DNA from: a virus
Taxonomy: Duplodnaviria; Caudoviricetes
Length of the DNA stretch: 64,000 bases
Reading direction: 5' to 3' (one strand)
IMG/VR virus record: IMGVR_UViG_3300042090_001530
Span: 128,001 to 192,000 of that record
Program-made: the position numbers and the translations under genes
Shown here: positions 1 through 64,000 of the stretch, one piece after another
Numbering within the stretch: the first letter of the stretch is position 1
How the letters are laid out: each line of letters opens with the position of its first letter
The notes under the pieces: generated by a model
Told to the model about the DNA's origin: nothing
The model's input: the letters and a program-made list of their open reading frames with translations, nothing else
Database searches by the model: none

Positions 1-383
1 GTGGCGGCTCGCCGTCCCGGTGTCCGTGAGGCCGAGTTCGGAAGCGAGCCGGTCCAGGCCGATCCAGCACTCGTGTTCTTCGTTGCAGTGGTCGGCAATG
101 ACGGACAACGTGAAGCGGACCATGCCGCGCGGTTCGACCTTCGCGAGCGCCCACTTGCGGTGGTACCACATCAGCGGGCACCGCCGTTCGGGGTGCGCTT
201 GTCACCGGGGGCGGTTATCCTCATAACAGATGTGCTCCTTCGGCAGGGGAGTGGGTCGGCGAGCGGCAAACTCGCTGATCATCAGCGTGCGGGTCGGTTC
301 TACGGAATCGGCTCGCACGCTTGTTTTCATCATCCCAGACCGCGCCGACATTCGGCGCAGGACAAGGCAACTGTCGACACGTC

Positions 384-1145
384 ATGACGTACCTCGCATG
401 GGGGACACTGGACGGCATGAAGTCCACCGCCGACCAGTCGCCACAGCGATGCGCCCACTGCGGCAGGAAGATCTACTACTGCGCTGGCGACGAGTCATGG
501 GCCGAGGGCTGGTGCCACGTCAAATCCAACCTCCGGCACTGCGACTACACGCACAACCTCGCCGCACCGACCGACCCCGACGGCGAGCACTCGTTCGCGA
601 TTGAGCACGGCCCGCTCGACCCGAGCACGCGCGCGATGGTGGCTGCGGCGACGGGTGGCCAGCGGCGCGCGACCGAGGTTCACGCGCGGCTCGAGTGCGA
701 GTCGTCGAGTGGGGACCCCTTCGAGTTTGCAACCAGCACCGTGCGGTTGGGCAGCGGCCCGACGATCCCGGCGGCGTCGTTCTCGATGGCGACTGACCCG
801 CCAGCCCCGGCCTACAAGTTCGAAGCGGGCAGTATCAAGGCGCACGGCACGCTCACTGGGACGTTCGACAGCGACGTCCTCGCCGGGCTGCTCGGGTTCT
901 CCGTCTCGCCCCGCTACGGGATGACGTGCGTGTTCCCGGAAGACGCCGACAAGCGGTGCCCCGTATGCCAGAAGCCTGCATGGGCGGTCGCGGTCGAGGA
1001 CGTGAGGATCGCCAGCAGTGGTCCGGCGTGGAACCCGGACGGCAGTGTCAGTTACGGACTCGCCGGCTTCGACGAGTCCGGGTACCGCTGCGAGCCGTGC
1101 GGGCACCGGTTCGACCGGGACGGGAAGGAGATCGCAGGTGCATGA
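384..1145 (+). CDS. Hypothetical Cys-rich protein
   Basis: ORF 321..1145, likely ATG at 384; CxxC pairs at both ends; first of a chain of overlapping + strand ORFs. Confidence 0.55.
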   Translation: MTYLAWGTLDGMKSTADQSPQRCAHCGRKIYYCAGDESWAEGWCHVKSNLRHCDYTHNLAAPTDPDGEHSFAIEHGPLDPSTRAMVAAATGGQRRATEVHARLECESSSGDPFEFATSTVRLGSGPTIPAASFSMATDPPAPAYKFEAGSIKAHGTLTGTFDSDVLAGLLGFSVSPRYGMTCVFPEDADKRCPVCQKPAWAVAVEDVRIASSGPAWNPDGSVSYGLAGFDESGYRCEPCGHRFDRDGKEIAGA

Positions 1146-1383
1146 GGACGACCTGCACCCGGCGATCGAGGACTGGTTCGCCCAGCGCCTCGAATTCATG
1201 CCCTGCGACGACGACCTTGAGATGCACGACGCTCTCGTGATGGCCGCGCACGCGATCTCCGCGTCGATCAACGCGCATCCAACGCTGGCGAACGTGAAGG
1301 CGATCGCGGCGGCGTTGGGTATCGGTGACGACGACGGGCGCGTCATCGAGGGCGCGACTGTGCGGAAGGGGATCGAGGGCTGA
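1138..1383 (+). CDS. Hypothetical protein
   Basis: GTG 1138 overlaps the upstream stop; C-terminal part of ORF 1018..1383. Confidence 0.5.
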   Translation: MHEDDLHPAIEDWFAQRLEFMPCDDDLEMHDALVMAAHAISASINAHPTLANVKAIAAALGIGDDDGRVIEGATVRKGIEG

Positions 1384-1530
1384 TGGGGAGCCATCACGAG
1401 CCGTCGCTGTACTCGTCGCGCCGCTACGGCTGCTGGGCGACGTGCGAGTGCGGGCGCTGGCACTCGAAGCGGTGGACGACGACGATCGGGGCGCACATCG
1501 AGTTCGGCGATCATCTGCTGAGGGAGCACC

Positions 1531-1881
1531 GTGGAACCGAGTGAGGCAGCAGCCGAGGCGTTCGGCAGCCTGAAGACGGCGTTCGCGGCACTGCGCGAGG
1601 ACGACACCGACGCGGCATGGGAACTCGCGCAGGACGTGTTCTGGTGGGCGCTCGGCAACGGCGCAGGGCACGAAGGCCCGGACGCCGGGTACCTGGTTAC
1701 GCTCGGCCGACGAGTGAAGGACACGGAGGCGGAGCGCACCCTGACCGCGCTCGCGATGATCCGCGGCGTGATCGGGGTCGAACCAGTGCCGGAAGGTGGC
1801 GAGGTGAACCACGCGCACTACATCGCCCGGCAGCGGGTTCGGGACGAGGTTCAGAAGTTCGCGTTCGGATGGCCGGAGTGA
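1531..1881 (+). CDS. Hypothetical protein
   Basis: GTG start with GGAG RBS; stop overlaps next start (GTGA). Confidence 0.55.
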   Translation: MEPSEAAAEAFGSLKTAFAALREDDTDAAWELAQDVFWWALGNGAGHEGPDAGYLVTLGRRVKDTEAERTLTALAMIRGVIGVEPVPEGGEVNHAHYIARQRVRDEVQKFAFGWPE

Positions 1882-2090
1882 GCGAGCCCGCGGATTTCCT
1901 ACGTGTCCCGATGCCCGGCGGTGGCAGCCGGACGCTGTTGACGCGGTTCACGGACGGCAGCGTGCTGTGCTGCATCTGCTGGGAACGCTGCCGCATGGAC
2001 GAGTTGAACCCGGTCGGCGACGGCAAGGTCGAGGACGTGTGCAAGCAGTGCGCTGCGGACGAGATGCGGGAACTGGGACGGCGCGCGTGA
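1878..2090 (+). CDS. Small Zn-finger-like hypothetical protein
   Basis: GTGA overlap at both ends; CCICWERC...CKQC. Confidence 0.5.
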   Translation: MSEPADFLRVPMPGGGSRTLLTRFTDGSVLCCICWERCRMDELNPVGDGKVEDVCKQCAADEMRELGRRA

Positions 2091-2806
2091 CCGCCGTCCA
2101 GCCCTTCCCGGACGTGCCAGCCTGGCAGGAGCCGCCGGAACGCTCCCAACGCTGCCTCGACCTCCTCGACCGGCTCCAGGCCGGCACGTGGCGCCCGCAC
2201 GAGGCGACGATGTGGCGCGAGGACCGGGACGCCGCGAAACGCTTCCGGATCCATCCGTGGGAATGGCAAAACCTGATCTGCCCCGCCTGGGCCGAACTGG
2301 CCGCCGCGAACCCGAACTGCCGCTGGCCGGTCTACCGTCTCCCGCACTGCCCGAGCCAGATCCTCCTGCCGGGCTGCGAACGCGACTACAGCAGCGGCAG
2401 CGGATACAGCAACGTGATTCAGGCTTACTGCACATGCCCCGAACCCGACACGGCGGCGTGGCCGCACGAGTTCTACCATCGGGTCCACTGGGTCACCCAC
2501 GACGGCAAGTCCGCGTACTGCCACTGCGGGCCGGGCGAGCAGCCGCCCGGGTCCGGGGAGTACGGGGGCACCAACGGCGACGGGTACGTGTGCGAGTCGT
2601 GCGCGCCGCTGCTCGTCACCGAGCGGTTGACGTGGGACAGCAAGTGGGTCTCCGGGCCGGGCCATGTGGGCGACGGGCCGTCGTGGAGCCATCCGTTGAA
2701 GTGCGACTGCCGCTGCTGTTACTGCGGGGACGTGGCCAAGGAGCGCCGCGGCTGGCGGCTCAACGGGCACCCGGCGACGGCGGACTCGAAATGTCCTAAT
2801 GCTTGA
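2087..2806 (+). CDS. Cys/Trp-rich hypothetical protein
   Basis: GTGA overlap start; ends 3 bp before the IS right end. Confidence 0.55.
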   Translation: MTAVQPFPDVPAWQEPPERSQRCLDLLDRLQAGTWRPHEATMWREDRDAAKRFRIHPWEWQNLICPAWAELAAANPNCRWPVYRLPHCPSQILLPGCERDYSSGSGYSNVIQAYCTCPEPDTAAWPHEFYHRVHWVTHDGKSAYCHCGPGEQPPGSGEYGGTNGDGYVCESCAPLLVTERLTWDSKWVSGPGHVGDGPSWSHPLKCDCRCCYCGDVAKERRGWRLNGHPATADSKCPNA

Positions 2807-2866
2807 GACTTGACTTCCTCCCCACGCCTAAAGGCGGGGGATTCCGACTCCTGCGAGCCGGTGCGC

Positions 2867-4063
2867 TTACCTTCGCAGGCGCGCTGGTTCCTGCTTCACG
2901 GACCGGCCAACACCGAGGTCTCCACAGGCTGTCACGGCAAGCCCTGCCGCGAGTATGTTCTTCGCCGCGTTCACGTCGGCGTGGTCTCGGTGGCCGCAAG
3001 CCGTGCACGCGAACACCGCTTGGCTCTCACGGCTGTTCGCGTCCACCCGCTTGCACCGATGGCACGTCTGGGACGTGTACGCGGCGGGGACTTTCTTCAC
3101 CCCCGACCCCGTGTAGCGGGCTGCGGAGCGCAGTGCTGTCTCGAACTGGTACCAGCCCTTGTCCAAGATGGCGCGGTTCAGGCCGGACTTCTGCGCGACG
3201 TTGCGGCCCGGGGCGTCGAGCGTGCCGGCCGCGGTCTTGGTCATGTTCCGGGTCTTGAGATCCTCGAGGACGATCAGGGCGTGGTCGCGGGTCAACCCGT
3301 GTGCGGTCTGGGCGCAGAAGTCCGCCCTACGTTCGACCGGCGCCCGGTGCGCCTTCGCGAGCAGGGCCGCGGTCTTCTTCCGGTTGCTCGAGCCGCGCTT
3401 GGACCGGGCGAGTTTCTGCTGCAGCCGACGCCGGTGCTCGAGCTCGCCGGGGGTGGCGAACACCTGGTCGTGCAGGTCGCCGTCCGATGTGGCGGCAGCG
3501 ACCACGACGCCGCGGTCCACACCTACCGCAGTGTCCGGCAGGGCGTGGGTTTCGGCCGGGATCTCGCCGTCTTCGACGAGGAAACTGACGTACCAGTGCC
3601 CGGTCTTGAACGACACCGTCGCGTTGCGGATCACGCCGCCGAGCGGCCGGGACCAGCGGAATTTCACCCAGCCGAACTTTGGAAGCTTGACGCGGGCATG
3701 ACTCCGATTGAGTTGCTCCACCGCCATCCACTTGCCTTCGGAAAGGCGAAACGACGGCTTCCACCGTGTCTTGGAGCGCCAGTGCACGGCGAAGGTGCCG
3801 TGCTTGCGGCACGCCTTGTCCAGGTCCATCAGGGTCTGCTGGAGAACGCAGGACGGCGCCTCGGCGAGCCACGGGAACTCGCGCTTCGCCTCGGCGAGCT
3901 CGGCGGCCTGCTGCTCGTAGTTGATCCACGCGCCGCGCTGCCGGTAGATCCGCCGCTGCTCCAGCGCGGTGTTCCACACGTCCCGGCACGCCGCGCCCAC
4001 CTGCTCCGCATAGGCGACCTGAGCGGGCGTCAACTCCAACCGGTACCGGCGCGCGGTGAGCAT
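2867..4063 (-). CDS. tnpB: TnpB RNA-guided endonuclease, catalytically intact (398 aa)
   Basis: MLTARRYRLEL N-terminus; RuvC-I GVDRG, RuvC-II VLEDL, Zn finger CHRC/CTAC, RuvC-III HADVNAA. Confidence 0.95.
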   Translation of the reverse strand: MLTARRYRLELTPAQVAYAEQVGAACRDVWNTALEQRRIYRQRGAWINYEQQAAELAEAKREFPWLAEAPSCVLQQTLMDLDKACRKHGTFAVHWRSKTRWKPSFRLSEGKWMAVEQLNRSHARVKLPKFGWVKFRWSRPLGGVIRNATVSFKTGHWYVSFLVEDGEIPAETHALPDTAVGVDRGVVVAAATSDGDLHDQVFATPGELEHRRRLQQKLARSKRGSSNRKKTAALLAKAHRAPVERRADFCAQTAHGLTRDHALIVLEDLKTRNMTKTAAGTLDAPGRNVAQKSGLNRAILDKGWYQFETALRSAARYTGSGVKKVPAAYTSQTCHRCKRVDANSRESQAVFACTACGHRDHADVNAAKNILAAGLAVTACGDLGVGRSVKQEPARLRR

Positions 4064-4461
4064 CAGGCCTTCTTCTGGTTCTCGACGTACCGCTTGACGG
4101 CCTCCAGCGGCGCACCGCCGACCGTGGCGACGAAGTACGAGTTCGTCCACAGGGTGGGGAGTTTCGTCGTCAGGTACGGGAACTCCTGGCGCAGGAGCCT
4201 CGATGAGCGGCCCTTGATGGCTTTGACGAGGCGGTGGATGCCGTACTGCGGGTCGACTTCGACGAGCAGGTGGACGTGGTCCGGCATGCATTCGAGTTCG
4301 ATAAGCCATGCGCCCTTCTCGTCGACCACTTCCCGGATGATCTCCTTGAGGCGCTCCTCCATCCGGCCGCCGATCACGCGGCGCCGGTACTTCGGGCACC
4401 ACACGACGTGGAACGCGCACTGGAACGCGATGTTCCTGTTCGCGCGCAAGGTGACGGCCAT
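4063..4461 (-). CDS. tnpA: IS200-type Y1 HUH transposase TnpA
   Basis: HVVWCPKYRR, HUH motif PDHVHLL, catalytic Tyr in KRYVENQ. Confidence 0.95.
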   Translation of the reverse strand: MAVTLRANRNIAFQCAFHVVWCPKYRRRVIGGRMEERLKEIIREVVDEKGAWLIELECMPDHVHLLVEVDPQYGIHRLVKAIKGRSSRLLRQEFPYLTTKLPTLWTNSYFVATVGGAPLEAVKRYVENQKKA

Positions 4462-4653
4462 GAGATCAGTATACAGCTTCGCCCTGTCTAAGGGTGCGGG
4501 GAAGGGGCTTACCCCCATGGCTCAAGCCAGGGGTCCGCGCCCCAACTCTCCGATCGATTCTGGTACCGTCCGGCACGATCGGCGCTGGTGATTCGCCCGC
4601 TCCGGGTGTCACACTGGCCTTCAGAGATCAACACGCAGAGAACAGGCAGAGTA

Positions 4654-4860
4654 GTGGCAAACGGCACGGTGAAGTGGTTCAACGCGGAGAAGGGCTACGG
4701 TTTCATCGCCCAGGAGGGTGGTGGCCCGGATGTCTTCGTGCACTATTCGGCCCTGTCCGGCGACGGCTACCGGGAGCTCGTCGAGAAGCAGCGCGTCCAG
4801 TTCGAGGTCACCCAGGGAACCAAGGGCCCGCAGGCTGCGAACGTCGTCGTCATCGGCTGA
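4654..4860 (+). CDS. cspA: Cold-shock protein
   Basis: [18 protein letters not shown] (RNP1), DVFVHYSAL (RNP2), KGPQAANV; GTG start at 4654. Confidence 0.95.
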
Positions 4861-4941
4861 CGTAGCCGACCAGCACGACGCCCCAGCCGTACTGCTCCGG
4901 CCGGGGCGTCTGGCGGATCGCTCCGCGATGCTGCTCCCAGT

Positions 4942-5541
4942 CTACCCTCCCGCCTCGTGGCGTCCTTGCCGCAGCCCGTGCTCGTACATGGCTCTGGCGA
5001 TGCCCGCGTTGATCCCGGGCGCCGTGTCGGTGGGCACGGTGCCCATGTTGATGCTGGTCGCGATCTCCCGACTCAATCCCGGCGGCGCGGGTTCGGGCCC
5101 GGTCAGCGGCAGGAACGTGGTCGCGGCCACGGGCGTCCCGAACGTGTACTCCGGTTCCGGGAACCGCCTGCGCGGGCCGTGGATCTCCTCGATGTCGAAC
5201 AGGCAGCCGCAGGGCCGCACTTGAAACCATCCGGGCGCGGTGGCCGCTGCGGTGACGATCGTGGCGGCCTGCCCGCATCCGGGGCACGGCGGGGGTGTCT
5301 TGTGGGGTGCTGGCGCGCCGGAGGTGACTGCCTGGCAAGCCTCCTCCCACTCTTTCAGGAATCGGTTCGCGGTTGGGAACGGCAGGGTGCGATAGTGGTA
5401 GGTCCGGTGGGGCGCCTCGGGGTCGCCGTAGAGGACTTGCGAGACGATACGGTCCCGCGCCCCGGCGGGGACGCTTTCGGCGCGCAGCGCGGCCTCGAGG
5501 TCCAAGGTGAGCTTGTATAGCAGGTCTTCCGGGTCGGTCAT
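4942..5541 (-). CDS. Hypothetical protein with CxxC...PCGC
   Basis: ATG 5541 with GGAG RBS; distal part of ORF 4942..6171. Confidence 0.5.
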   Translation of the reverse strand: MTDPEDLLYKLTLDLEAALRAESVPAGARDRIVSQVLYGDPEAPHRTYHYRTLPFPTANRFLKEWEEACQAVTSGAPAPHKTPPPCPGCGQAATIVTAAATAPGWFQVRPCGCLFDIEEIHGPRRRFPEPEYTFGTPVAATTFLPLTGPEPAPPGLSREIATSINMGTVPTDTAPGINAGIARAMYEHGLRQGRHEAGG

Positions 5542-6736
5542 CGACTCTCCCTGGTTGGCAGGAACGTGACTGCGAGTGCGACCGCGAGGGCTCCCGTCGC
5601 GATGCCGAACGTCCCGTCGCCGCTCGTGGCCCATCGCCACGACAACACGATGATCGCACCCGCATGGGAAGCACGGACCGCCCAGAGGCGCCAGCCGGTC
5701 ATGTGCCGATCCCCTTCCAGTCAGCTTCGTCCGCCGCCCGCTCGGCCGCCTGGAGCGCTTCGACATCCTTGCTGGCGAGCGGCTTGTCGTCCACGGTGAT
5801 CTGCGTGAACTCGGCGGTCTCGCTCGACTCGCCGCAGTAGTGGAAGTTCGGGCCGCGACGGGTGAGCGGGTTTGCGTCCGCGCGGAACACGAGCCGGCCG
5901 TCTTCGACCGACCAAGCGCCCGTGAGCCTGTTCGCGAACCCGCAGTGCCCGCATTCGGCGAGCGGGTTGTCGATCTCCAGCAGGTTCCGGCGCGCCTTGC
6001 GCCACGCGTCCCAACCGCTAGCCATCGTGGGTCTCCTTCCGGAACGCAGCGCTTTCCCATGCATACCCGAGCGCGGTACCCAGCAGCACGCAGGCCGGGA
6101 TCGCTAGGGCGCCGGCAAGCCGATGGTGCAGGTGCGGGAGGGTGAAGGCGGCGCTCTCCGCGCCGGCCCATCCCAGTGTCACGCCGAGGTAGTAACGCCA
6201 GGGGCGGCGCGTGAACCGCAAGCGTCGGCGCCGGTCAGCCACCGTCCACCTCGATCTCCAGCGCACCGGCGATGGCACGCCGCATGTCGTCGGCTGCGGC
6301 CCGGTACCCGCGCTGCTGCTCGTTCGCGTCGGTGTCGTCGTCGATGCGGGTCGCGTCGAGGACGCCGAGGATCGTCGCCATGATCGTGGGCCACTCGTCC
6401 CAACTGTCGGCGTCTTCTAGCCAGTCCTTCACTCGGACACGGAACGCGTCCTCGCGAGCCGCGGCAACGTAGTCGCCGCTCGGCCCGCGCACACCCCGGA
6501 CCGTGCCGTCGTGGACGAGCGTGACGCGGTCGTTCATGCCGAGGGGCAGCCGCAGAGTGACCTCCACGGTGGGCGCCGGCGTCGGGGTGACCACCTCCAT
6601 CGGCGCGGGCCGCGACAGGTGCTTCGGCAATGGGAGATCGCGGCGCACATCGCAGCCGACAAGGTGGCCGAACAGCGGCGCCGGCTCGCCGTCCACGAGC
6701 AGCGTGCCGTGGTCGCCGCTGAGGCTGATCACGAAC

Positions 6737-7087
6737 TCAGTCACGGGCACCTCCCGGTAGGGCGTGGTGCCCGCAGTCCTCGCAGCAGAGTCCCTCATGG
6801 TTGCCGTTCGCGTCGGTTGTGTACTCGGGCTCATCGGCCGAGATCTCGCATTCCCGGTAAGGCGTTCCGCACGTGGAGCACGGGCCGAGGACGTCGGGCT
6901 CTTCGATTCCGAGCGCGTCCGCGACTGCTTCGAGCGTCTCGCAGTGCTGCTCGTCGAGCACCGCGAGCAGCGCGTCGTACGCCCGCGAGATCCACTGGTT
7001 CACCACCTCCGCGCGGCTGCATTCGGCGGCGCCCAGCACGGGTCCTTCGTTCATCCACGCGCGGATCCGCGACGCAACGTCAGGCAC
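6737..7087 (-). CDS. Short DUF6221-related paralog
   Basis: MPDVASRIRAWM N-terminus; CETLEAVADALGI C-terminal motif shared with neighbours. Confidence 0.55.
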   Translation of the reverse strand: MPDVASRIRAWMNEGPVLGAAECSRAEVVNQWISRAYDALLAVLDEQHCETLEAVADALGIEEPDVLGPCSTCGTPYRECEISADEPEYTTDANGNHEGLCCEDCGHHALPGGARD

Positions 7088-7373
7088 CGTCGAGCTCGAT
7101 CCCGAGCGCGCGGGCGATGTCCGTCACGGTCTCACACCAGCCGAGGCCGTTAAGGTCCCTGCTGCCGCGCATCGACGCGTGGCACCTGCCGCAGCCGAAG
7201 TCGTGCGGCCAGCCGAGCGTCTCGACGTGGCGGCCACTCCCGTCTGTCGCGTGGAAGTGCGGATGCTTCTTCAGGACGGAAAGGATCGCTTCGATCAGCG
7301 GGCCGTTACCGTTCTCGGCGAACCGCTTCGGGTCGTCGAGCCGCTCACAGATCTGCGCGGTCAAGTCAGCCAT
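7080..7373 (-). CDS. Short DUF6221-related paralog
   Basis: MADLTAQICERLDD; CETVTDIARALGI. Confidence 0.55.
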   Translation of the reverse strand: MADLTAQICERLDDPKRFAENGNGPLIEAILSVLKKHPHFHATDGSGRHVETLGWPHDFGCGRCHASMRGSRDLNGLGWCETVTDIARALGIELDGA

Positions 7374-7884
7374 CGATCCTCCACCCCGTCTTGAATCCAC
7401 GACGACCGGCATACCCGGCCGCGATACAGCGCAGGACCGCGAGCCGGCGCTCATCGAGTGCGCAGCTGCATCGGATACCGGACCTCAGGTCGTCCCAACA
7501 GCCCGAGCCGGGCACCGGAGCCGGCGCTTCAGGGTCAATGGCGAGACCGCACGAGAAGTAGCCGTCGTCGGCGTTGTGCGCATGCTGCCAGCCGGCCACG
7601 TGGTCGAGGAGCGCCCGCTTCCCAGCGATGTCCGCGAGCACGTTGGCCACGTCGTGCCGTGCGATGTGCCGGGCGACGCCTTCATCGGAGGAGGCTTCGG
7701 CCCGGACCTCGACCACTCGGTCTTCGAGGGAGTCGACGACGTACCAGCACTGTGGCGGTGTCCCGTAGCCTGGATGGCAGGTCCACTCGTTCGCGTCGTC
7801 GTGCCAGGATGCGTTGCGGGCGAGCGTCCCGTCTTCATCGAGCCAGGCCCGAAGCTGGGCGTCGAGTTCTTCGTAGTCACTCAT
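7366..7884 (-). CDS. DUF6221-like phage protein
   Basis: LRAWLDEDG...NVLADIAGKRALL...LRCIAAGYAGRRGFKTGW. Confidence 0.7.
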   Translation of the reverse strand: MSDYEELDAQLRAWLDEDGTLARNASWHDDANEWTCHPGYGTPPQCWYVVDSLEDRVVEVRAEASSDEGVARHIARHDVANVLADIAGKRALLDHVAGWQHAHNADDGYFSCGLAIDPEAPAPVPGSGCWDDLRSGIRCSCALDERRLAVLRCIAAGYAGRRGFKTGWRIDG

Positions 7885-8413
7885 GGTCAGACGCCCCGAT
7901 CCCCAGCTTCTCTGCGATCACGCGCACGGTCGGGCACGGCGCGTCCTCGTGGTACCAGAGCAACTCGCCGTAACTCGAGATACTCTCCTCGTCCACGCAG
8001 TACGCGCACTCGCCGTCGACCTTGGGTTTGTGCAGTTCGAGCGCGGCGAGGATCGCGTCACGCATCTGCTCGAAGCCCGGGTAGGCCAGCGGCCCGGGTG
8101 GGAGCACCCTGAGCGGCCGGAAGGCCGCGCCCTCCGCGAGCAGCTTTTCCCGTGCCTGCTGCCAGTGTTCGATCTCTTCGGGCGTAGCGGGCGCCGCTGG
8201 GGGCTGAAATTCGGCGGGGCACCCGATCGTGTAATTCGATGAGCGCGGTGCCCGTCGCGGACCTTCAGGGATGCCGTTGATCCGGAGGTCTTCGAACTCG
8301 GCCCGGAACTTGTCCCGCTGCTCCTCCGTCCAGTCTTCAGGGAACGAGAACTCGAACGGCGCGGGCGTCCAGCTGTCGAGCCGTTGGCGGATCTGCCGGC
8401 TCAGGTCAGCCAT
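7877..8413 (-). CDS. DUF6221-related paralog
   Basis: MADLSRQIRQRLD; CPTVRVIAEKLGI. Confidence 0.55.
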   Translation of the reverse strand: MADLSRQIRQRLDSWTPAPFEFSFPEDWTEEQRDKFRAEFEDLRINGIPEGPRRAPRSSNYTIGCPAEFQPPAAPATPEEIEHWQQAREKLLAEGAAFRPLRVLPPGPLAYPGFEQMRDAILAALELHKPKVDGECAYCVDEESISSYGELLWYHEDAPCPTVRVIAEKLGIGASDHE

Positions 8414-8757
8414 CGGTCCTCTTCTCGGGGTGGCCTGGCGCGCTCGTGTTCCACCAGGTGATTGCTTCGTTGACCGTGCGGTTCGTCATCGGCTGGCGGC
8501 CGAGCGCCGGGAACTCGCGCAGCCATGCCTCGTACAGCGGATGTGCCGCTCGCCCGGCCCTTCGCTAGCGCGCAGGTACGGCACGCCGTCAGCCATCGGT
8601 CACTACCTCCCTCTTTGCCCAGTGGAGCCGTTCGAGGATGTCGAGCACTCTCAGCGTGATCTCGGCGACGTGCCGCTGGTCTTCCTGGGTCGGGAGCACG
8701 TACGCGATCTCGTCGAGCAGCGCGTCGCGCAGTTCCTTCTCGGCGGGGGTCCAACCC

Positions 8758-9234
8758 TCAGGCATCCAGGCTCCAAGTCTCGTCGAATTCGGCATGTGAG
8801 GCGTACGTCGCGACGTCTAGGTTGAGCACCTTGCAGATGGTGTCGAAGGTGCCGAGCGCACGCTCGTACTGCTGGACAGATCCGGCCCTGCTCATCTCGT
8901 CGGTGGCGGCGGCGCCCTTTCTGCGGGCGTCGCTCATCTGGTCGAGGCTTTCCCGCCAGATCTCAAGGTGGCGCCGCTTGGCTGCGATCTCGGCCAGCAC
9001 CCGCGGCGGATGGTTCGCGGCAATGAATTCGGCCACCGGCCGGCTCGGCATGCGCCCTATGTCGTAGGCGCCGCCACGGCCGGTCGGATTGGGCGCGAAG
9101 ACCCCGACCCATTGCAGGGTGCCGATCAAGTTCTCGGAGGCGCCCCACGGGCGCTGGGCTTCGGGCGGCAACGCGAAGATCGCGGCTTCGTGCTCATCCA
9201 GTCGCGCCTGGAGGAAGGCGGGGAGATCAGGCAT
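8758..9234 (-). CDS. DUF6221-like phage protein
   Basis: MPDLPAFLQARLDE...PRVLAEIAAKRRHL...YASHAEFDETW. Confidence 0.75.
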   Translation of the reverse strand: MPDLPAFLQARLDEHEAAIFALPPEAQRPWGASENLIGTLQWVGVFAPNPTGRGGAYDIGRMPSRPVAEFIAANHPPRVLAEIAAKRRHLEIWRESLDQMSDARRKGAAATDEMSRAGSVQQYERALGTFDTICKVLNLDVATYASHAEFDETWSLDA

Positions 9235-9643
9235 CGATCCTCCATGCCGGGTCGAAGTCGGGGTGCTCGGTATACGGTGCGGCGAGCCGTAGCAGCACGC
9301 TCCAGGCGGTGGAGCAGCCCATGCGCAACTCGACGGTGCATACCTCGACGATCGCCCGCTTGGCCGCGATGTCGGCGAGCACGCGGGCCGGATCCCAGTA
9401 GGCGATGTGGGCCGCGATGCCCCGGTCGGGGCGCATTTGGCCGATGCCCATCTCCGACCGGTCGGTGACCCAGATCGCGGCGGGCACTGCCCCTTCCTCG
9501 TGCTCGGAGGGCACCCACTCCTCCACCTGCCACACGGCCGTGTCGCCCGGCTCTTGCGGGCCGAGGTGTGGTTTCGCGGCCCACTCGGCGAGCCGCTGCT
9601 CTTCATTCAGCCGCGTGGTCAGGAACTCGACCAGGTCAGGCAT
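9227..9643 (-). CDS. DUF6221-like phage protein
   Basis: MPDLVEFLTTRLNE...PARVLADIAAKRAIV...LAAPYTEHPDFDPAW. Confidence 0.8.
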   Translation of the reverse strand: MPDLVEFLTTRLNEEQRLAEWAAKPHLGPQEPGDTAVWQVEEWVPSEHEEGAVPAAIWVTDRSEMGIGQMRPDRGIAAHIAYWDPARVLADIAAKRAIVEVCTVELRMGCSTAWSVLLRLAAPYTEHPDFDPAWRIDA

Positions 9644-12600
9644 CGGCCCGCTCCGCTCCGATCGGCGAATGCAGCAACTCCCGCAGACGCGCAAGAAGTT
9701 GCTCGTTCTCGACCCGGAGTTGCGTGGCGCCCTCGGTTCTGTCCGCCCACCTGAGCTCACGCTCCCACGCGGGCTCGACCTCGGACGGTTCGCCACCGAG
9801 GAACGTGCCGCGTGCGGTGACGGCGCACAGCCAGCTCAGGGCATCTTTCATCTCGCCAGCGGTGGGCGGCTCGTCCATCTGGTCAAGGTGCAGGATCCGC
9901 ATGAGGGTGGCAGTGTCCTCGGCAGGCCATCTTGCGTAGCCCATCCCGTCGCCTGGGTCTTCCTTTTCGACCTGTTCGGCGTTGAGCAGGTAGTACAGGT
10001 GGCGGAAGAACTTCTCGGCGATGTCCCGCTGCCGGTTGGCGTATCCACGCAGGGCGGACGCTTTCATGAAGTCGCTGAACTTGTCGGTTGGGCTACGGGG
10101 ATCGATGTCCGCGTCAGTCACTTGCGCCCTCTTCTCGGCGCGTCGCGGAGCACCGTGTGCGGCTGAACGAGGCTGATTATGTTGCCGAAGATGAGGTCTC
10201 CCAGCCAGCCGCCCGTCAAGTGATACTCGAGCGCATACGCCTTCAACCGCTCGCGGGCGAGCCACGTCTCATCGTCGACCGCGCCGCCCAGTTCGTAGAT
10301 CCTGGCTGCGGTCCACAACCTGTCGAACTCGTCCCCGCCGCGCGGGGGCGCTTCTATGGAGACGCCAGCATCGGCTGCGGCACGCAGCACGCTCGCGGCC
10401 ACGTCGGGCCTCAGGGTGCCGCTCACGGCCGGTCCTTCCGGTGCGGGCTGTCGAGCCGGACGTGCCCGTCGTCGAGCGGCCACGGCCAAGGGCACGTGCA
10501 GCCCTCGGGCGCCCACTGTGCGCGGGCGGTCGGGTGGCCGTCCTGTTCGTCGGCTTCGACGATCCGGGTGACGACGGAGGCGAGGATCGCGTCGGTCACG
10601 GGATCATGCGCCGGCGGCTGGGCAGCTTGCCGTGCAGGTACGACGGGCACGTGTGAGGCGACCGGTGGATGAACGTGCCAGACTCGTGCTGGTAGCAGCC
10701 GGTCGGCCGTTCCGGCGTCTCGGGCGCGTTGCTCTCGGCGGTCTGCGTGTCGGTGGTTTCGTCGCTCATTGAGACTCCTCGGGTGAACTGGTCATTCGTG
10801 CATCCATGGCGGGCAGGAGTGGGGACGCCCATGGATCCAAGATCCATCTACGTGTCGACACCCCGACAGGAACCGCTCGCGTGGCACGGTGGGCATCCGC
10901 ACCCTTGGCGGCGACGGTTGGCGCGCGCTCAACGGCTTCTCGATCTCGACATCCAACTCTCGGGCGATCGCGATCAGGGTTCGGTCCATCGTGAACGGCA
11001 CGTCGCAGGCGTAGCAACTATGCATGATGCCGTCGTTGTCGTGCTCGTCAACTACGGCCGTGACCGCCCGGAGCAGCATGCTGACAGTTGGCTCGTTGCC
11101 GTATTCCAGGCCGTCTTCCAGTTCGGCGAGGCGCTTGCGGATTACGGCTGGCGGCGTAGGCCCGTCGGCTTGCGCGTCGTCGTCTACGCTGTCCGGCTCG
11201 GGCACGGCCGCCATCATGGGGGCTCTCATCCCCGACTTGGCCGGGGCGTCGGCGTTGAAACTCGACTTCACGCCGAGCGCCTCATGCACGAGCGCGGCCA
11301 TGCTCAGGTCCGGGTCGGACGGGGTGCCGTACATGACGATGTTCGACAGGGTCTTGTTCACCGCGTCGCTGGCAGCCCGCTGGACGAGCCGCGCGGCTCG
11401 TTTCGCACTCGGGTTGTCGATCTCGGCTTGGAGTTCCCGGTTGCGTTCGCGGGCGCGGGCGAGTTCCGCGCGCGCCGCCCCGATCTTCGTGGCCATCTCG
11501 CCGTAGGTTCGCTGGTGGCCTTTGATGCGCCGTTGCAGGCTGTCGATCTGCTCGAGCACCCAATCTTCGTGGTATCCCCATTGGTTCAACCAGGGCCATG
11601 CGCCGACGTCGCGGTCGGTCAGCCGGTCCCCCTGCTTAAGATCGGGACCGTGGGAGGTGTCGGCGCAGTCGGGCGGGCAGCCTGCGTAGACGACGATCCA
11701 GGAGAGCGGCGGGAGGGGCTTGAGCGGGTCAGCGACGGCGATGATGTGCCCGCCGTTGGAGCGGCGCACGATCGGCCGGCCGTGCTTGTCCAGGTTCGAC
11801 GGGTGGAGCGGGGCAGGGCCGAGGAGCCCTTCGAAGGTGAGTGGCGGTTGCTGCTGATTGTCTGGCATGGTCACAGTCCCGTGATGATGTTCGAGATGAT
11901 GCCGGTCGGCGCGGTCGTGAACGGCGCGGTGAACATGCTGGAGCGGTAGAACTCGGCGAACCGGTCGACCGTAGGCAGCTTGATGATCTCGAGGTCCCGC
12001 GTGGTGTCGTCGTCGTAGACGAGCCGTAGATGCCGGGCGGCTATGTCGTTGTCCTCGATGACCGGCACGCCCGTGAATGCCGCGGCGCACAGCGGCCCAG
12101 GCTCGGCTTTCGGGAGCGCCGCAGCCAGGTAGGTGACGACGAACCAAGAGCCGCGGAGTTCCCGCAGGACCGGGCCGTGCGCGGCCCGGTGGCGTGCGAG
12201 CCGGTCGAGGAGTTCCGCGGTCGACGGCGGCGCGTCGGGGATGACGTACGACTCGGGCTCGCGGTCGAGCATGATCTCGGCGTACCCGCACACGTACTCG
12301 GTCGCGGCCTGGTCGATGACGGCCTGCGGGTCGGTCGGTGGCCAGACCCGCCACTCGATCGGTTCGCCGGCTGCGGCGGCCTGCATGGCGCGGACGAATC
12401 GCGCCTCGACGTTGAGCCGCCAGATCAGCCGCTCGAACTTGTCGAGCAGCAGCCGGCGGCGCTCGCGGTCCTCAGCGGTCAGCACTTCAGCTCGCTCATC
12501 GCCTTGAGGCAATCATGTCGGCCCTCGCCCTTCCGCTCGGGACAGCCACAGCGCTGGCACAGCGGCCACGCATGCTCGATCGGGCCGTCCTCGCCCCAGA

Positions 12601-13346
12601 CGATGACGGTCGGGTAACGGTCGTACTCGTCGGTCTGATAGCTGAGGACGGTGCCGCGCGGCCACGATTCGGCTTGGATCGCATCGAGCACGCCGAGGTT
12701 CAGCCGGTTGACCGCGATGTGGAACACGATCGAGTTCGAGGCGCGCGTGCCCGTGTTCTCGACCGGCTCGGGCCGGTACGCCTCGGTGCCGCCGCCGAAG
12801 AATCCGATCGGGTACCGCTCGAAGATGTCGGCGAACCTGTCCGCGTGACCGTTGAACGTGGCTGGGATCACGAACACGACGTCAGTGATAGTGCTCACCG
12901 ATCACCCCCGGGGACGTCGCGACCCGGCAGCTCGCCGAGCAGTCCTTGCATCGTCCGCTCGACCAGCGCCGCGAACTCGGCCGGGTCGGACGTCATGACT
13001 TGGGCGTAGACGTCGGCGTCGGCGGTTCGGGACTTGCGGCGCAGCGTGTTACGGAACGGCTCGGACACGAGCACGATGCGCGGAGGCTTCCAGTCGAGCG
13101 GCCAGACCTCCCAGCCGCACGTGTCCTCGATCGCCTCGACGAGCATGTTGTAGGCCTCGGCGTCCATCCAGCCTTCGCCGGTTAGTAGCCAGTACACGTG
13201 GCCGTCATGGCACGACTCGTAGACTTCGCGGACGTTGGTGGGGTTGTCCGGGTCGATGCCGCACTGCTCGAGGAACCCGCGGCCCCAGCCAGGCTCGGGC
13301 GGCCATTGGTCAGGATCGGCATAGGCGGGCTGGGGGATCGCGTCGG

Positions 13347-13853
13347 TCACCGCGCCACCTGCTTGTTGTCGAGCGCGTCGCGCACCTCGTCGACGTTGAA
13401 TCGTCGGTGCCCGCCGAGCGTCCAACTGTGCGGGATCCTGCCCTGGCGGGCGTACGAGCCGACTACCGACGCCCCGACGCCGAGAGCCTTAGCAACCTCT
13501 GCTGCAGTCGCACGGCGGTCCACGTGCGCGGCCGGGGGCGGCTGTGGAGTCTCGGACAGTAGGGCGCGGAGCCGGATGACTTCCGTGAACCACTCCTCCA
13601 GCGCGTGTGTCTCGAGGTGCTCGCGCAGAATGCCCTCGACGCGCATCACTTCGGCGCGGACAGTGGCGTAGACCATGGCCCCCATCGGGTCGCCGTCGTA
13701 TTCGGCGAGCGGGGTCGCGTCCGGCTCGACGAACGCCGGAGTGGCCCAGTCGTCCAACCCCGACGGCTTGTCAAAATGCCAGCCGCAGGCTTCGATCGGG
13801 CATTGGCGGCAGGTCGCGACCCCGGGCGGGTGCACATACGTCTCGTCAAGCAC
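13347..13853 (-). CDS. Zn-binding domain fused to a BldC/MerR-like (excisionase-type) winged HTH
   Basis: C-terminus ATAAEVAKALGVGASVVGSYARQGRIPHSWTLGGHRRFNVDEVRDAL resembles the BldC TLGGHRRY motif; start GTG 13853 uncertain. Confidence 0.7.
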   Translation of the reverse strand: MLDETYVHPPGVATCRQCPIEACGWHFDKPSGLDDWATPAFVEPDATPLAEYDGDPMGAMVYATVRAEVMRVEGILREHLETHALEEWFTEVIRLRALLSETPQPPPAAHVDRRATAAEVAKALGVGASVVGSYARQGRIPHSWTLGGHRRFNVDEVRDALDNKQVAR

Positions 13854-15881
13854 GGGCCCACCCCGCTGCAATAAGGAGCTCGCGGGCGTCGCCACGGCTA
13901 TCGGTCCACCACGGCTCGCGGCCCAGCAGCTTGTAGCAGTCGCTAAGGACGCCGGGCTCGGCCTTCGGCGGGTCGATCCACATGCCGCGCAGGACGACGA
14001 CCGGCTCGAGTCTGAACCCGATCCGCCGCCAGTAGACGTGCTCGACGTGCCAAAGCTGGCCCTCACCGTCCTCGTCCGGATCAACCCATAATGGGACGCG
14101 GTTGCCCGGCGTCGGCAGGAAGTCCGCTACGAGATCGAGCGTGTAGAGATCGAGGTCTTGGCTCTCGCCGCTGTATACGGCTAGGGATAGCCGCACGATG
14201 CCGGACATCAGCTAGCCTCCTGATCCTCGGCGCGCACCGGTTCTCCAGACGCGTACGGTCGGGCGAGGAACGCGGGCACGAAGTCCCCGTAGTGCACGCC
14301 GTCCGCGAACCTGGGCGTGAACCACCTGGCCAACTCGACCACGTACGGCCCGGTGCCGCGCACGTTGCCGACGTAGGCGACCTGTGGCACGCCGACCTGC
14401 TCGGAGCCGATGAACAGGCGCTGGCCGCGGCGGACGGGCTCGACGAGTTCGATCGTGTCCGTCTCGGCTAGGGCGGCACTGCGCAGGAAGTTCGGGCGGT
14501 CAGTCATGGCCTGGCACCTCCTCGGACTGGCCGACGGTGCCGCCCGCGCGCCGGACGCGCTTGCGGAACACGCTGAACGTGACCCCGGCCGGGATGACGA
14601 CGGGTATCTCCGGTTGGGCGGTCTCGGTCCACAGCCACGGGATCTTCCCGCCGTTGATCATCTCGACGCTGTAGGGCGTGTTGAACGCGATGCTGCGCGG
14701 AGTCTCGAACGGGCCGGTGAACTCGACCATGAAGATCTGCCACGGCGGCTCCGGATTCGGCACCCACGCGTAACTGCCGTCCGGCTGCTTCGTGTACCGC
14801 CGGGCGTCCCACGTGTACGGGCTGCCGGCGTTGCAGTCGTACGGGGCGTCGTTCCAATCGTCACCCCACTGCTTCTCGAGCTCCTGGGTGGTGAAGTAAG
14901 CGAGCCGGTGGCCGCGCGTTGACTCGTAGACGTAGCAGAGGGCCGCGTTGCGTACGGCGCGGCTAAGCATCGGCGGCCTCTGTGCTCTCGGGCGGCGCAT
15001 GATGCCCCCGCTGGTATTCGCGTCCCTTGGCCGAGACCTCAAGGTTCCCGCGGCACCCACACGAACAGCCCGCGACGAGGCCCTTGTGGACGAGCCGCCG
15101 GATTTTCGAGAGCACGACTTTCGACGGCGTGTCGGGCCAGCTGCGCGCCGACTCGGCAGTGCCGACCGCCTCCGGGTGGCCGGCGAGCACGGAGGCCACG
15201 TCCCACCGACTGGCTGCGGTGAACGTGTGCCCGGTCAGTTCGGTGCGGCGCCGGTTCGCCTCGTCGATCGCGTCCAGGAACGCGACGTCGGGAATGTCAG
15301 CGGCCTTCACGTGCCACCGCCAGCCTGCTCGGTGTTGGCGACTGCTTCGTCCCACCTGAACCCACAGATCATGCACAGGCGCCCGAGCCATTCGTCGGGC
15401 CACCACGGTGCTATCCCGGTCGCTGACGGATACGGGCGCCAGTCCGCGCCGCCGCTGAAGTAGCCCGCATACCAAGGGCCGTTCTCGCCGAGCAGCCCGA
15501 TCTGCCGCTGCGGGTCGGTTAGCGCGCGAAGGTATCGCGTCTGCGCACAGGAGCACCCGCACTTCGGACAGGCCCCGTCCTTGCCGGAGAACGGCGGCAG
15601 GCCGGGGCGCGGATCCTCGGGTGCAGGGGCGTCGTCGACTTCGACGCGTACCGGGCTGCCTGCGGCGTGCGCTCGGGCGAGCACTACGCGGTCGCTGTAC
15701 GGCTGGCCGTAGCCGAGCCGCACCACCGGGATCTCGTCGTCCGAGCACAGGTACACCGGGACGGTCTCAGCGGCGGCCGTGTCCGGTGACAGGGTGATCC
15801 GGCACGGGGCTGGCACCGGCTCGTTCAGGTGGACGTATCCGGCGCCGGGGCGCACGCTGTTCGCCAGCGTCGTCGGCCCGC

Positions 15882-16184
15882 TCACCGGTTCGCCGCCTCT
15901 CGGATCACGTCGAGTCGCTCGCGCAGATCGCGGGCTTCGGCCTCTGCCGCGATCGCCCGCTTCAGCGCGTCGAGGTATCTCCGTTCCGTCTCCTCATCCA
16001 CGCCCTTGCGCCGAGCCTCATGCACCTGCCGCGCCGTATCGGCAGGCAGCCCGCACCTAGGGCACGGCTGGCCGTCGCGGAACGCGGCGAGGATGTCCGA
16101 GAGGTAGTTGCCGCAGCCTGGGCACTCGATCCGGCCGTAGTCGCGGGCTTCCTCGAACACGTCAGTCGTTGAAGTGGTACTCAC
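15882..16184 (-). CDS. Double-CxxC Zn finger + coiled-coil protein
   Basis: CPGC...CPRC then a heptad-rich helix; paralog of next ORF. Confidence 0.65.
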   Translation of the reverse strand: MSTTSTTDVFEEARDYGRIECPGCGNYLSDILAAFRDGQPCPRCGLPADTARQVHEARRKGVDEETERRYLDALKRAIAAEAEARDLRERLDVIREAANR

Positions 16185-16473
16185 GTTCGCGCCCCTCCCA
16201 GTCGAAGGCTCCCAGGTAGCTGCGCAGCCGGGCGAGCTTCCGCTTCAGGTTCGTGGCCTCCGCCTCGGCCTTCCCGGCCCGGACGGCGAGTTCCTCGAAC
16301 TTCGCGGTCACCTCGGCCGACGCGTGCGTCTCGCGGACCCGGTAGATCTCACGGAGCGTCTCGCCCGCCAGTCCGCACGTCGGGCACGCGTCCGGGTAGG
16401 CGTCGCCGTCGTACACCTCAGCGAGCGCGGACAGGTGCGACTGGCAGGACGGGCACGTGAACTTGCGGGTCAC
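16162..16473 (-). CDS. Double-CxxC Zn finger + coiled-coil protein
   Basis: CPSC...CPTC then a heptad-rich helix. Confidence 0.65.
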   Translation of the reverse strand: MTRKFTCPSCQSHLSALAEVYDGDAYPDACPTCGLAGETLREIYRVRETHASAEVTAKFEELAVRAGKAEAEATNLKRKLARLRSYLGAFDWEGREREYHFND

Positions 16474-19400
16474 GACAGCGCCCCGATCGCCGCGTCGAAC
16501 AGTTCGTTCGCACGCCGCTTGTCATAATCCTTGACGTAGTAGCCGTCGTCGAAGTACTCCATGTCCAACAGCCCTCCGGCAGCGAACGCGATGAAAAGCC
16601 TCGTGTCCCAGTCAGAGCTGCCCCACGGGGATTTGAGGCCCTTGGCGGCCCGAAGCAGAGCGATCAGGTATTCGCGCACCGTGGAGGCGTTGACGTCGTT
16701 CGGGCCCATGGGCAGGCCGAGGATCAGTGCGCCGTCCGGTTCCTGCCGCGGGTCGCGCTGCACGACGACTGACGGTTCGTCGATGCGGATGGAGGTGATC
16801 GTGTCGCCGGCGCGTAGTTCGAAGCCGGCGTAGTCATTCGGGCTGGGCTCGATGGTCCAGGTGCCGTCGCGCCACACCGGCTCGTATCGGCCGCGCTCGG
16901 TGGCGGTGAACGGTTCGGTGAGGGGGATTTCGAAGTCAGCCATCAGCGTCTCCGTGCGTTGGTTCCGTGGCGGGGAGTAGTCCGGCGTCGTCGAGCATCC
17001 CGAGCGCCCGCCTGGCCGCCGCGTCCGGGTAGGGCGCGCCGCCGGGCTGATGGTCGACCGCGCGCCGGCCGAGCGAGACGTACGTGGCGACCTGTACGAG
17101 CGCGTCGAACGCCTCACGGGGTACGGCGACGTAGCCGCTCTCCCGGCTCACTCCGCGCTCAATTCGAAGTGCAGCCCAAGCTCGGTGATGACGGCGCTCG
17201 CCCCCGGCATCAGGCCGTCGAGGACGGTCGGGTTCGCGTTGATGTAGGCAGTGACCGCCTTCGCGTTTCCGAGAACCCGTGCGGCGGCGGCATCGTTCTC
17301 GCGCTGGATCTCCTCCATGACGCGGTCGTACGCCTCCCAGTAGGCCTGCTCTTCCGGGGTCATGTCGTCGAGCCCGAACACGGCCTCGATCCGCAGCTTC
17401 AGGTGCCCGGCGTACGCGTCGTCAGTCATCGGCCGCCTCGTCCTCGTTCAACTGGTCTTCGTCGAAGGCCGGGATGCCGTGCAGGTTCGCCGTCAGCTTG
17501 GCGCTCGGGCCGTACACGTCGTTCCGGTGGCACCGGCACGGGCACACCCCGAGGACGCTGGTCCTGCTCAGCACCGTGCCCCAGCCGATCGGATTTGGCT
17601 CCACGGCGCCAGCGGAGCGGATAATGAACCCGGCGGTACAGCGCGGCCACACCTCGTCCTGATGGTCCCTGTCGCTGTCACGGCAGCGCTCCAGGTCGTG
17701 CTTGTCGCCCGGCTTGACGATGAACACCTTGCCGCGCAGGTACCGGTACGACTCCTCATCGGCGGTCGCGACCGCGCCGAAGCTGCGCTCGATGAAGTAC
17801 TTCACGAAGTGCTCGAACCGGTCCGTGTCGGTGCCGCCGAACTGAAGGTCCAGCAGCATCGGGTCGAGATGCGTCTCGCGCGACGTGAACCGGCGTCCGT
17901 CAATGCGCACGGACACTTCCATCAGGACGTTCGACTCATGCCACGCCGGGCGCCCGGTATGCGGGTCGTAGACGCCGGGGTAGGGTGCCCGGGACGGACC
18001 GGTGGGCCAGCGCACGACCTGCCCGGCGACGGCCCGCATGTGCTCGTCGCCACCGGCTTCGGCGTCCTGGATCAGCCGTAGGACGTCGCGTTCGCTACCG
18101 CCGTCCGTGCCGAGGCGACGGGCGCGCTCGGACAACTCCTCGGGAGTGGGGCCGGACTCAGTCATCGTCGTCCCCTTTGCAGAGCAGCGTCCCGGATTCC
18201 TGGAAGCCGCAGGTCCTGCACGCCTCCTGGAAGTTGCACTGCCGCCGAGCGCCTTCGTGGTCGTGGAAGTCGTGATGCGCCATCGGTCCGCAGCCTTGCG
18301 GACACTCCCGTTCGATCACGGGCCGCAGCGGGGCTGACTCGCAGACCTCGGGCCACCGGTAGTAGTCGTTCGCGTCGTCATCGTCGAGGAACCACGCGAA
18401 GCCCCACGCGTCGCTCCGAAACCAGAGCCGGCCGTGTCGGTCCACGACGCGGGTAAGCGGGGGCGGTTCGGCGCAGCCGAGGGGGAGCGGTTCGCCGAGG
18501 CTAAGCATCGATCTCCTTCGGTCGCAGGACTTCGCCGTCCACGAACTCGGGCTGAACGGACGCGACCTTGACGTAGCCTTCGCTCTCGCCGTCAGTGGTT
18601 ACCGACAGGTAGACCGAGAGCCCTGGCGTGTGCCACTCCCAGCAGCGGCTGCCGTCGTCGCCGACGCCTTCGGACGGGGCCGTGGTGACGACGAGATGCC
18701 GGGCGCCGTCGCGGGCATGCTCGGGCACGCCCAGGCCGGCGAGGAACGCGGCTGCGAGCGGCGTATTCGCGGCCGTCGAGCATTCGGCCGGCGGCACCGG
18801 CGCGACGCTGAGGAGGTCGACTGGGCGGAAGACGTCGCGGGGGTTAGTCATCGCAATCTCCGGGTGCAACCAGTTCGAGCAGCCGCTGCTCCCAGGACGC
18901 GTGCAGCGTGTTGACGTTGTCGCCAGCGAGTTGGCCTGCCTCGCCTGCCTGCGCCACGACGCCGCCGAGTTCGTTCAGGCCCGCGCCGTCGGCGGTGCGG
19001 ATCCGGTACTCCAGTTCGGTGAACGCGTCCGGCCCGGACGGCGGCGCTGGCTCAGCGCCTTTGGGCGCGACCAGCCTGCCGAGCCGCGCCGACCAGGCTT
19101 CGCACAACTCGAGGTCTTGGTCGCGGGTGAGACTCTGGCCGAGCCACGCCTCACGGATCTCGATCCACAACGGTCCGAGTGCCGCACCGTCGGCCGCCTT
19201 GATCCGGGTGAGCAGCGCGTTGAACAGCGCCGTGTCCGGGCGCCACGTGAAGTCGTGCGTCCATGCCGCCAGGATCTCGCCGAACACCTGGCCGAAGGCT
19301 TCGGGGAACGGTATGGGCTCAGTCATCGACCTTCACCACCGTCACGGGCCCGGTTTCGCACACTCGCGTCCACGATTCCGGTTCGAAGTAGTCGACGTCG

Positions 19401-20198
19401 GTCTTCTCCCAGTTCGCGGCACCGTCATGGTCGCCATCGTCCGTCCGCCGCCACAGCCGACCGCTGGCGTCTCGAACCGTGACCCAGTGCCCGGGCTCGG
19501 GGTCGCCCGCGGTGAGTACGTCGCCGACGTTCGGCGGCACCCGGTCCTCCCAAGGAAACGGGGTCGAGTCGTTGACCCGGAACAGCCCGCCGACCATCGC
19601 GTGCGGGCGGATGACCGGTCCGAGGCTCTCAGCCATCGGCCACCGCCGTCGATTCGACGATCTCGTACTTGAGCGACTGGACCAGCCGCCCCTTGAACTG
19701 ACGCACCCGCAGGCCGGTCACGACGCAGCGCGTGAGCTCAGGCGTGCCGGACTCCCAGTCGGTGAAGTCGAACTCGAGCGGCTCATCGAGCAGCGCGTAG
19801 TTCGCGGTGAATTCGTGGAGCAGTCCGCGGAGAGTCGGCGGCTTGTCAGTCATCCTCGCGCTCCGCTTCAGCGGCCGCCGCCGGGCATCCGAGCCACGGC
19901 CAGTGCACGAGGCTCAGGTTGACGTTCGTCGGCCCGGTCTCGGTGCGTTCGGGATGGAAGTACGCGCCACTGTGCATGTCGGCCTTCTCGAGTCCGTACC
20001 AGTGCCCGTTGAGCGTGATGAACGAGCCGCCTGTGAGGCCGTGGAGGTCGATGTCGTGGTGAGCGCCGAGGTGTTCGACGCGGGCGGTGAGGGGTTGACG
20101 CTTCGCTGAGTCCGGCACGCGACCAGTGTGCCGTATTACGTCCTACCATCACACGTCTTACGGCTACCATCGGACGCAGTCTCAGAAAGGGGTCACCA

Positions 20199-20933
20199 GT
20201 GGCCAAGCTGTGCCAGATCGTCGCCGTCGAGAAGTCGGTGAAGTCCAAGTCGTTCGCGGACCTCACCGAAGCGCATCACGCGTTGCAGAAGCCCGCGCTG
20301 CTCGCCGGGATCTCCCGCACCTACCAGCCCAAGGACGAGGAAGGCGACACGTTCCCGCCCGAGTCCACGAAGGTCCAGGTGCGCGCCGAGGACGTGATCG
20401 AACGCACCGCGGCGAACCTCACCCGGCTGTTCGACGTGACCGCAACGAAGGAGTGGGCGAACTGCACGGCCCGGGCGGACGTGAAGCTCCCGGACGGCAC
20501 GGTGCTCGTGCACCAGGCGCCGGTCACGTACCTGCTGTTCCTGGAGAAGCAACTGGTCGACCTGGCGACGTTCGTGAAGAAGCTGCCGGTGCTCGACGCG
20601 GCCGAGTCGTGGGAGCACGACCCTGCGTCCAACGCGTGGCGCACCCCCGCGGTGCAGACGAACCGGTCGAAGAAGGTCTACCGCAACCACATCAAGGCCG
20701 AAGCCACCGATAAGCACCCGGCTCAGGTCGAGACGTACACCGAAGACGTGACCGCCGGGCACTGGACGACCACGAAGTTCTCCGGCGCCCTGCCGGCGAC
20801 GCGGGTTAAGGAGCTCGCCGAGCGGGTGGAGACGCTGCACCACGCCGTGAAGTTCGCGCGCGAGGAGGCCAACGGGGCCGAGGTGACGGATCGTCTGGTC
20901 GGCGAGGCCGTGTTCGGTTACCTGTTCGCGTGA
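20199..20933 (+). CDS. Conserved uncharacterised protein (244 aa; recalled as DUF7873-like, unverified) upstream of a tRNA-like ncRNA
   Basis: GTG start with AAAGGGG RBS; high-GC3 coding pattern; MAKLCQIVAVEK...SRTYQPKDEEG...YLLFLEKQL...KFAREEAN. Confidence 0.8.
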   Translation: MAKLCQIVAVEKSVKSKSFADLTEAHHALQKPALLAGISRTYQPKDEEGDTFPPESTKVQVRAEDVIERTAANLTRLFDVTATKEWANCTARADVKLPDGTVLVHQAPVTYLLFLEKQLVDLATFVKKLPVLDAAESWEHDPASNAWRTPAVQTNRSKKVYRNHIKAEATDKHPAQVETYTEDVTAGHWTTTKFSGALPATRVKELAERVETLHHAVKFAREEANGAEVTDRLVGEAVFGYLFA

Positions 20934-20939
20934 TGGTCT

Positions 20940-21330
20940 AGGATCTGCTGCGAGCGCAGGTTGAGGCTAAGGCTGAAACTGACGGATCGCTCGACGAGGT
21001 TGCAGGTTCGAGTCCTGCTCTGCGCACTCCGGGCGCAGATGGCCCAATTGGTAGAGGCGCGTCGGGTTCCACCCAGGTTGAGGCTCTCGCTCCAGGCTCG
21101 CGTATCGCAGTCGATCGCCCGATCGAATGGATTGCCGCTGAGACCGCCAGGTTGTTGGTTCGATCCCAACGCGAGGCTCTTCGTGCCTCGCTAGCTCAAT
21201 CGGCAGAGCAGGCGCTTCAAGGTGACGGTGTTCCTTAAACGTCGCGGGTGTGACAAATGGCTGTCAACTGACTCGATATCAGTGATTGGGACCCTCGGGA
21301 TGGATATGGCCCGGGGGTTCCGCCATGTCC
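20940..21330 (+). ncRNA. Structured ncRNA with two tandem circularly permuted tRNA-like modules (20992-21064, 21145-21214); ends approximate
   Basis: Each module runs anticodon-stem 3' strand, AGGTT, 5-bp T stem with TTCGA loop, perfect 7-bp acceptor stem closed by a 7-nt loop, D arm, anticodon-stem 5' strand. The stems pair with different sequences in the two copies. Confidence 0.8.
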
Positions 21331-21389
21331 GGGCAACCGTCGCCGGACAGGCTCGGACACCACCGGACAGCGCCCCGTACGCTGTTCGC

Positions 21390-21683
21390 ATGTGCCGTTA
21401 CGCGATGAGCGACTATCGGACGCACTTCGTGTGCACGTTGTGCCGCCGCTCGTTCAAGCACGAGCCCGGTAGTGAGCAGCGCTGCCCTGGCTGCCGCGGG
21501 CCGATGGTGGATGCGGGCCGGGACCTTGAGGTGCCGCGGCGTGGTGACGTGGCCGGGTGGCGTGCGCTGGCCGCAGTGCTCGACGCGGGGCTGACGTTCC
21601 ATTCGTGCGGCTGCAACGGGCCCGGCTACCGGCCGAGAACGCCGGCCGCAGCCCGGCAGGTGGCATTCGCCAGCCGTAGATAG
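21390..21683 (+). CDS. Zn-finger protein (CxxC...CxxC...HSCGC)
   Basis: MCRYAMSDYRTHFVCTLCRRSFK...CPGC...PRRGD...GPGYRPRT. Confidence 0.7.
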   Translation: MCRYAMSDYRTHFVCTLCRRSFKHEPGSEQRCPGCRGPMVDAGRDLEVPRRGDVAGWRALAAVLDAGLTFHSCGCNGPGYRPRTPAAARQVAFASRR

Positions 21684-21684
21684 C

Positions 21685-21722
21685 GCGACCGCCCCGGTTT
21701 CGGCCGGGGCGGTCGCTTCTCT
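21685..21722 (+). terminator. Intrinsic terminator
   Basis: Perfect 13-bp stem GCGACCGCCCCGG/CCGGGGCGGTCGC, 6-nt loop, followed by TTCTCT, immediately after the stop codon. Confidence 0.8.
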
Positions 21723-21938
21723 GTAGGCGGGACGTCAGGGCCGTCTCTTGCAGTTCGACGGAACTGGCCGGTCAAGCGCTTAGCGGACCGGACACCCTTC
21801 CCTAAGCGGCGTCCCTAATTGGGAGTCCAGCGCGCCGCAGTGCCGTGGTGTCCTGCGACGCTGAGTACAGGATACGCGACGGGTCCGCGCGTGTCCGGGA
21901 GGCCTGACTAGTTGTCCGACGCTGGCCCACGGCCGCGT

Positions 21939-22208
21939 CTACGCCGCTGGCATGTCCCGCAAGGCGTCGCGCACCGCGTCCCAAGGGAATACCACGAGTC
22001 GTCCGTCGCTGCCGATGTCGGCGCCGTCGGGCAGTTGGGCGCGGAGTTCCTCGGCCCTGTCTTTGCCGATGTACGCGATGCTGCCGTCGGACAGGATGAA
22101 CACGTCCGGGCAGTTCATGCCCTGTGAGCTGCCGCGTTCCTGCGGTGTCGATCCGAGTCGGCCCACGATGGTGACTGGCGCGTGCCCGTCGCTGTCGGCA
22201 GATCCCAT
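21939..22208 (-). CDS. Small conserved protein of actinobacterial regulator/RiPP cassettes
   Basis: GSTPQERGSSQGMNCPDVFILSDG...IGKD; overlaps the end region of the methyltransferase operon. Confidence 0.55.
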   Translation of the reverse strand: MGSADSDGHAPVTIVGRLGSTPQERGSSQGMNCPDVFILSDGSIAYIGKDRAEELRAQLPDGADIGSDGRLVVFPWDAVRDALRDMPAA

Positions 22209-22279
22209 GCCTGCGCTCCCTTCTTCGACGGCGCGCGAAGCGGCGTGGCCAACCGTAGCAGCGCGCCCGAATTGGCGTC

Positions 22280-23425
22280 TCAGGCCTTGACGATCGCCCC
22301 CCAGTGCCCGCGGCTGAGCCGGATCGTGCCGTCGAGCCCGACGGTCGCGTTCGCACCGTACAGCGGCAGGCGCCCTTCGATCAGCCACCTCTTCTTGAGC
22401 CCGTCGAGGCTGCGCCACAGGTCGATCGGGCCACTCACGTGGACCGTAGGGAGTTGCCCGATGGAGCCTTCGGCGCGGGCCCATGAACCTTCCCGATCCC
22501 AGATCAGGCTGATCGCGTAGGTGCCGCGTCGCACCCACCGCGTTTGGATGCCCTGATGCTGGACGGCGAGGTTGGAGTACAACTCCCACGCGTCGTCGAG
22601 GTCGGTCAGCGGGAACACGCCCGCGCGCGCCGACTGGTCGCCGCTGGACTCGAGCATCAGGTCGAGTCGCCGCTTCGAGACTTCCGGCGGATAGGTGTCG
22701 GAGTGGCGTGCGGGCATGAACCCGGCCCAGTCGCGTTCGATACGCCCGAGCAGCGTCCCGTCGGGTTGTCGGTTGGCGGTGAGGATCGCCGTCGTGCCGT
22801 CGAGCACCGTGACGATCCGGCCGCCGGGCCGTAGGGCTTCGATCCACGCGGGCGGGATCGGGCTGACGGCGACGGTCGCGACGATCCGGTCGTACGTGCC
22901 GGGCACGATCCGGGTCGCGTCGCACACCTCGAGGGTGGGCGTCAGGCCGTTTGCCTCGAGGCGTTCACGCGCGGCCTTCACCAGGTACGGGTCTACGTCG
23001 ACCGAGGTGACATGCCTGTCGCCGAGGCGCGTGCACAGCAGGGCGGTGCCGTATCCGGAGCCGGTGCCGACGTCGAGGACGTCCATGCCGTCGACGAGTT
23101 GGCCGTGCCGGTACATCTGGATCAGCAGTCCGGGATGCGTGCTCGACGACGTGGGCCTACCGTCGTCCAGGGTCGTGCCGGGGGCCGCCGCGTCCGCGTG
23201 CATCGTGCCGACGCGGGTGACGAGCGAGACGTCCCGGTATGCGGCATCGACCCATCGGTCTGGGTTCTGCTTGCCGCCGTGGTTGACCCATCCGTCGCCG
23301 CGACGCGCCCACCAGGAGGGCACGTATTCGTGCCGGGGGACCGATGCTAGGGGTTGGCGCCAGCGGGAGACGCCGGGCGTGACGGCGGCGGCCATGTCGG
23401 CGGCGCGCGTTTTCCAGTCGGGCAC
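22280..23425 (-). CDS. Protein-L-isoaspartate O-methyltransferase (PIMT)-like, RiPP-associated, with C-terminal extension
   Basis: VPRHEYVP, TSSSTHPGL, VLDVGTGSGYGTALL, YDRIVATVAV, LRPGGRIV; 381 aa. Confidence 0.85.
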   Translation of the reverse strand: MPDWKTRAADMAAAVTPGVSRWRQPLASVPRHEYVPSWWARRGDGWVNHGGKQNPDRWVDAAYRDVSLVTRVGTMHADAAAPGTTLDDGRPTSSSTHPGLLIQMYRHGQLVDGMDVLDVGTGSGYGTALLCTRLGDRHVTSVDVDPYLVKAARERLEANGLTPTLEVCDATRIVPGTYDRIVATVAVSPIPPAWIEALRPGGRIVTVLDGTTAILTANRQPDGTLLGRIERDWAGFMPARHSDTYPPEVSKRRLDLMLESSGDQSARAGVFPLTDLDDAWELYSNLAVQHQGIQTRWVRRGTYAISLIWDREGSWARAEGSIGQLPTVHVSGPIDLWRSLDGLKKRWLIEGRLPLYGANATVGLDGTIRLSRGHWGAIVKA

Positions 23426-23428
23426 GGG

Positions 23429-24334
23429 TCAGTCCTTGGTTCTCTGTGTGAGCCGGATGGTCGGGAACGGCGGCGTGTAGTCGTAGGCCGGGGCGCATGC
23501 GGGGGTGCGGGCCGGGTCGCAGTCGTTCGAGTCGTCCGGTGTGCATGGGTCGCTGCTGCGGCGCGGGATGCTGCGCATGTGCCGGTTCCAGGTCGGGCCG
23601 GCGAGGATCCCGGCGAGTGTCGCACCGTCGAGGAGGTTGCCTGCACGCAGGCCGCGGCCGAGCACGCACGGGGCGACGGTGCCGTCCGGTAGGATCGCGA
23701 GCCGTCCGTCACCGCAGCGCCCGCACAGTTCGGTGACAGGCGCGTCAATGTCCGGGTTCGGGCTGGCCCGGCCGACACCGCGCGCCCGGTCTATCTTCAC
23801 CAGATCTTCGGGGACGCCGAGCCCGATCAACTCCGCTTTGGCTTCGTCGGCGCGTTGGCCCGGAAGCACTCGGACGATGCCGACCTGCAGCGGGATGCCC
23901 AGGTTTAGGGCCGTGACGATGTTCGCGCGCGTCCGGGCGTGGCTGCCGGGCTTCGTCGTGACCGCATCATGCTCGGCCGCGACGTCGGAGTAGTACGACG
24001 TGCCGAGGGTCACGCGCGGATTGGAGAACGCGTCCCAATGCTGCGCGGTGACGCTGTAGAGGTTCGAGTAGACCTGCACTTTGAGGCCTTCGAAGCCGAG
24101 GACGTAGTCGAGCAGTTCGAGCCAGTGCGGTGACGCGGTCGGCTCGCCGCCGATGAGTTGGATGGTTTCGGCGCCGCAGTCGCGGGCTTGGCGCACTGCA
24201 GCCTTCCAGTCTTCGAGGGTCATCGCGCCGTGGTGTGCGCCCGGATGCGAGCGCGTCAGACAGTGGGTGCACTTGAGTTGGCAGGCATGGGTGAGTTCGA
24301 GTTCGACGAGGCGCGGGACTGCGTCGGCGCCCAT
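23429..24334 (-). CDS. Radical SAM protein with twitch/SPASM domain and Cys/Pro/Asp-rich C-terminal tail
   Basis: CQLKCTHC (CxxxCxxC), GGEPT, CGRCGDG...APCVL; tail CTPDDSNDCDPARTPACAPAYD. Confidence 0.9.
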   Translation of the reverse strand: MGADAVPRLVELELTHACQLKCTHCLTRSHPGAHHGAMTLEDWKAAVRQARDCGAETIQLIGGEPTASPHWLELLDYVLGFEGLKVQVYSNLYSVTAQHWDAFSNPRVTLGTSYYSDVAAEHDAVTTKPGSHARTRANIVTALNLGIPLQVGIVRVLPGQRADEAKAELIGLGVPEDLVKIDRARGVGRASPNPDIDAPVTELCGRCGDGRLAILPDGTVAPCVLGRGLRAGNLLDGATLAGILAGPTWNRHMRSIPRRSSDPCTPDDSNDCDPARTPACAPAYDYTPPFPTIRLTQRTKD

Positions 24335-24362
24335 GGCGCTCCTTGTGGTCGGTGGGTGGGGG

Positions 24363-24836
24363 TTAAGCCGAGACGCGTTGCAGTACTACGGTAGGCGGGT
24401 CCTCGGCGTGGGCGCCCGCGCTCATGGTCGCCCCGATCGCGAGTGACGCCCACACCAGCTTGCCGAGCCTGGCGGGTTCCGTGCCCCATTCTGCGGCGAG
24501 CGCGTCCACGATCTGCAGGCCGCGCCCGGTTTCTGCGTCGTCGTCGGCGTCGCGTTCCAGCGGCATGGCATCTTTCGCGTCCTGGACTTCGACGAACAGC
24601 AGTCCGTCGTCGGCTTCGCGGTCGGTGTAGATGGTGAGGAACGCAGGCTCCGCACCATGCATCACGGCGTTGGTGACGAGCTCGGATGTGATCAGGTCTG
24701 CTGCGTCCGCGAGATGCCCGAGACCCCACTTGGCCAGGGCGGCGTCGAGGATGCGGCGGGCCTGGTGCGGCGCAGAGCGGGTGAGGGCGAACTGCGTGGA
24801 GACGCGTTCGTGGGTGCGGGGCAGGCGGGTGTTCAC
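24363..24836 (-). CDS. HATPase_c ATP-binding protein (RsbW/anti-sigma-like)
   Basis: SELVTNAVMHG, VEVQD, ETGRGLQIVDALAAEWG, GKLVWA. Confidence 0.9.
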   Translation of the reverse strand: MNTRLPRTHERVSTQFALTRSAPHQARRILDAALAKWGLGHLADAADLITSELVTNAVMHGAEPAFLTIYTDREADDGLLFVEVQDAKDAMPLERDADDDAETGRGLQIVDALAAEWGTEPARLGKLVWASLAIGATMSAGAHAEDPPTVVLQRVSA

Positions 24837-25176
24837 CGGGGCGCCCCGGCGCGTGGCTGCGGCCGGCTGGCGGCGGACTGGGGCGCCTTGGGCGCCTCGG
24901 TTCGATGGGGCGCCGTCGTCGCTCGCATACCGTGCCGCTCCTCGCTGCCGAAGGAAAAGGTGCGCTGTGCAATGTGCATACGATTGCGCGCCGGTCGCCC
25001 GATGGCTAGATGCGCGGACCCGGGTGTAGTGCATCCGGGTCCGGAGCCCGGCGGCCGCTGCGTGTGGACCACGGGCACTCCCCAGATTGATACGGCTGCA
25101 CTAAGACAGGTGTATCACCGCCGTAGTACGCTGCCAAGACATACCGCACAGGAACCTGAAAGAAGGACGTCAACCC

Positions 25177-25908
25177 GTGACGCCGAAACAGCGCACCGAA
25201 CCCACCCACCGACGCGACGAAATCGCCGAAGCACTCCGCGGACGCATCGGCATCGGCGAATTCGCCCCCGGGGCCGAAGTGCCGTCCGGACGGGAACTCG
25301 CCGCCCAATACGACTGCGCGCCCATGACCGCCAACGCCGCCCTGCACATACTCGCCGAGGACGGCGTCATCACCATCCGGCCCGGCCGAGGGTCGATCGT
25401 CGCCCGGGCCGTCCCGTCGATCGCCGGGCCCGCCGAGAGGATGAACCGCTCGCGTTCCGGCACCCTGTTCCGCGAGGGCGACGTCCAGGAGATCCTGCGC
25501 TGCCACCTGACGCGGGGACATCCGGACGCGCGGGCCGCGTTGCGCGTGTTCGACGACGAGGAACTGGGCGCCCGCGACTACCTGGTGCGCAACGCGGCCG
25601 GCGCGGTCGTGACGCGTGCGACGTCGTATGTGCATCCGGACGTGTGGACGGCGGTCGCCGAGATCCGGGGGCCGGCGCCGATCCGGGACGGCATCATCGG
25701 CGCGATCCGGCGTGTCCTGGGGCGCGAGGCGGTCGACACCCCGACGCGGCGCAAGGCCGCCCATGCGACGGATGAGGAGGCCGCCGTGTTCGGCGTGCCG
25801 GAGGGCTCCCCGGTGCTCGTCGAGGTCACCGAATGCCAGCTGCGGGACGGCACGGTCGTGGAGTGGAACGTGTCGGTGCACCCGGAAGGGTACTGGGTCG
25901 GGCGGTAA
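25177..25908 (+). CDS. GntR-family regulator with UTRA domain
   Basis: IAEALRGRIGIGEFAPGAEVPSGRELAAQY...GRGSIV; C-terminal UTRA-like domain; divergent from the HATPase gene. Confidence 0.9.
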   Translation: MTPKQRTEPTHRRDEIAEALRGRIGIGEFAPGAEVPSGRELAAQYDCAPMTANAALHILAEDGVITIRPGRGSIVARAVPSIAGPAERMNRSRSGTLFREGDVQEILRCHLTRGHPDARAALRVFDDEELGARDYLVRNAAGAVVTRATSYVHPDVWTAVAEIRGPAPIRDGIIGAIRRVLGREAVDTPTRRKAAHATDEEAAVFGVPEGSPVLVEVTECQLRDGTVVEWNVSVHPEGYWVGR

Positions 25909-28900
25909 GTGTCTTCAGTCGCCGCCGTCTCCAGCCTCGAGCGTGAGCCGAACTCCAGTGCCGCCGGGATCGACTACGGCGGCGCGCAGGATCCGGGTGA
26001 CCGTGGTGGGCGGCGGTCCCTTGAGCGTGATGAGGATCGACTCGCCGATCTGGTCCGCGAAGGCGTCAGGTGCGAACCGGGAGTCGAGCGGGGACGGCTG
26101 CCAGAGTTCGATCATTTCGGGGACGTGCCCCATCGTGCCCGTGTTACTTCCGCAGCCGCGTGGCGCCCCGGCCGGGCTCGGGTACAGGTCGACGTCCTCG
26201 CCGAACACGAGCGTCGTCTCGCCGGGAGTCGGGCAGCCCGGTTCGCAGAAATGCCGCCCGACGTGCCCGCGCTGCTTGCGGCAGCCGTGCGTGCCCCAGT
26301 ACACGCGGCACGGGCCTTTCGCCGCGAGCTTCCGGGCCTTACCGCGCATCAGCCGACCTCGGTCCCGGTCGCGTCATCAAGCATCCGGCCGACGTAGTCG
26401 AGGTCGAGCCAGCACACCCAACCGCCTTCGTCCTGTCGAGTCGAGTCGGGGGCCCGGCACAGTCGGCCCACGTGCGCCCGGATTTCCGCGTCCAGGTCAG
26501 CCATCGGCGCCCGCCGTCTCCGTCTCGATCGCGGGCTTCTCGCCGACGTAGTCCTCGCGACAGCCCTCGCAGTACCGAATATGCACCGTGTCCCAGGCGG
26601 AGACGGGTTCGCCGGCCTCCTGGTGCTCACGGGCGCCGCACTCCGAGCACACGTCGAACCCGCCGCAGCAGCATCCGGGGCACGACCCGGACGTCGTGTG
26701 CCAGCCGGACCAGGGCTCGCCGGAACCGTCGTCGAACCGGGCCCAGCGGAAGCGGGCGTCAGCCATCGCTCAGCACCTCCCAGCCGACTTGCCGCAGGAG
26801 TCTCGCCGCGTCGCCTTCACTGGGCCCCCACCGCACCCAGTTCGGGCGTGCAGAAGCCGCGATGGGCGCGTTTCCGGGGGTATCGATGACGAGTTCGGCT
26901 ACCTCGATGAGGACTCGCCCGTCCGGGGTCCACCAACGTCGGACTATCGGCGCGAGAGGGCTTGGGTTGGTGTCGGAGTCCCAGAGTTGCATGTCGTCGC
27001 TGGTGCCTGGCAAGAACTCTGTGGCCATGTACTTCTGCCAGGTGACGTCACTCCTGTCCGGGCCGGAGCGGTCGAGGACGCGCAGCCGCAGAATGATCTC
27101 AGGCATCGCGGCCTCCGACGTAGGCGCAGGCCTGGATCTCTTCGAGACGCATATCGGGCATCGGGTCAGCCACGGTCGGCCGCCCTCGGGTGGTCCGGGT
27201 GCAGCCGGGGCCAGTACTGCGACACGGGGATGCCGTGCCCGCGCAGGTGCGCCTGGACCAGCGTCATCATCTCGGCGACCGTGCCGTCCATGTGCAGGCC
27301 GCCGCACGAGCAGTCGACAAGGAACAGGACCGGTTCGCTCGATGTCAGGCCTCGGAAGTCGAGGTGCGGGGTGGCGGTCAGCGTGTGGTTGCGGCACTCG
27401 ACGCGGACCGCGTCGTCGTCAGCGAGAAGGTCAGTCATCGTCACCCTCCATCGGCTCGTCCGCCTCCATCAGCAACGTCCACAACCAATCCACGCGCAGC
27501 GGCAACTCCTGCGCTCCGCGGTGCGTCACGCCAATGACCGGCGAGCCGTAGCCTTGCGCGTGGTCGTCGATCCACTCCAGGATGCGCTTCGCCGCTTCGA
27601 GTCGCTTCCCGCTCACGGCGGGCCGGGCCAGCCGTAGCGCGCACAATTCGTCGTTGGACTCCCGGAAGCGGGCGCGGATCTCCCGTTCGGCCGCCGTGGC
27701 GCGCTCCAGCCTCTTCAGGAGCGTCGCCGTGTCGTCGTCAGCCTCCGGGCTGCCCGCGGCGCCCCTGTCGTAGCTGTCGCCCTCGGCCGCGAACGCCTCC
27801 TCGGCGAGCGCGCAAGCTGCGCCGTCGCGGTACTGGTCGTAGGCGTTCAGGATGTCAGCGAGGCACGATCGGACGGCCCCGGTCGGCGAGTGCATCTTGC
27901 TGGCCTGCTCGTCGAGGATCGCGGTTAGCTCGGGCGGGATGGTTTCGGCGGTCCAGCGCGCCATCATCTCAGGCATTCCCGTCTCCCATTCCGGGTCGTG
28001 CAACATGGATTCGGATCGTGCCCTTCGCCACCGACGGGTCAGATGTCACCGGGATCCCTGCCAAGTCGGCGAGCGGCACGCGCGGCCCGGTCGGCTGGTT
28101 CGGCGAATCGGCGTACTCCAATCGCATCCACGTGCCCGCCTCAGTAATTGCCCTATAGCCAGCGAAGTCGCCGAGTTGGACGGTGCACCGCTCGCCGCAG
28201 CCACGCTGCCGATGTGGGACGCCTACGCCGAAGTGCCACAGGCCCGGCATGGGCTCGGCGAACGCCTGAACCCAGGCGGACAGCGCGTCCTCGAGGGCGT
28301 TGCCGCGTTCCCGTTCCGCCGCGGCCTGACCCTTCCACGCCTCGGCATCATCGGACCACTCGTCGTCATGCATCTCGGGCCGCCTCCCGTTCGCGCCGGA
28401 TGGCGGAGAGCGCGGCCTCTTCCTCGACGGTGGGCGCCGGGAGCCCCCAAGCGCCGAGCAACTGGTTGCGGACTTTCCGCACACCGTCAGGGCCGGTGTG
28501 CGGCTGGCACAGGCCCCAGAGCGGGCCGCGCCGAAAGTCTTCAACGGCCTCGGTTTCGAACCCGCATTCACGGCAGGCGCCGTAGATCTTGCCGCCGTGC
28601 TTGTCGGTGCGGATCCCGGCGTAGCAGGTCGGCGTCGCGCCCGTGCCCTTGCGTAGGACGAGGATCGGCCTGTTGTACAACTCGCGCCGCCGGTCTTGCC
28701 CGGCCGCATGCTTGTGGGCGAAGCGCACAAGTTGGGCGCGCCGAGCCATCGGGGTGTCGTACTCGGTCGCCCATCCGCAGGCGCAGGTGGCTTGCAGCAT
28801 GTCGGCCGGTAGGTAGAACAGGTCGGTGACCTTGATGCTGCAGTCCTTGAGCGGGTCTCCGATCGTCATGACCGTGATCGGGGTCGCCCGGTCGGCGTCG

Positions 28901-30306
28901 GTATCCGGGACGGCGTCCCACGGGATGAGGCCCTGCTCGGCGAGCGCGGTCGGCACGTGCTCGGCCAGCGCTTCCTGCTCCGGCTGGAATCCGGCGCTCA
29001 CCCCGACGCGGATCCAGATACGGGTGCCGCGATAGTCGCAGTACACGGTGGTCAGCGAGTAGTAGGCGGTCTCGCGGGGTATCGGGCGCGCCAGGTCCGC
29101 CGCCTCAAAGGTGAGGCACAGTGGACGCGGGACGTCGACCATGTAGCTGATGAAGTCGCTCGGGATCGGGCGCAGCAGGCCGGCGACCGGGCCGTCGATG
29201 AACACGGCCTTCTCGGCGGTGATCTCCCTAGGCTTGGCGACCTTGTACCGCGGGTAGTCGCCGCTTGCTATCTGAGCGCCGATCGCGCGGGCGGTCGTGC
29301 ACTGTAGCGGTGCGTTGATCTGCGCTGCGTAGCTTCGCGGTTCGGCTGGGCCATGGCAGCGGCACTGGCATCTGCCGAGCCATTCGCAGATTCCGTAACA
29401 GTTCTCGTGCCCGCAGGGTCCGTACACTTCTCCGTCGAGGCAGCGCTCCATTTCGGGCCGGTCGGCCGAGTCTTCGGCGTTGCCCGCGGCGCACAGGGCG
29501 TCGTCGTGCACGGGATCAACCACGGTCGCCCTCGCAGTTCTCGACGACGGGGAGGCCGCCGCCGTCGCACATGAGCGCGTCCCACGCGCCGAGCCGCGCG
29601 CCAATCACCACGTCCTCGTAGCTGGCGGTCTTGGAGTGCCCGATGAGCGCGCCGTCGAGCACGAGCACGTTGGTCATGCCGCACCAGGGGCAGCTCGCCC
29701 ACGCGAGTACCGGCTCAGTCACCATCGGTCGCCTCGCAGCCAAGCACGTCCGCGACGTGCCGTCGTAGCGCGGCCCGGTCAGCGTGCCGCAGCGCCCTGG
29801 TCGCGCGAGCGGTGTCTGCGCAGACCGGACCCGGTCGAGCGCGGCAGTACGGGCATCGCGGGCCGCAGTAAGCGCCAGCCATGCGGTCACGTGGCGAGGG
29901 AGGGGGGACGGTGCGCATGCGACCAGTATGCAGCGGTCGGGCATCCGATGATCTGACCTTTGTGTCGATCGCTCAGCTGCCGCAATCCGGCTCGTCCTCG
30001 GCAAGTTCAGCAGGGGCCTCGTCGCGCGACTGAGGATGGTGGAACAGCCGTTCGCCAGCCGCCGCGAGCGCGTTCGAGATGTCCAGCGCGCTGGCCTTCG
30101 GATTGGCCACGAACGCATTCTTCGCGAACACCGCCGCACGCAGCAGGACGGCACCGGCATGCTCGTCGGGGACGCCGTCGAGGTCCCGGTGGAAGTCGCC
30201 GGCGATCTGCTTGGCCAACCGGCGGCCTTCGGGGAGTTGCGCACCGGCACGCTTGCGGACCTCGGCAGCGAGTTGATCGATCTCGGGATTCATCGTCACC
30301 TCGCCA

Positions 30307-30759
30307 TCATCCCGCAAGGACTGGATCCCAGCCGGGTACGACGGTCAGCGGGATGCCTTCGCGCACCCACAGGGCGCAGGGCTCGGGCCGGTCGTCGTAC
30401 GCGTGCACGGGCCTGTATCGGAGCCGGATCTTCGCAAGGATCTCAGCCTTGATGACCTCGTCGGGCCGGCAGTCGTTATTCGGCCGCATGTACATGGCGT
30501 CGCTCGGAACCGAGTGCAATGCCAAGGTCCACGCGCTCACGTGCCGGTAGCGGATCTGCCGGGCGGTCGTGATCAGGATGGCGCGGCCGAGCTTGGCGTG
30601 CTCGCGCAACTCGTCCACGACCCACTGGTTGACGGGGCAGTTGACGCTGGCCATGTGGAAGGCGTGGAAACGGCCGGGACCGTTGATCAGATGCCGGATG
30701 CCGCGAACGTCGACGATCGTGCCATCAAGATCCGCGATGACGGCCTCGGGCAGGATCAC
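30307..30759 (-). CDS. HAD-family phosphatase resembling the polynucleotide kinase-phosphatase 3'-phosphatase domain
   Basis: DLDGT, ITTAR, LYMR-like MYMRPNND, K, YDDR. Confidence 0.8.
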   Translation of the reverse strand: MILPEAVIADLDGTIVDVRGIRHLINGPGRFHAFHMASVNCPVNQWVVDELREHAKLGRAILITTARQIRYRHVSAWTLALHSVPSDAMYMRPNNDCRPDEVIKAEILAKIRLRYRPVHAYDDRPEPCALWVREGIPLTVVPGWDPVLAG

Positions 30760-31505
30760 GGCACCTCCTTCGGCGTGACGCGGTAGTACTCGGCGCGCAC
30801 CCGGTTGAGCCAGGACTGCACGATCGCGGTGCGCGGCTCGTCAGGGAGCACGGTCTTGGCGGCGTTGAACCGATCTTCGGCGGCGGCCATGAACGGCACG
30901 GCGGCCTGCGGGTTGGCGGCGACAGCCTCGCCGAAGTCGAGGTACTTCTGCGGGTTCTCGAGCCGGATGCGCAGGTTGCCGGTGGTGTACAGCTCGAATC
31001 CTTGATCAACCAGGCGCATCAAGTGCCTGGCGTGCTTGGAGGCTCGCCGTGCCGGGATGTCTGAGTCGAACGACCCGTCACCGCGCGTCAGCAGCTTCTT
31101 GAACTGCTGCGTCGCATAGCCGAGGTACGCGTCCCTCGTCCGCTTGGCGCAGTGGAACGCACTCCGGAGCCCGATCAGTTCCGCACCGAGCGGCGCCCTG
31201 ACCTCATACTCAGTCAACCAGAGCACCTCTGTCGACGTTGGATTACCGGCCAGTAGTAGCCGTACGGCTTTCGAGGCCTCGTGCAGCGTCGAGTCGGGTT
31301 TCGTCGTCACGATCGAGTCGCGCGGCGGGTCGAGCCTGAACAGCCGCACCGTGTCGTACGCGAAGATCCCGAGACGGTCCACGTCCGAGTCCGGGCCGGC
31401 AAGCCCGTAAGCCGTCGATCCGACCACGCCCTCAAGGAGAATGTGCATGCCGCCAGTCTCTGATGTCGGCGCGGCCGGGGCGACCTGATTCGCAACGGCC
31501 GTCAC
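30756..31505 (-). CDS. Pol-beta superfamily nucleotidyltransferase (YcgL/RlaP-like)
   Basis: GSTAYGLAGPDSDVDRLG, GNPTSTEVLW, AYLGYATQQ, KHARHLMRL; GTGA-coupled to neighbours. Confidence 0.85.
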   Translation of the reverse strand: MTAVANQVAPAAPTSETGGMHILLEGVVGSTAYGLAGPDSDVDRLGIFAYDTVRLFRLDPPRDSIVTTKPDSTLHEASKAVRLLLAGNPTSTEVLWLTEYEVRAPLGAELIGLRSAFHCAKRTRDAYLGYATQQFKKLLTRGDGSFDSDIPARRASKHARHLMRLVDQGFELYTTGNLRIRLENPQKYLDFGEAVAANPQAAVPFMAAAEDRFNAAKTVLPDEPRTAIVQSWLNRVRAEYYRVTPKEVP

Positions 31506-34077
31506 GGCGCTTCCTCGTCCGGTACTGGGACCGCCTTGTACGTGTCCACGAGTTCGCGGCCGTGCCGGTTGCACACCAGAGTTTCGGCGCCGACGCCCCC
31601 GAACGTGCCGTCGGGCGTCACGGCTGCGACGATGACGGTCGTCTCGGCGGGGTCTACGCACTGGGCGAGCTTGCCGCTGGCCGGGTTCTGGGCGTGGAAG
31701 CCGCACTGCGGCGCAGCCTCATCGGTCTCGGGCGTCCGCGTTTCTTCGTCGACCACTTCGTCTCCTTCGACGGGTAGGCGCCGCGAGGACTCGGCGAGCG
31801 CCTTGAAGAAGACGGCCACGGCTGCGGGTGCGTCGCTCATGCTGATCCCGCTGTCGGCCCAGAGTTTGAGGCCGTCGGTCGTAATGTCGCTGGCCCGGAT
31901 GCCGCCGAGGTTGATGCCATCCACGGTCAGTCTCCTTCGGTTGCGAGGACGAGCTTGACGATCAGTGTGAGGTCGTCTTTCTCGACGTAGAGGAGTCGCC
32001 CGGCGCATGGGCCGTACGACGCGGGAAAGTCGAGTTGGACGTAGTGACGGAGGTAGCCGGCCATCTGGTTCGTGGTGTCCCAGTCGACGTTGTGGGCCGG
32101 GAGTTCGACGTGGCGGAAGGGTGGCCGGTCGGGGGCTTCGTCGGGGCCTATGGGCACCCCGGTGGCTTCGATGCGCAGGGTGCCGTCGGGCTCGAGGTGG
32201 AAGACGGCGGACACGTCGACCATCAGCCGTCCGCTTCGGTTGCGAGCGCAAGGATCCCGGCGCCCAACTGCTGGGCCTCGTCGGCCGTCATGCCGGGCGA
32301 CGTGGTGAGCCGGTCGACGGCGAGCCGGTGGACGGTCTCGGGGTCGTATTCGCGGAGGCGGTACTCGCCATCGCGGCGACGCTGCATGGTCAGGCCTCCT
32401 TTACGACATGTCCGCGGGCGTGGATTTTGGCGTGGTTGCGCATCGTCCGCTCGTTGCCGGGATGTCCACAGGTGGGGCAGCGCGTCCATGCGCCGCTCTG
32501 GACGGCCGCGTTGACGACCGAGGCGTTGGGGCCGTATCCGTTCTCGGCGAGTAGGCGTGCGACGGTGCCTTCGTATTTGAGGGCGAGGAGCGCGCCCTCG
32601 GCGATCTTGTCGTGTCCGGAGGCGAAGAAGTTGCCGGGGGTGACGGCTGTTCCGCAGCCGCACCAGCAGTATTCGATGTCGCGGAGGGAGTTCGGGCTCA
32701 TGGCCATCAAGGTATCAGACCCTGGGTTGCACGCAAGGTGCCTTTCCAAGGTCTCTCGAAGTTCGCGGGTCGGCACCAACCGGCGCGGCAACCTGGTCAC
32801 TCGCCATTTTTGCCCACGAGCCCGAGCCGTATCGCGACCGGGTCCTGATCGAGCGGCGGCAGTTCGGGCCCACGGTCGGCCAGCGCGCGGAGAGTGCGGA
32901 TGGTCGCGAACTGGCCTTCGACCTTCGCGCGGCAGCCGTCGGGCAGCGACGACAGGTCCGGTTCGGCACCTTGCCCGCGCAGGTGCCGCAGGTACTGCTC
33001 GGTGAGGTCGTCGAGTTCTTCCGCCCGCAGCTCGCCGGTCGAGTCCTCACCGTGCCCGGCCGCGTCGAGCAGCATCGTGCCGAGGATCTCGGCATCGTCC
33101 CGGTCGAGCTCGAGATCCGCCGCGTCGATGCCGAGCAGGTTCAGGTGGACGAGGATCCCGCCCCCGGTCCAGGTTACCGATTCGCCCCACTGGAATGTCC
33201 GCGCACCGCCGGCTTCGGGCTCGTCCTGGACGGCCTGGGCAACCGTCTCGTCGGCAGCCTGCCAGGCGGCGGCCCATCCGGCCGCGGGGGCGCTTTCGTC
33301 AAGCAGTGACCGCCGCAGACGCCCGTTGGTGGCCAGAACGGCCCGCAGCGTGGCGAGGAACGCCCAGGCGTCGGCCACCCCCCAGGCGGCGTCCTGGGCG
33401 GCCTCGGCCTGCCTGGACGCGGCCCGGGCGGCGTCCCCGTGGGCCTCATGCCAAATCTCCACGTCGGCGGTGGCCGCGTCGAGCATCCGGAGCAGTGTGC
33501 GCCGGTCCGCCTCGGACTGCGTCATCGTCACGCCCGCATGCCCGTAGCCGCGGGCCTTATCCCGGGCGCGGATCTCCTCGAGGCGGCTCGCGTCTTCCGC
33601 GGTCACTCGGCGCCGTCTTCCGTATCCTCACGCCGCGTGACGGTCTCGTCGAGACGCCGGAACGCCTCGCGGGCGGGCTCGTTCGGGACGGGCGGCTCGT
33701 CGAGGCTCGAGATCAGCCCGTCGAACGCCGGGTTCGGCAGGGTGGTCACAGTGTCGGCCACGTCGATGTGCGCGTCGAACATGTGCCGTTGGATCGTGTT
33801 CCACACCTCGAGCATGTCGGAGCCGCCGGCCATCACGTCGGTCGACCAGTCGCATCCGTCGGCTTCGTGTTCGATGCGCGCCGGGCCGTCGGTGTAGATC
33901 TCGAACTGGCCGAGCCACGCGCCTGCGTCGATTTTTGCGCCCGCGATCATGTGGGTCCTTACCTGGCAGTGACCGGTCGAGCCCAAAGCGTGCAATGGCT
34001 GACGGGCTGATTTTACGGCCGCTGTGGGCGCTGGCGGATACGCTTCGCGGGAGAGTCACTACATCCGGAGGAGAATC

Positions 34078-34242
34078 ATGAGCGACACCCTCCCCAGCGA
34101 GATTGACTCGGCCACGTCGATCCCGGATATCCGCGAGCAGACGCTCGGGGATGTCGCCCCGGCCGCTCTCTCGATCCTGCGGCGGGTGTTGAAGAAGACT
34201 GGTGCCACGGTCCCGGTCGCGGCGTTCCAGTCCAGCATCTAG
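34078..34242 (+). CDS. FxSxx-COOH RiPP precursor-like peptide (54 aa)
   Basis: GGAGGAG RBS; leader IPDIREQTLGDV; C-terminus VPVAAFQSSI-stop. Confidence 0.8.
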   Translation: MSDTLPSEIDSATSIPDIREQTLGDVAPAALSILRRVLKKTGATVPVAAFQSSI

Positions 34243-34562
34243 GCGGCACTCGCCGCAGGCCGACCGGCCCGGAGTTGGGCCCGAGCGGCCTCGGTGAGCG
34301 CCCGGTCCGCGTCGGCACGGGATGGCTGCGTGCGCCACCAGGCGTGGGCCTGGATGAGTCGGCCGACGCCGATGCACTCCTGGTATGCGTCGTACGCCCG
34401 CTGCGCCTGTTCGTCGGCGGCCGGGCTGAGCCCGTCTTTCAGGAGCGCGGCGATCTGCTGGCCGGTCGGGAAGACGCGGCGGATCTCGCGGTACTGCGCG
34501 TCCGCCTCGAGGTAGCGGGCCTTGAGGCGGATTAGGTCGTCGGGGGGCGTGGTGGTGGGCAC
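34239..34562 (-). CDS. Helical hypothetical protein
   Basis: PDDLIRLKARY...HAWW...ALTEAAR; converges on the FxSxx gene. Confidence 0.55.
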   Translation of the reverse strand: MPTTTPPDDLIRLKARYLEADAQYREIRRVFPTGQQIAALLKDGLSPAADEQAQRAYDAYQECIGVGRLIQAHAWWRTQPSRADADRALTEAARAQLRAGRPAASAA

Positions 34563-35660
34563 GCGAACTCCAGGGAAGTGGGTGGGGGCTTGAGGGTGCT
34601 CCCATCCTGCCGCAGACCACTGACAGATCCCTTAGTCGATCTCGCGCCAGGCCTCGACTCCGCGCGCGAGCAGCACTTTCACGTATCCGGCGACTTCGAA
34701 CGGTTCGCCGACCGCCTGACGGGCTGTCGTCTCGCCGACGATCGGTCCCTTGCGGCCTGGTGTGCCATCCGGTTGACGCACTCCCCAAGTCCACTCGGTT
34801 TTGGCGTCGCCCCACTCGCTGGGTTCGGGCGGCACTTGGTTGAACATCCCGATCACGAGCCATGCGACCTGATCGGCGAGGTAGTCGCGCACCGCGGGTC
34901 CGACCTTCGGTTTGCGCTGACCACGCGGGATCTGCTGCTCGTCGCGCAGGAACCCGAGCGAACGGTCGATCTCGGTGAGGATCGCCGCGTGCAGAACGCC
35001 GTGCAGCGGCGGCCAGGCAGGCTCGGTCTCGGTCAAGGCGTCGGCCGACCCCTCTTCGGGCGCGGTGGCAGGGCGACCGGGACCGGCAGCATCGTGACGT
35101 CGTCCGGTCCGACGCAGTCCGCATGCACGACTACGAGCGACTGCCAGTCGGTGTCGCGCCCGCAGGAGTATGAGTGGGTAATGCCGTCGGCCACGAACTC
35201 GATCGGGTCACCGGCGCGCAGGGGAACGTCGCAGGCGCGGCACGGGTGGCCGTCGAACCGGTGGGCCGCCAGGATCGCGGGCTCGTAGCCGTCGGGCACT
35301 GCGGCGATCCGGTCGTGACAGTCCGGCTTCGGGGGACGCGGCATGCCGATCAGTCTTTCACGACGCTGTCGGCGTCTACGGGCGTGAAGGTGACGTGCCG
35401 CCAGTCGGGGGACTCGTCGCCGAGCACGACGGTGAACTTGTTTCTCATCGCGATCAGGTCGATTTGCGGCAGGATCTCGACCTTGACGTACCGGGCGCGC
35501 GGCGTGGCTCCGAGTTCGTGGCAGGTGCGCAGTTCCGCGTCGAGCGCGCCGCAGTCCCAGCCGCACGCGAACGACAGGTCGTCGAGTTCGCCGCCGGCGC
35601 TTTTGACGATGACGAACGGCATGACGAGGCCCCAGTTGGCGTCTTCGGTGCTGTCGTCGG

Positions 35661-35981
35661 TCACCGCTTGGGCTCCTTGGCTGCTGCGCGCTGCTTGAGG
35701 ACGTCGGCGCGGGGCTGCCCGGCCGGGACGAGCGTCACCTCGAGTTCGAACCCGGCGGCGTGCAGCCAGTCGCCGAGTTCGTCGATCCGGATGTCCGCGC
35801 GTTCGGTGGAGACCCGGCGCAGGCGACGCTTGGACAGGCCGGTACGCCGCCGGAACTCGTCCTCGCCGCCGCAGGCCTCCACGGCTCCCCAGAGCGCTTC
35901 GAGGAGCTTGGTTCGCAGCCGGGCCTTCGCAAGCCCCCGTGCGCCCTCTGGCGTGGCGGCGAGCCGTTCGTACAGCATCAT
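35661..35981 (-). CDS. XRE-like HTH protein
   Basis: EFRRRTGLSKRRLRRV...IDELGDWLHAAGFELEVTL. Confidence 0.55.
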   Translation of the reverse strand: MMLYERLAATPEGARGLAKARLRTKLLEALWGAVEACGGEDEFRRRTGLSKRRLRRVSTERADIRIDELGDWLHAAGFELEVTLVPAGQPRADVLKQRAAAKEPKR

Positions 35982-38900
35982 GCGTCGCTCCGCTCTTCGT
36001 CGGGCCAGAGCTTGCGCGCGGCGCGGCCGCCGAGCAGCCCGAGGCCGACCATGAGGGCTCCGGCCGTGATGCTCATCATCCAGTCGGGGCTGAGCCCGGG
36101 GACGCGGATCCATTTTGCTGCGATCGCACCGGCGATCGTGGCCGCGAAGCTGGCGAGGGTCGCGTACAGGAGCGCGAGCGGCCCCCGGTGGGCTCTGCCG
36201 ATGGTCATGGCGCGGCGTCCTCAGGGATGGTGGACGGTCGACCGACGAGCTTCGGGACCGGCTGGTCGAGGTAGATCGCCTGTCCGCCGGTATGCCACAC
36301 TCCGAAGCGGCAGTCGCCTTCATGCCCGCGGGCGAGTTTGCAGCGCGCGGGCAACTGGGGCGAGTACCGGATCTTGCAACGCTTCCGGCCCGGGATCCGG
36401 GCGGGACCGGGATGGGCATAAGCGGTCACGGCGCCCCCCAGGCGGACTCACGCTCCGGGCCTGCCGCGCAGAACAGTGCGTGCACGGTGTTGTTCATGCC
36501 TTCCTTCTCGCGCATGTCCTTGACCCACCGGTTCATCGGCCGCATGCCGCGTTTGCGTGCGCAGAACAGGATGCCGAGCCACATCTCCTCGTACTGCCCG
36601 GCAGCGCGCAGGTCGGAGAGGCATTCGCGCAGCAGCGGGAGATCGCGGGGTTCGATGGTCTCGGCGTCGGCGCATCCCCAGGCGAACGTATCGCTGCACG
36701 CCATGGAGAACGTGACGCGGCCGTCAGCGACGTGCCACAGGAACGGGCACTCCTGGTAGATGAGATCGGCGTCGCGGGTGATCGCGAGCAGGTCGAGGAT
36801 GAACTGCAGGTGCTCTGCGTCTGTGACGGCGAGCGCGTCGGTCACCATTCCTCCTTCTAGTGCTCGATGGCGCGCGGCCGGAGGAACTCGACTTCGTCTT
36901 CGACAGCGTCGAGCCGGTCCAGGGCCGCGATCAGGTCGGTGATGGTGAGGGTCGCTCCGGCGCGCAGGTGGCAGATGACCCGGTCGCCAACGTGCCACGC
37001 GTTTGTGAAGGCGCGGACGCGTGCGACTGCGGCGTTGGCGTCGGCTTCACGGGCGGCGTGCGCGGCGAGGATCTCCGCATGGGTCTTGCGCGGCGTCTCA
37101 CTGTCCATCGTCGCCCTCCGGTTCCCAGTCGATGCGGGCGTCGTACTCCCAGCCCATGTCGGTCCAGGTCTTCGACGGCCAGTAGTACCCGAGATAGGCG
37201 CCGGGCTCTTTCGGCCGGTCGTCCACGCCGCCGGTGCCCTCATAGTCGTCGAACGGGCAGTGTTGGCCGTACTTCAACTGGTCGCAGGCCTCGGTGTGCT
37301 CGAGCTGGAACCAGGGGATACCGCTGGCCGTGAGGCCCACGGTCAGCCGGTGCGGCGCCTGCTCGGCGCCTGCGTCGGCGGCCGCAGCGAACCGACCGAC
37401 GGCCTTAACTCCGGTCGCGAGCGTCCCTTGGACGCGGCCGTCGGGTCCGATCGCCAGTTCATGGCGGACGCCGCTATCGACCTCAGTGAACACGAGGTGG
37501 CCTTGGGTGCTGCGGATGCCGCAGAGATCGTCGACAAACGCCTGGTGCTCGCCGGCGGGGACCGGCTCGGCAGCGAGTTCGGTAAGGGTCTCGTCCTCAG
37601 CCACGCCCGCCCGCTCCCGCCTTCGTCACGATCAGCTTGCTGCGCCCCGGGTCGCCGTCCGCAGTCTCCCGCACCACGGTCTCCACGTGGTAGCCGAGGT
37701 TCGTCAGCGTCCGCCCGTAGTCCGCGAGATGCCGAGCCTCGGCGTCCAGTTGCGCCCGGCTGTACAGGCCCTCGCAGGACACGACCACGTCGTCCCCAGC
37801 CTGTCCAGCGCGATATCCGACCGTCCAGCCGTCGTGGTTGTCATGGTTCCATGCGGCGCGCTGGTGCCCGGCGTCGGCGAGTTGTCTCGAGACCTGCGGG
37901 GCCCAGGTCTTGGCGCGCATCAGACTTCGCCCCGTGCGACTTTCGTCGTTCCTCGCCGCATGGCTTCCTTGTCCTCGCTGGGCTTGCCGGGCTTGAGCCC
38001 GAGCTTGCGCATCTCGATGTCCGCGCCCCATGCAATGGCCTCCGGGTCGGCGACGTCCACGTTGAGTTGCACCGGATTGTCGCAGCGGCCGTGCCCGTCG
38101 CAGCGCCCGGTCCAGATCCGGCCGCCGCCGCTGTGCCAGGTGCCGGTTTCCGTGCCGTCCGCGGCGGTGACGTTGACGACGCCAACGTCGTCGTGGTCGT
38201 CCACGTGCCAGCCTTCATCCTCGAGGTAGCGGGCGATGACGGCGGTGAAGCCGTCTGGGAGTTCATCCCACTCGGCCGGGTCGCCGTGGTCGCTACTGGC
38301 GGGTTCGGTTATGGTCACAGGTGCCCTCCTCGGGGCCGATTGGTTGCGTGATGCCACTCGCCGTCCGCGCGGCCCGGCTGATTCGCCAGCCGGGCCGCGC
38401 GCATCTCCGCCATCATGCCGTCGGGGTCGGACACTTCAGCGGTCGGCCGCCTCGGCGGCAGCCTGTTCGCAGCTGGCGAGCGCACGGAGCAGCGCGCCGT
38501 AGGCGTATTCGACGTGGACGCCACTGGCCTGTGCGATCTTCTGCGCGGCCTTGAAGAGCACGTCCGACGCCTCGTCGGTGAGGGTAACGCTCGGCGCCGC
38601 AGTGTACGTGATCTCGACGTGCCTGGACGGCGGGTGAAGCCAGTTCGCGCCGGGCGGGGCGGGATTGGCCGCGCACCAGGCGTCGATCGCGTCACTGGCC
38701 GCGCGGGCAGCGTTGTCCTGACTCGTCACGCGCCATCACCGCTCGCGCCGGGCGCCTGGTCGAGGGCCACGATGTCGGGATGGGTCGCCATCTCATCCCA
38801 GGTGGCGTAGAGGCCGAACGCACGGGGTGCGTCCTTCGGTCAGCTCGGCGTGCACGTACCGGCCTTCGTCGCGCCCGGTCTGGAGCAGCCCGCGCTTCAT

Positions 38901-41114
38901 GAGCGAGATTACGGTGGTCGAGCAGCCGCGCAAACGCCCGCCACCACCTTGCTGCGGCCCGTACCAGTCGTTGCTCGCGAACGTCCGCCAGACTTCGCCT
39001 TTGGCAGCGGCGCGCAGGATCGTCCACTGGGCGCCGGTCATGGCCCGGCGCCGGACGGCTTGGTCAATGTCGGTCAAAGCTGGCCCTCCAGTCCGCGCGC
39101 GACCGCTTCCATCATCTCGTCAACCATCTCCCATGGCAGTACGTCTTCGCGTTCGCCGTCGTCGGACTTGGCCCAGGCGTACAACCGCATCGCCCCGGTC
39201 GGGGTGATCTCCAGTGTGGCGTCGCGGTCGATCCGGTCCCATTCGAGCTGCACGCCGCCGCCCGGTGTCGGGTATGCGGCCGGGTCGGGTCCGGGGATCT
39301 GTCGGTGAGTCAGGGCAGTGAGCACACGTCGGGCGTGGTTGACGACCTGCTCGGCCACGCGACTGCCATCCCCGTCGAGCCAGCCGTCCTCGAGTTGAGC
39401 GATCTCGTCGAGGCGCTGCTGCCACGGGGAGAGTTGGACGAGCACGCGCAGGCATTCCGGGCACGAGACGGGCTTCGCGGCGCGGTGCGGGTAGCCGTCG
39501 CGGCGGATCGCGTCGTCGCCGACCCAGCGTCCGCACGCTGTCGCCCGGCTGACCTGCCAGCCGAGGGAGCGTGCCGCGTGCACGATCCGTCGGTCGCCGG
39601 GCCAGCAGCACGACAGGCGCAGTCCGTAGTCTCTGGCGCGGTCGGCTAGCGGGGGAGGCTCGGTCGTTCTCATGCGTCGCCCGCCCTCCATACGGTGCAA
39701 ACCTTGGTCGTGAGCGTGCCGCTGCCGTCGGGATTGGCAAGGTGCCCGTTGGGCAGTCGGACGCCGATCTGGACCAGTTTCCCGCCGCAGTCGACGCACT
39801 TCCAGATGTCCTTGTTGCCGGTAGATCTGGTGCAGACGATCTCGCGGTGCGTGTCGAACGGCTCCAGGTCGACGAGTGTGTCCGCCGTGGCTGCGCCCGT
39901 AGGAACCTGGTCGCCGGCCGTTGCCGGATCGCCGGTGCACCAAGGGCCGACCGCGCGCCAGACCGCGTCGATCTCGGAGCCGTCGTCGACCATGACCCCG
40001 GCGAGCATCATGCCGCGATTGCTGGCGGTGTCTTCTTCGGCCTTGGCTTCGGCCGATTCGCGACTCGAGTGCGTCCACCGTGAAAGCACGGTGCCGTCTT
40101 CGCCGCCGCGGACGCGGGTCGTCCACTCGATGTGGCTCTCGTCGGCGCCGAGCCAAGCGCCTTCTTCGATCTCGGGCATCAGAACTTCCACCAGCCTTCA
40201 TGCGAGTCGGGGCAAGCCGGATAGTTTTCCACCATGGGCCGCAGCAGCTCGAGGTGCTGCGTGATCTCGTCGGGATCCTGCGATCCCCAGTATCGTGCGC
40301 CGTCCCACCGTCCCTCGCAGTTGCCGCCGTACCGCCCATCATCGTGTTGGGCGAGGAACTTGGCAGCGGTCGTGGGTTCGGCGTCCTGGTAGTCCCACAG
40401 GTGCCCGATACACGCGACCGTGACGAGCGGGCCGCAGCTGGCACTGCGGCGTCGCCGGAACCAGACTGCGTTGATCCGGCCCCAGTAGTAGAACGTGCCG
40501 TCGCCGCGAGTGTTGGTCTTGGTGCGCAGACTGGTCATGTCGACTGCGTAGGGGTGGTGCGATAGCACGAACTTGTCCTCGCGCTTCACTGCGCACCACC
40601 GGGCGTGCAGATCACGCAGCGATGCCCGTCGTTGCCCTCGTGGCATCGGTCGATGCATCCTCGGCAGCATGCGCTGCCCGCGTGCCGACTGTGCTCGTCG
40701 CGCGGTTCGCCGGGGCTAGTGAACAGGCTGCCGCAGCGGGCGCACGCGTAACCGGGGAGACCGGGTGCCAGGGGCATCGGGTACGGGTATCTATGCCCGT
40801 CGTGTCCGGCCGGAAGCGAGCAGGGCTTGCAACCGAGTTCGATGCCGAGCGCGTCGGGTTCGGCGCTGCATGCGGGCTGTTCGCCGTCCCACGTGTAGCT
40901 GACGCGCACCGCCTTGATCTGCTCGATCGCGGCCCTGATCAACTCGTCGTCGACCTGGTCCGGGTCGAGGGTGCCGCAAGCCTCGATCTGCACAGCGTCT
41001 TCCACGTGCCGTTTGTCGAGGGTGCGCAGCAGGACGCGGTGCTCGTTGGTGAGGTATCGGCGTGCCGCGTCGCGGGCGACCTTGGCACGTTCGACCTCAC
41101 TGATGCCGACTACC

Positions 41115-41399
41115 TCACCAGTCGTCATCGTCTTCTGTCCTCTCCTCCGGATGCTCGGTCTCCCATAGCGCCGTGGCTGCGAGCTGGTCAAGTCGGTCGG
41201 CTTCGTCAGCGGTGAAGGTGTTTTGTTCACGGGCGTAGGCGACGTATTCCATGGCGCGCCGGATCTTCGGGGCGTTAGAGCCCTTCCCGGCGAGGATCAT
41301 CAGTTTGTACTGCTCGTACAGTCGGGCAGGGCTCAGTGTGACGGTGGTGGATCTATCGCCAGCCGCCACGGTCACGGGAATCCGGTCAGGCATCGTCAT
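41115..41399 (-). CDS. Hypothetical protein, paralog of 56681..56959
   Basis: AGDRSTTVTLSPARLYEQY...KIRR...TFT...DRLDQLA...HPEE. Confidence 0.65.
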   Translation of the reverse strand: MTMPDRIPVTVAAGDRSTTVTLSPARLYEQYKLMILAGKGSNAPKIRRAMEYVAYAREQNTFTADEADRLDQLAATALWETEHPEERTEDDDDW

Positions 41400-41963
41400 C
41401 CTTTGCTTCGTGGCCCTTCGGTTCAGCGCCGAGCCACTCGGGCAGCGCGTCAACCTTGACTACGCTGAGAACGATCTCGTCTGCGAGTTCGACGAGGGAA
41501 ATGGCGGGGTTGCTCCAGGGGATGCGGATCGCGCTGGGTGCGCGCCGGTAGGCGTAGGCAATGTCGCGCGCCTGGTCGCGCTGCGCCTCGGCGACGTCGG
41601 CCCGGATGGACTCGGCAGTGGCCTCCCCGCCCGCGTCCACGATCGCCTGCCGCAGCCGGCCGAGTTCGGCTTCGGCCGCATCGGCGCGCGCTCGCTGCTT
41701 GTCCAGCGCCTCGCATGCCCGGTCGTACGCGTCCTGGGTCGGTCGGTGGTGCCGGTAGTCGACGACGAGGATCTCCAGGTCGGCGCTGCTGATCGGGTAG
41801 CCCTCGTAGCTGACGTCTCGGATGCTTCCCCAGCCGGGCCGGTTGATGGCGTCGAATCGGAGCCACGCTTCGGCGCGGGTCGCGGCGGCTTCGAGTGCCT
41901 CCGGGTCGATCGGGTGGATGGGTTCGGTGATGCCGTTGCCGTAAGGCTTGGCGTGGCCGGTGG

Positions 41964-42557
41964 TCATGACTGGTCTCCGTCGTGGTTGATGTCGACTGTG
42001 GCGATGCCCATCGCCCGGTTGGCTTCGTCTTCGGTGCGCCAGTCGGTGTAGTCGTAGCAGACGACCTCGTACACGCCGGCCGCCCCGTTCTTCGCCTGGA
42101 GGACCGCGACCCGCTTGCGTGCGTCGGTCTCGGACATCGGGATTCCGATATGGCCGCCGGGCCCGTTGGCGGCGGTGTGGCGGTAGGACCACATGCGGTC
42201 GCGGCCGACGAGTTCAGCGCGGAGTCGGGCGACCTCTTCGCGCAGATCGAGGTTGGCCGCGAAGAGTTCACTGGTGGACTCGTCCTTGTTGGCAACCAGT
42301 TCGGCCAGCCGGTCGATCTCGGCGAGCAGTGCCCCGATGTCGGCGTGGGCGTGCTCAAGGAGCGCGGCTTCGGTCGGCTCCGGCCAGTACTCGGCGTACG
42401 GCGTGGAGTGCTTCGGAGCTTTGAGGATCTGCAGTGCTCCGGCGTGCAGGCTCCACGAGTCCTCGGAGTCGTACGCGTACCACGGGCCGGTGATCGCCAT
42501 GCGGTGTCGGGTACGGATCTCGCCGAGAGCGTCGGGGTCGATCGAGTCTGCCATCAA
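41964..42557 (-). CDS. Ead/Ea22-like phage protein
   Basis: ITGPW...AALLEHAHADIGALLAEIDRL + coiled coil. Confidence 0.55.
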   Translation of the reverse strand: MMADSIDPDALGEIRTRHRMAITGPWYAYDSEDSWSLHAGALQILKAPKHSTPYAEYWPEPTEAALLEHAHADIGALLAEIDRLAELVANKDESTSELFAANLDLREEVARLRAELVGRDRMWSYRHTAANGPGGHIGIPMSETDARKRVAVLQAKNGAAGVYEVVCYDYTDWRTEDEANRAMGIATVDINHDGDQS

Positions 42558-42949
42558 ACGGCCTCTCGGGTCAGGCTGCCCATCTGGACGACAGCGAGGT
42601 CCAGCGACGCCTTAAGCCGCTCCACCTCGGCGACCAGCCAGGCCATGTCGTCGCGGGCGTGCAGGATGAACTGGGCGATGGCCGCCGCGTTCGGGTGGAC
42701 GTCGTGCGTGGCGTCGATGGCTGTGACGATCGTGCCGTCCTCGTCCCCGCCGCCGTCCTGGTCGGGCGCCCACTCGTCGTGGACTTCGGCGACGACGAAT
42801 TCGCCGTCTTCGGTGGCGGTCCAGATCTCGAAGCCTTCCGTCTGCTCCCACGCGTCGGGCCCGGAGGCGACGACGCGCGGTTCGAGGCGCCAGGGGTGGT
42901 TTCCCGCAGGGGTGCGTGCCGTGATCTCGGTGAGGCGGTCGGTGGTCAT
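42554..42949 (-). CDS. Ead/Ea22-like phage protein
   Basis: TPAGNHPW...AAAIAQFILHARDDMAWLVAEVERL. Confidence 0.55.
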   Translation of the reverse strand: MTTDRLTEITARTPAGNHPWRLEPRVVASGPDAWEQTEGFEIWTATEDGEFVVAEVHDEWAPDQDGGGDEDGTIVTAIDATHDVHPNAAAIAQFILHARDDMAWLVAEVERLKASLDLAVVQMGSLTREAV

Positions 42950-43222
42950 GGGCCATCTCCGTCGTAGTTGGTGCGCTGCGTGTCGTGGTGCTCGTGCGCC
43001 CGGAGGATCTTCCGCAGTGGCGCGGTGAACGGCCAGAACACGGCGATGAAAACCAGGATGGCGGCGGTCGCGAGTTCGGCAATGGGGTCTCGCCGCCAGT
43101 TGGGCGGCCCGAGTTTCGCGCGGACCCAGGTTGCCCACCGCTCGTACTCTAGGGCGATGATCACGCCGTTAGCGACACAGACGGCGTACCCGACCCAGTC
43201 CAGGCCGGCGAATGGGGGCATG

Positions 43223-44011
43223 TCAGCCTGCCGCCGAAGCGCCGACTAGGCCGGGCATGGGCGGGATCTGCTCGGCTAGGAACCCGGTCGGCTCGGCCGC
43301 GAACCGCGGTGCGGGCTCGACCTCCCACCAGGATCGCAGCGCGGTCGTCGTGCACTCCTGGTTGGTGCGCCGGTCCGTGTAGGTGACTTCGCGTTCGCCG
43401 CTGGCCTTGACCGCGACTTGCCCGCGCCTGCACTCGGCGGGGTAGTCGTTCCAGTTGACGCCGTGTTCGGTGAACAGCATCTCTTGCATCTGGTCGCCGC
43501 TGACGCCTTGCAGCCGCTTGTGGCTGATGTGCGCCTGTGCGGCCATGGAGATCGAGTTCCGGACCGCATCTCTCTGGCGCCAAAGGTAGTAGTTCGCGAC
43601 CTCGATGGTGTTCGGCAGTACGAACACGCGCGCGTCGAACAGCGGACGCCCCGGCCGGATCGAGCACAGCGTGGCGGTGGCGACAGCCGCTGAGATCGAC
43701 ACGATCTTCTGGACTTCGCCCGCGAACCACGGCTCGGTGTGCGTGCCTTCCCAGTCCTGCAGAAGGACGGAGATCTCATCCGACTGCTGGTAGGCGAACA
43801 CAGCGCCCTGCATCTCGGTGCACAGCGCCTTCATGACTTCGGCCATGTCGGCGATAAACTGCATGTCGAACGGCTTGTCGGCGCCGCGTAGGTGGCTGTG
43901 GAAAGCCCGGCCGTCAACGCGGCAGACGGCCGCCATGCGCCGCGGAAGCACGCTCTTCCATGGCGCCTCGTACGCCTTCATGCGGTCGCCGAGGGCCGTC
44001 GAGTCAGTCAT
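43223..44011 (-). CDS. thg1: tRNA(His) guanylyltransferase Thg1-like 3'-5' polymerase
   Basis: GDRMKAYE, RVDGRAFH, YQQSDEIS, FDARVF, YYLWRQRDAVRNSI, HGVNWNDYP. Confidence 0.92.
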   Translation of the reverse strand: MTDSTALGDRMKAYEAPWKSVLPRRMAAVCRVDGRAFHSHLRGADKPFDMQFIADMAEVMKALCTEMQGAVFAYQQSDEISVLLQDWEGTHTEPWFAGEVQKIVSISAAVATATLCSIRPGRPLFDARVFVLPNTIEVANYYLWRQRDAVRNSISMAAQAHISHKRLQGVSGDQMQEMLFTEHGVNWNDYPAECRRGQVAVKASGEREVTYTDRRTNQECTTTALRSWWEVEPAPRFAAEPTGFLAEQIPPMPGLVGASAAG

Positions 44012-44864
44012 GACGCCGCCTTCTTTAGGGTCACCCAGGGTGCAAGCTGCCCGTCGATGATGACGCAGTCGCAGTCCGTGCAGCGTTCCTCGTTGGAGCG
44101 CACGGGGACTGAGGAGAACCGCTGATGGTCTCTCTTGAGGTGCCCGCAGTAACTGCACCGCCACAGTCGACCGATCATGCCGAGCTTCCGGATGGGCGGC
44201 GCATCTTCGGGCTCGGGGCCGGACTCGGCGATGGCCAGCTCCGGCGCCGCGTCTTCGGGTGGCGCGTCCTGTGGTTCGGGACTGACCCAGGGCATTGTCA
44301 GCCCTCCTTCTGCATGTTGCCGTCGTCGATGAGTTTGATGATCTGCTCGAACACCTCGCCCATACCCGGCCCGGCACCAGCCTGCCGCCAGTATTCGGCG
44401 ATGGCGCGGATCTCGTTGAGCCGCGTGGTGAGCCGTTCGATCTCCCGGCCCATCGCAGCGCGCGCGTTGTCGAGTCCACGGACTGCGTCGGCGAGGGGAA
44501 TCACGCCGCAGTTGTCGAGGTGCTCGCAGGCGTCCTGGACGCCGCTCCAGTCGACGGTGGTTTCAGTGTCGGCCATGTTCCATTCTCTCGCGGAGTAGGG
44601 GTCTGACGTGCCATTTTCGGCGGATTGGGGACGGCTGAGGCTCATCTAGCCGGCCTGGTCAGCGCCAGATTTCGACGCTGCTGTACTCGCGGCCGAGCGA
44701 GTCCGCGACCCGGTGCGCGACCTTTCGGGCGTCGGCGTCACTGTCGGCGGTGATCCGGCGGCGGGTGGTCTCACCGTTCGGGTGGGCGATGGATGCGGTG
44801 TAGAAGTACACGGTCGGCTCCTCAGGTCGAATCGGGTAGATCCGGGATGTCGCGTCTGGCGGGG

Positions 44865-45593
44865 TCAAGCCTTGATGGCGCCGGTCCAGATCTCGCGCGC
44901 TTCCCGCTGCATGTCTCTGCGCGCGTACGGCCCGGGAAATATGGCCTCCATGCTCCGCTTCGCGCGTGCGCACAGTGCGCGGCACAGCAGGTAGTTGACG
45001 CTGCCGATGCCGAACTGCGCCAGCGCCCAGTGCGCGGTCACGGCCAGACCGTCGCCGTTGGCCCGCAGGCCCACCCAGCGGGCTTCGTCATCCGTCACCG
45101 CGATCGAGGCGAGCGGGCCGAATCCGAGACGGTCGGCGTACTGGCCGTACCGGCTGCGCACGACGTCGATCGTCTCGCGCCGGTAGCAGTCAATGATTGC
45201 CCCGACCGCGCGGGACGCATCGTCCGACAGGGCCGGTTCGACCTTCAGCCACACGCCGTGCTCAGCGGGCTCGAACGCCGCAGCGTGGGGGATGGTCGGC
45301 CGCTGCCAGCGCAGCCGGTGACTGCGGCCGCCGAGCGGGAATCCTTCGGCGGCGACCAGTTCTTTCACGATCGGCGCCCAGGCGTTCGCGGCCTCGTCGC
45401 GGGTGGTCCAGCGATGAAGCGCCGAGTAGTGGCGCAGGACGAACCGCTGCACTTTTTCGGCGGGAGTCTCGTCGGGGACAGTGAGCACGAGCATGTCGGA
45501 CCTGTCCGCCCGGATCGCGGACTTCGGGCCGGTCACGCGCCGCAGGGTGATGCCCGCGACAGTGACCAGGCTGCTGGAGTTCGTGACGGTCAT
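44865..45593 (-). CDS. YgjP/DUF45 (M48-like) protein lacking the HExxH motif
   Basis: LTVP...FVLRH..ALHRW, EGFPLGGRSHRL, YADRLG, RW.G, HWALAQF..GSVNYLLCRALC where HELxH is expected. Confidence 0.55.
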   Translation of the reverse strand: MTVTNSSSLVTVAGITLRRVTGPKSAIRADRSDMLVLTVPDETPAEKVQRFVLRHYSALHRWTTRDEAANAWAPIVKELVAAEGFPLGGRSHRLRWQRPTIPHAAAFEPAEHGVWLKVEPALSDDASRAVGAIIDCYRRETIDVVRSRYGQYADRLGFGPLASIAVTDDEARWVGLRANGDGLAVTAHWALAQFGIGSVNYLLCRALCARAKRSMEAIFPGPYARRDMQREAREIWTGAIKA

Positions 45594-46213
45594 CGGGCGC
45601 TCAGGCTGCGGCCGTGCTCGTCGGTGATGCCGTCATAGAACCGGACGTTCCAGTAGTCGGCCTGGGTGTCGGAACCGTCGTAGTTGTAGGCGTTCATGAG
45701 GCCCTTCAGTTCGCGGACGGGCGCGGTCAGTTCGGGGGACTGGGTCCAGGTCGGGTGCCCGTGCCGCTCGGCCGGGATCTTCCAGGCTTCGGGGATGTTG
45801 ATCAGGGTGATGTCGATCGAGCAGCCGCCGGAGAAGCGCTCCGAACGCACGGAGATCTTGAGGTCGGCGGGGGCGTCGCCGATCGGGTCGATGAGCTTAA
45901 GGTCGGCGGCCTGCTTGCCGAGCGGCGTCGCCTTGGCGGCCTTGCGGATCAACTTGATCTCGTCGCGGATGAGTTTGGAGATCTCAGCGACGTTCAGCTT
46001 CGACGTGGCGGCGTACTTCGCGCCGTACCAGATCGTGTCGATGAACTCGGCGCCGGACGTCGCCGCTGCGGCCAGGCGCTCCAGGATGCGCTCAAGGGCG
46101 ACCCTGGCGAGGGCCGCCTCGTGGACCGGGGTGTTGGGGTGCTCGGCCAGGGCGCGGAGCTTCTCGATGCGACCTTCGATACCGGTCTTCTTCGCGGTCT
46201 TCGTGGCAGGCAT
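45590..46213 (-). CDS. Polyvalent-type protein: DUF2786-like N-terminus + LPD29-like domain
   Basis: RIEKLRALAEHPNTPVHEAALA; ISVRSERFSGGCSIDI; AYNYDGSDTQADYWNVRFY. Confidence 0.7.
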   Translation of the reverse strand: MPATKTAKKTGIEGRIEKLRALAEHPNTPVHEAALARVALERILERLAAAATSGAEFIDTIWYGAKYAATSKLNVAEISKLIRDEIKLIRKAAKATPLGKQAADLKLIDPIGDAPADLKISVRSERFSGGCSIDITLINIPEAWKIPAERHGHPTWTQSPELTAPVRELKGLMNAYNYDGSDTQADYWNVRFYDGITDEHGRSLSAR

Positions 46214-46233
46214 CCCGGGCTCCTTTGTCGTTG

Positions 46234-46304
46234 TTTCTGTAATACATATACTAGCTCTGGGCGCACCCTTCCGCAACCGATTCCCTTGGATTTCTGTATT
46301 ACAT
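46234..46304. promoter_or_regulatory. Paired operator-like repeats in the divergent intergenic region
   Basis: TTTCTGTAATACAT (46234-46247) and TTTCTGTATTACAT (46291-46304), each with the palindromic core TGTAwTACA. Confidence 0.6.
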
Positions 46305-46320
46305 CTGCCAGACTGGGAGT

Positions 46321-46575
46321 ATGGGACGACCGGCAACCGGACAGACGCCCGTGCGCACCGTACGCATCGGCGACGCATGGGACGAGGCGCGCGCGAACGC
46401 GGAAGCCGACGGCGAGAAGTTCGCCGAAGTCCTCGAACGACTCCTGCGGCGCTACAACACCGCGGCGGCCAGGCGCCGGAAGCTGGCCACTCAGCAGGTC
46501 CATCACCTCGACGGCGACCCGCGCAACAACGACGTCGCCAACTTGGAGCTGCGCGACCAGCCCGACGCGCCGTAG
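46321..46575 (+). CDS. Ribbon-helix-helix-like regulator with C-terminal HNH-like remnant
   Basis: MGRPATGQTPVRTVRIGDAWDEA; tail QVHHLDGDPRNNDVANLEL. Confidence 0.65.
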   Translation: MGRPATGQTPVRTVRIGDAWDEARANAEADGEKFAEVLERLLRRYNTAAARRRKLATQQVHHLDGDPRNNDVANLELRDQPDAP

Positions 46576-46732
46576 CCACGTGCGCCTGCTGTCGCCCTAC
46601 GGCGCACGTGTGGCCACTGCGGATCCCGATAGGCGCACGGCCCGGTCTCGGTATCGCATACGTCTGACGATCTACCTGCGCCGCAGGTAGGTTGCCCCCT
46701 CGGTGGATTCATCTTTTCGAGGGGGATTTCTC

Positions 46733-47308
46733 ATGCGTACTCGCGTACTCGCCGTAACTGCAGTCGCCGCGTCCGGGCTGCTGCTCGCGGGCTGCCAGCC
46801 GTCCAGCACGGTGTCCACGACCGCCGCGAATACCGGAGGCGCGAAGGCCAGCGCTGCTGCAGCGCCCGCTACGACTGCTGCCGCGGCGAAGGCGGCCGGG
46901 CTCGGCGACACCATCGACGTGACCGGCGAAACGTCGGGCGAGAAACTCGCGGTCACGCTCGTCAAGGTCGACCCTAAGGCGCAGTCGACGGACGGATTCT
47001 CGTCGCCGCCTGCTGGTGACGCGTACTTCGCGGCGCAAATCCAGATCAAGAACATCGGCACGGCCGCTTACTCTGATTCCGCGGACAACTGCCTCGCAGT
47101 GAAGGACGGCAAGGGGCAGCAGTTTCAGACCGATCTGATCAGTTCGGTTTCGTCCGGGCCTACGATGGATCAGCTGAACATCGCGCCGGGGGACACGTCG
47201 CTCGGGTGGGTCGTGTTCGATGTGCCGATCGGGGATGCGGTAGCGAAGGTCCAGTTCACAGAGGACAGCGGGATGGGCGGCGACACTGCGCAGTGGTCGA
47301 TCGGCTGA
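46733..47308 (+). CDS. DUF4352-like lipoprotein
   Basis: Lipobox LLLAGC, Ala/Thr linker, YFAAQIQIKNIG...IAPGD...GWVVFDVP. Confidence 0.75.
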   Translation: MRTRVLAVTAVAASGLLLAGCQPSSTVSTTAANTGGAKASAAAAPATTAAAAKAAGLGDTIDVTGETSGEKLAVTLVKVDPKAQSTDGFSSPPAGDAYFAAQIQIKNIGTAAYSDSADNCLAVKDGKGQQFQTDLISSVSSGPTMDQLNIAPGDTSLGWVVFDVPIGDAVAKVQFTEDSGMGGDTAQWSIG

Positions 47309-47320
47309 CGGCAGGTCTCG

Positions 47321-47364
47321 GCGGGGCGTCGTGGCGGCTTCAGGCCGCTTGCGGCGCCCCGTTT
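47321..47364. terminator. Bidirectional hairpin terminator, copy A
   Basis: GGGGCGTCG...CGGCGCCCC between convergent stops; homologous to 49562-49604. Confidence 0.6.
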
Positions 47365-47373
47365 GTTGCGTCG

Positions 47374-49089
47374 TCAGTTCGTCTTCGTGTTGGTCAGGTG
47401 CGGCCCGATATACCCGACGATCATCTTGCCGGTCAGGCCCTTCGTGTCGTCGAGGAAGTAGACGCGGGGGCTGATTGATCCTCTTCGCTCGATCTGCAGG
47501 TGCGCCTGCATGGTCGTGCTGCCGTCCGGATCCACGTCGCTGGGGACCGGGAAGACGCGTTCGTCGCCCCAGTGGGCCATGGTCGTGTCGGATTCGGACA
47601 TCGCGACCTGCGTGAGCGGCCAGCCTGCGGCGGCGCGTCCGGATCTGCAGTACTGGTAAAAGCCCGCATGGTCTGCATGCGTGGCCGCGTATCCGTCCAG
47701 TGCGCGCAGGCCCTGCCACGTTTTGGCCGCCCACACCCTGGAGCGTTCGTTTTCGTCGAGAGACAGGGCTATCTGCGCGTCGGCGGTCAGCAACACACCC
47801 GTAAGGCCCGCGGCGCGCTCGAGGAGTTCGGCGAACGAGCCTGGGGCTCCCGGCGTGTCGCTGACTGCCGCGGCGTCTGCGTGCCGCCCCTGGGCGTACA
47901 GGAGGCCGCGCAGCACCTCGGCTTCGCCGCGGCCCCGCTCCGCCTCCTCCAGTGCCCACAGAGCCTCTTCCGTGTCCGCGTCGGACTGTCCGGCGAGCAT
48001 GGCGTTCTGCTGCTCGAGCGACGCGATGGCGCGTTGCGAGAGCATGTCGGCGCGGCCGGCCTCACGCAGGTCGTCGTCGGCTTGCTTGAGGAGCGCGGTG
48101 AGGTCGGAGACTTCCTGCTGGAGGGCTTGGGCATCGACTGTGCCGCGCACGAGGTTGATCGCGGCTTGGCGGGCTTCCCGGTGGGCTTCGCCGACCTCCG
48201 GGAACGTGACCGTGCGCAACGCGTCCGGGAGCGGGGCGGCGGTGGCGAGCCGGTGCAGCGTGTTCGGCAGGGACCGCCATGCCGCGTCCGCAGGGTCCGA
48301 TAGTCGCGCGGCGGCGAGGAACCGGTGCCGGGCCGCGTCGGCTGGCCATGCCGGGTCCACGCCGGGATGGAACGTGCGGATCGAGCCGGTGGCGACCCGG
48401 TGGTCTTCGCCGATCTGCTGCCGGAACGCATGGATCGCATCCTGGTCGGCGAGCAGGTAGAGGGATGCGGCGCCAGCGCACAGCGGCATCGCGCGTTGCA
48501 TACGGTCCGACCAGACCGGTTCCGGGCTGAACGGGCGCGCCGCCACCAGCGCGGGTTTACGCCGGTCCGGGTCGCAGAGGATTTCCACGAGATCGGCCAC
48601 GTCGTACTGGCTGATCTCCTGGGTGCCGCGGGTGAGTTTCGCGGGCCCGTCTTTGGGCTGGAGCGCGGCGACGAGGGAGCGGATCAGGGCGGGCCAGCCG
48701 GGGGTGACGAGCGTGCCGGGGTTCGGGAACGCCTCGAGGCCGACGGCGACGTGCATGGCACCGTTGTCGGCGACTGCGGTGACGGTGGTGCGCCAGGTCG
48801 CGTCCGTGTTCTCTTCGCGCAACTGGAGCCGGATCGCTGCTTCGGCGCCGGCCGGGTTGTAGACGACCTGGTTGATGAGGGTCGCGGTGTCGGTCAGGGC
48901 GTGGTGGCCCGGGGCGAGTGGGGCCTGGTAGTTCTTGCCCGCGAGCCATTCGGCGGTGACCGAGCGCGTCTTGCTGAATGCGTCGGGGTTGCGGGTGGTG
49001 AACGTGGCGCGGTGCGCGAGCGGTCTGTCGGGGTCGCCCGTCGGGGTCGTCGGGGCTAGATCGGCAGGAAGGTGGCTAACCGCGGTCAT
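47374..49089 (-). CDS. Large unknown protein with coiled coil and possible C-terminal RelE-like/toxin domain
   Basis: ATG 49089; heptad region QQEVSDLTALLKQ; ends HLQIERRGSISPRVYFLDD...IVGYIGPHLTN. Confidence 0.6.
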   Translation of the reverse strand: MTAVSHLPADLAPTTPTGDPDRPLAHRATFTTRNPDAFSKTRSVTAEWLAGKNYQAPLAPGHHALTDTATLINQVVYNPAGAEAAIRLQLREENTDATWRTTVTAVADNGAMHVAVGLEAFPNPGTLVTPGWPALIRSLVAALQPKDGPAKLTRGTQEISQYDVADLVEILCDPDRRKPALVAARPFSPEPVWSDRMQRAMPLCAGAASLYLLADQDAIHAFRQQIGEDHRVATGSIRTFHPGVDPAWPADAARHRFLAAARLSDPADAAWRSLPNTLHRLATAAPLPDALRTVTFPEVGEAHREARQAAINLVRGTVDAQALQQEVSDLTALLKQADDDLREAGRADMLSQRAIASLEQQNAMLAGQSDADTEEALWALEEAERGRGEAEVLRGLLYAQGRHADAAAVSDTPGAPGSFAELLERAAGLTGVLLTADAQIALSLDENERSRVWAAKTWQGLRALDGYAATHADHAGFYQYCRSGRAAAGWPLTQVAMSESDTTMAHWGDERVFPVPSDVDPDGSTTMQAHLQIERRGSISPRVYFLDDTKGLTGKMIVGYIGPHLTNTKTN

Positions 49090-49306
49090 GGTTGTCGACT
49101 CTCGGCCGGTTCCGGCAGTGGTGAGATTGCGCGCATGGGGTCCTCCTGGCTGGGGGCTGGGTGGCACGGCTTGCGGGCCGCGTGACGCCCGATGTTCGGC
49201 TGATCTGCCGCTATACCCATTGTTGCGCAACGTGCTGACAATTTCAGGGCGACGGTGTCACTGCAGCGGTCGCCTGAGGCACGGGAAAAGCCGCTGCATC
49301 CAGCGG

Positions 49307-49552
49307 GTGGCCGACACGCGCTCGAGCGATGTGGCGTCGAGTCTGCCGTTCACGAAGACGGTGCCGCTCGATTCGAACGCCCAGTACTACAACGTGACCG
49401 CGCAGTTGTCCGGTGCCGGCCAGGTGTCGTGCACGACCGTGGTGGACTGGGACGGGCAGTCGGTGACCCAGTCCGGGCAGGCATCGGGCGGCTACAATCT
49501 CGCGGCGGCCGAGGTGTGCTCGGACTTCTCCGGCGGCTGGCAGACCTGCTGA
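49307..49552 (+). pseudogene. Probable 5'-truncated remnant of a secreted MmpS-like protein
   Basis: SLPFTKTV...TAQLSGAGQVSCTTVVD...C...C-stop; no signal peptide or RBS upstream. Confidence 0.4.
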
Positions 49553-49561
49553 GCTGTGCTG

Positions 49562-49604
49562 GCAGGGCGTCGTGGTCGCTACAGGCGGGTGCGGCGCCCC
49601 GCTT
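49562..49604. terminator. Bidirectional hairpin terminator, copy B
   Basis: GGGCGTCG...CGGCGCCCC; abuts the cas2 stop. Confidence 0.55.
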
Positions 49605-49912
49605 CACCGTCCCGGCCCGTCCGGTTCCGCCGGGTTGAGCGCGATCAGTGCGAGGCCGTCCAGGTCGACGGGAGCGCGTCGACTCTCGCCGGCCGTCTGG
49701 ATCGCGAAGCGCTGTTCGGTGTCGGCGGCGTGGACGAGTACGGCACTGCCGTCGCCGACCGACGCGGCGATCACTGCCCACAGTTCGTCGCGGACCTTCG
49801 CGGACAGCGTCCCCACGTACAGGCCGGGCGTAGGTTCGAGCATCCAACGGCTCAGGGCGCCGCGGACGTGCGGCGCGACTGCGGTCGCGCTGATGACGGT
49901 CAGGTTGCTCAC
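49604..49912 (-). CDS. cas2: Type I-E Cas2
   Basis: LTVISATAVAPHVRGALSRWMLEPTPGLYVGTLSAKVRDELW; GTGA overlap with the cas1 stop. Confidence 0.93.
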   Translation of the reverse strand: MSNLTVISATAVAPHVRGALSRWMLEPTPGLYVGTLSAKVRDELWAVIAASVGDGSAVLVHAADTEQRFAIQTAGESRRAPVDLDGLALIALNPAEPDGPGR

Positions 49913-50910
49913 GGCCCGTCCTGCCCTCGGCCGTGGTTGGTGCCGCTCGGTACCGAACCGGCTTCCGGGTCCCAGAGTTCGAATGCGTTGGCCAGTTCGA
50001 CATTGCCTGCGGGTTCGATCCCCGGTTCGAACAGGCGCTGGATGTCGCGGACGATGTTCGGCATGAGCCGGAACAGGGTCAGTCCGCGCCGGAACGCGCG
50101 CCTGGCGTCGCCTTCGGGGTCTTCGGATGCGTGCAGGGTGAACGCGAGCGGGATGGTGAGTTCGGCCTTGTACAGGTCGGCGATGTCGTACACGAACGCG
50201 TGGCTGGTGCCGGCGTGTACGAATCCGAGGCCGGGGGAGCAGCCGAGCGCGGTGATCGCGGCGTGGACGATGCCGTACAGGCACTGGTTGGCTGCGGTCA
50301 GGGCGGCGTTGACGGGGTCTTGGCTTTCCCAGTCTTCGGGGTTGTAGGAGCGGCGGAACGCGTGCAGGCCGTGCTGTTTGGCGAGGCGCCTGTAGAGGGA
50401 TTTCATCTGCCAGCCTTCCAGCCCGCGGAGCGTGCCCAGTTTGACGCCGTCGGGCAGTTGCCCTTCCGCAGTGGGGAACCGGTGGGCGTACATGCGTTTG
50501 GCGACCGTGAGCCGCTTGGCGGGGTCGGCCCAGGCGGCTGCCTGCTTTTCGAGCCAGCGGCTCGACCGGCTGGACGGGGTGATCGCGGCGTAACAGCGGA
50601 CGGTGCCCCAGCCGGTGAACACGATGGTGGTGCCGTGTCTGGCGAGGGTGGCGACTGCGGGGTTGGTGATGGAGGTTCCGGGGCCGAGGAGCAGGCAGCT
50701 GATGGCGGCGGTGGGGATGCGGAGGCGGCGTGTCGGGGCGCCGACGGCGGGGAATGCGAGGACGCCTGTGTCGTCTTGGGTGATGCGCATGAGGTCGAGG
50801 AACAGGAACGAGAGGCTGTCGCCGACGCGTGGGAGCATGGCTGCGGTGGGTGCGGCGATGCGGCGTCGGGCTTGCTGGGTGTTGGGTTGGGGTTGGTTCT
50901 CTGGGTGCAT
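49909..50910 (-). CDS. cas1: Type I-E Cas1, catalytic residues intact
   Basis: LPRVGDSLSFLFLD, LLLGPGTSIT, LRGLEG (E), LGFVH (H), FVYDIADLYK (D); likely ATG 50910. Confidence 0.95.
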   Translation of the reverse strand: MHPENQPQPNTQQARRRIAAPTAAMLPRVGDSLSFLFLDLMRITQDDTGVLAFPAVGAPTRRLRIPTAAISCLLLGPGTSITNPAVATLARHGTTIVFTGWGTVRCYAAITPSSRSSRWLEKQAAAWADPAKRLTVAKRMYAHRFPTAEGQLPDGVKLGTLRGLEGWQMKSLYRRLAKQHGLHAFRRSYNPEDWESQDPVNAALTAANQCLYGIVHAAITALGCSPGLGFVHAGTSHAFVYDIADLYKAELTIPLAFTLHASEDPEGDARRAFRRGLTLFRLMPNIVRDIQRLFEPGIEPAGNVELANAFELWDPEAGSVPSGTNHGRGQDGP

Positions 50911-51003
50911 CCGTTGTTGATAGCGCGGTTTCGCAGAGGGCTGAATGCTTGTCGCACGAACGAGTGACGTGTCGATGTTCGGCCGGTCCGGATGAGGATC
51001 TCC

Positions 51004-51460
51004 CGATCTTCCCGTGCGCTCGCGGGCCAGACCCTGGATGAAGAGGCGTCCGCGCGACCCCGACAGATCTTCCCGTGCGCTCGCGGGCCAGACCCGACGG
51101 CTCGTCATCGTCCGGCAGTGCCCTTAGATCTTCCCGTGCGCTCGCGGGCCAGACCGGAACTCGCGGCGGCCGGAGTGGTGGACGGCAGATCTTCCCGTGC
51201 GCTCGCGGGCCAGACGCGTCATCCGGCAGATAAACTCGGCCCCGTTGAGATCTTCCCGTGCGCTCGCGGGCCAGACCTGATCGGGGTGCGATCAGTCCTG
51301 CGCATTGCTAGATCTTCCCGTGCGCTCGCGGGCCAGACTGCCGCCGTCGCCGCGGAGACCGCTGCGGAGAAGATCTTCCCGTGCGCTCGCGGGCCAGACT
51401 CTCGGTCACCTGGTCGAGGTAGCCTTCGGCGAGATCTTCCCGTGCGCTCGCGGGCCAGAC
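51004..51460 (-). CRISPR. CRISPR array: 8 repeats, 7 spacers (six of 32 nt, one of 33 nt), type I-E-like 61-nt period
   Basis: Repeat on minus strand GTCTGGCCCGCGAGCGCACGGGAAGATCT; forward-strand starts 51004, 51065, 51126, 51187, 51248, 51310, 51371, 51432. The divergent copy is at 51004 (trailer) and an AT-richer leader-like segment is at 51461-51495. Confidence 0.97.
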
Positions 51461-51484
51461 AGTTCGTGGCCAGCGCAAACACTC

Positions 51485-51660
51485 TTGAGTTTTACTCACG
51501 AGTCAAGGGAAGCCGGGGGATCACTCCCCCGAGATGACCCGCCCCGTCGCCGAGACTGGCCTTCCTGCTTCGACAGCGGGGTCGAGAGCCGCCGGTCACC
51601 CGACGGACTTTGCCCACCTCCACAGGCGTTTAGACTCTCCCCGATATCCGAGGCGAGCGG
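51485..51660 (-). ncRNA. omegaRNA-like scaffold overlapping the 3' end of the dead TnpB
   Basis: GGGGAGAGTCTAAACGCCTGTGGAGG...GAAGCAGGAA...GGGGGAGTGATCCCCC hairpin, ending near TCAA (51485-51488), as in TnpB 3' ends. Confidence 0.6.
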
Positions 51661-53283
51661 TACCGCATGGTGCAGGATATTGCGCGCAGCATTGACCTCG
51701 CGGTCAAGCTTCATACCGCACTTGATGTTCCCGCACCGGAAAACCACCTGCGTAAGCGGGATGCTTGGGTCTCGCCATCCACACTTGCAACAGGTCTGAC
51801 TCGACGGCAGGTCCCCGGCCGCAGCCCGGAACCGCGTACCCCACTGCGCCGCCTTGTACTCCAACTGGCGCCGCAACTCGGCAGGCGCCGTGTCCAGGAT
51901 CGCCCGGTTGAAGCCGGCCTTCACCTTCACGTCGCTGCCGGGCGCCTCGACGGTGCCCTTCGCGGACCCGGTCATCTGCCGGACATTCAGGTCGCGGACA
52001 GCGATCTCCGGATAGTTGATCGCTATGCTCGCGGAGATCTGGTTCAGGGTGCCGCGCCGCGCCTCCGCAGTCCGATGATGCACGCGGCCGAGCCGCCTGA
52101 CCGCCTTGGCACGGTTCGCCGACTGCGCCTGACCGCGCACGAACGGCTTACGCGCCACAGCCTGCGACGCCTTCACCAAAGCCCGCTTGTGCCTCTTGCC
52201 GTACCGAGGATTCTCATACGCAGTCTCGTCCGACAGGGCGACCAGGGTACGAACACCCCACTCGACGCCGACGGCCGGGCGCATCCGCTGCCGTTCCTTG
52301 GAGACCTTCTGCCGGGCCCGGGAGACCTCCTCGCGGTGCCGCATCGCCTCCGGGGACAGTTCGCACAGCACCGACGCGTACCAGCGGGAGCCGCCCCGGG
52401 AGATCGTCACCGACTTGACCACCGCGTGGCCCCGGTCGATCAGCCGCGCGAGGGGCTTGCAGGACTCGAACAGCCGGACCGAACCGATCCGCGGCACGTT
52501 CAGCCGGCGGTGTCCGTCGGGCCGGATCGACGGGTTGTGCACATCGTGGAACAGGGTGAACGAGTCGGTCGAGCGGCCCTTCTTCTTAAACCGGGGCCTG
52601 CCCATCGCCCGGCCGACCCTGGCCCCGGTGCGCGACGCCATCCAGTTCTGCATCGCCGCCTGGGCGCGGTCGAAGCCGTTGGTGAAGCAGTACACGGAGA
52701 CTTCGGGATGCCACGGGGAGCCGCCGTCTGCGGCGTCCTGGTCGCGGATTTCGCGCCACATGGTGGTGCAGTCCATCGCGGACGGGATCGCGTCGCCGCG
52801 CTCGAATCGGGCCTTCTTGAACTGCAGCACCTCGCGGCGCACGGCAGCGAGTCGCTCCTTGATCTCCAGCAGGTCGGGGCGCGTCTTGTCCTTGACTGCG
52901 GCCATCAGGGCTTTGCGCTCGTCGTCGAGCCGTTTGGTGTCGGCGGCCAACTCGGCGGCCTCGGCTTTGAGGATCGGCCGGGCCTGCTTGTCCCACTGCT
53001 TGATCCGCTCGCCGCGCACCTGGGCCGTCCACGCAGCGGTGGACTTCTCGTCCAGGCCGTCGGGCGGCTGCGGCATCGGCCCGGCGATCCGGGTGATGAC
53101 CTCGTCGCGGCGCGCCTCCCAGGCGAGTTGGGCTTGGGACATCCATGCGATGCCGCGGTTGGTGGCCCACCGGGTGGCGCCAGCATGCCGGGCGAAGTCG
53201 GCGAGTTGGGCTTGGGTTGGGTCGAGGGCGAACCGATAGGCGCGCAGAACTGGCGCGGGCGCTTCGGTTTCAGCGGTGGCCAT
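51496..53283 (-). CDS. tnpB: CRISPR-adjacent TnpB/Cas12-like protein, RuvC-inactivated (595 aa)
   Basis: LRAYRFALDPT HTH, RPRFKKKG, Zn finger CCKC/CGNIKC; RuvC-I GVEWG (D>E341), RuvC-II AVRDL (E>R430), RuvC-III DREVNAA (D>E529). Confidence 0.9.
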   Translation of the reverse strand: MATAETEAPAPVLRAYRFALDPTQAQLADFARHAGATRWATNRGIAWMSQAQLAWEARRDEVITRIAGPMPQPPDGLDEKSTAAWTAQVRGERIKQWDKQARPILKAEAAELAADTKRLDDERKALMAAVKDKTRPDLLEIKERLAAVRREVLQFKKARFERGDAIPSAMDCTTMWREIRDQDAADGGSPWHPEVSVYCFTNGFDRAQAAMQNWMASRTGARVGRAMGRPRFKKKGRSTDSFTLFHDVHNPSIRPDGHRRLNVPRIGSVRLFESCKPLARLIDRGHAVVKSVTISRGGSRWYASVLCELSPEAMRHREEVSRARQKVSKERQRMRPAVGVEWGVRTLVALSDETAYENPRYGKRHKRALVKASQAVARKPFVRGQAQSANRAKAVRRLGRVHHRTAEARRGTLNQISASIAINYPEIAVRDLNVRQMTGSAKGTVEAPGSDVKVKAGFNRAILDTAPAELRRQLEYKAAQWGTRFRAAAGDLPSSQTCCKCGWRDPSIPLTQVVFRCGNIKCGMKLDREVNAARNILHHAVPLASDIGESLNACGGGQSPSGDRRLSTPLSKQEGQSRRRGGSSRGSDPPASLDS

Positions 53284-53340
53284 GTTCTACTCCTTCCCGG
53301 TTCGGCCCTGCAGGTGCGTCAGATTTTAGCGGGTACGTCC
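53284..53340 (-). promoter_or_regulatory. Putative promoter and RBS of the tnpB-array-cas operon
   Basis: -10-like TAAAAT (~53322-53327) and AGGAG RBS 6 nt before the ATG; -35 not clear. Confidence 0.45.
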
Positions 53341-55552
53341 GACACTGGCGCGGCAGTCTCGCGAGCCCCTCGTGGCGGGTGGGCGCCGTCACCACATCCG
53401 GCAAGCGCGCCAGAGCCCGACCGCCACAGCCTCCATGCGGTGCTCGATCAGCCATGCGGCGGTCGCGTCCACACCCCGCGTGGCGCGCAGCCGGACCCGG
53501 GTCCTCCACGGCAGTGGCGGGTGGCGTTTCCACTGGCCGTTCGGCTGCCGATAGAGGTAGGGCGCGGGCTGTCGGTCAGTCACCGTCGCGCACCCCATCC
53601 TTGCCGTTGAATCGCAGCGATTCGCGGATCTGGCGCTCGGGGAGCGGTTTGCCGCGTCCGTCCGTCCATGGCCGGCCCACGGGTCGATCGGCGTGCGTGT
53701 AGGCCCAGACTCTCGCATGGTCGCCCAGGTACCAGAGGGGTGTGCCGCGGCCGTCGGTGCGCACGGTGAAGCCTTCGCCGGCTTCGTAGGTGAACGATGC
53801 ACCGGACGGTTCGGAAGCGTGGCTGGGGTCGATCAGGTCGGCGACAACTCTGAGGCATCTACCCGCGAACGCGAGGATCACGAGGCGCCCCACTCGGCCG
53901 CTGTCGCGACTTGGCCGGTCACCATCCTGGATGCCTTCCCATGTAGACGTCGTACCCCACGGCGCCCTCGACGGCCACGATCCCGGCCGCCGCTTCCTGT
54001 CCGGCCTGAACGTACCCGACGTAGTTCGGGTCGCTGATCGCGGCGGCCGTGGGCGGCACGCCGAACACGCTGCCGAAGCCGAGGTCGTCTTCGGGTTCCG
54101 TAGCGGCGGTCGCGTACTTGGACCGCGGCGAGCGGGGACGGTCCGGGTGTGGTGCCGCGCGGGTCACACGGTTCTCTCGGTCGCCCTTGTGCATCCGTTC
54201 CCGAAACTCGTGCAGGGCGATGCCGCCTTCGGGCCAGGTTGCGCCGGTCGCGAGCCAACCGTCGAGCTGCGCGAGCATGATGGACTGCGGGGTGGGTTCG
54301 CGGTCGAGCATTGGGGCTCCAGCGTTCCACCAGCGAACGCCCTCGTTGACCCGGTCGTGGGTCATCGGGAACTTGTCGGCGGTCAGGCCGAGTTCGGCGC
54401 GGTACGCCTCGAAAACGGCGAGCCGTTCCTTGCCGGGCCATTCGCCGGGGTAGGCGGGGAGCAGGCGGTCGGGGATGTCCATGTCACCCATTCTCGCCGC
54501 CGCCTGCCGCGATCCGTTCGATCTCGAGCCGGTCACGCTCCAGCCGTTCCTCAAGTTGCTCCAGCGTGGACGGGGCGAACGTGTCGCAGCCGCACCGGCC
54601 GTAGCGCGTGCCGCCGGGCAACTCGCGGGCGACGCTGACCGCGCACGGACCGCGCTCATGGGAGGCGTAGTGGTGGCGGCAGTTCTCGCACCCGACCGGC
54701 AGGAACATCGCGCAGTCGGCGCACACGAACCCGCCGACGGTGAACCGGACGTACGGGGCCTTCGGCTCGCCGCAGGTGCACTCGCAGCATGAGCGACAGC
54801 GCTCGCAGAGTTCCGCTTCGCCGCCGGGATGCCACCAGTTGCTTCCGCCGTGGCAGTCGCGGCAATCCGGGTGCCCGGTCCTGTGGGCCGGCGGCCCGCA
54901 GGCAGCGCTGGCCGTGTCGAGTGGCGGCGGGGCGTTGCGCTGCGAGTACGGCACGATCGGCAGGTCGGGGCGCATCGCGGACAGTACCGCGTCGATCGGC
55001 CCGTTGGTGAACCCGAGTTGATCGGTGGTGATCGCGGTGAACGTGGCTCCGCAGCCGGGTTGCCCGTGGCTGTCGCCGTGCCCGGAGATCGTCTCATGTG
55101 CGGTTTGTCCGCGGACGAGGGTGCCGCGGCCGCAGTGCGAGCACTTCGATGTATAGCTACTGACGATTATGGTCGCGGTCGCGCCTGGCGTGGACGGCTC
55201 GTCGCGGTATGCGTTGTACGAAGTCTCGCTCACTGCTCGCCACCGCCCACGCCGGCCCGCCCGGCTAGGAACTGCTCGACCCACTGCGCGTTCGCCTCGC
55301 GCGAGTCGTCATACTCGATCCACCGGTCGCTGGCACTGATCTCGCTGGCCGTGATGACGCCTTCCCGGAAGCACTCGTCCCATTCGTCGCTCAGCCGGTC
55401 CCTCACGCGCGGGTCGGTCGCCCGGTCCCGCTCGGCCATGATCAGAGGGCAGTTGCGGAAGAACGTGCCGTCCGACTGCTTGCGATACCAGGTACGGGGC
55501 GCGGGTCCGCTTTCGGTCCGGCGGTGGCGGGTTCGACCCCAGCGGATGCCGG

Positions 55553-56494
55553 TCACGACTCGCCACCTTCCTCGCCGACCCCGAGTGCCTTGTCGAGCCG
55601 TTCCGCATAGTCGGGTGCGAGCAGGTCCGTGATCGCGAGCCCGTGGGCGAAGGAGTAGCCGCGGAAGTTCTCCGGGCTGATCTCCAGCATCCCCGGGTTG
55701 CGACGGAGGCCTTCGAGCGCCCGGCGCCAACGCTCGTCCTCAGGCAGTTCATACCACAGGTCCGAGGAGCAGTCGGCGTACAAGGCCTCGCGGTCTGCGG
55801 CTTCGGGGTAGCCCTGTTCCCATTCGGCACGGCCGTCTTCGGTCTGCGCCCAGTAAGGTGCCCAGCCCTCGGGCATCGGCGGCGGGGACCAGTGCGCAAC
55901 ATCTGCGTTCGGGAACTGGTCGCACACCGAGTAGGACATGACTATGGGTTCGTCATCGCGGTCGAGCAGTAGTTTGATGACGTCCCGCCAGCCCTGATCC
56001 GACCACTTCCGCTCGTCGTTGCGGTCCGTGTACCACTGGCCCTCGCGGAAGATCCCCGCGTTGAGGCCCTCGGCGATGACGCTCGCGAGCCACGCCCGGT
56101 TGATGCCCTCGACGTAGCAGTGGATCTCGCACTGGCCGTGCAGCCGCGCCGCGAGCCTGACCGTGTCGTTGCCGTACTTCAGGGCCGTGTTCAGCCGGAG
56201 CGCGAACGACTCGATCTCCTTGTCCTTCCATGTGAACATCTCACCGTAGAAGCCGCTCCGGAACGCGGTGGCGAACGTGTCGCGCCACATCGGAATCCAG
56301 CCGGGGGACTGCCGGTCCGTCTTGTGCAGGTAGTGGTCGGGGCGGATGAGGCCGAGGATCCGGTCCACGTCGTCGTGGTAGATGGATCCGAGGAATCCGT
56401 CCGTCAGGTGGTCGACGAGTAGCCCGCAGTGCGCGCGTTCGGAGCCGCGCAGTTCGGCGTCGCCGTGCCGGGAGTGAAAGTAGACGCGACTCAT
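55553..56494 (-). CDS. Hypothetical phage protein
   Basis: MSRVYFHSRHGDAELRGSERAH...; ATGA-type overlap with the upstream ORF. Confidence 0.55.
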   Translation of the reverse strand: MSRVYFHSRHGDAELRGSERAHCGLLVDHLTDGFLGSIYHDDVDRILGLIRPDHYLHKTDRQSPGWIPMWRDTFATAFRSGFYGEMFTWKDKEIESFALRLNTALKYGNDTVRLAARLHGQCEIHCYVEGINRAWLASVIAEGLNAGIFREGQWYTDRNDERKWSDQGWRDVIKLLLDRDDEPIVMSYSVCDQFPNADVAHWSPPPMPEGWAPYWAQTEDGRAEWEQGYPEAADREALYADCSSDLWYELPEDERWRRALEGLRRNPGMLEISPENFRGYSFAHGLAITDLLAPDYAERLDKALGVGEEGGES

Positions 56495-56680
56495 CGGCTC
56501 GTTCCGTTCTCGGCGTCGTGCTTCGGTGCGACGCCGTCGAGGATCTGCCGGATGTCGCGGGCGAGCTCGAGATAGTTCTGCTCGCCGCCGTAGGGATGCT
56601 GCGCGAGACGCTCCTCGACCCACTCGGGCGGCGGCAAGAGTTCGGCGAGACGCGTCTTGAGCCGGTCCAGTTGGCCGACG

Positions 56681-56959
56681 TCACCACTCGTCATCGTCGT
56701 CCACCTCCTCTTCCGGGTGCAGCGTCGCGTGCAGCGCCTTCGTGGCCATCTGCTCGAGCCGGTCGCATTGGGCCGGGGTGAACGTGCCGTCCGTGCGGGC
56801 GAGCGCGACACCGGCCTGCACACGCCGGATCTTGTCCGGGTAGGAGCCTTCCGCGGCGAGGATCGTGGTCCGGTAGTGCTCGTACAGCCATGCCGGGCCG
56901 ACTTGGACCTGCGTAGTGCGATCACCAGCCAGCAGGGTGACAGTGACAGTCTCGGGCAC
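56681..56959 (-). CDS. Hypothetical protein, paralog of 41115..41399
   Basis: AGDRTTQVQVGPAWLYEHY...KIRR...TFT...DRLEQMA...HPEE. Confidence 0.65.
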   Translation of the reverse strand: MPETVTVTLLAGDRTTQVQVGPAWLYEHYRTTILAAEGSYPDKIRRVQAGVALARTDGTFTPAQCDRLEQMATKALHATLHPEEEVDDDDEW

Positions 56960-58009
56960 GTCAGCCTCCGAGTTCGGCGATGTACGTCGGGTAGACGGTC
57001 GGTCCCGCGTAGTGCAGGCATTCGCACTTTGGCTTGATCGTGCCGACGCCGGACTTGTGGAACGGCTCGCCCTTCCATACGCACGCACCCGAGCCGTCGG
57101 CATGGAAGCTGATGCCGTGCCGGCACACGCAGATCGGCTTCGGGTCGGGCTTCAGTTTGGGCGCGCGGCGCAGCCTGCCAACGCGCCCGGCACCGTAGCC
57201 GCCGGCAAGGATCCCGGCCCCGGCGAGCAGCGAGAACGGGTCAAGCATTAGAGCCCCTAGCGGCACCTGCGTGCGACGGCGTCGCATGCTCCTTGGTCTC
57301 GTGCTCGTCGGCGAGCGCCATCCAGTCGGCCAGCGTCGGCTCGCCCGTCTCCTCGTCCGGCTGGACCCAGATCAGTCGCACGTCCTCCTGGTAGTTGTCG
57401 TCCTCGGTGCAGTCGAGACACCACAGTGCCGGCTTCAGGCTCGCCTCGTCGTAGCCGGGCTGATAGCGGCGGTAGTCGGTCTGCATGGTCATCGTCTCCT
57501 CGTTGCCGGTTTTGGTTTTCACGCCGTCTCACCTTCCGCCCGTTCGATCACTTCGACGAGCGCGCCTATGTCGGCGATCCCGAACGCGATCCGCTGCCCG
57601 CTGGCCAGGTCGACCGCGAGCGTCAGGTTCCTGCCGAGGCCGTAGTACGCCTCGTGCACTGTCGCGTCGAACGTGACGCGGACGCGGCGAGTGCGCTTGA
57701 TGCCCTCGACCAGTTCGTCCTCTGCGCCAGCCTCGTGCAGTGCTGGGCGCGGAGGGATGAGCGGTTCGGGCTTCGGCTCGCGCGGACGCTTCGGCTTCCC
57801 GGCGGGCGCTGGCTTGGCGGCGCTCGGGCGCTGAACCGGCCGCAGGGGCACCTCGAACAGTGCGCCCGGCTCATCCGTCGCCGAAGGGCTCGAGAGCGGC
57901 GACGCGGCTTGCCGCGGCTTCCCTTGGGCGCCCCTACGTCGGGCTGCGTCGAACGGGATGACGACTCCGCTGGCGGGATCGTCCATCGTCTTCTCCTTGC
58001 TGGTATTGG

Positions 58010-60379
58010 TCATGCGGCGGTTCGGGCCTTGAGCATCAGGCCCATCACTTCGGCTGCCGCGGCCTGCTCCGAGAACGCGTCGCCCGCGTTCCCGTCCAGC
58101 ACTGCGGCTGTGATCGAACGCTTTCCGGAGACGACCTGCCACATGTACTCGTCCACCGTGCCCTCGGCGAGGAACACCGGGAAGTCGACGGGTCGGGTCT
58201 GGCCGATCCGGTGCATGCGCGCCGCCATCTGCTCGATCTCCGCCCACGTCCACGGCACCTCCGCCATCGCCCCGTGCGCCGCAGCGGTGAGCGTGTGGCC
58301 GACGCCGCCGGCCTGCGTGGAGACTGCGATCACCGGGGCCTTGCGGGCGGGCAGCGACTGGAACGCGGCCTTGTCCGCCTCGACGGACTCGGTGGACTGT
58401 CCGCCCTGGATCCGCAGGCCGGTGAACGTGGCCGCGTAGTGGTCGACGACCGGCCGGTGGTGCGCGGCCACCATGACCTTCTCGCCACGGGCCGTGAGCT
58501 TCTTCACGTGCCGCGTCACGGTGGCGGTCTTGACGTTCCCGACGAGTTGCCGCAGCAGGTTCAGGCGCACCAGCACTTCCGCGGACATGGCCTTGCGGCA
58601 GAACTGGTCGCGGGCGACCGCGTCGGACAGGTCGATGCCGCGCGACTCGGCGAGCTCGATCAGTGCGGCGAGGAAGTCATCCTCCGCACTCCGGTAGGCG
58701 GCCATCGCTTTCGCATTCACGGCGTCCGGGCCGAGCCACTCCGGGCGGATCGTGAGCTGCGGCAGGTTCAGTGCACTGTCGCCGCGGCGCAGGTAGATCC
58801 CGGCCGAGCGCAGCTTCAAGTGCAATTCCTCGAGGTTGGAGGCGCCGTCGAACGTGGTGCCCCACTCGCCCGCCTGCGGGCCGCAGTACCGGTATTTGAA
58901 CGGCCACTCGCCGCCCATGTCCTCCAGGCGCCCGAGGATCCGCAGCTGCTGGAGTAGCTCCTTGGGTCGGTTGACGATCGCCGTGCCCGTCAGGCACAGC
59001 ACGAGTCCGCCGCGGCCGGCGACGTGCGTGCCGAGCGTCTCCATGGCCTGAGAGCGGGCGGCGGCGGCCTCCTTGCCGAAGTGCGACTCGTCCACGATCA
59101 GCGCCTTCGGGTTCAGCTTCACCAGGGCCTTGGCCCATCCGGCGCGGTTGCGCTTCGCGCCGTCCACCGTGGCCTTGTACGTCTCCTTGAGCACATCGAA
59201 CCCGATGACCACGACGTGCGTCCCGGGCGGGACCGGGGTCGGGGCGTTGCCGGAGGCGACGAACACGCGCCGGTCGGGGAAGAACTTCGCGACCTCGGCC
59301 AGCCAGTTCAGCCGCAGCGACGTCTTGCACACGATCACTGCGGGCCAGGCGTCGTCCACTGCGACGGCGGCAAGGGACAGCAGGGTCTTGCCGAGGCCCA
59401 TCTTGTCGCCGATCAGTACCTGTCGGTTCGCGGCGATGAACTCGAGGCCCGCGTGCTGGTGCGGCTTCAACGTGCCCGCGAGGCCCGGAACGGTGATCTC
59501 GCCGCGCCCTGGGGAGAGGGCGATCGATGCGCACAGGTTGTACGCCTCGCGCTCCACGGCCCCGCCGGCAGCCTCACGCACGTCCTGCGCCACGCGCAGC
59601 CCGCGGGCGTCCGCGAGTGCCAGGGCCTCCGGGATCGAGCCCTGGGGGACTGTCCAGGCCCCGGACGGCTTGTCCCAGCGGCGACCGGGGATCGCACGGA
59701 CCTCATCGAGGACGCCGCTACCGGGGTACGTGTCGAAGCGGATCGCGATCGACCCGTCGTCGGTGAACGCGACGTTCGGCTCGGTCGGGGTCTCGGGCAC
59801 GACGGGCGCGGGCGGGTTGTCGGCCAGCTGCTCGACCTCCGGGTCCACGGGGATGCCGTGGGTGCGGGCGAACTCGCGCACCTGCGGCGCGGAGGACGGC
59901 GGGTACAGGTTCACCTTCGACCGGGCGCCGAACTCGGCGCGGTACGCGCGGCCGGGGATCTGCTTGGTGGCCTCGACCATGTCCGGGTCGTACGGGAAGC
60001 CGAGCACGATCACGGGCTGGCCGCCATTGGTCGCGGTCTCGCAGAACGAGAGGGCGGCGATGCGCTCCGCGTCGCGCTGTGCCTGGCGCCGCCCGGTCAG
60101 GGTGTCGCGCACCTGAGCTTCGGGATCCTCGGGCACCGGCAGGTCCTCGAACTCGATCCCGGCGGCGGCCAGCTGGCCGCGGTAGATGCGGGCGAGCTGG
60201 TAGGCGCCGACCGCTGCGTCCTCGTCCCACAGGGCGGCGGGGATCGAGGCGAGGTAGTGGCCGAGCGGGACGTCCCCGGCGTTGAAGCCGCGCCCGTCAT
60301 CCTCGCGCGCTCCGTCGCACTGCCCGGCGATCACGCCGATGGCCTCGGCGAGAGGGCTCCAGTCCAGCTTCGTCATCAT
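58010..60379 (-). CDS. SNF2-family (HARP/SMARCAL1-like) helicase
   Basis: LKPHQ, GDKMGLGKT, DESH, LTGTAIVN, QMAARMHRIGQ; N-terminal HARP-like RRWDKPSGAW; GAGGAG RBS before ATG 60379. Confidence 0.9.
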   Translation of the reverse strand: MMTKLDWSPLAEAIGVIAGQCDGAREDDGRGFNAGDVPLGHYLASIPAALWDEDAAVGAYQLARIYRGQLAAAGIEFEDLPVPEDPEAQVRDTLTGRRQAQRDAERIAALSFCETATNGGQPVIVLGFPYDPDMVEATKQIPGRAYRAEFGARSKVNLYPPSSAPQVREFARTHGIPVDPEVEQLADNPPAPVVPETPTEPNVAFTDDGSIAIRFDTYPGSGVLDEVRAIPGRRWDKPSGAWTVPQGSIPEALALADARGLRVAQDVREAAGGAVEREAYNLCASIALSPGRGEITVPGLAGTLKPHQHAGLEFIAANRQVLIGDKMGLGKTLLSLAAVAVDDAWPAVIVCKTSLRLNWLAEVAKFFPDRRVFVASGNAPTPVPPGTHVVVIGFDVLKETYKATVDGAKRNRAGWAKALVKLNPKALIVDESHFGKEAAAARSQAMETLGTHVAGRGGLVLCLTGTAIVNRPKELLQQLRILGRLEDMGGEWPFKYRYCGPQAGEWGTTFDGASNLEELHLKLRSAGIYLRRGDSALNLPQLTIRPEWLGPDAVNAKAMAAYRSAEDDFLAALIELAESRGIDLSDAVARDQFCRKAMSAEVLVRLNLLRQLVGNVKTATVTRHVKKLTARGEKVMVAAHHRPVVDHYAATFTGLRIQGGQSTESVEADKAAFQSLPARKAPVIAVSTQAGGVGHTLTAAAHGAMAEVPWTWAEIEQMAARMHRIGQTRPVDFPVFLAEGTVDEYMWQVVSGKRSITAAVLDGNAGDAFSEQAAAAEVMGLMLKARTAA

Positions 60380-60410
60380 GTCCACTCCTCAACCAGCCTT
60401 TCAGCGTCTA

Positions 60411-60466
60411 CTCAGTTGACACTGACCACTATGCGCCGCACACTCGAGAGTGTCAACTGAGTTGAC
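60411..60466. promoter_or_regulatory. Divergent promoter/operator switch
   Basis: Perfect 13-bp inverted repeat CTCAGTTGACACT (60411-23) / AGTGTCAACTGAG (60449-61); palindrome GTCAAC-TGA-GTTGAC (60452-66); minus-strand TTGACA-N17-CATAGT. Confidence 0.7.
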
Positions 60467-60505
60467 GGCCAAGGTGTCCACTGGATTGACGGGACACCAC
60501 CTGCG

Positions 60506-60754
60506 ATGATCGGGGACGTGGAGGACGTGAGCAGCAGAATCAGACGCCAGGCGCGCAAGAATGCGGCCGGGCAGATCGCCATGGAGAAACTCGTCCTCGA
60601 AGCCCACCGGGACGGGCAATCGCTGCGCCAGATCGCGAAAGACGCGGCGATGACCCCGGAGGGCGTCCGCAAGATGATCGCCCGGGTCGAGCACGCGACG
60701 GGCGTCGCCACGCAGCTCGACGGCGACTCAGGGCTCATCGGCGACGTCAACTGA
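60506..60754 (+). CDS. Small HTH repressor-like protein
   Basis: AHRDGQSLRQIAKDAAMTPEGVRKMI; divergent from the helicase. Confidence 0.75.
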   Translation: MIGDVEDVSSRIRRQARKNAAGQIAMEKLVLEAHRDGQSLRQIAKDAAMTPEGVRKMIARVEHATGVATQLDGDSGLIGDVN

Positions 60755-62035
60755 CCGCTTCGGGCGCAGGTGCTCGGGCACCAAGAACGTTGGACACTTG
60801 CCCTTCCCGGAGTAGCGCTGCTGTCCGTACTTGAGCGTGAGGTTAAGCAGCACGTCCGGCGTGATCTCGCCGCCTTCCTTCATGAGCTGGGTCCGGGCTT
60901 GCTGCTCGCAGATCCGGAAGATCCTCGGCTTGCGGAAGTCGAACTCCGTGCCCAACAGATTGCGAGCCTCGGCCCCAGCGGCGTCCAGGCCGTCGTAGAG
61001 CGCCCGCAGGATCGCTGCGGGCTCCTTGCCCGGCGCGTAAGGCAGACACTCGGTGTACGGGCGCTCCCTGGGCTCCCGTGGGGCCTCGTGGTCAGCCGGT
61101 CGAGTCTCGGGCCAGTCGAAGTCGTCCAGGTCCGCCTCGGGTGGGATGCCTCCGCCGTTCTCCTTGCGCAGTCGCATCAGTGCCAGCGCGATCGTCTTGC
61201 GTGCGTACGGGCCGTCCGGCTCCTCGTGGAAGTCGGAATCCCAGCTGAGCCCGAGCGATTTGCGGGCCGTAGTGGCGGCCCAGTCGAGCACGCCGCCGCG
61301 GCTGTCTTCGAGGGTGCCGAGGATCTCGTCGAGTCGGGCAGCATCGAGTTGGGCGAGGTGCGCGTCGAGCCTCGCAGGCAGCGGGCGCGTCTTGGCCGTT
61401 TTCGTCGCAGCCTGCTTGACCACTTGGATATCGCCCGCCGATGCGTGAGCGTCGGCCCGCGATGCGTCAGCATCGTCGGAAGGGATCCCTGATGCGACCG
61501 CATCAGGCTGACGCGGTGCCGCGTCAGCGACACCAGGTTTTTCTTTCTTACTTTCCTTCTTACTCTCCTTATAAGTACTTGGCCCCCGGGTTTCCGGCCC
61601 GTGGTTAACCGGCCCGTGGTTTTCCCGGGGCCGGTCTGAACTGGCCTTTCTTGCACGCTCGTGGCCTTTGCCCTCATTTGGTGGCACCGGAACGAGGTCA
61701 GGACGCTCGGCGAGCCACGCATCAGCAAGCCCCTTGGCGACGGCCGGAGTGCTACCCGCGAACGACTTGGTTCGCAGGTGTCCACGTTCGTTGCGGTATC
61801 GGATCCGCACGATGTAGCCCGCGACTTCAAGACATGCCCAGGCGCCCGTGGTGCCTTCGACGCCTTCGCGCGACTGGGCGCCGAGGCGTTCCGCCGTGTT
61901 GTCCCAGCCGGATGGGTAGCTAAGGAGTTCGACGAGCAGTCCGAGCGCGCGGCGGGTGATGCGCGGGTCGCGGGCGGTCTCGACGGGAATGGGCACCCAT
62001 CCGGCGCCGTCGGGAACGGGGCTAGCGTTGATCAC
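60728..62035 (-). CDS. Phage-type replication initiator (N-terminal wHTH)
   Basis: WVPIPVETARDPRITRRALGLLVELLSYPSGW...LEVAGYIVR; low-complexity linker; start uncertain. Confidence 0.7.
   Translation of the reverse strand: MINASPVPDGAGWVPIPVETARDPRITRRALGLLVELLSYPSGWDNTAERLGAQSREGVEGTTGAWACLEVAGYIVRIRYRNERGHLRTKSFAGSTPAVAKGLADAWLAERPDLVPVPPNEGKGHERARKASSDRPRENHGPVNHGPETRGPSTYKESKKESKKEKPGVADAAPRQPDAVASGIPSDDADASRADAHASAGDIQVVKQAATKTAKTRPLPARLDAHLAQLDAARLDEILGTLEDSRGGVLDWAATTARKSLGLSWDSDFHEEPDGPYARKTIALALMRLRKENGGGIPPEADLDDFDWPETRPADHEAPREPRERPYTECLPYAPGKEPAAILRALYDGLDAAGAEARNLLGTEFDFRKPRIFRICEQQARTQLMKEGGEITPDVLLNLTLKYGQQRYSGKGKCPTFLVPEHLRPKRSVDVADEP
61536..61636. repeat. Putative replication origin inside the initiator gene
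   Basis: CCGGCCCGTGGTT at 61594 and 61609 (15-bp period, degenerate flanking copies) beside an AT-rich tract at 61536-61580. Confidence 0.5.
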
Positions 62036-62362
62036 CGAGTCGCCGCCTCTGCGCTTCGGCGGACACTGTCGGGGTGGGCTGCTACCTTCAAGACAGGTGT
62101 GCTCCTTCGAGAGGGAGTCGGTCTGCGAGCTCGCAACTCGCTGATCATCGTTCGGCCCGGTCTTCGGACCGGGCCGGTCGTTTTTGCGCAATGGTCTAAC
62201 GTCTGATCATCGGACCCCATTGTCTCGCTTCCGAAGGTCAGCCGACGCGCGTTCGGGCACGCTAGGGCGAGCGAAAATCCGGCACGGATCGACGCACGCG
62301 CCTGACTTCGATCACGACCTCCGGGTACGGTGGATGGAGAGCCATCCATGGAGGGAACGCTC

Positions 62363-62650
62363 ATGACCGCAGCGCACACGGACACATTCCACGGCGCGCA
62401 CGCCGGGCCCGCGCAACTGCCGAACACGATCGCGGCGATCCGCGGGGCGCTGCCCGGCCGGCTGCTGCCGAAGTTCCAGGCCGAGCTCGACGACGCGATC
62501 GACGCCGCGGACCTCGCGGTGATCGACGACGTGAAGGGCCGTTGGTGGGCGCAGGCGATGCTGTTCCACGACCCGACGATCCGCGCTGACTTCGAGGCTG
62601 CGGGGCGTGGCGAGCTGGAGTTTTTCCCGTCGCCGTTCGCGAAGCGGTGA
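62363..62650 (+). CDS. DUF6247-like putative antitoxin
   Basis: PNTIAAIRGAL...FQAELDDA...VKGRWWAQA; GTGA-coupled to next ORF. Confidence 0.6.
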   Translation: MTAAHTDTFHGAHAGPAQLPNTIAAIRGALPGRLLPKFQAELDDAIDAADLAVIDDVKGRWWAQAMLFHDPTIRADFEAAGRGELEFFPSPFAKR

Positions 62651-62901
62651 GCCGGGCCGAGGACTTCTGGACGAAGCCCGCGCTCGACAGTCTCGCGGGC
62701 GTGCCGCTGGCGGAGCGGGATCAGATCGAGGCTTTGGTTGCGGAGATCTGCCGGGATCCGTTCGGGCGCGGCACTGCGGATCCGGAGGTTGAGGATCTGC
62801 TGGGTCGGATGCGGATCGCGGTGTCGCGGCGCGCGGTCGTGTATTACCAGGTCGTGGACGACGACGTCATCAAGATCACGCGCGTGTTCTGGCGGGCCTG
62901 A
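62647..62901 (+). CDS. RelE/ParE-like putative toxin
   Basis: ALDSLAGVP...EICRDPFGRG...RIAVSRRAVVYYQV...IKITRV. Confidence 0.6.
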   Translation: MSRAEDFWTKPALDSLAGVPLAERDQIEALVAEICRDPFGRGTADPEVEDLLGRMRIAVSRRAVVYYQVVDDDVIKITRVFWRA

Positions 62902-63024
62902 CCGGGGGGTGCTGAGCGGCCTGGTCTCGATTGGGCTACGGGTCGGGCATGTCTCTGACGGTGTGTCAGTTCGCTGGGTAGCCTCACGGTCGCCGAGAGT
63001 CGGCCCGTATTCGAGGGGGAGCCC

Positions 63025-64000
63025 GTGACCAGCCAGCCGTACCAGCCGCCTGTCGTACCGAAGCCGAAGATGTCCCGGGGCAAGAAAGCCGTCCTGTGGA
63101 TCGTCGGGGTGTTCGTGGGACTGGCCGTGATCGGCGCTATCGGCGACGCGACCGGGGCCGGGAAGAAGCAGAACGCCGCCAGCACGGCCGGCGCTGCGAG
63201 CGCGAGTTCCACGGCCGCCCGTGCGGCTGCGTCGAGCGTGAAGCCGTCCGCCGTGCCGTCGGCTGCCGTGAAGCGCGCCACGAGCCGCCCTGCGGCCTCT
63301 ACGGTGCCCGCGGACGGCGGCTCTTATCCGAACGCCGCCGCGATCCTCTCGAAGCTCTCTGCGGCCGGTCTCGCGTGTACTGCTCCCTCCCCGATGGCCG
63401 GGAACGCGGCGGTCCTGTTCGATCCGGGCGCGACCTCGCTTACCATCTGTGACTCGCCCGGCGGTACCGCGCAGGACACGCAGGTCACCGTGTTCGACAC
63501 GGCCGCGCACCTCGCGGCGTACGAGAAGACCGCCGACGCTAACGCGAGTTCCCAGGCGGTCGGGTTCCTCGCCGGGGCGAACTGGGCGATCGAGTCGACT
63601 CCGGCGTACGCCACAAGGGCGCACGCGAAGCTCGGCGGCGAGTTGACGATCGTCCCGGGCGCTGCTGCGGCGTCCGCGCCAGCCGCGTCTACCGGGACCT
63701 CGACACTCCTCAAGTCCGCTGGCCCGCTCGGCGCGTACGTCGCCAACGGCAGCGACGTGTACTGCGACCAGGCGACCGCGTACTACGAGCCGGACGGGGA
63801 CGGCGGGGTGAGGGTGCAGGTGTACTTCGACTCGTCTGGGATCCTCAATATCGACGCGACGAGTAAGAACGGGGACGCGGACGCGAGCCAGTCGTACACG
63901 CAGGGCACGCAGGGGCCGGCCGGGCATGAGTTCGACCTGACCGGGCTTGCGCCTGGCAATGTGAATGAGATCGATTTCGGGGTGACGTCCCCGCTCGGGG
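63025..64000 (+). CDS. Membrane-anchored secreted protein (3' end beyond window)
   Basis: GTG with GAGGGGGAG RBS; KKAVLWIVGVFVGLAVIGAIG transmembrane segment; Ala/Ser linker; frame open to the window end. Confidence 0.7.
   Translation, partial: MTSQPYQPPVVPKPKMSRGKKAVLWIVGVFVGLAVIGAIGDATGAGKKQNAASTAGAASASSTAARAAASSVKPSAVPSAAVKRATSRPAASTVPADGGSYPNAAAILSKLSAAGLACTAPSPMAGNAAVLFDPGATSLTICDSPGGTAQDTQVTVFDTAAHLAAYEKTADANASSQAVGFLAGANWAIESTPAYATRAHAKLGGELTIVPGAAAASAPAASTGTSTLLKSAGPLGAYVANGSDVYCDQATAYYEPDGDGGVRVQVYFDSSGILNIDATSKNGDADASQSYTQGTQGPAGHEFDLTGLAPGNVNEIDFGVTSPLG

What the first reader, a model, noticed from the sequence alone, without database searches (positions are those of the whole stretch)
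20199..21722. Self-contained plus-strand operon: unknown 244-aa protein, tRNA-mimic RNA, Zn-finger protein, terminator
Seen: the unit is oriented against the surrounding minus-strand run, has its own RBS and ends in a perfect 13-bp terminator, so it looks like a three-part module. Inference: a ribonucleoprotein system, with the helical/beta 244-aa protein as RNA partner and the Cys-rich protein as accessory, possibly for anti-defence or translation control.
Basis: inference. Interest (0 to 1): 0.75.

Follow-up and report, generated by a model that had tools for sequence, protein, structure and literature searches.

The report
Two-headed tRNA-mimic RNA beside DUF7873
An actinobacterial phage gene of unknown function (DUF7873) is followed by a ~380-base folded RNA carrying two back-to-front tRNA look-alikes; this gene-RNA pair recurs in hundreds of phages, often inside their tRNA gene clusters, and in half of Streptomyces species, so it is probably an undescribed RNA-protein unit, while the zinc-finger gene next to it is only a local neighbour.

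Summary
Only two of its three parts form a conserved module.

- **Protein:** the 244-aa protein is DUF7873 (Pfam E 2e-108).
- **RNA:** it is one structured RNA (about 20950-21333) with two circularly permuted, YrlA-type tRNA-like domains. Covariation support is strong (96% and 87% of cells paired; 0/500 shuffles reach this).
- **Linkage:** the RNA follows DUF7873 in 80/80 bacterial loci, 78/80 viral loci, 81/81 DUF7873-positive Streptomyces genomes, and 4/4 cultured phages at about 30% identity.
- **Zn-ribbon gene:** it is real (true start 21390) but is never near DUF7873 elsewhere.
- **Phage context:** in 44/80 viral loci the module sits among tRNA genes, and all 463 lie on its strand.
- **Ro60:** it is absent from this phage and from 45/49 viral records searched.
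- **Processing clue:** about half of the phage modules encode discriminator+CCA after a 7-bp acceptor stem. This suggests RNase P/CCA processing, as shown for M. smegmatis YrlA.
- **Protein assembly:** DUF7873 is modelled as an intertwined homodimer.

My best reading is a Ro60-independent, Y-RNP-like particle acting on tRNA metabolism. Binding and function are untested. No Rfam family or paper I could read covers it. This scan has already found the same pair in at least 42 other genomes.

The parts
20185..20192 (+). Shine-Dalgarno-like GAAAGGGG, 6 nt before the GTG start
   Evidence: Read from the sequence.
20199..20933 (+). DUF7873 (PF25283) gene, 244 aa; predicted new alpha/beta fold and intertwined homodimer
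   Evidence: Pfam E 2e-108 over residues 1-243. GC3 0.93. AF2 pLDDT 96. Dimer model score 0.74 against best control 0.00.
20950..21333 (+). Whole structured ncRNA (ends approximate): 5' domain, linker, 3' domain, terminal hairpin
   Evidence: nhmmer profile and covariance model hits directly after DUF7873 in about 160 loci. RNAalifold: 46 of 49 pairs have compensatory changes.
20952..20956 (+). P1 5' strand (GAGCG), pairs with 21088-21092 (CGCTC) and encloses hexamer tract 1 and module 1
   Evidence: 75% of cells paired; all 5 pairs show changes on both sides. Moderate support.
20960..20985 (+). Hexamer tract 1: CTNA motifs repeated every 6 nt
   Evidence: Across 149 distinct RNAs, 104 of 145 spacings between CTNA motifs are exactly 6 nt. 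There are 2.35 motifs per leader against 0.52 in shuffles.
20990..21066 (+). tRNA-like module 1, permuted order. Closing stem 20990-96/21060-66; variable loop; T-arm 21002-21018; acceptor 3' strand 21019-25; capping loop 21026-32; acceptor 5' strand 21033-39; U8-like T 21040; D-arm 21042-21058
   Evidence: T-arm 98%, acceptor 98% and D-arm 100% of cells paired, with covariation; 0/500 shuffles reach this. YrlA 25 bits. R1 39.4 bits.
21074..21099 (+). Linker with a second CTSA/hexamer tract and the P1 3' strand (21088-21092)
   Evidence: Conserved block in A1, A3 and A5.
21116..21250 (+). 3' domain. P2 21116-21/21245-50; conserved internal loop ATCGAAT (21122-28) opposite TTAAACG (21235-41); P3 21129-37/21226-34; tRNA-like module 2 at 21145-21214 (T-arm 21154-70, acceptor 21171-77/21185-91, D-arm 21194-21209)
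   Evidence: Model R1 115.2 bits, E 2.9e-27. 96% of cells paired against 68.5% in shuffles; covariation 0.771 against 0.234; 0/500. Rfam YrlA aligns end to end at 28 bits.
21288..21321 (+). Terminal 12-bp hairpin of the RNA. It has no T-run here; in Streptomyces chromosomes the equivalent hairpin is followed by Ts
   Evidence: Alignment A1 and the sequence.
21390..21683 (+). Zn-ribbon protein gene (97 aa, CxxC...CxxC). A local neighbour, NOT part of the conserved module
   Evidence: 77 homologues cover only the last 97 residues. None lies near DUF7873 in 160 loci. GC3 0.83.
21685..21716 (+). Intrinsic-terminator-like hairpin closing the + strand unit
   Evidence: 14 pairs, 12 G-C, loop 4, T-rich tail. 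Also matched as a generic hairpin by Rfam sX6.

Best explanation
The conserved unit has two parts: the DUF7873 gene and, starting some tens of nucleotides after its stop codon, a structured RNA of about 330-390 nt.

Shown here:
- The RNA folds into two domains. Each holds a circularly permuted tRNA body in the order closing stem, variable loop, T-arm, 7-bp acceptor stem capped by a loop, U8, D-arm.
- Each domain is preceded by CUNA motifs repeated every 6 nt.
- The 3' domain also carries two helices around a conserved AUCGA / UUAAACG internal loop.

Inferred:
- The RNA is transcribed with or just after the gene.
- Each acceptor loop is treated like a junction between tRNA genes: RNase P cuts before G+1, and the 3' side is trimmed or extended to CCA, as demonstrated for M. 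smegmatis YrlA. This would leave a nicked RNA that shows two tRNA-like elbows and acceptor ends but no anticodon.
- The DUF7873 homodimer is its protein partner, possibly one subunit per domain.
- Together they would form a Ro60-independent particle analogous to Ro60-Y RNA. It would engage enzymes that recognise the tRNA elbow or acceptor end (processing, decay, or defence enzymes). Phages carry it within their tRNA arrays, and about half of Streptomyces species keep a chromosomal copy.
For: Linkage:
- The RNA lies directly after DUF7873 in 80/80 GTDB loci.
- It does so in 78/80 IMG/VR loci, down to 46% protein identity.
- It does so in 81/81 DUF7873-positive genomes of 151 sampled Streptomyces.
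- tRNA-like modules lie in the unannotated gap after the gene in 4/4 cultured phages at 30-34% identity.
- No other protein family is conserved around the gene.

RNA structure:
- A4: 96% of cells paired against 68.5% in shuffles and about 43% when slid; 30/31 pairs compensatory.
- A5: 87.4% against 69.7%.

tRNA-like processing signals:
- Both modules have 7-bp acceptor stems.
- Discriminator+CCA follows the stem in 61/128 viral modules. I estimate chance at about 2% (1 in 64 for a fixed triplet); this was not computed.
- The next base after the 5' strand is T in 248 of 251 modules.
- M. smegmatis YrlA, which also has a 7-bp stem, is cut by RNase P and gains CCA in vivo (PMC4201824).

tRNA context:
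- tRNA genes lie within 5 kb in 44/80 viral loci, and all 463 are on the module's strand.
- A tRNA gene ends within 350 nt upstream in 27 loci and starts just after the RNA in 28.

Independence from Ro60:
- TROVE is absent from this 98%-complete phage, from 45/49 viral records, and from 6 of 9 host genomes searched.
- Where a phage has TROVE, it is adjacent to the module in 2 of 4 cases and has its own YrlA-like modules. This fits two parallel systems.

Dimer:
- The homodimer model scored 0.74; the best of 3 controls scored 0.00.
- That mark was reached by 20 of 30 proteins solved as pairs of one chain and by 1 of 23 solved as single chains. These counts hold only roughly, because my own alignment was used.
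- The runs agree in at least 97% of contacts, and partner pLDDT is at least 90.
- A dimer matches a two-domain RNA (inference).

Expression (weak):
- Contigs from four soil RNA libraries cover relatives of both the gene and the RNA. DNA carry-over is not excluded.
Against: - There are no binding, processing or phenotype data.
- The protein is slightly acidic (median pI 6.3, net charge -2).
- One phage lineage (L124 = L125) has the gene but no RNA within 5 kb.
- Two Streptomyces genomes keep a partial RNA without the gene.
- Tight linkage could also arise from a cis role of the RNA.
- CCA is encoded in only 16/136 chromosomal modules.
- An earlier check in this scan priced the binding claim at 22/100.
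Confidence: 0.42

Rival explanations
1. Cis-acting 3' element. The tRNA-like domains serve only the DUF7873 mRNA. They would act as RNase P/RNase Z 'punctuation' and a 3' exonuclease block that releases and stabilises the message, especially when it is embedded in a polycistronic tRNA-array transcript.
For: The RNA always lies 3' of the gene on the same strand. The module is flanked by tRNA genes in many phages. The acceptor loops look like tRNA gene junctions.
Against: - A single tRNA-like hairpin would be enough for this job.
- Here about 330 nt are conserved, with two domains, P1-P3, a near-invariant internal loop and periodic hexamer tracts.
- The RNA is kept in Streptomyces chromosomes and in this phage, where there is no tRNA array.
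- It is kept next to frameshifted or fragmentary genes (G507, G538) and as orphan remnants.
Confidence: 0.15
2. The RNA works on its own as a tRNA decoy or regulator. It would titrate or mislead elbow- or acceptor-recognising host enzymes or defence toxins. DUF7873 would not be a stable partner but, for example, a maturation factor, an antagonist, or a toxin held in check by the RNA in the manner of a type III toxin-antitoxin pair.
For: - The tRNA elbow, U8 and 7-bp acceptor are complete, but there is no anticodon loop.
- The module sits in phage tRNA arrays.
- RNA-repair genes occur nearby: RlaP and a PNKP-type phosphatase lie 9.4 kb away in this window, and PNKP lies downstream in 5 viral loci.
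- DUF7873 has many conserved acidic residues and is not basic.
Against: - There is no PADLOC, PHROG or NCBIfam match.
- The order gene-then-RNA is the reverse of known type III systems (own knowledge).
- The chromosomal copies are single, highly conserved and not in defence islands as far as seen.
Confidence: 0.2
3. It is an ordinary Ro60-dependent Y RNA locus that uses a Ro60 encoded elsewhere.
For: - Rfam YrlA aligns end to end with the 3' domain, including a CGAAUG-like stretch at the position of the Ro60-binding motif (motif from PMC4201824).
- TROVE is adjacent to the module in two phages.
Against: - TROVE is not found in this phage, in 45/49 viral records, or in 6 of 9 host genomes searched.
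- In L164 the TROVE gene has its own three YrlA-like modules, separate from the DUF7873 RNA.
- YrlA scores reach 25-28 bits against a gathering score of 69. None of 14 diverse members reaches it.
- Most members read AUCGACCGG, not the GNCGAA motif.
Confidence: 0.05
4. A tmRNA-like adaptor. After RNase P cleavage the CCA ends would be aminoacylated, and the hexamer tracts (CUN-ARR, readable as Leu-Lys/Arg) would serve as a short template, as in two-piece permuted tmRNA.
For: - The topology matches the coding piece of permuted tmRNA: tract, T-arm, acceptor 3' strand, CCA (own knowledge).
- The tracts have a 6-nt period with a variable third position.
- N-CCA is frequent.
Against: - ARAGORN finds no tmRNA in the window.
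- The 3:70 pair is C:G or G:C, not G:U.
- No in-frame stop or resume signal is conserved.
- The D-arm is fully canonical, unlike a tmRNA tRNA-like domain.
- No SmpB-like partner is present.
Confidence: 0.04
5. The first reader's three-part ribonucleoprotein, with the Zn-ribbon protein as a dedicated accessory subunit.
For: The Zn-ribbon gene is on the same strand and shares the terminator in this phage. The RNA's terminal hairpin lacks a T-run, so read-through is plausible.
Against: No Zn-ribbon homologue lies within 4-5 kb of DUF7873 in 160 other loci. The Zn-ribbon family occurs on its own in many genomes.
Confidence: 0.03

Closest known systems
YrlA-type bacterial and phage Y RNAs with Ro60/Rsr (Rfam RF02553; Chen et al. 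2014, PMC4201824; Wang et al. 2018, bioRxiv 10.1101/312249)
   Same: - The tRNA-like module has the same permuted order: T-arm, capped acceptor stem, D-arm.
- It is set on a helix with a conserved internal loop.
- The RNA is encoded next to its presumed protein partner.
- It occurs in both bacteria and phages.
- M. smegmatis YrlA, with a 7-bp acceptor stem, is cut by RNase P and gains CCA.
- Several tRNA-like RNAs can come from one precursor.
   Different: - No Ro60/TROVE gene is present in this phage or in most carriers.
- The constant neighbour is DUF7873, an unrelated 244-aa fold.
- One RNA carries two modules plus hexamer tracts and helices P1-P3.
- It scores far below the Rfam gathering score.
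- Most members do not keep the GNCGAA Ro60-binding motif.
tmRNA-SmpB, especially two-piece (circularly permuted) tmRNA
   Same: A tRNA-like domain is built from a T-arm and a CCA-ending acceptor strand placed upstream of the 5' acceptor strand. It probably needs processing into pieces. A dedicated small protein partner is encoded nearby.
   Different: There is no alanine identity pair, no tag reading frame with a stop, and no pseudoknots. The D-arm is canonical. There are two tRNA-like domains. ARAGORN finds no tmRNA.
Phage tRNA gene arrays
   Same: The module lies on the same strand and in the same transcription units as the arrays. T- and D-arm sequences are almost those of real tRNAs. Junctions between tandem identical tRNA genes score against the RNA model (48 bits), which suggests how such modules arose.
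   Different: There is no anticodon arm, the order is permuted, and the modules are fused into one larger RNA with a protein gene.
TnpB/IscB with omega RNA (a protein gene followed by its own partner RNA)
   Same: The layout is the same: a structured RNA encoded at or after the 3' end of the protein gene, inherited together with it.
   Different: There is no sequence or fold relation. This is an analogy for the gene-RNA layout only (own knowledge).

Membership tests
DUF7873 (Pfam PF25283) | Full-length match above the curated cut-off (27 bits) | tested here: met
   362.2 bits, E 2e-108, residues 1-243 of 244. Genome search 359.7 bits.
YrlA (Rfam RF02553) | Covariance-model score at or above the gathering score (69 bits) | tested here: not met
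   25 and 28 bits in the window. No match at gathering score in the window or in 14 diverse member loci.
YrlA (Rfam RF02553) | tRNA-like module in the order T-arm, capped acceptor-like stem, D-arm, closed by a helix | tested here: met
   Both modules show this order, with covariation.
YrlA / bacterial Y RNA | Encoded within about 4 kb of a Ro60 (TROVE) gene and bound by Ro60 | tested here: not met
   There is no TROVE in the 202-kb phage. It is absent from 45/49 viral records and from 6 of 9 host genomes searched. Binding itself is not testable with these tools.
YrlA / bacterial Y RNA | Conserved GNCGAA(N)G motif on the 5' strand of the Ro60-binding helix | tested here: inconclusive
   The window has GATCGAATGG, which is close. 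The family consensus is GATCGACCGG. The motif definition comes from PMC4201824.
tRNA (RF00005 / ARAGORN) | Cloverleaf in normal order with an anticodon arm, scoring above threshold | tested here: not met
   ARAGORN finds no genes in the window. Rfam tRNA scores 24.3 bits against 29. ARAGORN does call a spurious tRNA-Phe/Leu over the 5' part of the RNA in 22/80 Streptomyces loci.
tmRNA | Detection by ARAGORN (including permuted forms), G3:U70 pair, tag reading frame | tested here: not met
   ARAGORN, which reports tmRNA genes, found none in the window. The 3:70 pair is mostly C:G or G:C. No conserved in-frame stop was seen.
Known anti-phage defence or phage protein families (PADLOC, PHROGs, NCBIfam) | Profile match of DUF7873 | tested here: not met
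   No family matched at E <= 0.01-0.1.
Any solved protein fold | Clear structural match of the AF2 model | tested here: inconclusive
   Foldseek against PDB gave no hit at E <= 0.001. The VIA-align best was 3kdq_A, Z 8.1, rmsd 7.8 over 147 residues, an uncharacterised C. diphtheriae protein within the range common for helical models. AFDB and BFVD returned only uncharacterised relatives.

The most novel reading that the evidence does not exclude
DUF7873 and its RNA form a new class of ribonucleoprotein. RNase P and CCA addition would turn the RNA into a three-piece complex showing two free tRNA acceptor ends on one dimeric protein scaffold. These ends would either be charged or serve as sacrificial targets. 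The particle would then shield real tRNAs, including the phage's own array, from enzymes that attack or modify the acceptor end or elbow, such as nucleotidyltransferase, pyrophosphokinase or acetyltransferase toxins. Alternatively it would recruit processing or decay enzymes to them. Streptomyces would keep a domesticated copy for stress RNA surveillance.
Probability: 0.12. Interest if true: 0.9.

Novelty: new variant of a known kind. Interest (0 to 1): 0.72.

Why it matters
Bacterial Y RNAs are understood only as Ro60 partners. Here a larger, two-headed relative is tied just as tightly to a different, structurally orphan protein.

- It is widespread: 2347 clusters at 50% identity, at least 328 viral contigs, 75 cultured phages including Gordonia, Arthrobacter, Klebsiella, Vibrio, Rhizobium and Ralstonia phages, and about half of Streptomyces species.
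- If the pair is a particle, it gives DUF7873 a function.
- It would also explain a recurrent 'empty' gap, or a wrongly called tRNA, in phage and Streptomyces annotations.
- It would open a testable link between phage tRNA arrays, tRNA mimicry and RNA surveillance or defence.
- Actinobacteria lack Hfq, ProQ and CsrA (own knowledge), so a new conserved RNA-protein pair there would be useful in itself.
- It deserves its own RNA family model.

Tried and rejected
- **Fold searches.** I searched the pLDDT-96 model against PDB with Foldseek and VIA-align wide, and against AFDB clusters and BFVD. None gave a characterised relative. A PDB sequence profile search gave nothing below E 0.1. The ESM Atlas feature search gave only unnamed clusters at 0.80, which is chance level.
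- **Profile libraries.** PHROGs, NCBIfam and PADLOC gave no match for DUF7873.
- **Neighbourhood clustering.** Clustering ORFs from 81 viral loci found no second conserved protein. The next family, the large terminase, is in only 11 loci.
- **Metagenome contigs.** Three distant representatives returned contigs too short, or without DNA, to show what follows the gene.
- **Pairing between hexamer tracts.** I considered base-pairing between the 5' and linker tracts and rejected it. Members with only CTCA-type motifs on both sides (e.g. L117) cannot pair.
- **A normal-order tRNA at the 5' end.** The Rfam tRNA hit (24.3 bits) and the ARAGORN tRNA-Phe/Leu calls in 22 Streptomyces loci are not conserved in the phage members.
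- **Weak hits of model R1.** The roughly 48-bit hits in nearly every Streptomyces genome are junctions of tandem tRNA genes (tRNA-Asn x2), not further copies.
- **Literature.** 'DUF7873' returns 0 papers. The 37 papers that mention YrlA include none on this pair. A 2026 preprint on three tRNA-mimic families concerns other RNAs. Burroughs and Aravind 2016 (PMC5062991) and Sim et al. 2020 (PMC10870794) are not held, so I could not check whether they anticipate a Ro-independent tRNA-like RNA.
- **Sequencing runs.** All runs offered were contigs with small shares of the sampled words. They cannot show RNA ends, strand or level, and stretches without cover mean nothing.
- **Promoter.** No sigma-70-like promoter was found. 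Actinophage promoters may not fit that consensus.
Full report
**What is in the window**

The window is bases 128001-192000 of a 202,490-bp IMG/VR virus record. CheckV rates it 98% complete and it has 68.6% G+C.

The flagged stretch contains the following:
- A + strand ORF at 20199-20933 with a GTG start, 244 aa and GC3 of 0.93. GAAAGGGG lies 6 nt upstream.
- A 456-nt gap without a credible ORF.
- A Cys-rich ORF ending at 21683.
- A hairpin of 14 pairs at 21685-21716 with a T-rich tail.

The flanking genes on both sides run on the minus strand. No sigma-70-like promoter was found. Homologues of the Cys-rich protein cover only its last 97 residues, so its start is ATG 21390.

**The protein**

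- The ORF is a full-length member of Pfam DUF7873 (E 2e-108).
- The family is large. A search of 1.84 billion representatives found 2347 clusters at E <= 1e-3 and 956 at E <= 1e-30.
- AlphaFold2, run on a 49-sequence alignment, gives a confident model (pLDDT 96). It has four long helices and a sheet with one long hairpin.
- Foldseek against PDB, VIA-align against 48,161 chains, AFDB clusters and BFVD found no characterised relative. The best PDB match was 3kdq_A (Z 8.1, rmsd 7.8 A), an uncharacterised protein.
- PHROGs, NCBIfam and PADLOC give nothing.
- The family is slightly acidic (median pI 6.3). It has about ten conserved basic and twelve conserved acidic positions.
- A two-copy complex prediction passed its test. 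The score was 0.74 and the best of 3 controls scored 0.00. That mark was reached by 20 of 30 proteins solved as pairs of one chain and by 1 of 23 solved as single chains. These counts hold only roughly, because my own alignment was used. The runs agree in at least 97% of contacts and partner pLDDT is at least 90. The interface is large, symmetric and strand-swapped, with residues 185-198 lying against 35-45. This supports a homodimer but does not prove one.

**The RNA**

ARAGORN finds no tRNA in the window, and nothing reaches an Rfam gathering score. At relaxed thresholds the Y-RNA-like family YrlA hits twice: 20994-21062 at 25 bits and 21125-21241 at 28 bits, against a gathering score of 69.

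Alignment with related loci shows one conserved RNA of about 330-390 nt. RNAalifold predicts 49 pairs, and 46 of them have compensatory changes. I then tested explicit structures on separately aligned halves.

- **3' domain (window 21116-21250).** 96.0% of cells are paired, against 68.5% in shuffles and about 43% when the partner is slid. The covariation score is 0.771 against 0.234. None of 500 shuffles reaches the observed values.
- **5' domain (window 20950-21098).** 87.4% of cells are paired against 69.7%, again 0/500. The T-arm (98%), acceptor (98%) and D-arm (100%) are very clean. P1 (75%) and the closing stem (64%) are moderate.

Each domain contains a complete tRNA body in permuted order: closing helix, 5-nt variable loop, T-arm with a GGTTCGAnTCC loop, a 7-bp acceptor stem capped by a loop, a U8-like T, and a D-arm with the GG of the elbow.

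Further conserved elements:
- CTNA motifs spaced exactly 6 nt apart before each module. Of 145 spacings, 104 are 6 nt, against about 0.5 expected.
- In the 3' domain, helices P2 and P3 around a near-invariant ATCGA / TTAAACG internal loop.

**Is the pairing with DUF7873 a rule?**

- A profile of the RNA finds it directly after the gene in 80/80 bacterial loci. These are mostly Streptomyces, with Actinospica, Actinoallomurus, Streptacidiphilus and Catenulisporales.
- It finds it in 77/80 IMG/VR loci, at 46-74% protein identity.
- The covariance model R1 recovers one more viral locus (L169). The only exception is a single sequence present in two records, L124 and L125.
- Among 151 sampled Streptomyces genomes, 81 have DUF7873, and all 81 have a strong R1 hit beside it. 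This includes two with broken genes. Two of the 70 genomes without the gene keep a partial orphan RNA.
- Only 8 of 401 evenly sampled Actinomycetota genomes carry the gene.
- I also tested far relatives at 30-34% identity: the cultured phages Klebsiella KpLz-2_45, Vibrio D517, Rhizobium RHph_TM21B and Ralstonia phiRSL1. All four have an unannotated gap of 450-700 nt after the gene, with R1 hits of 20.6-45.4 bits. There the flanking helices are less conserved.
- No other protein family is conserved around the gene. Neighbours in Streptomyces chromosomes are unrelated housekeeping or secondary-metabolism genes.
- The Zn-ribbon protein belongs to a separate small-protein family. It is sometimes mis-named deoxyxylulose-5-phosphate synthase. 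It never lies within 4-5 kb of DUF7873 in these 160 loci.

The conserved module therefore has two parts, not three.

**Context**

- tRNA genes lie within 5 kb in 44 of 80 viral loci. Twenty-six loci have at least 5 and 17 have at least 10. All 463 tRNA genes are on the module's strand.
- A tRNA gene ends within 350 nt before the gene in 27 loci (11 of them tRNA-Lys) and starts just after the RNA in 28.
- These contigs are real phages: they carry terminase, lysins and HNH genes.
- The focal phage is an exception. It has one distant tRNA gene, and the chromosomal copies also lack nearby tRNAs.
- TROVE/Ro60 is absent from the focal phage, from 45 of 49 viral records, and from 6 of 9 host genomes searched.
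- In two of the four phages that have TROVE, it lies within 2 kb of the module. In L164 it is preceded by three further YrlA-like modules of its own. That looks like two parallel systems placed side by side.
- RNA-repair genes occur nearby in some cases. RlaP and a PNKP-type phosphatase are at 30310-31505 in this window, and PNKP lies downstream in five viral loci.

**How it probably works**

*Shown:* the fold, the linkage and the context.

*Inferred, processing:*
- The capping loops of the acceptor stems look like junctions between tRNA genes.
- In 61 of 128 viral modules the stem is followed by a discriminator base plus CCA. In chromosomal modules the figure is 16 of 136.
- Chen et al. showed that M. 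smegmatis YrlA is cut by RNase P in vitro and in vivo and receives CCA. It was the only one of the three Y RNAs tested for RNase P cleavage that has a 7-bp acceptor stem (PMC4201824).
- I therefore expect both modules to be nicked, giving a base-paired multi-piece RNA with two tRNA-like acceptor ends and elbows but no anticodon.

*Inferred, the particle:*
- The DUF7873 dimer is the most economical candidate partner for a two-domain RNA.
- The particle would resemble Ro60-Y RNA in logic. It would present tRNA-like surfaces to enzymes of tRNA processing, decay or defence.

I put this at about 0.4. The alternatives are a purely cis role for the mRNA (0.15), an RNA acting alone as decoy or regulator with DUF7873 in another role (0.2), a Ro60-dependent Y RNA (0.05), a tmRNA-like adaptor (0.04), and the original three-part model (0.03).

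Evidence for expression is weak. Contigs from four soil RNA libraries cover relatives of both the gene and the RNA, but DNA carry-over is not excluded.

**Comparison with what is known, and novelty**

The closest known system is YrlA with Ro60. The module topology is shared. The Rfam threshold and Ro60 adjacency were tested and not met, and the Ro60-binding motif comparison was inconclusive, so I do not file this RNA as YrlA.

- No Rfam 15 family covers it.
- No paper in the searchable library mentions DUF7873.
- I could not read Burroughs and Aravind 2016.
- This scan has already reported the same gene-RNA pair in at least 42 other genomes.

My results agree with those reports and add the following:
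- The negative result for the Zn-ribbon gene.
- The counts for tRNA-array context and strand.
- The CCA statistics.
- The side-by-side Ro60 case.
- The dimer prediction.
- The check in four distant cultured phages.

Noticed in passing
window 49912-53286 (- strand): A Cas1-domain protein (404 aa, PF01867 E 6.5e-15) lies directly next to a TnpB/Cas12f-like protein (596 aa; OrfB_IS605 plus the Cas12f1-like TNB domain) inside the phage. It could be a casposon-like or transposon-derived insertion.
   Followed up: no
window 30310-31505 (- strand): An RNA end-healing pair lies 9.4 kb from the module: a PNKP-type HAD phosphatase (E 1.1e-16) next to an RlaP nucleotidyltransferase (E 4.2e-18).
   Followed up: partly
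window 22280-25905: A radical SAM/SPASM enzyme (23429-24334) lies next to a PCMT-like methyltransferase (22280-23425), with a divergent GntR/UTRA regulator (25105-25905). This looks like a small RiPP-type cassette carried by the phage.
   Followed up: no
L164:7106-9307: In one phage, three tandem YrlA-like modules (30-38 bits) sit immediately upstream of a TROVE/Ro60 gene. This lies about 1 kb downstream of the DUF7873 RNA, on the same strand. In L159 a TROVE gene lies just upstream of the module, separated from it by four tRNA genes.
   Followed up: partly
L174:2985-3136 and about 140 Streptomyces genomes: Junctions of tandem identical tRNA genes (e.g. tRNA-Asn x2) score about 48 bits against the RNA model. 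They are false positives, but they also show how a permuted tRNA-like module could arise from a tandem tRNA duplication.
   Followed up: yes
L002-L081, about 4759-4853: ARAGORN calls a spurious 86-88-nt 'tRNA-Phe/Leu/Ala' over the 5' part of the RNA in 22 of 80 Streptomyces loci. In the window, GCGCAG at 20954-20959 repeats the acceptor 5' strand at 21033-21038 and could pair with 21019-21025 instead. That alternative fold excludes P1 and is not conserved in phages.
   Followed up: partly
L175:4955-5123; L176:4026-4172: Two Streptomyces genomes without any DUF7873 match keep only the 3' domain of the RNA. These are probably decayed loci.
   Followed up: partly
window 21390-21683: The Zn-ribbon protein belongs to a widespread small-protein family found in Streptomyces, Nocardia, Kitasatospora, Nonomuraea, and also Chloroflexota, Myxococcota, Flavobacterium and Paenibacillus. 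Several records name it 'deoxyxylulose-5-phosphate synthase', which looks like a mis-annotation for a protein of about 110 aa.
   Followed up: partly
L092-L171, just upstream of DUF7873: The tRNA gene immediately before DUF7873 is tRNA-Lys in 11 of 27 loci that have one. This may only reflect shared ancestry of those phages.
   Followed up: no
window 58013-60388 (- strand): A large SNF2-family helicase (792 aa) lies in the same minus-strand block.
   Followed up: no

Follow-up and report, generated by a model that had tools for sequence, protein, structure and literature searches.

The window, i.e., the whole 64,000-nt stretch of phage DNA that was analysed, holds on its minus strand a TnpB-fold effector gene, a 35-bp gap, an eight-repeat CRISPR array, cas1, and cas2 (Table 1). 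This order had been claimed in an earlier note on the DNA and was found as claimed, but not the terminator placed after cas2; by scan, none was detected on that strand, where the sole candidate, a GC hairpin, lacks a run of T. The cas2 gene overlaps the cas1 stop in GTGA. The note was also right that no tnpA, Cascade, Cas3, or Cas6 lies near the effector. Cse1, Cas7e, Cas6e, and Cas3-HD profiles (PF09481, PF09344, PF08798, PF18019) gave no match in the whole 202-kb record. Among type I-E features, Cas1e and Cas2e were present, and Cascade (Cse1, Cas7e, Cas6e) and Cas3 were absent from it.

Table 1. Features of the type V-N locus, in order of the minus strand.
Feature	Size	Position	Strand	Evidence
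Effector gene, Cas12n (type V-N / V-U4) family	595 aa	51496..53283	(-)	ORF, profiles, structure model
Guide-RNA scaffold (tracrRNA / omegaRNA-like), predicted	~200 nt	51461..51658	(-)	covariation, RNA contigs
Linker, stop codon to repeat 1	35 nt	51461..51495	(-)	conserved AACTCAAGAGTG...GCGCTGG motif
CRISPR array	8 repeats x 29 nt, 7 spacers x 32-33 nt	51004..51460	(-)	61-bp period
cas1e	309 aa	49909..50838	(-)	TIGR03638, 322 bits
cas2e	102 aa	49604..49912	(-)	TIGR01873, 76 bits

The effector was matched by the PADLOC Cas12u4 profile with 477 bits (E 1e-143, residues 4-582 covered) and by RdCas12n (PDB 9J09) at E 1e-60 in the PDB sequence search. The NCBIfam IS607_TnpB profile gave 207 bits, under its cut-off of 350, and the best Foldseek matches of the structure model were TnpB and Cas12 structures. 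By these matches and the tree, the effector is assigned to the known type V-N (V-U4, Cas12n) family. The earlier note had proposed an independent TnpB-to-Cas12 intermediate. This claim fails because the effector is nested in the Cas12n family, and the canonical nuclease-active members already have arrays of I-E geometry and a tracrRNA within the ORF.

In the alignment, the catalytic residues D287, E386, and D484 of RdCas12n correspond to E341 (codon 52261-52263), R430 (51994-51996), and E529 (51697-51699) of the effector. The change of all three RuvC acidic residues, reported before, was therefore confirmed, and the TnpB at 2867-4063 (minus strand), chosen as control, does keep D/E/D. Intact D/E/D was found in three further TnpB genes of the same 202-kb record. 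The D-to-E changes are conservative, a point counted against a binding-only reading. The effector retains its CCCC zinc finger (C498, C501, C517, C522), and residues 544-595 form a disordered tail in the structure model (pLDDT < 50). The ORF is intact, and its added length was rightly ascribed to a helical insertion; it lies mainly in residues ~60-165, which are missing from 508-aa clade members, and long helices were predicted at 24-67, 79-131, and 138-162. With a dN/dS of 0.2-0.5, the gene is judged to be intact and under purifying selection, not decaying.

The E/R/E triad was found in 25 of 25 clade members, at identities down to 46%, and D/E/D in 169 relatives. The E-R-E clade is monophyletic (SH-aLRT 100) and nested beside the A. 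craniellae (AcCas12n-like) group. All of its sequences come from metagenome and virus contigs, and no member was found in 185,579 species-representative genomes, where the best match was 49% identical (A. craniellae). The RuvC, including the lid, and the TNB are the best conserved regions. An insertion of ~12 aa before RuvC-I is specific to the clade, the subclade of this phage's effector has a helical insertion of ~100 aa, and in a basal subclade the N-terminus bears a He_PIG (Ig-like) domain. As judged from this alignment and tree, a monophyletic clade with the RuvC D-E-D invariantly turned into E-R-E is new, unless it is one of the V-U6 to V-U45 groups listed in a survey (PMC10691335). Its home in large tailed actinophages is also new, as is the presence of I-E cas1-cas2 beside the array in one of its subclades.

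The array repeats are identical save for the last base of the cas1-proximal repeat; in this locus, as in L028, degenerate repeats are found at that end of the array. The geometry, i.e., 29-nt repeats and 32-33-nt spacers, is that of type I-E, and the same 61-bp period was seen in all V-N arrays examined. The ~7-bp repeat hairpin for Cas6e is degenerate, with -8.7 kcal/mol in this array and values from -1.8 to -10 in the other clade members, compared with -14 to -15 in genuine I-E repeats. The phylogeny and synteny check proposed earlier was run, and the array stood directly 3' of the effector gene in all eight clade loci with downstream sequence. The same placement, on the same strand, was found in 42 of 72 canonical D-E-D Cas12n-like loci. 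The 35-nt linker is the probable leader for spacer integration.

The predicted guide-RNA scaffold spans the final ~160 nt of the effector ORF plus the linker. It comprises several covarying helices and a GUGA-loop hairpin, followed by CUUCCC, whose pairing partner is the GGGAAG of the repeat, in its 3' part. By alignment and RNAalifold of nine loci, 62 pairs were predicted, 21 of them with compensatory changes, and the consensus energy was -59.3 vs -8.9 +/- 3.0 for column shuffles. The anti-repeat and the repeat covary across clade loci, and the layout of hairpin and anti-repeat is repeated in the AcCas12n locus. No Rfam family matched the scaffold, RAGATH-type families included, and RNAduplex on single sequences was uninformative for its pairing in such GC-rich DNA. 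In a wetland metatranscriptome, an RNA contig at 51297-51652 (X4) had a depth of 101, and the three other contigs on 16 kb had ~3. A further RNA contig (X6) lies at 51433-51643. Scaffold and repeats share one RNA contig, though assembled contigs give neither strand nor true ends. Scaffolds of relatives were present in two further metatranscriptomes. A simple scan found no sigma-70-like promoter on the relevant strand.

Taken together, these data support the array as belonging to the effector, because it is linked to the gene wherever a homologue has downstream sequence, and anti-repeat and repeat covary. The degenerate I-E hairpin of the repeats and the record without Cascade, Cas3, and Cas6e point the same way.

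The adaptation genes are assigned by their profiles to class 1, type I-E, in agreement with the earlier note, which had also seen that the Cas1 catalytic residues are intact (E141, H208, D218, D221). The dN/dS of cas1 was 0.13-0.19. Spacer turnover is complete between 94%-identical relatives; no spacer is common to G000 and L007, despite identical Cas2 and a repeat difference of one base. The cas1-cas2 pair is missing from the basal half of the E-R-E clade (L010, L025), so the system is not defined by adaptation genes beside its array. Within 6 kb of the canonical Cas12n-like loci, the pair was found in 0 of 72.

The carrier is a 202-kb tailed phage with terminase, portal, and tape-measure genes (CheckV completeness 98%), not an insertion element, and related phage contigs show synteny at this locus. 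It is an actinophage, with high-GC bacteria as hosts. A Streptomyces-like host is suggested by cas1, which shows ~73% DNA identity to cas1e of a Streptomyces plasmid. Apart from cas1-cas2, no neighbour protein family was common to more than three of the eight clade loci; the constant unit is the effector, scaffold, and array only.

Spacer targets were searched in phage, plasmid, Streptomyces, IMG/VR, and JGI metagenome sequences, and none of the spacers, in this array or in related ones, had a protospacer there. No credible match was obtained in 50,697 phage records or in plasmids, and the spacers showed neither self-matches within the 202-kb phage nor cross-targeting among related loci. In 400 Streptomyces genomes, with two candidates per genome scored, there were only partial matches (28/30, 28/31) to ordinary genes. 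For five spacers, the first 22 nt were scanned against IMG/VR without a match. The JGI scan gave one 22-nt match, which decays to 26/32 without an A-rich flank, i.e., chance level.

Among known systems, the locus is most like those of Cas12n (type V-N, formerly V-U4 / C2c9), e.g., AcCas12n and RdCas12n. The protein is monomer-sized and TnpB-like with a disordered C-terminal tail, a tracrRNA-like scaffold lies in the 3' end of the ORF, and an array of 61-bp period stands directly downstream. The tail and the tracrRNA region overlapping the ORF 3' end are described features of Cas12n, which is a D-E-D nuclease cutting dsDNA at 5'-AAN PAMs (PMC12216341). Unlike D-E-D Cas12n, the E-R-E clade resides on phages, and one subclade has cas1e-cas2e.

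The nearest functional analogues are binding-only effectors, i.e., Cas12m, Cas12c, and TldR; the earlier note had named Cas12m and TldR. Cas12m (type V-M, formerly V-U1) is likewise a miniature type V effector of ~600 aa with an impaired RuvC, and its DNA binding, which blocks transcription or replication of mobile elements, is the function proposed for the present effector. Cas12m has a separate origin from TnpB, however, and lacks tracrRNA and adaptation genes (PMC10691335, PMC11641405). Membership in Cas12m was rejected, as no Cas12m chain was found at E up to 1 in the PDB and 8HHL ranked 17 by fold (TM 0.45). Unlike this effector, Cas12c is large, chromosomal, and from a distant clade, and it has no I-E module; pre-crRNA is processed by its intact RuvC triad. 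Cas12c (type V-C) was reported to lack DNase activity and to interfere with mobile elements by DNA binding (10.64898/2026.03.26.714355), and its locus keeps cas1 (PMC10691335), which makes it a precedent for a binding-only system still able to adapt.

TldR proteins have a TnpB fold and an inactivated RuvC, repress transcription under RNA guidance, and are in some cases found on prophages (10.1101/2023.11.30.569447; PMC13418256). The E/R/E substitutions of the effector are predicted to be of the same inactivating type. However, TldR uses a single fixed guide with a short guide segment, has no CRISPR array or cas1-cas2, adjoins its regulated gene, and shows a poorly conserved lid and an unresolved C-terminal domain (PMC13622181), whereas here there is a seven-spacer array, and nothing is lost from the zinc finger and the lid region. 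TldR membership was ruled out by the seven different spacers, the spacer turnover in close relatives, and the lack of a neighbour gene conserved across loci. A transposon-borne TnpB (IS200/IS605, IS607) was ruled out by the absence of tnpA, the sub-cut-off IS607_TnpB score, the multi-spacer array, and the phage synteny. CasPhi/Cas12j, CasLambda, and, reportedly, Cas12r also combine a compact type V effector with an array on large phages. To our knowledge, adaptation genes are mostly absent from CasPhi and CasLambda. Both are active nucleases of other clades (PMC11641405).

The locus is a phage-borne type V-N locus. The canonical two-metal RuvC site is gone from its effector, which probably acts as an RNA-guided DNA binder, not a cutter. 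Cleavage by the effector is presumed lost, judging from the triad. A stable RNA, whose presence in RNA libraries is shown, would start in the 3' end of the effector ORF and extend across the first repeats. The ~200-nt scaffold would then fold, CUUCCC would pair with the repeat GGGAAG, and each repeat-spacer unit would be presented as a guide, as supported by the covariation and by the AcCas12n locus, which was characterised by experiment and has this layout too. From family membership, the complex is expected to recognise a PAM-flanked protospacer and form an R-loop. With an arginine placed between two glutamates in the metal site, the target would stay bound and uncut, and transcription or replication would be blocked. 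The I-E Cas1-Cas2 would add 32-nt spacers at the effector-proximal end of the array; this step is drawn from the intact Cas1 catalytic residues, the purifying selection, and the complete spacer turnover in close relatives. The beneficiary would be the ~202-kb actinophage, and the system is probably aimed at mobile elements that compete with it or at functions of the host. A broader proposal, which is offered tentatively and seems slightly less likely to be right than wrong, is that large actinophages possess self-contained adaptive interference without cutting. Such a system would combine a dead Cas12n whose metal site is plugged by Glu-Arg-Glu, a one-piece scaffold-array RNA, and captured I-E Cas1-Cas2, and would silence rivals or host defences without DNA breaks. 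If true, it would be the first nuclease-inactive type V-N branch and the first phage-encoded binding-only CRISPR system able to adapt.

Other readings of the same locus are less probable. E-R-E may be a rearranged functional centre that cleaves target DNA differently, cuts one strand, or processes its own pre-crRNA like the Cas12c RuvC; this is unlikely, although it is the strongest competitor. The three residues are invariant in 25 sequences within the most conserved domains, which fits a remodelled site under selection and possibly a residual or altered activity. With the lid and zinc finger also conserved, such a site may be active, e.g., in pre-crRNA processing or nicking, and a Cas6-like processing enzyme is absent from the 202-kb record. 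Against it, a basic residue in place of the RuvC-II glutamate means a lost metal ligand, and none of the 16 clade-specific positions holds a compensating acidic residue. Every triple substitution of the Cas12/TnpB RuvC triad known to us abolishes DNA cleavage, which was also counted against this reading. Many TnpB/Cas12 branches with "rearranged" sites are nevertheless presumed active in a survey (PMC10691335).

The effector could instead recruit a phage or host factor under guide direction, i.e., a recombinase, a defence protein, or an RNA polymerase factor, and not be a simple roadblock. Cas12k and dCas12f-sigmaE bring other factors to the target in this way. L010 and L025 have large serine recombinases and integrases at a distance of a few kb, a HEC-07/NsnC-like candidate defence gene is found 3' of cas2 in this locus, and the He_PIG domain of the basal subclade could mediate protein contacts. 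The variable neighbourhood of the constant unit speaks against a recruiter, which is considered rather improbable. Much less probable still is that a host type I-E Cascade-Cas3 makes use of the array and cas1-cas2, beside an unrelated decaying TnpB-like insertion, a scenario that the earlier note had itself raised. In its favour, repeats and spacers have the lengths of type I-E, Cas1-Cas2 belongs to that type, such systems are common in actinobacterial hosts, and L009 has cas3 and a canonical I-E array beside a Cas12n-like locus. This scenario was rejected by the intact, selected gene with its 25 conserved homologues, the array linkage, the anti-repeat covariation, the degenerate Cas6e hairpin of the repeats, and the shared RNA contig.

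Loss of the nuclease has been seen several times in RNA-guided effectors, i.e., in Cas12k, Cas12m, Cas12c, TldR, and dCas12f-sigmaE, and each case exposed a new use of DNA binding. A binding-only E-R-E clade would add an independent case within the branch regarded as the earliest TnpB-to-Cas12 step, with a virus as its carrier and a spacer-capture module of class 1 origin as its partner. Close relatives differ in D-E-D vs E-R-E and in having or lacking cas1-cas2, and offer a clean natural experiment. AAG is the PAM selected by I-E adaptation in E. coli. Given this PAM, the AAN PAMs of Cas12n, and the I-E geometry of the V-N arrays, the whole V-N subtype may depend on I-E adaptation. In practice, tool builders would take an interest in a natural DNA binder that is compact and reads an A-rich PAM.

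The effector gene, the CRISPR array, cas1 and cas2 were encoded in this order on one strand of the window. This order, the 35-bp gap, the 8 repeats and the triad changes had been described in the earlier note, and were confirmed by ORF prediction, repeat detection and alignment to RdCas12n. The array had a period of 61 bp, and among its repeats only the one nearest cas1 varied, at its last base. The Cas1 catalytic residues claimed to be intact, i.e., E141, H208, D218, and D221, were present. A terminator had also been reported 3' of cas2; a simple scan found none on the minus strand.

Features of the phage CRISPR locus (window coordinates, listed in minus-strand order)
Feature	Position	Strand	Assignment
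Effector ORF, 595 aa	51496-53283	minus	
Gap between effector and array, 35 bp			
CRISPR array, 8 repeats of 29 nt and 7 spacers of 32-33 nt	51004-51460	minus	
Gap between array and cas1, 165 bp			
cas1, 309 aa	49909-50838	minus	Cas1e, TIGR03638, 322 bits (Pfam/NCBIfam)
cas2, 102 aa	49604-49912	minus	Cas2e (Pfam/NCBIfam); overlaps cas1 stop codon

The whole IMG/VR record, of which the window covers bases 128001-192000, is 202,490 bp long with 68.6% G+C and a CheckV completeness of 98%. Among its genes are those for a large terminase, a portal protein with a fused Nudix domain, tail proteins and a tape-measure protein. Therefore, the carrier is a large tailed phage whose host is high in GC, and not an insertion element. 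The 618-aa ORF that follows cas2 (47374-49230, minus strand) showed no Pfam or PHROG match. It did match two candidate defence families of PADLOC, HEC-07 at E 2e-14 and NsnC at E 1e-7, and the CRISPR locus may thus belong to a small phage defence island. In the related locus L007, a 571-aa ORF with no Pfam match was found a few hundred bases 3' of cas2. A 791-aa SNF2-family helicase (SNF2-related domain and Helicase_C; 58010-60385, minus strand) was encoded approximately 5 kb upstream of the effector. Four further TnpB genes, unusually many for a phage genome, were located at 11454-12689, 90703-91434, and 101556-102467 of the full record and at 2867-4063 of the window. The RuvC triad D/E/D was intact in all four, including the last, which the earlier note had used as a control.

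In domain search, OrfB_IS605, Cas12f1-like TNB and TnpB helix-turn-helix domains (Pfam) were found in the effector, and the NCBIfam IS607_TnpB score of 207 bits was below the cut-off of 350. The closest solved structure by sequence was 9J09 (E 1e-60), i.e., RdCas12n, the type V-N (V-U4) nuclease of Rothia dentocariosa, and E341, R430, and E529 of the effector aligned to its catalytic D287, E386, and D484. The PADLOC Cas12u4 profile covered residues 4-582 with 477 bits. The AlphaFold model (mean pLDDT 82.7) showed long N-terminal helices and a disordered tail at 544-595, and its top fold matches were IS607 and ISDra2 TnpB, Cas12p, Cas12f, and RdCas12n. Cas12m ranked only 17 by fold, and no Cas12m chain was among the sequence matches to solved structures.

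A search of 5.8 billion proteins recovered 24 close homologues (46-94% identity), every one from a metagenome or virus assembly. E/R/E was found in all 24 and in the window's protein, and D/E/D in 169 more distant relatives. A maximum-likelihood tree of 93 sequences placed all E-R-E proteins in one clade (SH-aLRT 100; stem length 0.49), which is nested within the Cas12n family, in the part containing the Actinomadura craniellae protein. By descent, the locus belongs to the type V-N lineage, although the defining catalytic feature of that family is absent from it, and the label of a new variant suits it best. The features read earlier were right and the functional analogy drawn from them was reasonable, but the proposed independent TnpB-to-Cas12 intermediate is contradicted by this nesting, on which the Cas12u4 profile, 9J09 and the tree agree. 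The clade was further marked by an insertion of approximately 12 residues right before RuvC-I and by a few single positions, none of which added a new acidic residue. No member was found in 185,579 species-representative genomes, in which the top match was 49% identical. No published description of the clade was found in the literature, the V-U groups in the PMC10691335 supplement not being covered.

The sister group is a Streptomyces/Kitasatospora clade with D-E-H or D-E-R, mostly without arrays. Its members (L033-L035, L039, L040, L045, L047, L050, L053-L055, L083, L095, and L096; proteins P0034, P0037, and P0052) are Cas12n-like proteins of 560-600 aa on chromosomes of Streptomyces, Kitasatospora, and Catellatospora. 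The RuvC-III aspartate is replaced in them (motif RHEN), and the downstream array was missing in 13 of 14. This clade, too, may have been exapted or rearranged. Within the E-R-E clade, the effectors of the basal members P0020, P0022, P0023, and P0025 (locus L010:8001-10226) have a He_PIG domain (Ig-like, PF05345) fused to their N terminus.

With arginine replacing the RuvC-II glutamate, a metal ligand is lost, and the flanking glutamates could pair with R430. For these reasons, the effector has probably lost DNA cleavage and retained RNA-guided binding, like Cas12m, Cas12c, and TldR. Because the three residues are invariant, an altered activity of the E-R-E site is possible. An alternative named earlier was that the effector gene is a decaying insertion beside an array used by a host Cascade. 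Decay conflicts with dN/dS values of 0.2-0.5 for the effector, best conserved in its RuvC and TNB regions, and with the conservation of the 25 clade sequences. For cas1, dN/dS was 0.13-0.19.

In the second half of that alternative, the array, which keeps the I-E repeat length, would serve a Cascade of the host. No Cas7e, Cas6e, Cse1, or Cas3 HD domain was detected in the 202-kb record, which extends the earlier observation that Cascade, Cas3 and Cas6 are lacking nearby. Genuine I-E repeats form a hairpin of 6-7 bp at -14 to -15 kcal/mol. This hairpin has been lost in the E-R-E clade, whose repeats gave inconsistent pairs and energies of -1.8 to -10 kcal/mol. Across the clade, the DNA sequence was conserved in the last ~160 nt of the effector ORF and in the linker, and this held for a D-E-D relative with 40% protein identity too. 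RNAalifold predicted 62 pairs in this scaffold, i.e., the putative guide RNA, 21 of them with compensatory changes, at a consensus energy of -59.3 kcal/mol versus -8.9 +/- 3.0 for column shuffles. It ends in a hairpin with a GUGA or GUAA loop; the CUUCCC after this hairpin pairs with GGGAAG of the repeat's 3' part, and this pairing covaries between loci. At the AcCas12n locus the hairpin recurs, together with an anti-repeat that fits the repeat there (CGCUCCC with GGGAGCG), and the published Cas12n tracrRNA, lying inside the ORF, fits this placement. No Rfam family matched the scaffold.

Contigs of four metatranscriptome runs, which give neither strand nor true RNA ends, covered the same region. 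In X4 (wetland), one 376-nt contig at depth 101 was identical to 51297-51652 and ran from the ORF end through the linker into repeats 1-3, its spacers being those of the window, with adapter at the 51652 end; the remainder of the 16-kb stretch had only three short contigs at depth ~3. In X6, a wetland run of a different study code, the sole contig on the stretch was 51433-51643. The leaf-litter run X8 and the rhizosphere run X9 each gave a contig of ~200 nt, 95% identical over 51471-51572 and continuing into different repeat-like sequence; these are scaffolds of relatives. The lack of the I-E hairpin and of Cascade genes, the covariation of anti-repeat and repeat, and one RNA contig extending over both scaffold and repeats argue that the array is used by the type V effector and not by a host Cascade.

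Linkage of gene and array was general: an array of 61-bp period begins ~30-160 bp past the effector stop in every clade locus with downstream sequence, i.e., the window, L007, L028, L025, L027, L010, L008, and L026, the last two contigs ending within the first repeats. Among these clade loci, homologues without array linkage, which would have spoken against the earlier reading, were therefore not seen. The proposed search for the same synteny recovered cas1-cas2 3' of the array in four cases of this monophyletic clade, i.e., the window, L007, the 122-kb contig of P0007, and L028. They were absent from L010 and L025 of the basal subclade, where an array follows the gene in both; of these two basal loci with enough downstream sequence, L010 carries the He_PIG domain and L025 does not. 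Among D-E-D relatives from actinobacterial genomes and virus contigs, 42 of 72 had a downstream array, and none of the 72 had cas1e or cas2e within 6 kb. All 22 arrays examined in these relatives, the AcCas12n locus included, had the 61-bp period. Therefore, the I-E-like array is an ancestral trait of the family, and the adaptation module adjoining it is special to part of the E-R-E clade. Except for cas1-cas2, no neighbour protein family was common to more than 3 of 8 loci, and the flanks were phage-like, with many small ORFs without Pfam match, integrases, and DUF7873.

In L028 (9397-10410), the cas2 alignment spans only 84 of 102 residues and is directly followed by a 242-aa TnpB fragment on the opposite strand; this cas2 looks clipped by an IS insertion. 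On the 140-kb contig L009 (1-3400 and 8001-10360), Cas12n-like and I-E systems are adjacent: the D-E-D relative P0026 (607 aa) has its own 8-repeat array, and 6 kb away are a type I-E cas3 and a canonical I-E array with a different repeat.

Because the degenerate repeats of the window and L028 lie at the array end nearest cas1, new spacers should enter beside the effector gene, at the conserved linker. The window's phage and L007 share no spacers; their effectors are 94% identical, their Cas2 proteins identical, and their repeats differ at one base. For related strains in two soil metagenomes, the assembly breaks exactly at the array. Both observations would fit active spacer turnover. No spacer targets were found in the phage itself, cultured phages, plasmids, 400 Streptomyces genomes, IMG/VR, JGI metagenomes, or the related loci. 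In X2 and X3, soil metagenomes of one study, a contig (757 nt in X2) matched spacer 2 (51340-51371) at 31 of 32 positions. The match is flanked on one side by a degenerate-repeat-like sequence with 5 nt missing and on the other by a repeat-like stretch, and could be the decayed array of a relative sharing this spacer, or a protospacer.

Follow-up and report, generated by a model that had tools for sequence, protein, structure and literature searches.

[quoted passage not shown] 2012, PMC3338789). This rule for the -1 base is real but not universal: among I-E repeat-PAM combinations, 48% have a -1 base identical to the end of the repeat and 52% have a mismatch, and the I-E PAM catalogue contains AAT and AAC as well as AAG (PMC8482600). 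In the type V-N (formerly V-U4) systems, AcCas12n uses the PAM AAG and tolerates AAV but not AAT, and RdCas12n uses AAC and tolerates AAH; the loop HHDVK is said to read the PAM-complementary bases in AcCas12n-like proteins, and Cas12n tracrRNAs overlap the ORF (PMC12216341). Cleavage of dsDNA has been lost in Cas12m and Cas12k (PMC12216341). Here, a locus on an actinophage was analyzed that is a variant of these known kinds, a dead Cas12n with its own I-E Cas1-Cas2, a combination for which no description was found in full-text searches of a collection of papers. The window, meaning the whole stretch of 64,000 nucleotides that was analyzed, covers bases 128001-192000 of a 202,490-bp IMG/VR virus genome (CheckV 98% complete, GC 68.6%). 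The DNA originates from a wetland metagenome and its relatives from soil metagenomes; in four metagenome runs, read mapping showed that the relatives' contigs break at the array.

On the minus strand the effector gene is followed by a 35-nt gap, the array, cas1 and cas2. The array (51005..51460, minus strand), whose leader end adjoins the effector, is composed of seven spacers and eight exact minus-strand copies of the 28-nt I-E-type repeat GTCTGGCCCGCGAGCGCACGGGAAGATC, located at 51433-51460, 51372-51399, 51311-51338, 51249-51276, 51188-51215, 51127-51154, 51066-51093 and 51005-51032. No other match to this repeat was present in IMG/VR. Directly 5' of every spacer, each of 32 or 33 nt, stands a T (positions 51432, 51371, 51310, 51248, 51187, 51126 and 51065, spanning 51065..51432 on the minus strand), while the base after the terminal repeat, at 51004, is G. 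Both observations of the preliminary description, T before all seven spacers and G after the last repeat, were thus confirmed on the minus strand. With the T included, the inter-repeat segment measures 33 nt six times and 34 nt once, and the repeat period is accordingly 61 nt (six spacings) or 62 nt (one spacing), which is the geometry of E. coli I-E, an invariant 28 nt plus a 33-nt unit. At a T frequency of approximately 16% in this genome, the probability that seven T's occur by chance is about 2e-6, so the T is either a fixed base of the repeat or was selected at acquisition. In the following, this base is called position 29, and counts given for it refer to repeats that precede a spacer unless stated otherwise.

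The adaptation genes that adjoin the array are of I-E type. Cas1 (49909..50838, minus strand; 309 aa, starting MLPRVGDSLSF; Pfam Cas_Cas1) matches I-E Cas1 8fy9 (E 6e-63) and E. coli Cas1 3nkd/5ds4 (E 3e-45) in the PDB, and orthologues were called in the sister loci L011, L013 and L015. The gene for Cas2 (49604..49912, minus strand; 102 aa) overlaps the cas1 stop by 4 nt, and its translation is identical to that of an L011 gene called as PF09707 Cas_Cas2CT1978. The order effector-array-cas1-cas2 recurs on the phage-like metagenomic contigs L011, L013 and L015, with cas1-cas2 inverted in L015, and on the 122-kb contig that encodes the effector homologue P0006. Arrays in L017 and L141, long or short, are without adjacent cas1-cas2. 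After cas2 the window contains an ORF of 618 aa without a Pfam match (47374-49230, minus strand); its positional counterpart in L011 is a gene of 571 aa, and the ORF after cas2 is not conserved in more distant sister loci.

The effector (51496..53283, minus strand; 595 aa) is a Cas12n-like, TnpB-derived protein with Pfam domains OrfB_IS605, Cas12f1-like_TNB and HTH_OrfB. Its best PDB match by phmmer is RdCas12n 9j09 (E 1e-60), with ISDra2 TnpB reaching only E 1e-22, and it is 49% identical to AcCas12n (P0030) of Actinomadura craniellae; no other match to it was found in IMG/VR. The characteristic parts of Cas12n can be observed, namely WED/REC, RuvC and a TNB domain with a CCCC zinc finger, the cysteines of which (C498, C501, C517 and C522) are invariant. 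What is absent is the intact D-E-D RuvC site of Cas12n: residues E341, R430 and E529 align with the catalytic D287, E386 and D484 of RdCas12n, and with E/R/E instead of D/E/D, DNA cleavage is not expected. The E/R/E triad occurs in all 24 closest homologues (P0001-P0024, 46-94% identity), whereas the proteins from P0025 onwards, including AcCas12n, keep D/E/D. At least 25 Cas12n-like E/R/E proteins form a coherent clade, all from metagenomic, phage-like contigs, and no member above 47% identity was detected in a collection of one genome per prokaryotic species. The effector is thus probably a conserved, non-cutting offshoot of Cas12n. Within it, a maximum-likelihood tree places the window effector and P0001-P0005 in a monophyletic subclade of proteins of about 590 aa that carry a REC insertion of about 85 aa. 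Some of the larger dead-clade effectors (P0019, P0022 and P0024; 720-741 aa; L017:5001-7226) possess an N-terminal He_PIG (Ig-like) domain. In L011, an IS200/605 pair comprising a 453-aa TnpB and a Y1 transposase (L011:3414-5084) lies about 1 kb upstream of the dead effector, so that in this sister phage an intact transposon TnpB and a domesticated one are neighbours.

Any argument from the T before each spacer requires that the minus strand is the crRNA strand. Three features indicate this orientation. Firstly, the repeat read on the minus strand resembles an I-E repeat, with a stem-loop followed by a short 3' handle. Secondly, degenerate repeats are situated at the effector-distal end of the arrays in L013, L134, L136 and L009. 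Thirdly, a candidate tracrRNA anti-repeat (51463..51513, minus strand) lies upstream of the array, partly within the 3' end of the effector ORF and partly in the 35-nt gap, a position in keeping with the ORF overlap published for Cas12n tracrRNAs (PMC12216341). It consists of two blocks parted by a hairpin, and its predicted pairing with the repeat amounts to -28.5 kcal/mol (RNAduplex). The same two-block layout is found upstream of the sister arrays and of the AcCas12n array, and the anti-repeat co-varies with the repeat through compensatory changes, for example in L013, where CTTCCACTG pairs with CAGTGGAAG. The two-block element is accordingly inferred to belong to a tracrRNA. The pairing ends 2-3 nt short of position 29, leaving the junction between repeat and guide unpaired.

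The sister arrays differ in the base at position 29. T is found in the window (7/7; G after the terminal repeat), in L011 (effector P0001, 94% identical; 2/2, with T after the terminal repeat) and in L012 (P0002, 86%; 1/1, terminal repeat not in view). C is found in L116 (P0003, 83%; 1/1, terminal repeat not in view) and in L013 (P0005, 82%; 8/8, with C after the terminal repeat). G is found in L014 (P0006; 1/1, terminal repeat not in view), in L140 (P0018; 10/10) and in L141 (P0023; 3/3), and prevails in L015 (P0014, 71%; 15 G and 2 A) and in L017 (P0019; mostly G, also C, A and T), with G after the terminal repeat in L140, L141, L015 and L017 alike. The three T-type arrays do not have a single spacer in common; their ten T's therefore represent ten independent acquisitions, all with T, and the uniformity (10/10) means that no variation is visible at this position. 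The lack of shared spacers also points to rapid spacer turnover, for which immunity-like acquisition is a better fit than a fixed set of regulatory guides. In the G-type array of L015 (L015:6797-7862), the base that follows position 29 is biased as well, with T in 11 and G in 5 of the 17 spacers. In the effector tree the G-type systems are basal, the C-type systems (P0003 and P0005) stand at the base of the subclade of about 590 aa, and the T-type systems (the window, P0001 and P0002) form one derived clade, for which a history of position 29 from G to C to T is the most economical reading of the sequences.

The explanation regarded here as probable, with moderate confidence, is that the T is derived from the PAM and that the PAM of the window system ends in T, with 5'-AAT as the predicted motif. 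The true repeat would then be 28 nt long, and the I-E-type Cas1-Cas2 encoded by the phage itself would import base 29 with each spacer, this base being the protospacer-proximal base of the PAM as in E. coli I-E; a prespacer of 33 nt added to a repeat of 28 nt would yield the 61-nt period. The occurrence of T in 7/7 units here and in 3/3 units of two sister phages would indicate a lineage whose spacers are taken from sites flanked by a PAM with T as its last base. Since the Cas12n family reads 5'-AAN on the non-target strand, the two bases upstream of the T would be AA, and the effector would have to tolerate or prefer T. The U derived from this T at the junction of repeat and guide in the crRNA could pair with the target strand at PAM -1, as has been proposed for E. 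coli, and such pairing would keep acquisition and target recognition matched. The I-E Cas1-Cas2, the 61-nt period, the sister arrays and the characterised Cas12n loci are in agreement with the PAM-derived reading. Regarding the last, the native AcCas12n array (L134, with an effector 100% identical to P0030) has G after 9/9 regular repeats, a Rothia array of Rd-like type (L024; its effector matches 9j09 with E 5e-209) has C before 6 of 7 spacers, and the Cas12n array on a C. glutamicum plasmid (L009) has C at position 29. In both characterised Cas12n lineages, position 29 is consequently the last base of the published PAM, G for Ac and C for Rd-like. On the C. glutamicum plasmid (NZ_CP007723; L009:4650-4830), spacers 2 and 3 of the Cas12n array resemble each other, and CTGCGCATAAACGGTCACAC of spacer 3 recurs just past the degenerate terminal repeat, so that this guide partly matches its own downstream flank.

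As AcCas12n refuses AAT, a changed specificity of the effector would be expected in the T-type systems. The PAM loop of the window effector reads F245-H246-D247-V248-H249, and this FHDVH form, with H249, is private to the T-type effectors; the loop is FHDVK in C-type systems, FHDAK, FHDVK or FHDVT in G-type systems and HHDVK in AcCas12n. The link between H249 and T-type arrays is suggestive in these alignments and corresponds to one evolutionary event (effective n = 1). The fifth residue of the loop was also considered as a general determinant of position 29 and was rejected, as K is present in effectors of both G-type and C-type arrays. On the side of adaptation, the segment of Cas1 aligned with the E. 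coli H208-D221 region does not differ between T-, C- and G-type systems and shows no interpretable change of specificity, so that no adaptation-side cause of the T was identified. Taken as a whole, a phage-borne lineage of RuvC-dead Cas12n may have captured I-E Cas1-Cas2, its PAM -1 base subsequently drifting from G to C to T together with the private K-to-H change in the PAM loop; this scenario is put forward tentatively.

The main alternative is a repeat of 29 nt with T as its true last base, which would be copied from the leader-proximal repeat at each integration and would carry no information about the PAM. The T, C and G of the different lineages would then represent ordinary divergence of the repeat, in line with the differences between sister systems at other repeat positions, and the G after the last repeat of the window would be a point mutation. 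The bases after the terminal repeats favor such templating and speak against the PAM-derived model, as in L011 (T), L013 (C), L015 and L017 (both G) they are the usual base of the array, which is predicted by a templated 29-nt repeat and not by duplication of 28 nt with import of 1 nt. The 52% of I-E repeat-PAM combinations without a match at -1 (PMC8482600) likewise leave room for it. What argues against it is, above all, the variation in L015: the 18 repeats are identical over 28 nt, and the only two variant bases among 18 copies of 29 positions, the two A's, are both at position 29 and both in the units with the only odd spacer-segment lengths of that array, 32 and 34 nt. Two random mutations would both fall at position 29 with a probability of about 0.001. 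Furthermore, templating is opposed by the correspondence of position 29 with the last PAM base in the two experimentally characterised Cas12n lineages, and by the precedent of the I-E integrases, for which derivation of the 29th base from the PAM is established (PMC3338789). Weighing both sides, a templated T is considered rather unlikely.

The terminal repeats also bear on an argument of the preliminary description, in which weight had been given to the G after the last repeat of the window, set against the T before each spacer. This argument has been abandoned, because the 94%-identical L011 has T at the homologous place and L013, L015 and L017 also keep their usual base there. Within an otherwise homologous flank, L011 reads T GGAGATCCTCA and the window reads G GGAGATCCTCA, a difference at 51004 that also fits a templated repeat; most simply, the G of the window is a point difference. 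The 33 nt after the terminal repeat (window 50972-51004, minus strand; L011:7965-7997) are about 80% identical between the window and L011, and are absent at the same place in L013, where the trailer directly adjoins the last repeat. This segment may represent a relic spacer that has lost the repeat downstream of it, or no more than an indel. As a speculation, the relic spacer could reconcile the bases at terminal repeats with the PAM-derived model.

The preliminary description had offered two motifs for a PAM with T at -1, an AAT-type PAM and a TnpB-type TAM (TTGAT-like) to which Cas1 had been retuned. Such a TAM would be a legacy of the ancestral transposon. ISDra2-type TAMs do end in T, the effector is derived from TnpB, and the scaffold of its guide extends over the 3' end of the ORF in the manner of an omega RNA. 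Nevertheless, the nearest characterised relatives are the Cas12n proteins named above, whose family recognizes A-rich PAMs of the form AAN; most of the Ac-type PAM loop has been retained (FHDVH versus HHDVK); position 29 is G in the basal members of the dead clade, as it is for AcCas12n; and neither IS ends nor a TnpA are associated with the effector in the window. The layout, too, differs from that of an IS200/IS605 TnpB, the effector gene being followed by an array of eight repeats and cas1-cas2 in a synteny conserved across phage contigs. A TnpB-type TAM is thus very improbable. Since the effector derives from Cas12n and its basal relatives, as AcCas12n itself, are of the G type, AAT is much the likelier of the two motifs. 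Equally hard to credit is a requirement for U at the junction in crRNA biogenesis or effector loading, with spacers bearing other bases acquired and then lost: the unpaired junction and the uniformity of arrays within lineages would suit it, but every unit would have to come under strong selection after acquisition, mixed bases at position 29 are tolerated in L015 and L017, and the correlation with published PAMs would be left unexplained unless the junction base pairs with the target, in which case it merges with the PAM-derived reading.

Protospacers were sought in several collections, none of which yielded a credible candidate for any of the T-type spacers. The whole window array gave none among INPHARED phages and PLSDB plasmids, nor did the sister arrays L015 and L013 among phages. 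The earlier statement, made by eye, that no spacer has a full match inside the window can be extended to the 202-kb genome as a whole, in which no non-self match is better than 17 of 18 bases, and comparison of all spacers with this genome and with every fetched locus produced no match above chance. Six spacer seeds of 20-23 nt (window S1, S3, S4, S6 and S7; L011 S2) had zero matches in IMG/VR, and one 20-mer of S1 had 14 matches in JGI metagenome contigs, all random past the seed (20-26/32). Among 400 Streptomyces and 400 class-wide actinobacterial genomes, with two candidates scored per genome, nothing exceeded chance. The best matches, 28/33 in Streptomyces for S2 and S5, both of them GC-rich spacers, were rejected, as about 4 are expected by chance (an estimate) and their flanks are non-AAT. 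The longest match found was that of S5, 28/33 at L107:1500-1550 (Streptomyces G294:C1:8555398-8555443); its flank GAGAAGATCA also resembles the 3' end of the repeat, a resemblance judged to be chance in GC-rich coding DNA. Matches of part of the repeat in PLSDB (H49-H51) were likewise attributed to chance (E = 5), being located inside the Cas12n ORF of C. glutamicum. The claim that the protospacers had T at PAM -1 therefore stands in part: the I-E Cas1-Cas2, the 61-nt period, the sister arrays and the Ac and Rd loci agree with it, and a protospacer flank that displays the T was not found.

Should the T come from the PAM, the array by itself would suffice to predict 5'-AAT as the motif targeted by an uncharacterised and probably non-cutting derivative of Cas12n, which would widen the PAM range available to a compact DNA-binding scaffold and make H249 a candidate specificity residue. 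The inference of the PAM is an application of known I-E logic, and AAT is a motif predicted from sequence rather than observed. If the drift from G to C to T is also true, these phages offer a natural series that shows how an integrase can stay matched in its PAM to a single-protein effector unrelated to it, perhaps by nothing more than base pairing between the junction and the target. The occurrence of G, C or T in the sister arrays would, in addition, provide a simple readout of the compatibility between a borrowed I-E integrase and a type V effector.

In comparison with known systems, the locus shares with E. coli I-E the I-E-type Cas1 and Cas2, the stem-loop repeat, the 61-nt period (28 + 33 nt) and a semi-variable 29th base, which behaves as PAM-derived in the sister arrays of the window. 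It differs in having no Cascade, Cas3 or Cas6, the interference partner being a single type V protein, in being phage-borne, and in its preferred base, T rather than G, for which the PAM origin is deduced from the arrays. With the V-N systems of AcCas12n and RdCas12n it has in common the homology of the effector, I-E-like 28-nt repeats and, as a candidate, an anti-repeat or tracr region that overlaps the end of the ORF. In that family of AAN PAMs the trailing base of the repeat equals PAM -1 (G in Ac, C in Rd-like), and for the window AAT is predicted from the T at position 29, a motif that AcCas12n refuses. Further differences from Cas12n are the E/R/E triad in place of D/E/D, the REC insertion of about 85 aa and the adjacent cas1-cas2, none of which genes was called next to the Cas12n gene of C. 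glutamicum, the only Cas12n locus compared in this respect. Cas12m (V-M), Cas12k (V-K) and the TldRs resemble the window effector as RNA-guided DNA binders that arose from TnpB/Cas12, the window effector being, like them, probably non-cutting. Cas12m retains its RuvC site for crRNA processing, Cas12k works with Tn7, and the TldRs use a fixed omega-RNA guide and, to our knowledge, have neither an array nor Cas1-Cas2; the effector of the window, in contrast to all three, belongs to the Cas12n lineage.

Follow-up and report, generated by a model that had tools for sequence, protein, structure and literature searches.

Closest described systems

Among the type V CRISPR effectors, Cas12m (type V-M) and Cas12c are known as binding-only proteins. 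The systems closest to the phage locus presented here are those of Cas12n, formerly V-U4 or C2c9 and now named type V-N (PMC11641405), with AcCas12n and RdCas12n as described representatives (Chen et al. 2023 Mol Cell; Fu et al. 2025, PMC12216341). The tracrRNA of Cas12n overlaps the effector open reading frame (ORF) (PMC12216341, PMC11641405), and the sgRNA of RdCas12n is composed of five stems and a pseudoknot that links the stem 1 region to the last repeat bases, joining positions -4 to -2 with -170 to -168 (PMC12216341). The phage effector comes from the same family, and the locus shares with Cas12n a tracrRNA that overlaps the 3' end of the ORF, the design of five stems plus a pseudoknot, the pairing of the repeat 3' end at two sites, a disordered, RNA-encoding protein tail, and an array placed directly downstream with 29-nt repeats resembling those of type I-E, as in the Rothia, Kocuria, Kitasatospora, and Streptomyces loci (L029 to L050). 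It differs from Cas12n in the RuvC triad of its clade, which is an invariant E-R-E instead of D-E-D, in being carried by large phages, and in an insert of ∼90 amino acids in the N-terminal part of the proteins of the close subclade. The close subclade also has Cas1e-Cas2e next to its array; when we checked two cellular loci, cas1 was elsewhere or was not found.

The resemblance to TnpB-omegaRNA systems (OMEGA; IS605/IS607/IS1341) lies in the protein fold family and in an RNA whose sequence takes in the 3' end of the gene and continues past it, and the 5' scaffold motifs (TAAACGCC..GGAG) are found in standalone TnpB loci too. In contrast to these systems, the phage locus has no single RNA with a flank-derived guide, because CRISPR repeats supply the guide-proximal strand, and the scaffold is followed by a 43-nt leader and an array. 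Moreover, synteny is conserved within related contigs, most of which are probably of phage origin, with no sign of mobility; no TnpA gene adjoins the effector in the window, and we identified neither a transposase nor transposon ends at the locus. TldR proteins (Wiegand et al., PMC10705468) are likewise TnpB derived, with changed RuvC residues and a scaffold at the 3' end of the gene, but they use one fixed guide and come with no array or Cas1-Cas2, whereas the phage locus has an eight-repeat array with unique spacers and Cas1e-Cas2e. TranC systems (Jin et al. 2025 Cell), which we compared by way of secondary descriptions (PMC13565253, bioRxiv 2026.03.27.714800), are similar in concept, with an omegaRNA functionally split into tracrRNA and crRNA for TnpB-sized proteins beside arrays, some of them in phages; the TranC loci that the preprint describes have 32- to 38-nt repeats and no adaptation genes (bioRxiv 2026.03.27.714800). 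With Cas12m and Cas12c, the effector probably shares binding without cleavage through a noncanonical RuvC site, by which targets would be silenced. Cas12m itself belongs to a separate branch, given that the profile of our clade (A2) reached an E value of only 0.002 against UnCas12m4a, and a table in PMC11641405 lists it as needing no tracrRNA, whereas the phage locus has a predicted one.

Organization of the phage locus

The DNA that we analyzed, referred to here as the window, is a stretch of 64,000 nt and forms part of a 202-kb virus record with an estimated completeness of 98%. On the minus strand, the effector gene (51496-53283) is followed by a 43-nt leader, eight 29-nt repeats (51004-51460), cas1e, and cas2e, with a gap of 35 nt between the effector stop codon and repeat 1. 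The features are as follows.

51496..53283, minus strand: effector gene, 595 amino acids, Cas12n (V-U4)-like and of the TnpB family, with RuvC residues E341/R430/E529 for D/E/D
51504..51652, minus strand: tracrRNA-like scaffold, overlapping the codons of the C-terminal tail, as delimited by consensus fold and RNA-library contigs
51653-51650 (CCUC) with 51642-51639 (GGGG), minus strand: stem 1 of the scaffold, enclosing the GAU loop
51646..51648, minus strand: pseudoknot triplet GAU in the stem 1 loop, pairing with repeat nt 26 to 28 (AUC)
51531-51514, minus strand: 7-bp hairpin CGGGGGA-GTGA-TCCCCCG with a GNRA tetraloop (GUGA), described in an earlier note as a GGGGGAG/CCCCC hairpin
51504..51512, minus strand: anti-repeat CUUCCCUUG, pairing with repeat nt 17 to 25, with a 6-nt core CUUCCC at 51512-51507
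51498-51496, minus strand: stop codon of the effector, within the 43-nt leader
51461..51503, minus strand: leader, 43 nt, with the motif AACTCAAGAGTG (51491-51480, includes TCAA) and the junction motif GCGCTGGCCACGAACT
51004..51460, minus strand: CRISPR array of eight 29-nt repeats and seven unique spacers of 32 to 33 nt, period 61 to 62
51432-51460, minus strand: repeat 1, of which nt 17 to 25 (51444-51436) and nt 26 to 28 (51435-51433) contact the scaffold
49909..50910, minus strand: cas1e (TIGR03638 Cas1e, 1.5e-96, above the curated cutoff; Pfam Cas_Cas1)
49604..49912, minus strand: cas2e (TIGR01873 Cas2e, 1.8e-21; PADLOC Cas2e, 2e-45)

The locus thereby carries the hallmark of type I-E adaptation, with Cas1e and Cas2e beside 29-nt repeats and 32-nt spacers at a period of 61. 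For the stretch between effector and array (51461 to 51660, minus strand), we consider it likely, with good confidence, that it comprises the tracrRNA of a phage-borne type V-N (Cas12n)-like locus and a short array leader. The earlier note on this DNA had suggested here a snapshot of an omegaRNA in the course of splitting. The layout is instead the established type V-N/Cas12n design (PMC12216341, PMC11641405), and since a tracrRNA inside the Cas12n ORF had already been published, that note had rediscovered the defining RNA layout of Cas12n; this settles the question it raised and lowers the surprise.

The effector is Cas12n-like and has an altered RuvC triad

The effector protein matched the Pfam models OrfB_IS605 and TNB as well as guided_TnpB of NCBIfam. 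Its best PADLOC model was Cas12u4 (1.4e-143, covering profile positions 17 to 479 of 488), and the top solved structure was RdCas12n (9J09), with E values of 1e-60 for the effector and 2e-88 for the clade profile. On these profile matches, the effector belongs to the Cas12n/V-U4 protein family. In the alignment to 9J09, the catalytic residues D287/E386/D484 of RdCas12n align to E341/R430/E529, showing that the effector has an E-R-E combination where Cas12n has its canonical D-E-D RuvC triad. This combination is invariant in 25 clade members that are 50 to 95% identical, whereas the nearest relatives outside the clade retain D-E-D; these include P0026, two Kitasatospora proteins, and P0031 (505 amino acids, Actinomadura craniellae), which is probably AcCas12n itself. 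A quick tree, left unrooted, showed the E-R-E proteins as one side of a fully supported branch, next to array-linked active relatives and apart from 35 standalone TnpBs that formed a 99%-supported clade.

By analogy to Cas12m, the E-R-E effector may bind PAM-flanked targets without cutting them. Given that two of the replacements are conservative D-to-E swaps and that D431 is kept beside R430, the loss of cleavage is something that we infer. Residues ∼243 to 250 of P0001 (window ∼52535 to 52558, minus strand) read FHDV(H/K)N in the E-R-E clade, in place of HHDVK, the motif used for an AAN PAM by AcCas12n-like proteins (PMC12216341), which hints that an A-rich PAM may be retained in this clade. 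In a deeper E-R-E branch (P0020, P0022, P0023, and P0025; 604 to 741 amino acids), an Ig-like He_PIG domain (PF05345) is fused to the N terminus of the effector; the genes for these fused proteins are located at L019/L022 2622-4938, L118 3001-5211, and L119 3001-5163.

A conserved tracrRNA-like scaffold overlaps the end of the effector gene

The motifs named in the earlier note were found on the minus strand at the places it had given, namely, AACGCCTGTGGAG at 51630-51618, GAAGCAGGAA at 51571-51562, and the hairpin at 51531-51514, and the first two pair with one another (CCUG with CAGG). To compare them across relatives, we fetched the DNA around effector homologs and aligned the stretch from scaffold to repeat 1 for 15 loci, whose effectors are 40 to 95% identical or less. 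The same set of motifs recurs in all 15, in the same order and ahead of an array. RNAalifold predicted 31 scaffold pairs from this alignment, of which 20 show compensatory changes. The GNRA-capped hairpin is paired in 100% of the cells, with changes on both sides in five of its seven pairs, and its loop is always of the GNRA type among the 15 loci (GTGA, GCGA, GTAA, or GCAA). Taken together, four helices (stem 1, the pseudoknot, the GNRA hairpin, and the anti-repeat) are paired in 91% of the cells, compared to 46 to 60% in a slid control, where the 3' partner was shifted by 1 to 3 columns, and none of 500 shuffles attained their observed covariation score.

In three loci (L025, L029, and L032), part or all of this scaffold is situated outside the ORF, downstream of the stop codon, which indicates that the constraint is on the RNA rather than the peptide. 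Covariance modeling across homologs, proposed in the earlier note as a check, thus speaks for a structured RNA both in the scaffold and in its two repeat contacts, which covary as well. A tracrRNA-like partner of the repeats, one of the possibilities that the note had raised, is therefore the role indicated by the two covarying contact sites. We also considered a decaying omegaRNA as the identity of the stretch and rejected it in favor of the tracrRNA of a type V-N-like CRISPR locus.

An Rfam scan of positions 50500 to 54000 gave no match at E values up to 1, and we know of no Rfam family for the Cas12n tracrRNA. No promoter-like site was found in a sigma-70 scan, and the sole terminator-like site, at 52917-52930, falls inside the gene body, well away from the scaffold.

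The scaffold contacts the repeats at two covarying sites

The pairing of CTTCCC (51512-51507) with GGGAAG of the repeat, which the earlier note had called weak, covaries across the 15 loci. The anti-repeat helix as a whole is paired in 81.5% of the cells, with eight of nine pairs changing on both sides, and its six core pairs are formed in 86 of 90 cells; no shuffle attained these values. In slid controls, the anti-repeat helix and the GNRA hairpin counted together were paired in 42 to 58% of the cells. The covariants include CTTCCACTG:CAGTGGAAG (L017), CTTCT:AGAAG (L023), CTACCCC:GGGGTAG (L027), and TCATCCCC:GGGGGTGA (Rothia). In the window itself, the core duplex is only 6 bp long, and pairs 7 to 9 include one C-U mismatch.

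A second contact, missed in the note, joins GAT (51648-51646) with ATC at repeat nt 26 to 28 in a pseudoknot. It is paired in 93% of the cells, two of its three pairs change on both sides, and its covariants are GAT:ATC, GAC:GTC, GGC:GCC, and GGG:CCC. Both contacts match those of the published RdCas12n guide RNA.

Cofolding of scaffold and repeat, another check named in the note, gave minimum free energy (MFE) and centroid structures of 51400-51652 in which the anti-repeat pairs with repeat 1. With this fold in cis, the first unit of the array could work as a natural single guide. The leader segment GUUUGCG..GGCCA (51461-51484) is complementary to the 5' half of repeat 1 (UGGCC, CGCGAGC; 51446-51457, minus strand), pairs with repeat 1 in the MFE and centroid folds, and resembles a partial inverted copy of the repeat.

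A short leader separates the scaffold from the array

The TCAA pointed out in the earlier note is present at 51488-51485 (minus strand), and 24 nt (51484-51461) lie between it and repeat 1. The note had called it right-end-like and had seen no room for a normal independent leader in so short a distance. We found it to be part of a leader motif, AACTCAAnAGTG, that is conserved ahead of repeat 1 in E-R-E loci, with nothing showing a transposon end at this place. A 43-nt leader is in fact present, and its motifs, which include AACTCAA and GGCCACGAACT, are conserved in dead and, in part, in active relatives. A junction motif, GCGC(T/A)GGTC..GAAG, ends before the G of the first repeat in E-R-E loci and in active Cas12n-like loci. 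In the array of L017, degenerate repeats are found at the cas1 end, so that the end on the scaffold side is the leader end. From these motifs, we read the 43-nt segment as a putative integration leader for Cas1e-Cas2e. A Rothia cas1 locus that we inspected for comparison with a host type I-E leader contained no array.

Arrays and adaptation genes in related loci

Wherever a related locus has an intact array and its sequence reaches far enough downstream, the array starts 35 to 207 nt after the stop codon and has a period of 61. L119 has only eroded remnants, with scattered repeat 3' ends (GGACGGTC), and no clear array was seen in L021, which is 41% identical and outside the clade. Several related contigs break at the array, a usual place for assemblies to end. 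Cas1 and Cas2e come after the array in L015, L023, and the ERZ1758402 contig, while only Cas1 was called in L017. Active Cas12n-like loci from Rothia, Kocuria, Kitasatospora, and a Streptomyces metagenome-assembled genome (MAG) show the same layout; cas1 is elsewhere in the genome in Rothia and Kitasatospora and was not found in the Streptomyces MAG. Our first scan of IMG/VR proteins and a scan with the scaffold DNA pattern returned no further loci, and alignment-based scans returned only one viral and three metagenome loci.

Every spacer occurs only once, and even the window and L015, with effectors 94% identical, have none in common, which suggests that acquisition is ongoing. No targets were found for the spacers of the window, L023, and L019 arrays among 50,697 phage records, nor for any of the spacers in the phage's own genome and the fetched loci. 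Against 401 genomes (the family of G002), the window array gave no target and only short, GC-rich, chance-like matches. The internal repeat hairpin typical of type I-E is weak, with 2 to 5 of 6 pairs.

Several further features of these arrays were observed. Within the window array (51004-51460, minus strand), all seven repeats with a spacer after them have T as their 29th base, and the trailer repeat has G there; this base varies between arrays (T, C, or G; also in L015, L017, and L023), while nt 26 to 28 covary with the scaffold; by analogy to type I-E of E. coli, this base may be PAM derived. Some arrays show jumps of the period by 300 to 400 nt that suggest insertions (L019 4982-6230, L025 4838-5500, and L119 5163-7590). 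In the deeper branches L026 and L118, a serine recombinase occupies the cas1-cas2 position; it is of the large type and follows the array without Cas1-Cas2 (L026 4615-7310; L118 6892-8211). A Tn3-family transposase follows the array in L027 (5531-7824), the locus of the active relative P0026, and DUF7873 is encoded near the locus on a related phage contig (L118 1-17).

Contigs from RNA libraries span scaffold and array

Part of the 2.4-kb stretch that we queried is represented by contigs in two wetland metatranscriptome runs, which belong to two studies. The first contig (376 nt, 100% identical, k-mer depth 101) covers 51297-51652, i.e., the scaffold, the leader, and repeats 1 to 3 with spacers, and continues into Illumina adapter letters beyond 51652. 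Since the adapter starts with AG, like the genome at 51651-51652, the end of the fragment can be placed within 51650-51652. The second contig, from the other study, is 215 nt long and covers 51433-51643, with the scaffold, the leader, and repeat 1. At the scaffold end, the contigs of the two studies end no more than 9 nt apart, close to where stem 1 is predicted to begin, while a DNA run extends past both contig ends. We infer that the 5' end near 51652 arises by processing.

Cotranscription of the scaffold with the array, as suggested in the earlier note, is supported by these bridging contigs, which are assembled sequences that give no strand, exact ends, or length of single molecules and could include DNA carryover. 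No RNA-library contig was found on 51710-53300 or 50900-51296, a gap in coverage that proves neither low expression of the ORF nor the absence of DNA carryover.

Proposed mechanism and alternative explanations

According to the model that we favor, the scaffold (∼51652 to 51504) folds into stems 1 to 4, of which the second is long and the fourth has the GNRA cap, and transcription would pass through the scaffold and the leader into the array. Each crRNA would keep the 3' part of the repeat as a handle, which would dock on the scaffold through repeat nt 17 to 25, with the anti-repeat CUUCCCUUG (51512-51504), and through repeat nt 26 to 28 (AUC), with GAU of the stem 1 loop in a pseudoknot. Through the two contacts, an omegaRNA-like fold would regain its guide-proximal end, as it does in the guide RNA of RdCas12n. 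The scaffold RNA would bind the effector, which in turn may bind targets without cutting, as Cas12m does, while the 43-nt leader would serve the adjacent Cas1e-Cas2e integrase.

A more speculative extension, to which we assign a rather low probability, is that scaffold, leader, repeat 1, and spacer 1 form one molecule and act as a natural sgRNA, by which the newest spacer would be favored without a separate tracrRNA while older ones use the scaffold in trans. The leader would then be a linker, across which the anti-repeat and the pseudoknot triplet pair in cis with repeat 1. If so, the locus would be a living intermediate between omegaRNA and split tracrRNA/crRNA, in which one DNA segment is at once coding sequence, guide scaffold, and integration leader.

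The same RNA arrangement could also belong to an ordinary cleaving Cas12n, if the E-R-E site, perhaps with D431, still allowed the effector to cut DNA or process RNA. Wu and colleagues are said to have found in 2022 that Cas12m keeps RNA processing with a noncanonical site, which would count in favor of this reading. The D-to-E changes keep a carboxylate at two of the three positions, D431 lies beside R430, and active rearranged RuvC sites have been described for TnpB and Cas12 (PMC10691335). However, the E-to-R change at RuvC-II swaps a metal ligand for a cation, and the three positions have changed as a set that does not vary among 25 sequences, with D-E-D kept in the nearest active relatives, so that we regard a nuclease as unlikely, if still worth keeping in mind. 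Alternatively, the array might be serviced only by a type I-E Cascade of the host, as a phage miniarray with its own Cas1e-Cas2e, leaving the scaffold as a vestige of a TnpB-like gene. The 29-nt repeats, the 32-nt spacers, and Cas1e with Cas2e are indeed type I-E hallmarks, and no match to Cas6e or Cas7e was found in the phage record, in a search of limited sensitivity whose control matched only in Thermus. Yet two sites in the 3' parts of the repeats covary with the scaffold, the repeat hairpin of the Cas6e type is poorly preserved, and the same type of repeat occurs in active Cas12n-like loci, including that of a Rothia relative of the structurally solved RdCas12n, which makes an exclusive use by Cascade very improbable. 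Since the repeats are I-E-like and the weak search found no Cas6e or Cas7e in the phage, use of the array by both the effector and a host Cascade is conceivable; the poorly kept Cas6e hairpin, next to covarying scaffold-contact bases, indicates that the primary user is the Cas12n-like effector.

Two further readings deny the scaffold its role as a tracrRNA. In one, which the earlier note had offered as its own alternative, the RNA is an unsplit omegaRNA or TldR-like guide RNA, with the fixed 20 nt after TCAA (51484-51465) as the guide. This segment comes after the scaffold and shows moderate conservation between close relatives, and nuclease-dead TnpB relatives with fixed guides do exist (TldR, PMC10705468). 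Nevertheless, GGGAAG and the ATC handle are absent upstream of the segment and present only in the repeats, its 3' half forms part of the leader-repeat junction motif common to active Cas12n-like arrays, and it has no match with up to 4 mismatches elsewhere in the phage; we consider a fixed guide extremely unlikely. In the other, the conservation of 51496-51660 reflects only selection on the C-terminal tail of the protein, with no functional RNA. Although the reading frame continues through this stretch and the clade shares a conserved tail peptide, the stems carry compensatory base changes, the scaffold is conserved even where the ORF stops early or lies upstream (L025, L029, and L032), RNA-library contigs fall on exactly this stretch, and published work describes the Cas12n tail as disordered (PMC12216341) and that of AcCas12n as dispensable (PMC12721324). 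The probability that we see for selection on the tail alone is close to negligible.

Significance of the E-R-E clade and further observations

The RNA layout itself is already known from Cas12n. New is a nuclease-altered (E-R-E) Cas12n-like clade, located largely on long phage-like contigs, whose closest members have their own Cas1e-Cas2e. We found no description of this clade in the literature, where a V-U or TranC clade number for it may already exist. Its effector looks like a natural "dCas12n," combined in the closest members with an adaptation module that appears to be working. If the effector binds without cutting, the locus would be an adaptive, phage-carried CRISPR interference device with an effector of only ∼600 amino acids; it would then be relevant to conflicts between phages or between phage and host, and of use as a compact programmable DNA binder. 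A single-guide RNA can be designed directly from the two covarying RNA contacts, and the overlapping ORF, tracrRNA, and leader illustrate how compact a module of this kind can be.

Apart from the effector, the phage encodes four further TnpB homologs that are 33 to 38% identical to it, at G000:C1 11454-12689, 90703-91434, and 101556-102467 and at window positions 2912-3535. The homolog at G000:C1 101556-102467 is accompanied by a typical omegaRNA 5' motif, GGGTAAACGCCTGCGGAG, near G000 102440.

Follow-up and report, generated by a model that had tools for sequence, protein, structure and literature searches.

TranC effectors derive from TnpB and are active nucleases; their ωRNA has been functionally split into a tracrRNA and a crRNA, the latter coming from an adjoining array, and they are reported to use reRNA as well as crRNA. 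A related arrangement has been resolved for Cas12n. In the RdCas12n sgRNA, the anti-repeat forms stem 5, positions -4 to -2 form a pseudoknot that extends stem 1, and the tracrRNA overlaps the effector ORF (PMC12216341). The RdCas12n structure paper sees Cas12n as an early intermediate and cites Cas12m as silencing invaders by blocking transcription. Two preprints bear on the wider family: one finds that c2c9 shares PAMs with co-resident type I systems, and the other, a landfill virome study, describes virus-encoded V-U4-like genes. For the phage-borne Cas12r, use of type I-E adaptation machinery has been proposed (bioRxiv 10.64898/2026.04.20.719267). How type V arrays arose was left open by Altae-Tran et al. 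2023 (PMC10691335): they may have grown from the ωRNA, or tnpB may have landed beside existing arrays.

The locus described here lies in a 64,000-nt stretch of DNA (hereafter the window, whose numbering we use throughout) belonging to a 202,490-bp IMG/VR virus record that is rated 98% complete and encodes a large terminase, portal and tail fibres. The source is a jumbo tailed phage of high G+C content, and its host is presumably an actinobacterium. On the minus strand, the order is a TnpB-like gene, a scaffold, a 21-nt leader, a repeat-spacer array, cas1e and cas2e. The effector gene (P0001, 595 aa; 51496-53283, minus strand) has an intact ORF that runs through the putative tracrRNA-like, ωRNA-derived scaffold (51482-51660, minus strand), so that the scaffold overlaps the last ~165 nt of the ORF (codons ~540-595). 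The end of the ORF lies 35 nt from the CRISPR array (51004-51460, minus strand), which has eight repeats and seven spacers with the leader at its high-coordinate end. The cas1e gene (P0002; 49909-50910, minus strand) matches TIGR03638 at 323 bits (cut-off 216) and solved Cas1 structures over its full length; cas2e (49604-49912, minus strand), whose start overlaps the cas1 stop codon, matches TIGR01873 at 76 bits (cut-off 33).

No match to cas7e or cas6e and no second CRISPR array were found in the 202-kb phage genome, and no cas3-like gene was present among the window ORFs tested. The effector gene is single-copy in the phage genome, and no transposase family matched the adjacent ORFs tested. 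A scan of 50800-53500 for sigma-70-type promoters returned no promoter-like site and no terminator was called at the scaffold end, both scans being uninformative for high-GC actinophages.

The phage encodes two more TnpB-family genes, at window 2867-4420 (minus strand) and at genome C1:10881-12836 (L033:5882-7834, plus strand). In both, the D/E/D-type motifs are intact, identity to the dead effector is only 29-33%, and no array adjoins the gene. Just downstream of cas2 lies a 618-aa ORF (47374-49230, minus strand) with no Pfam, NCBIfam or PHROG match; a 571-aa ORF (9880-11595) occupies the same relative position in the related locus L002. A homologue of Thg1-like tRNA-His guanylyltransferase (43223-44479), a YgjP-like metallopeptidase (44865-45593) and a SNF2-type helicase (58010-60385), all on the minus strand, are also phage-encoded.

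The best solved-structure match of P0001, by phmmer against the PDB, is RdCas12n (PDB 9J09; E 1e-60, residues 150-562); the same search matched ISDra2 TnpB at E 1e-22 and LaTranC at E 6e-8. P0001 scores 170 bits against guided_TnpB and 207 bits against NCBIfam IS607_TnpB, the latter under its cut-off of 350. Going by the best solved homologue, we class P0001 as a probable Cas12n/TnpB-like, type V-N-like protein. Its zinc-finger cysteines, which are invariant among the relatives, are kept; FHDVH stands at the position of the PAM-reading HHDV(K) motif of AcCas12n-like proteins, and a coiled-coil insertion of ~85 aa follows the N-terminal HTH.

The RuvC residues of RdCas12n are D287, E386 and D484 (RdCas12n structure paper). 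In a HMMER alignment, these correspond to E341, R430 and E529 of P0001, with D431, beside R430, retained. E/R/E is universal among the 25 cluster representatives of the close clade; D/E/D is found in 76 other relatives, and a rearranged D/E/H in a further group. In a tree, the E/R/E proteins group as a single clade subtended by a long branch. The sequence-only reading had called the gene a dead tnpB. Loss of the catalytic triad (E341/R430/E529) bears out half of that description, but the gene is intact and conserved, not decayed; judged by its catalytic residues, the effector is predicted to be nuclease-dead. Such a protein would most likely bind spacer-matched targets but leave them uncut, silencing or blocking them in the manner of Cas12m. 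Arrays also adjoin relatives whose triad is intact (L017, L019, L036, L008 and L009), and the CRISPR link thus appears independent of nuclease loss. The dead-clade relatives P0021, P0023, P0024 and P0026 (L006) have an N-terminal extension of ~100 aa matching Pfam PF05345 (Ig-like), and some of them carry a further insertion.

All the ωRNA features that the sequence-only reading had named at the 3′ end of the gene were found on the minus strand: AACGCCTGTGGAG at 51630-51618, GAAGCAGGAA at 51571-51562, and the hairpin given below. A TCAA lies at 51488-51485, and exactly 24 nt (51484-51461) separate it from the first repeat (51432-51460, minus strand), as had been proposed. These features go well beyond what chance would produce. 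The scaffold motifs are invariant or almost so across 14 loci. An alignment of 12 scaffolds, from upstream of stem 1 to the anti-repeat, gave an RNAalifold consensus of 49 pairs, 25 of them with compensatory changes, and the scaffold has a minimum free energy (MFE) z-score of -2.9. No Rfam family was matched in a permissive scan of 44000-58000.

Stem 1 (51639-51653, minus strand), which carries the loop GAU at 51648-51646, is paired in 94% of cells of the 14-locus alignment. The conserved hairpin CGGGGGAGTGATCCCCCG / CGGGGGAGUGAUCCCCCG (51514-51531, minus strand), directly 5′ of the anti-repeat, is paired in 99% of cells, with compensatory changes in four of its six pairs. Beyond the anti-repeat, a terminal hairpin, CUCGUGAGU-AAA-ACUCAAGAG (51482-51502, minus strand), contains the stop codon of the effector (51498-51496) together with the TCAA. 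Its AACTCAA motif is kept in 9/14 loci, and the hairpin may form the 3′ terminus of the scaffold RNA or be left over from a transposon end.

Contacts between the scaffold and the repeat were tested on a 14-locus alignment that starts at stem 1 and takes in the whole first repeat. The sequence-only reading had suggested a weak 6-bp pairing of CTTCCC with GGGAAG in the repeat. CTTCCC at 51512-51507 (minus strand) is indeed complementary to the repeat GGGAAG, and the pairing proved longer, extending to 9-10 covarying pairs. The whole anti-repeat, GCUUCCCUUG (51504-51513, minus strand), pairs with the 3′ half of the repeat (...CAcGGGAAG), its partner in the first repeat being window 51444-51434. 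Changes on both sides were seen in 9/9 pairs of this helix, with 84% of cells paired across the 14 loci. When the 3′ partner was slid by 1-3 columns, pairing was 45-61% and the covariation score went from 0.46 to 0.10-0.16.

A second contact joins the stem-1 loop GAU (51648-51646) to AUC at repeat positions -4 to -2 in 14/14 loci. This pseudoknot is 100% paired with both-side changes in two of its three pairs; pair 60-383, for example, is UA in seven loci, CG in six and GC in one. Co-folding of scaffolds and repeats likewise favored the native combinations: the anti-repeat duplex has a mean energy of -14.6 kcal/mol with own repeats compared to -10.8 kcal/mol with foreign repeats, and 0/20000 permutations were as good. 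Relatedness among the loci inflates such shuffle statistics, so we rely mainly on the double changes in individual pairs. The window's own anti-repeat helix carries a single mismatch (U opposite C); its energy of only -11.7 kcal/mol ranks 7th of 13 repeats, and the MFE fold of the window transcript includes this helix in cis. A candidate internal helix between an upstream GGAAG in the scaffold and CTTCC was rejected as the conserved partner, having no compensatory changes and one pair broken in 6/13 loci.

An array-less relative, L035, allows the comparison to be carried to a scaffold that has the same hairpin as the CRISPR-linked ones. Its stem-1 loop is also GAU. In L035, CGTCCCG, the homologue of the anti-repeat, pairs in cis with CGGGGCG across a 6-nt loop; the stem is followed by ATCC (...GATCC) and then by the flank, which corresponds to the guide. 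By its predicted fold, L035 is an unsplit ωRNA form. The CRISPR-linked loci have, in place of the 6-nt loop of L035, a terminal hairpin, then the leader end and the repeat's 5′ half. The covariation of the anti-repeat and pseudoknot, taken together with L035, supports the scaffold as a putative tracrRNA-like partner of the CRISPR repeats that descends from an ωRNA, in line with the proposal made from the sequence alone. That reading had also described the locus as a snapshot of ωRNA splitting. The comparison of L035 with the CRISPR-linked loci agrees with splitting, but the snapshot is not unique, since the layout has already been published for Cas12n/V-N (PMC12216341).

We next consider the 24 nt between the TCAA and the first repeat. 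All but the first three of these nucleotides form the 21-nt segment 51461-51481 (minus strand; ...GCGCTGGCCACGAACT), which abuts the first repeat. In three unrelated genomes of Actinomycetes, ordinary type I-E arrays have the motif GCTGGTCAnnAAGn immediately ahead of their first repeat, and one of these arrays adjoins a full Cascade operon. A genome scan with the leader motif gave five matches compared to three in a reversed control, a count that is not significant alone; its value is that four of the five lie at the start of genuine I-E arrays. As the motif also precedes ordinary I-E arrays, the conserved part of the 24 nt is a type I-E leader end, and it is presumably the anchor for Cas1e-Cas2e. 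The sequence-only reading had seen no room for a normal leader. A minimal 21-nt I-E leader end does exist, and the rest of the leader is replaced by scaffold. The linker between anti-repeat and repeat ranges from about 20 to about 90 nt across loci. By eye, the 24 nt could also be read as an anti-repeat in reverse complement, but L004 and others do not keep that pairing and the idea was abandoned.

Leader-end motifs were also seen in other settings. In L006, an IMG/VR 108-kb contig, a long degenerate array runs from 6983 to beyond 8240, and a leader-end-like GCGCAGGTCGCACAGG recurs before internal repeat blocks or sub-arrays, which suggests duplication or fusion of whole leader-plus-array units. 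In L015, TGTTTGCGCTGGTC at 7283-7296 matches the window-type leader end; it lies beyond the array and a terminator-like hairpin, where a gene adjoining a large serine recombinase ends. In L037 (G155:C192), an active D/E/D relative, an I-E leader-end motif and a single repeat-like unit lie ~20-60 nt after the effector gene and are followed by an ordinary gene; this could represent a naturally single-guide form or an array that has collapsed. In L039 (G291:C1:3282227-3282270), the motif precedes a solitary I-E-like repeat without an array.

The repeats are 29 nt and the spacers 32-33 nt long; a single base sets the last repeat apart. Type I-E arrays share both the 29+32 periodicity and the GATC-type repeat end. 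With cas1e-cas2e and the leader end, these features assign a probable type I-E origin to the array, the 21-nt leader end and the adaptation genes alike. The window and L002, whose effectors are 94% identical and whose flanks are nearly so, have no spacers in common (7 vs 2), which fits ongoing turnover. Spacers of the window and L013 arrays had no targets in GenBank phages; no spacer targets were found in PLSDB plasmids, and two exact 22-nt spacer seeds found none in IMG/VR. Searches of the phage's own genome and the relatives' loci gave only 14-19-nt matches (E 0.007-0.03). G001 (Saccharopolyspora rectivirgula) is the one bacterial genome with both an effector-linked array and a resident I-E system. 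There, the repeat linked to the effector is found nowhere but next to it and is distinct from that of the resident system, which sets the effector-linked arrays apart as their own I-E-derived lineage.

A search of 5.8 billion proteins recovered a tight clade of relatives with 46-94% identity, located on metagenomic contigs of up to 122 kb. No close protein relatives were found in IMG/VR by direct search, and the protein matches in GenBank phages were at most 33% identical. The order effector-array-cas1 is kept in L002, L004, L013 and the 122-kb contig. In L002, L013 and the 122-kb contig, cas1 is followed by cas2, and none was called in L004. Three contigs end inside the first repeats, as assemblies do at arrays. 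In L013, cas2 and cas1 (7899-9208) are encoded on the other strand and run toward the effector and array, which suggests that the adaptation module has been rearranged or acquired more than once.

Wherever downstream sequence is readable, an I-E-like array follows the scaffold in relatives down to 40% identity, the array-less L035 aside. In the distant relatives (L006, on the second IMG/VR contig; L015; L016; L007/L017 from Saccharopolyspora rectivirgula; L008; L009; L036; and L019-L022), the array begins 20-100 nt after the scaffold. This neighborhood is fixed across relatives, unlike that of the mobile TnpBs of IS605/IS607, which have a TnpA neighbor, occur in multiple copies and take their guide from the flank. 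In L019-L022 (Mycobacteriaceae), a locus that is identical across several samples, the active relative P0092 is accompanied by a three-repeat mini-array at 4480-4640 that starts inside the 3′ end of the ORF.

Taken together, we propose, with a probability of roughly 70%, that 51660-51482 (minus strand) is the scaffold of a phage-borne type V-N-like CRISPR locus with a dead, binding effector and an I-E-derived array and adaptation module. We hypothesize that the scaffold unit or effector mRNA reads through into the array; as the array has no room for a promoter of its own, it is presumably transcribed by read-through from the effector and scaffold. The scaffold would then pair in cis with the first repeat and in trans with all others. 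Two helices, the anti-repeat and the GAU:AUC pseudoknot, would touch the 3′ half of the repeat, and this two-helix contact would leave the spacer in the position formerly occupied by the ωRNA guide. The E/R/E effector may bind matching DNA next to an AAG-like PAM and block it without cutting. Cas1e-Cas2e would insert new spacers at the scaffold-proximal repeat, and the PAM that they select is expected to suit the effector because type I-E systems and AcCas12n both prefer AAG. The targets would likely be competing mobile elements or host genes.

Several other explanations have to be weighed against this reading. The same tracrRNA:crRNA system might carry an effector that has kept nuclease activity through a rearranged or tolerant active site. 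Two of the three triad changes are from D to E, and relocated catalytic residues occur in some TnpB lineages, among them the D-E-H sister group (PMC10691335); because D to E is conservative and D431 is kept, residual or rearranged catalysis is conceivable. However, the RuvC-II glutamate is replaced by arginine in 25/25 members, and no conserved new acidic residue was noticed in a non-systematic look, so we regard an active nuclease as unlikely. A rather unlikely explanation is that the array and cas1e-cas2e serve a host I-E Cascade while the dead protein has another role, or none, with respect to crRNA. Since the repeats keep I-E-like features, host Cascade could use them; repeat length, spacer length, leader end and adaptation genes are all of I-E type, and the phage has no nuclease-competent effector of its own. 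This explanation is difficult to reconcile with the repeats tracking the scaffold, not one I-E consensus, and with the effector-linked repeat of G001, which stays beside the effector and is unlike the resident I-E repeat.

The fixed guide that the sequence-only reading offered as its alternative would make the locus a TldR-like repressor, in which the ωRNA acts only in cis with the 24 nt as guide, the array is unrelated and the target is some conserved site, the leaders of host I-E arrays being one example. Fixed guides have precedent among dead TnpB homologues, and the 24 nt are kept among relatives while the repeats diverge. The conserved part, however, is the I-E leader end, which also stands in ordinary I-E arrays with no TnpB nearby, and with this identification the fixed guide is rejected and a minimal leader takes its place. 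Nor are the 24 nt preceded by the scaffold 3′ strand and AUC that position the guide in L035 and Cas12n. The linker spans anywhere between about 20 and about 90 nt, no site matching the 24 nt was found elsewhere in the phage genome, and the covariation of scaffold and repeat would be left unexplained; we consider a fixed guide very improbable. It is scarcely credible that the juxtaposition arose by chance, with an IS-borne tnpB inserted in the leader of a decaying I-E locus and both now relics. The lost triad would be in keeping with such decay, as would a phage genome without cas7e or cas6e, the lack of cas3 among the window ORFs tested, and a single-copy effector with no transposase beside it. 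Against this, the arrangement is kept across relatives of 40-94% identity from many samples, the ORF is intact, and the E-R-E clade has diversified yet is conserved. The scaffold covaries with the repeat, and spacer content turns over between close relatives.

Within the preferred reading of a V-N-like locus with a dead effector, we advance a broader and more tentative proposal, to which we would give somewhat under even odds. It holds that the phage runs a self-updating silencing system, with a dead Cas12n supplied with spacers by its own Cas1e-Cas2e, and that V-N arrays are captured I-E arrays. Under this proposal, a pre-existing I-E array would have been captured together with its leader end and the adaptation genes added later, as opposed to duplication of an ωRNA segment. 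The I-E repeat end (...GGGGATGATCC), by mimicking the ωRNA 3′ strand of this TnpB lineage (...CGGGGCGATCC in L035), would have made such capture possible.

What appears to be new here is a monophyletic E/R/E clade, its carriage on phage and phage-like contigs and its link to an I-E-derived array, along with the linkage to cas1e-cas2e in the closest relatives. A literature search found no description of a dead-triad Cas12n-type clade (it may be among V-U6 to V-U45), of such a clade on large phages, or of a direct Cas12n-type linkage to cas1e-cas2e, and no explicit evidence of captured I-E arrays for Cas12n-type systems. On the question of array origins, the effector family offers sequence-level evidence, for one lineage, for the route in which tnpB came to lie beside an existing array; that evidence consists of the I-E leader end, the I-E repeat/spacer geometry and the I-E cas1-cas2. 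The unsplit ωRNA (L035) and the split form are both open to direct comparison, and the locus bears on how Cas12n is supplied with spacers, the effector and an I-E adaptation module being physically joined here. If the proposal is correct, a virus would here be using an adaptive, RNA-guided system for silencing, and the effector would offer a compact (~500-600 aa) natural DNA-binding platform.

Among described systems, type I-E shares with the window cas1e, cas2e, the 29-nt repeat, 32-nt spacers, the leader end GCTGGTCnnnAAGn and the GATC-type repeat end; the phage differs in having no cas7e or cas6e, and scaffold replaces the rest of the leader. TldR proteins resemble the window effector in being TnpB-family members with a lost RuvC triad that are often phage-borne and presumed to bind without cleavage. 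They use one fixed short guide fused to the scaffold, without an array or cas1-cas2, whereas the window guides are expected to come from an array with turnover. Cas12m (V-M) and Cas12k (V-K) are likewise small type V effectors that bind without cutting, but they are assigned to different TnpB lineages, and Cas12k works with Tn7-like genes that the window locus does not have. In the Thermus Lalka phages, the TnpB-like effector Cas12r is also followed by I-E-like repeats of 29 nt with spacers of 32-33 nt (bioRxiv 10.64898/2026.04.20.719267); unlike the window effector, it is an active nuclease, is tracrRNA-free, has no cas1/cas2 of its own and sits on a different TnpB branch. TranC shares the split-RNA layout, but LaTranC is only distantly related (E 6e-8), and the window effector has a dead triad and no evident usable cis guide.

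The closest counterpart is Cas12n (V-N, formerly V-U4/c2c9; RdCas12n and AcCas12n), an actinobacterial family. As in the window, its tracrRNA overlaps the 3′ end of the ORF, the C-terminal tail of the protein is encoded over the tracrRNA, the array lies directly downstream, and repeat and scaffold are joined by an anti-repeat stem and a pseudoknot at -4 to -2. FHDVH in the window effector resembles HHDV in AcCas12n and is the sole pointer to its PAM; the Cas12n PAM is 5′-AAN, and an AAG-like PAM is expected for the window locus. Cas12n has a RuvC D/E/D triad and cleaves dsDNA, in contrast to E/R/E in the window. Unlike Cas12n, the window system is carried by a jumbo phage and its effector has the coiled-coil insertion of ~85 aa; and while c2c9 was described without an adaptation module (preprint), the window effector is linked to cas1e-cas2e.
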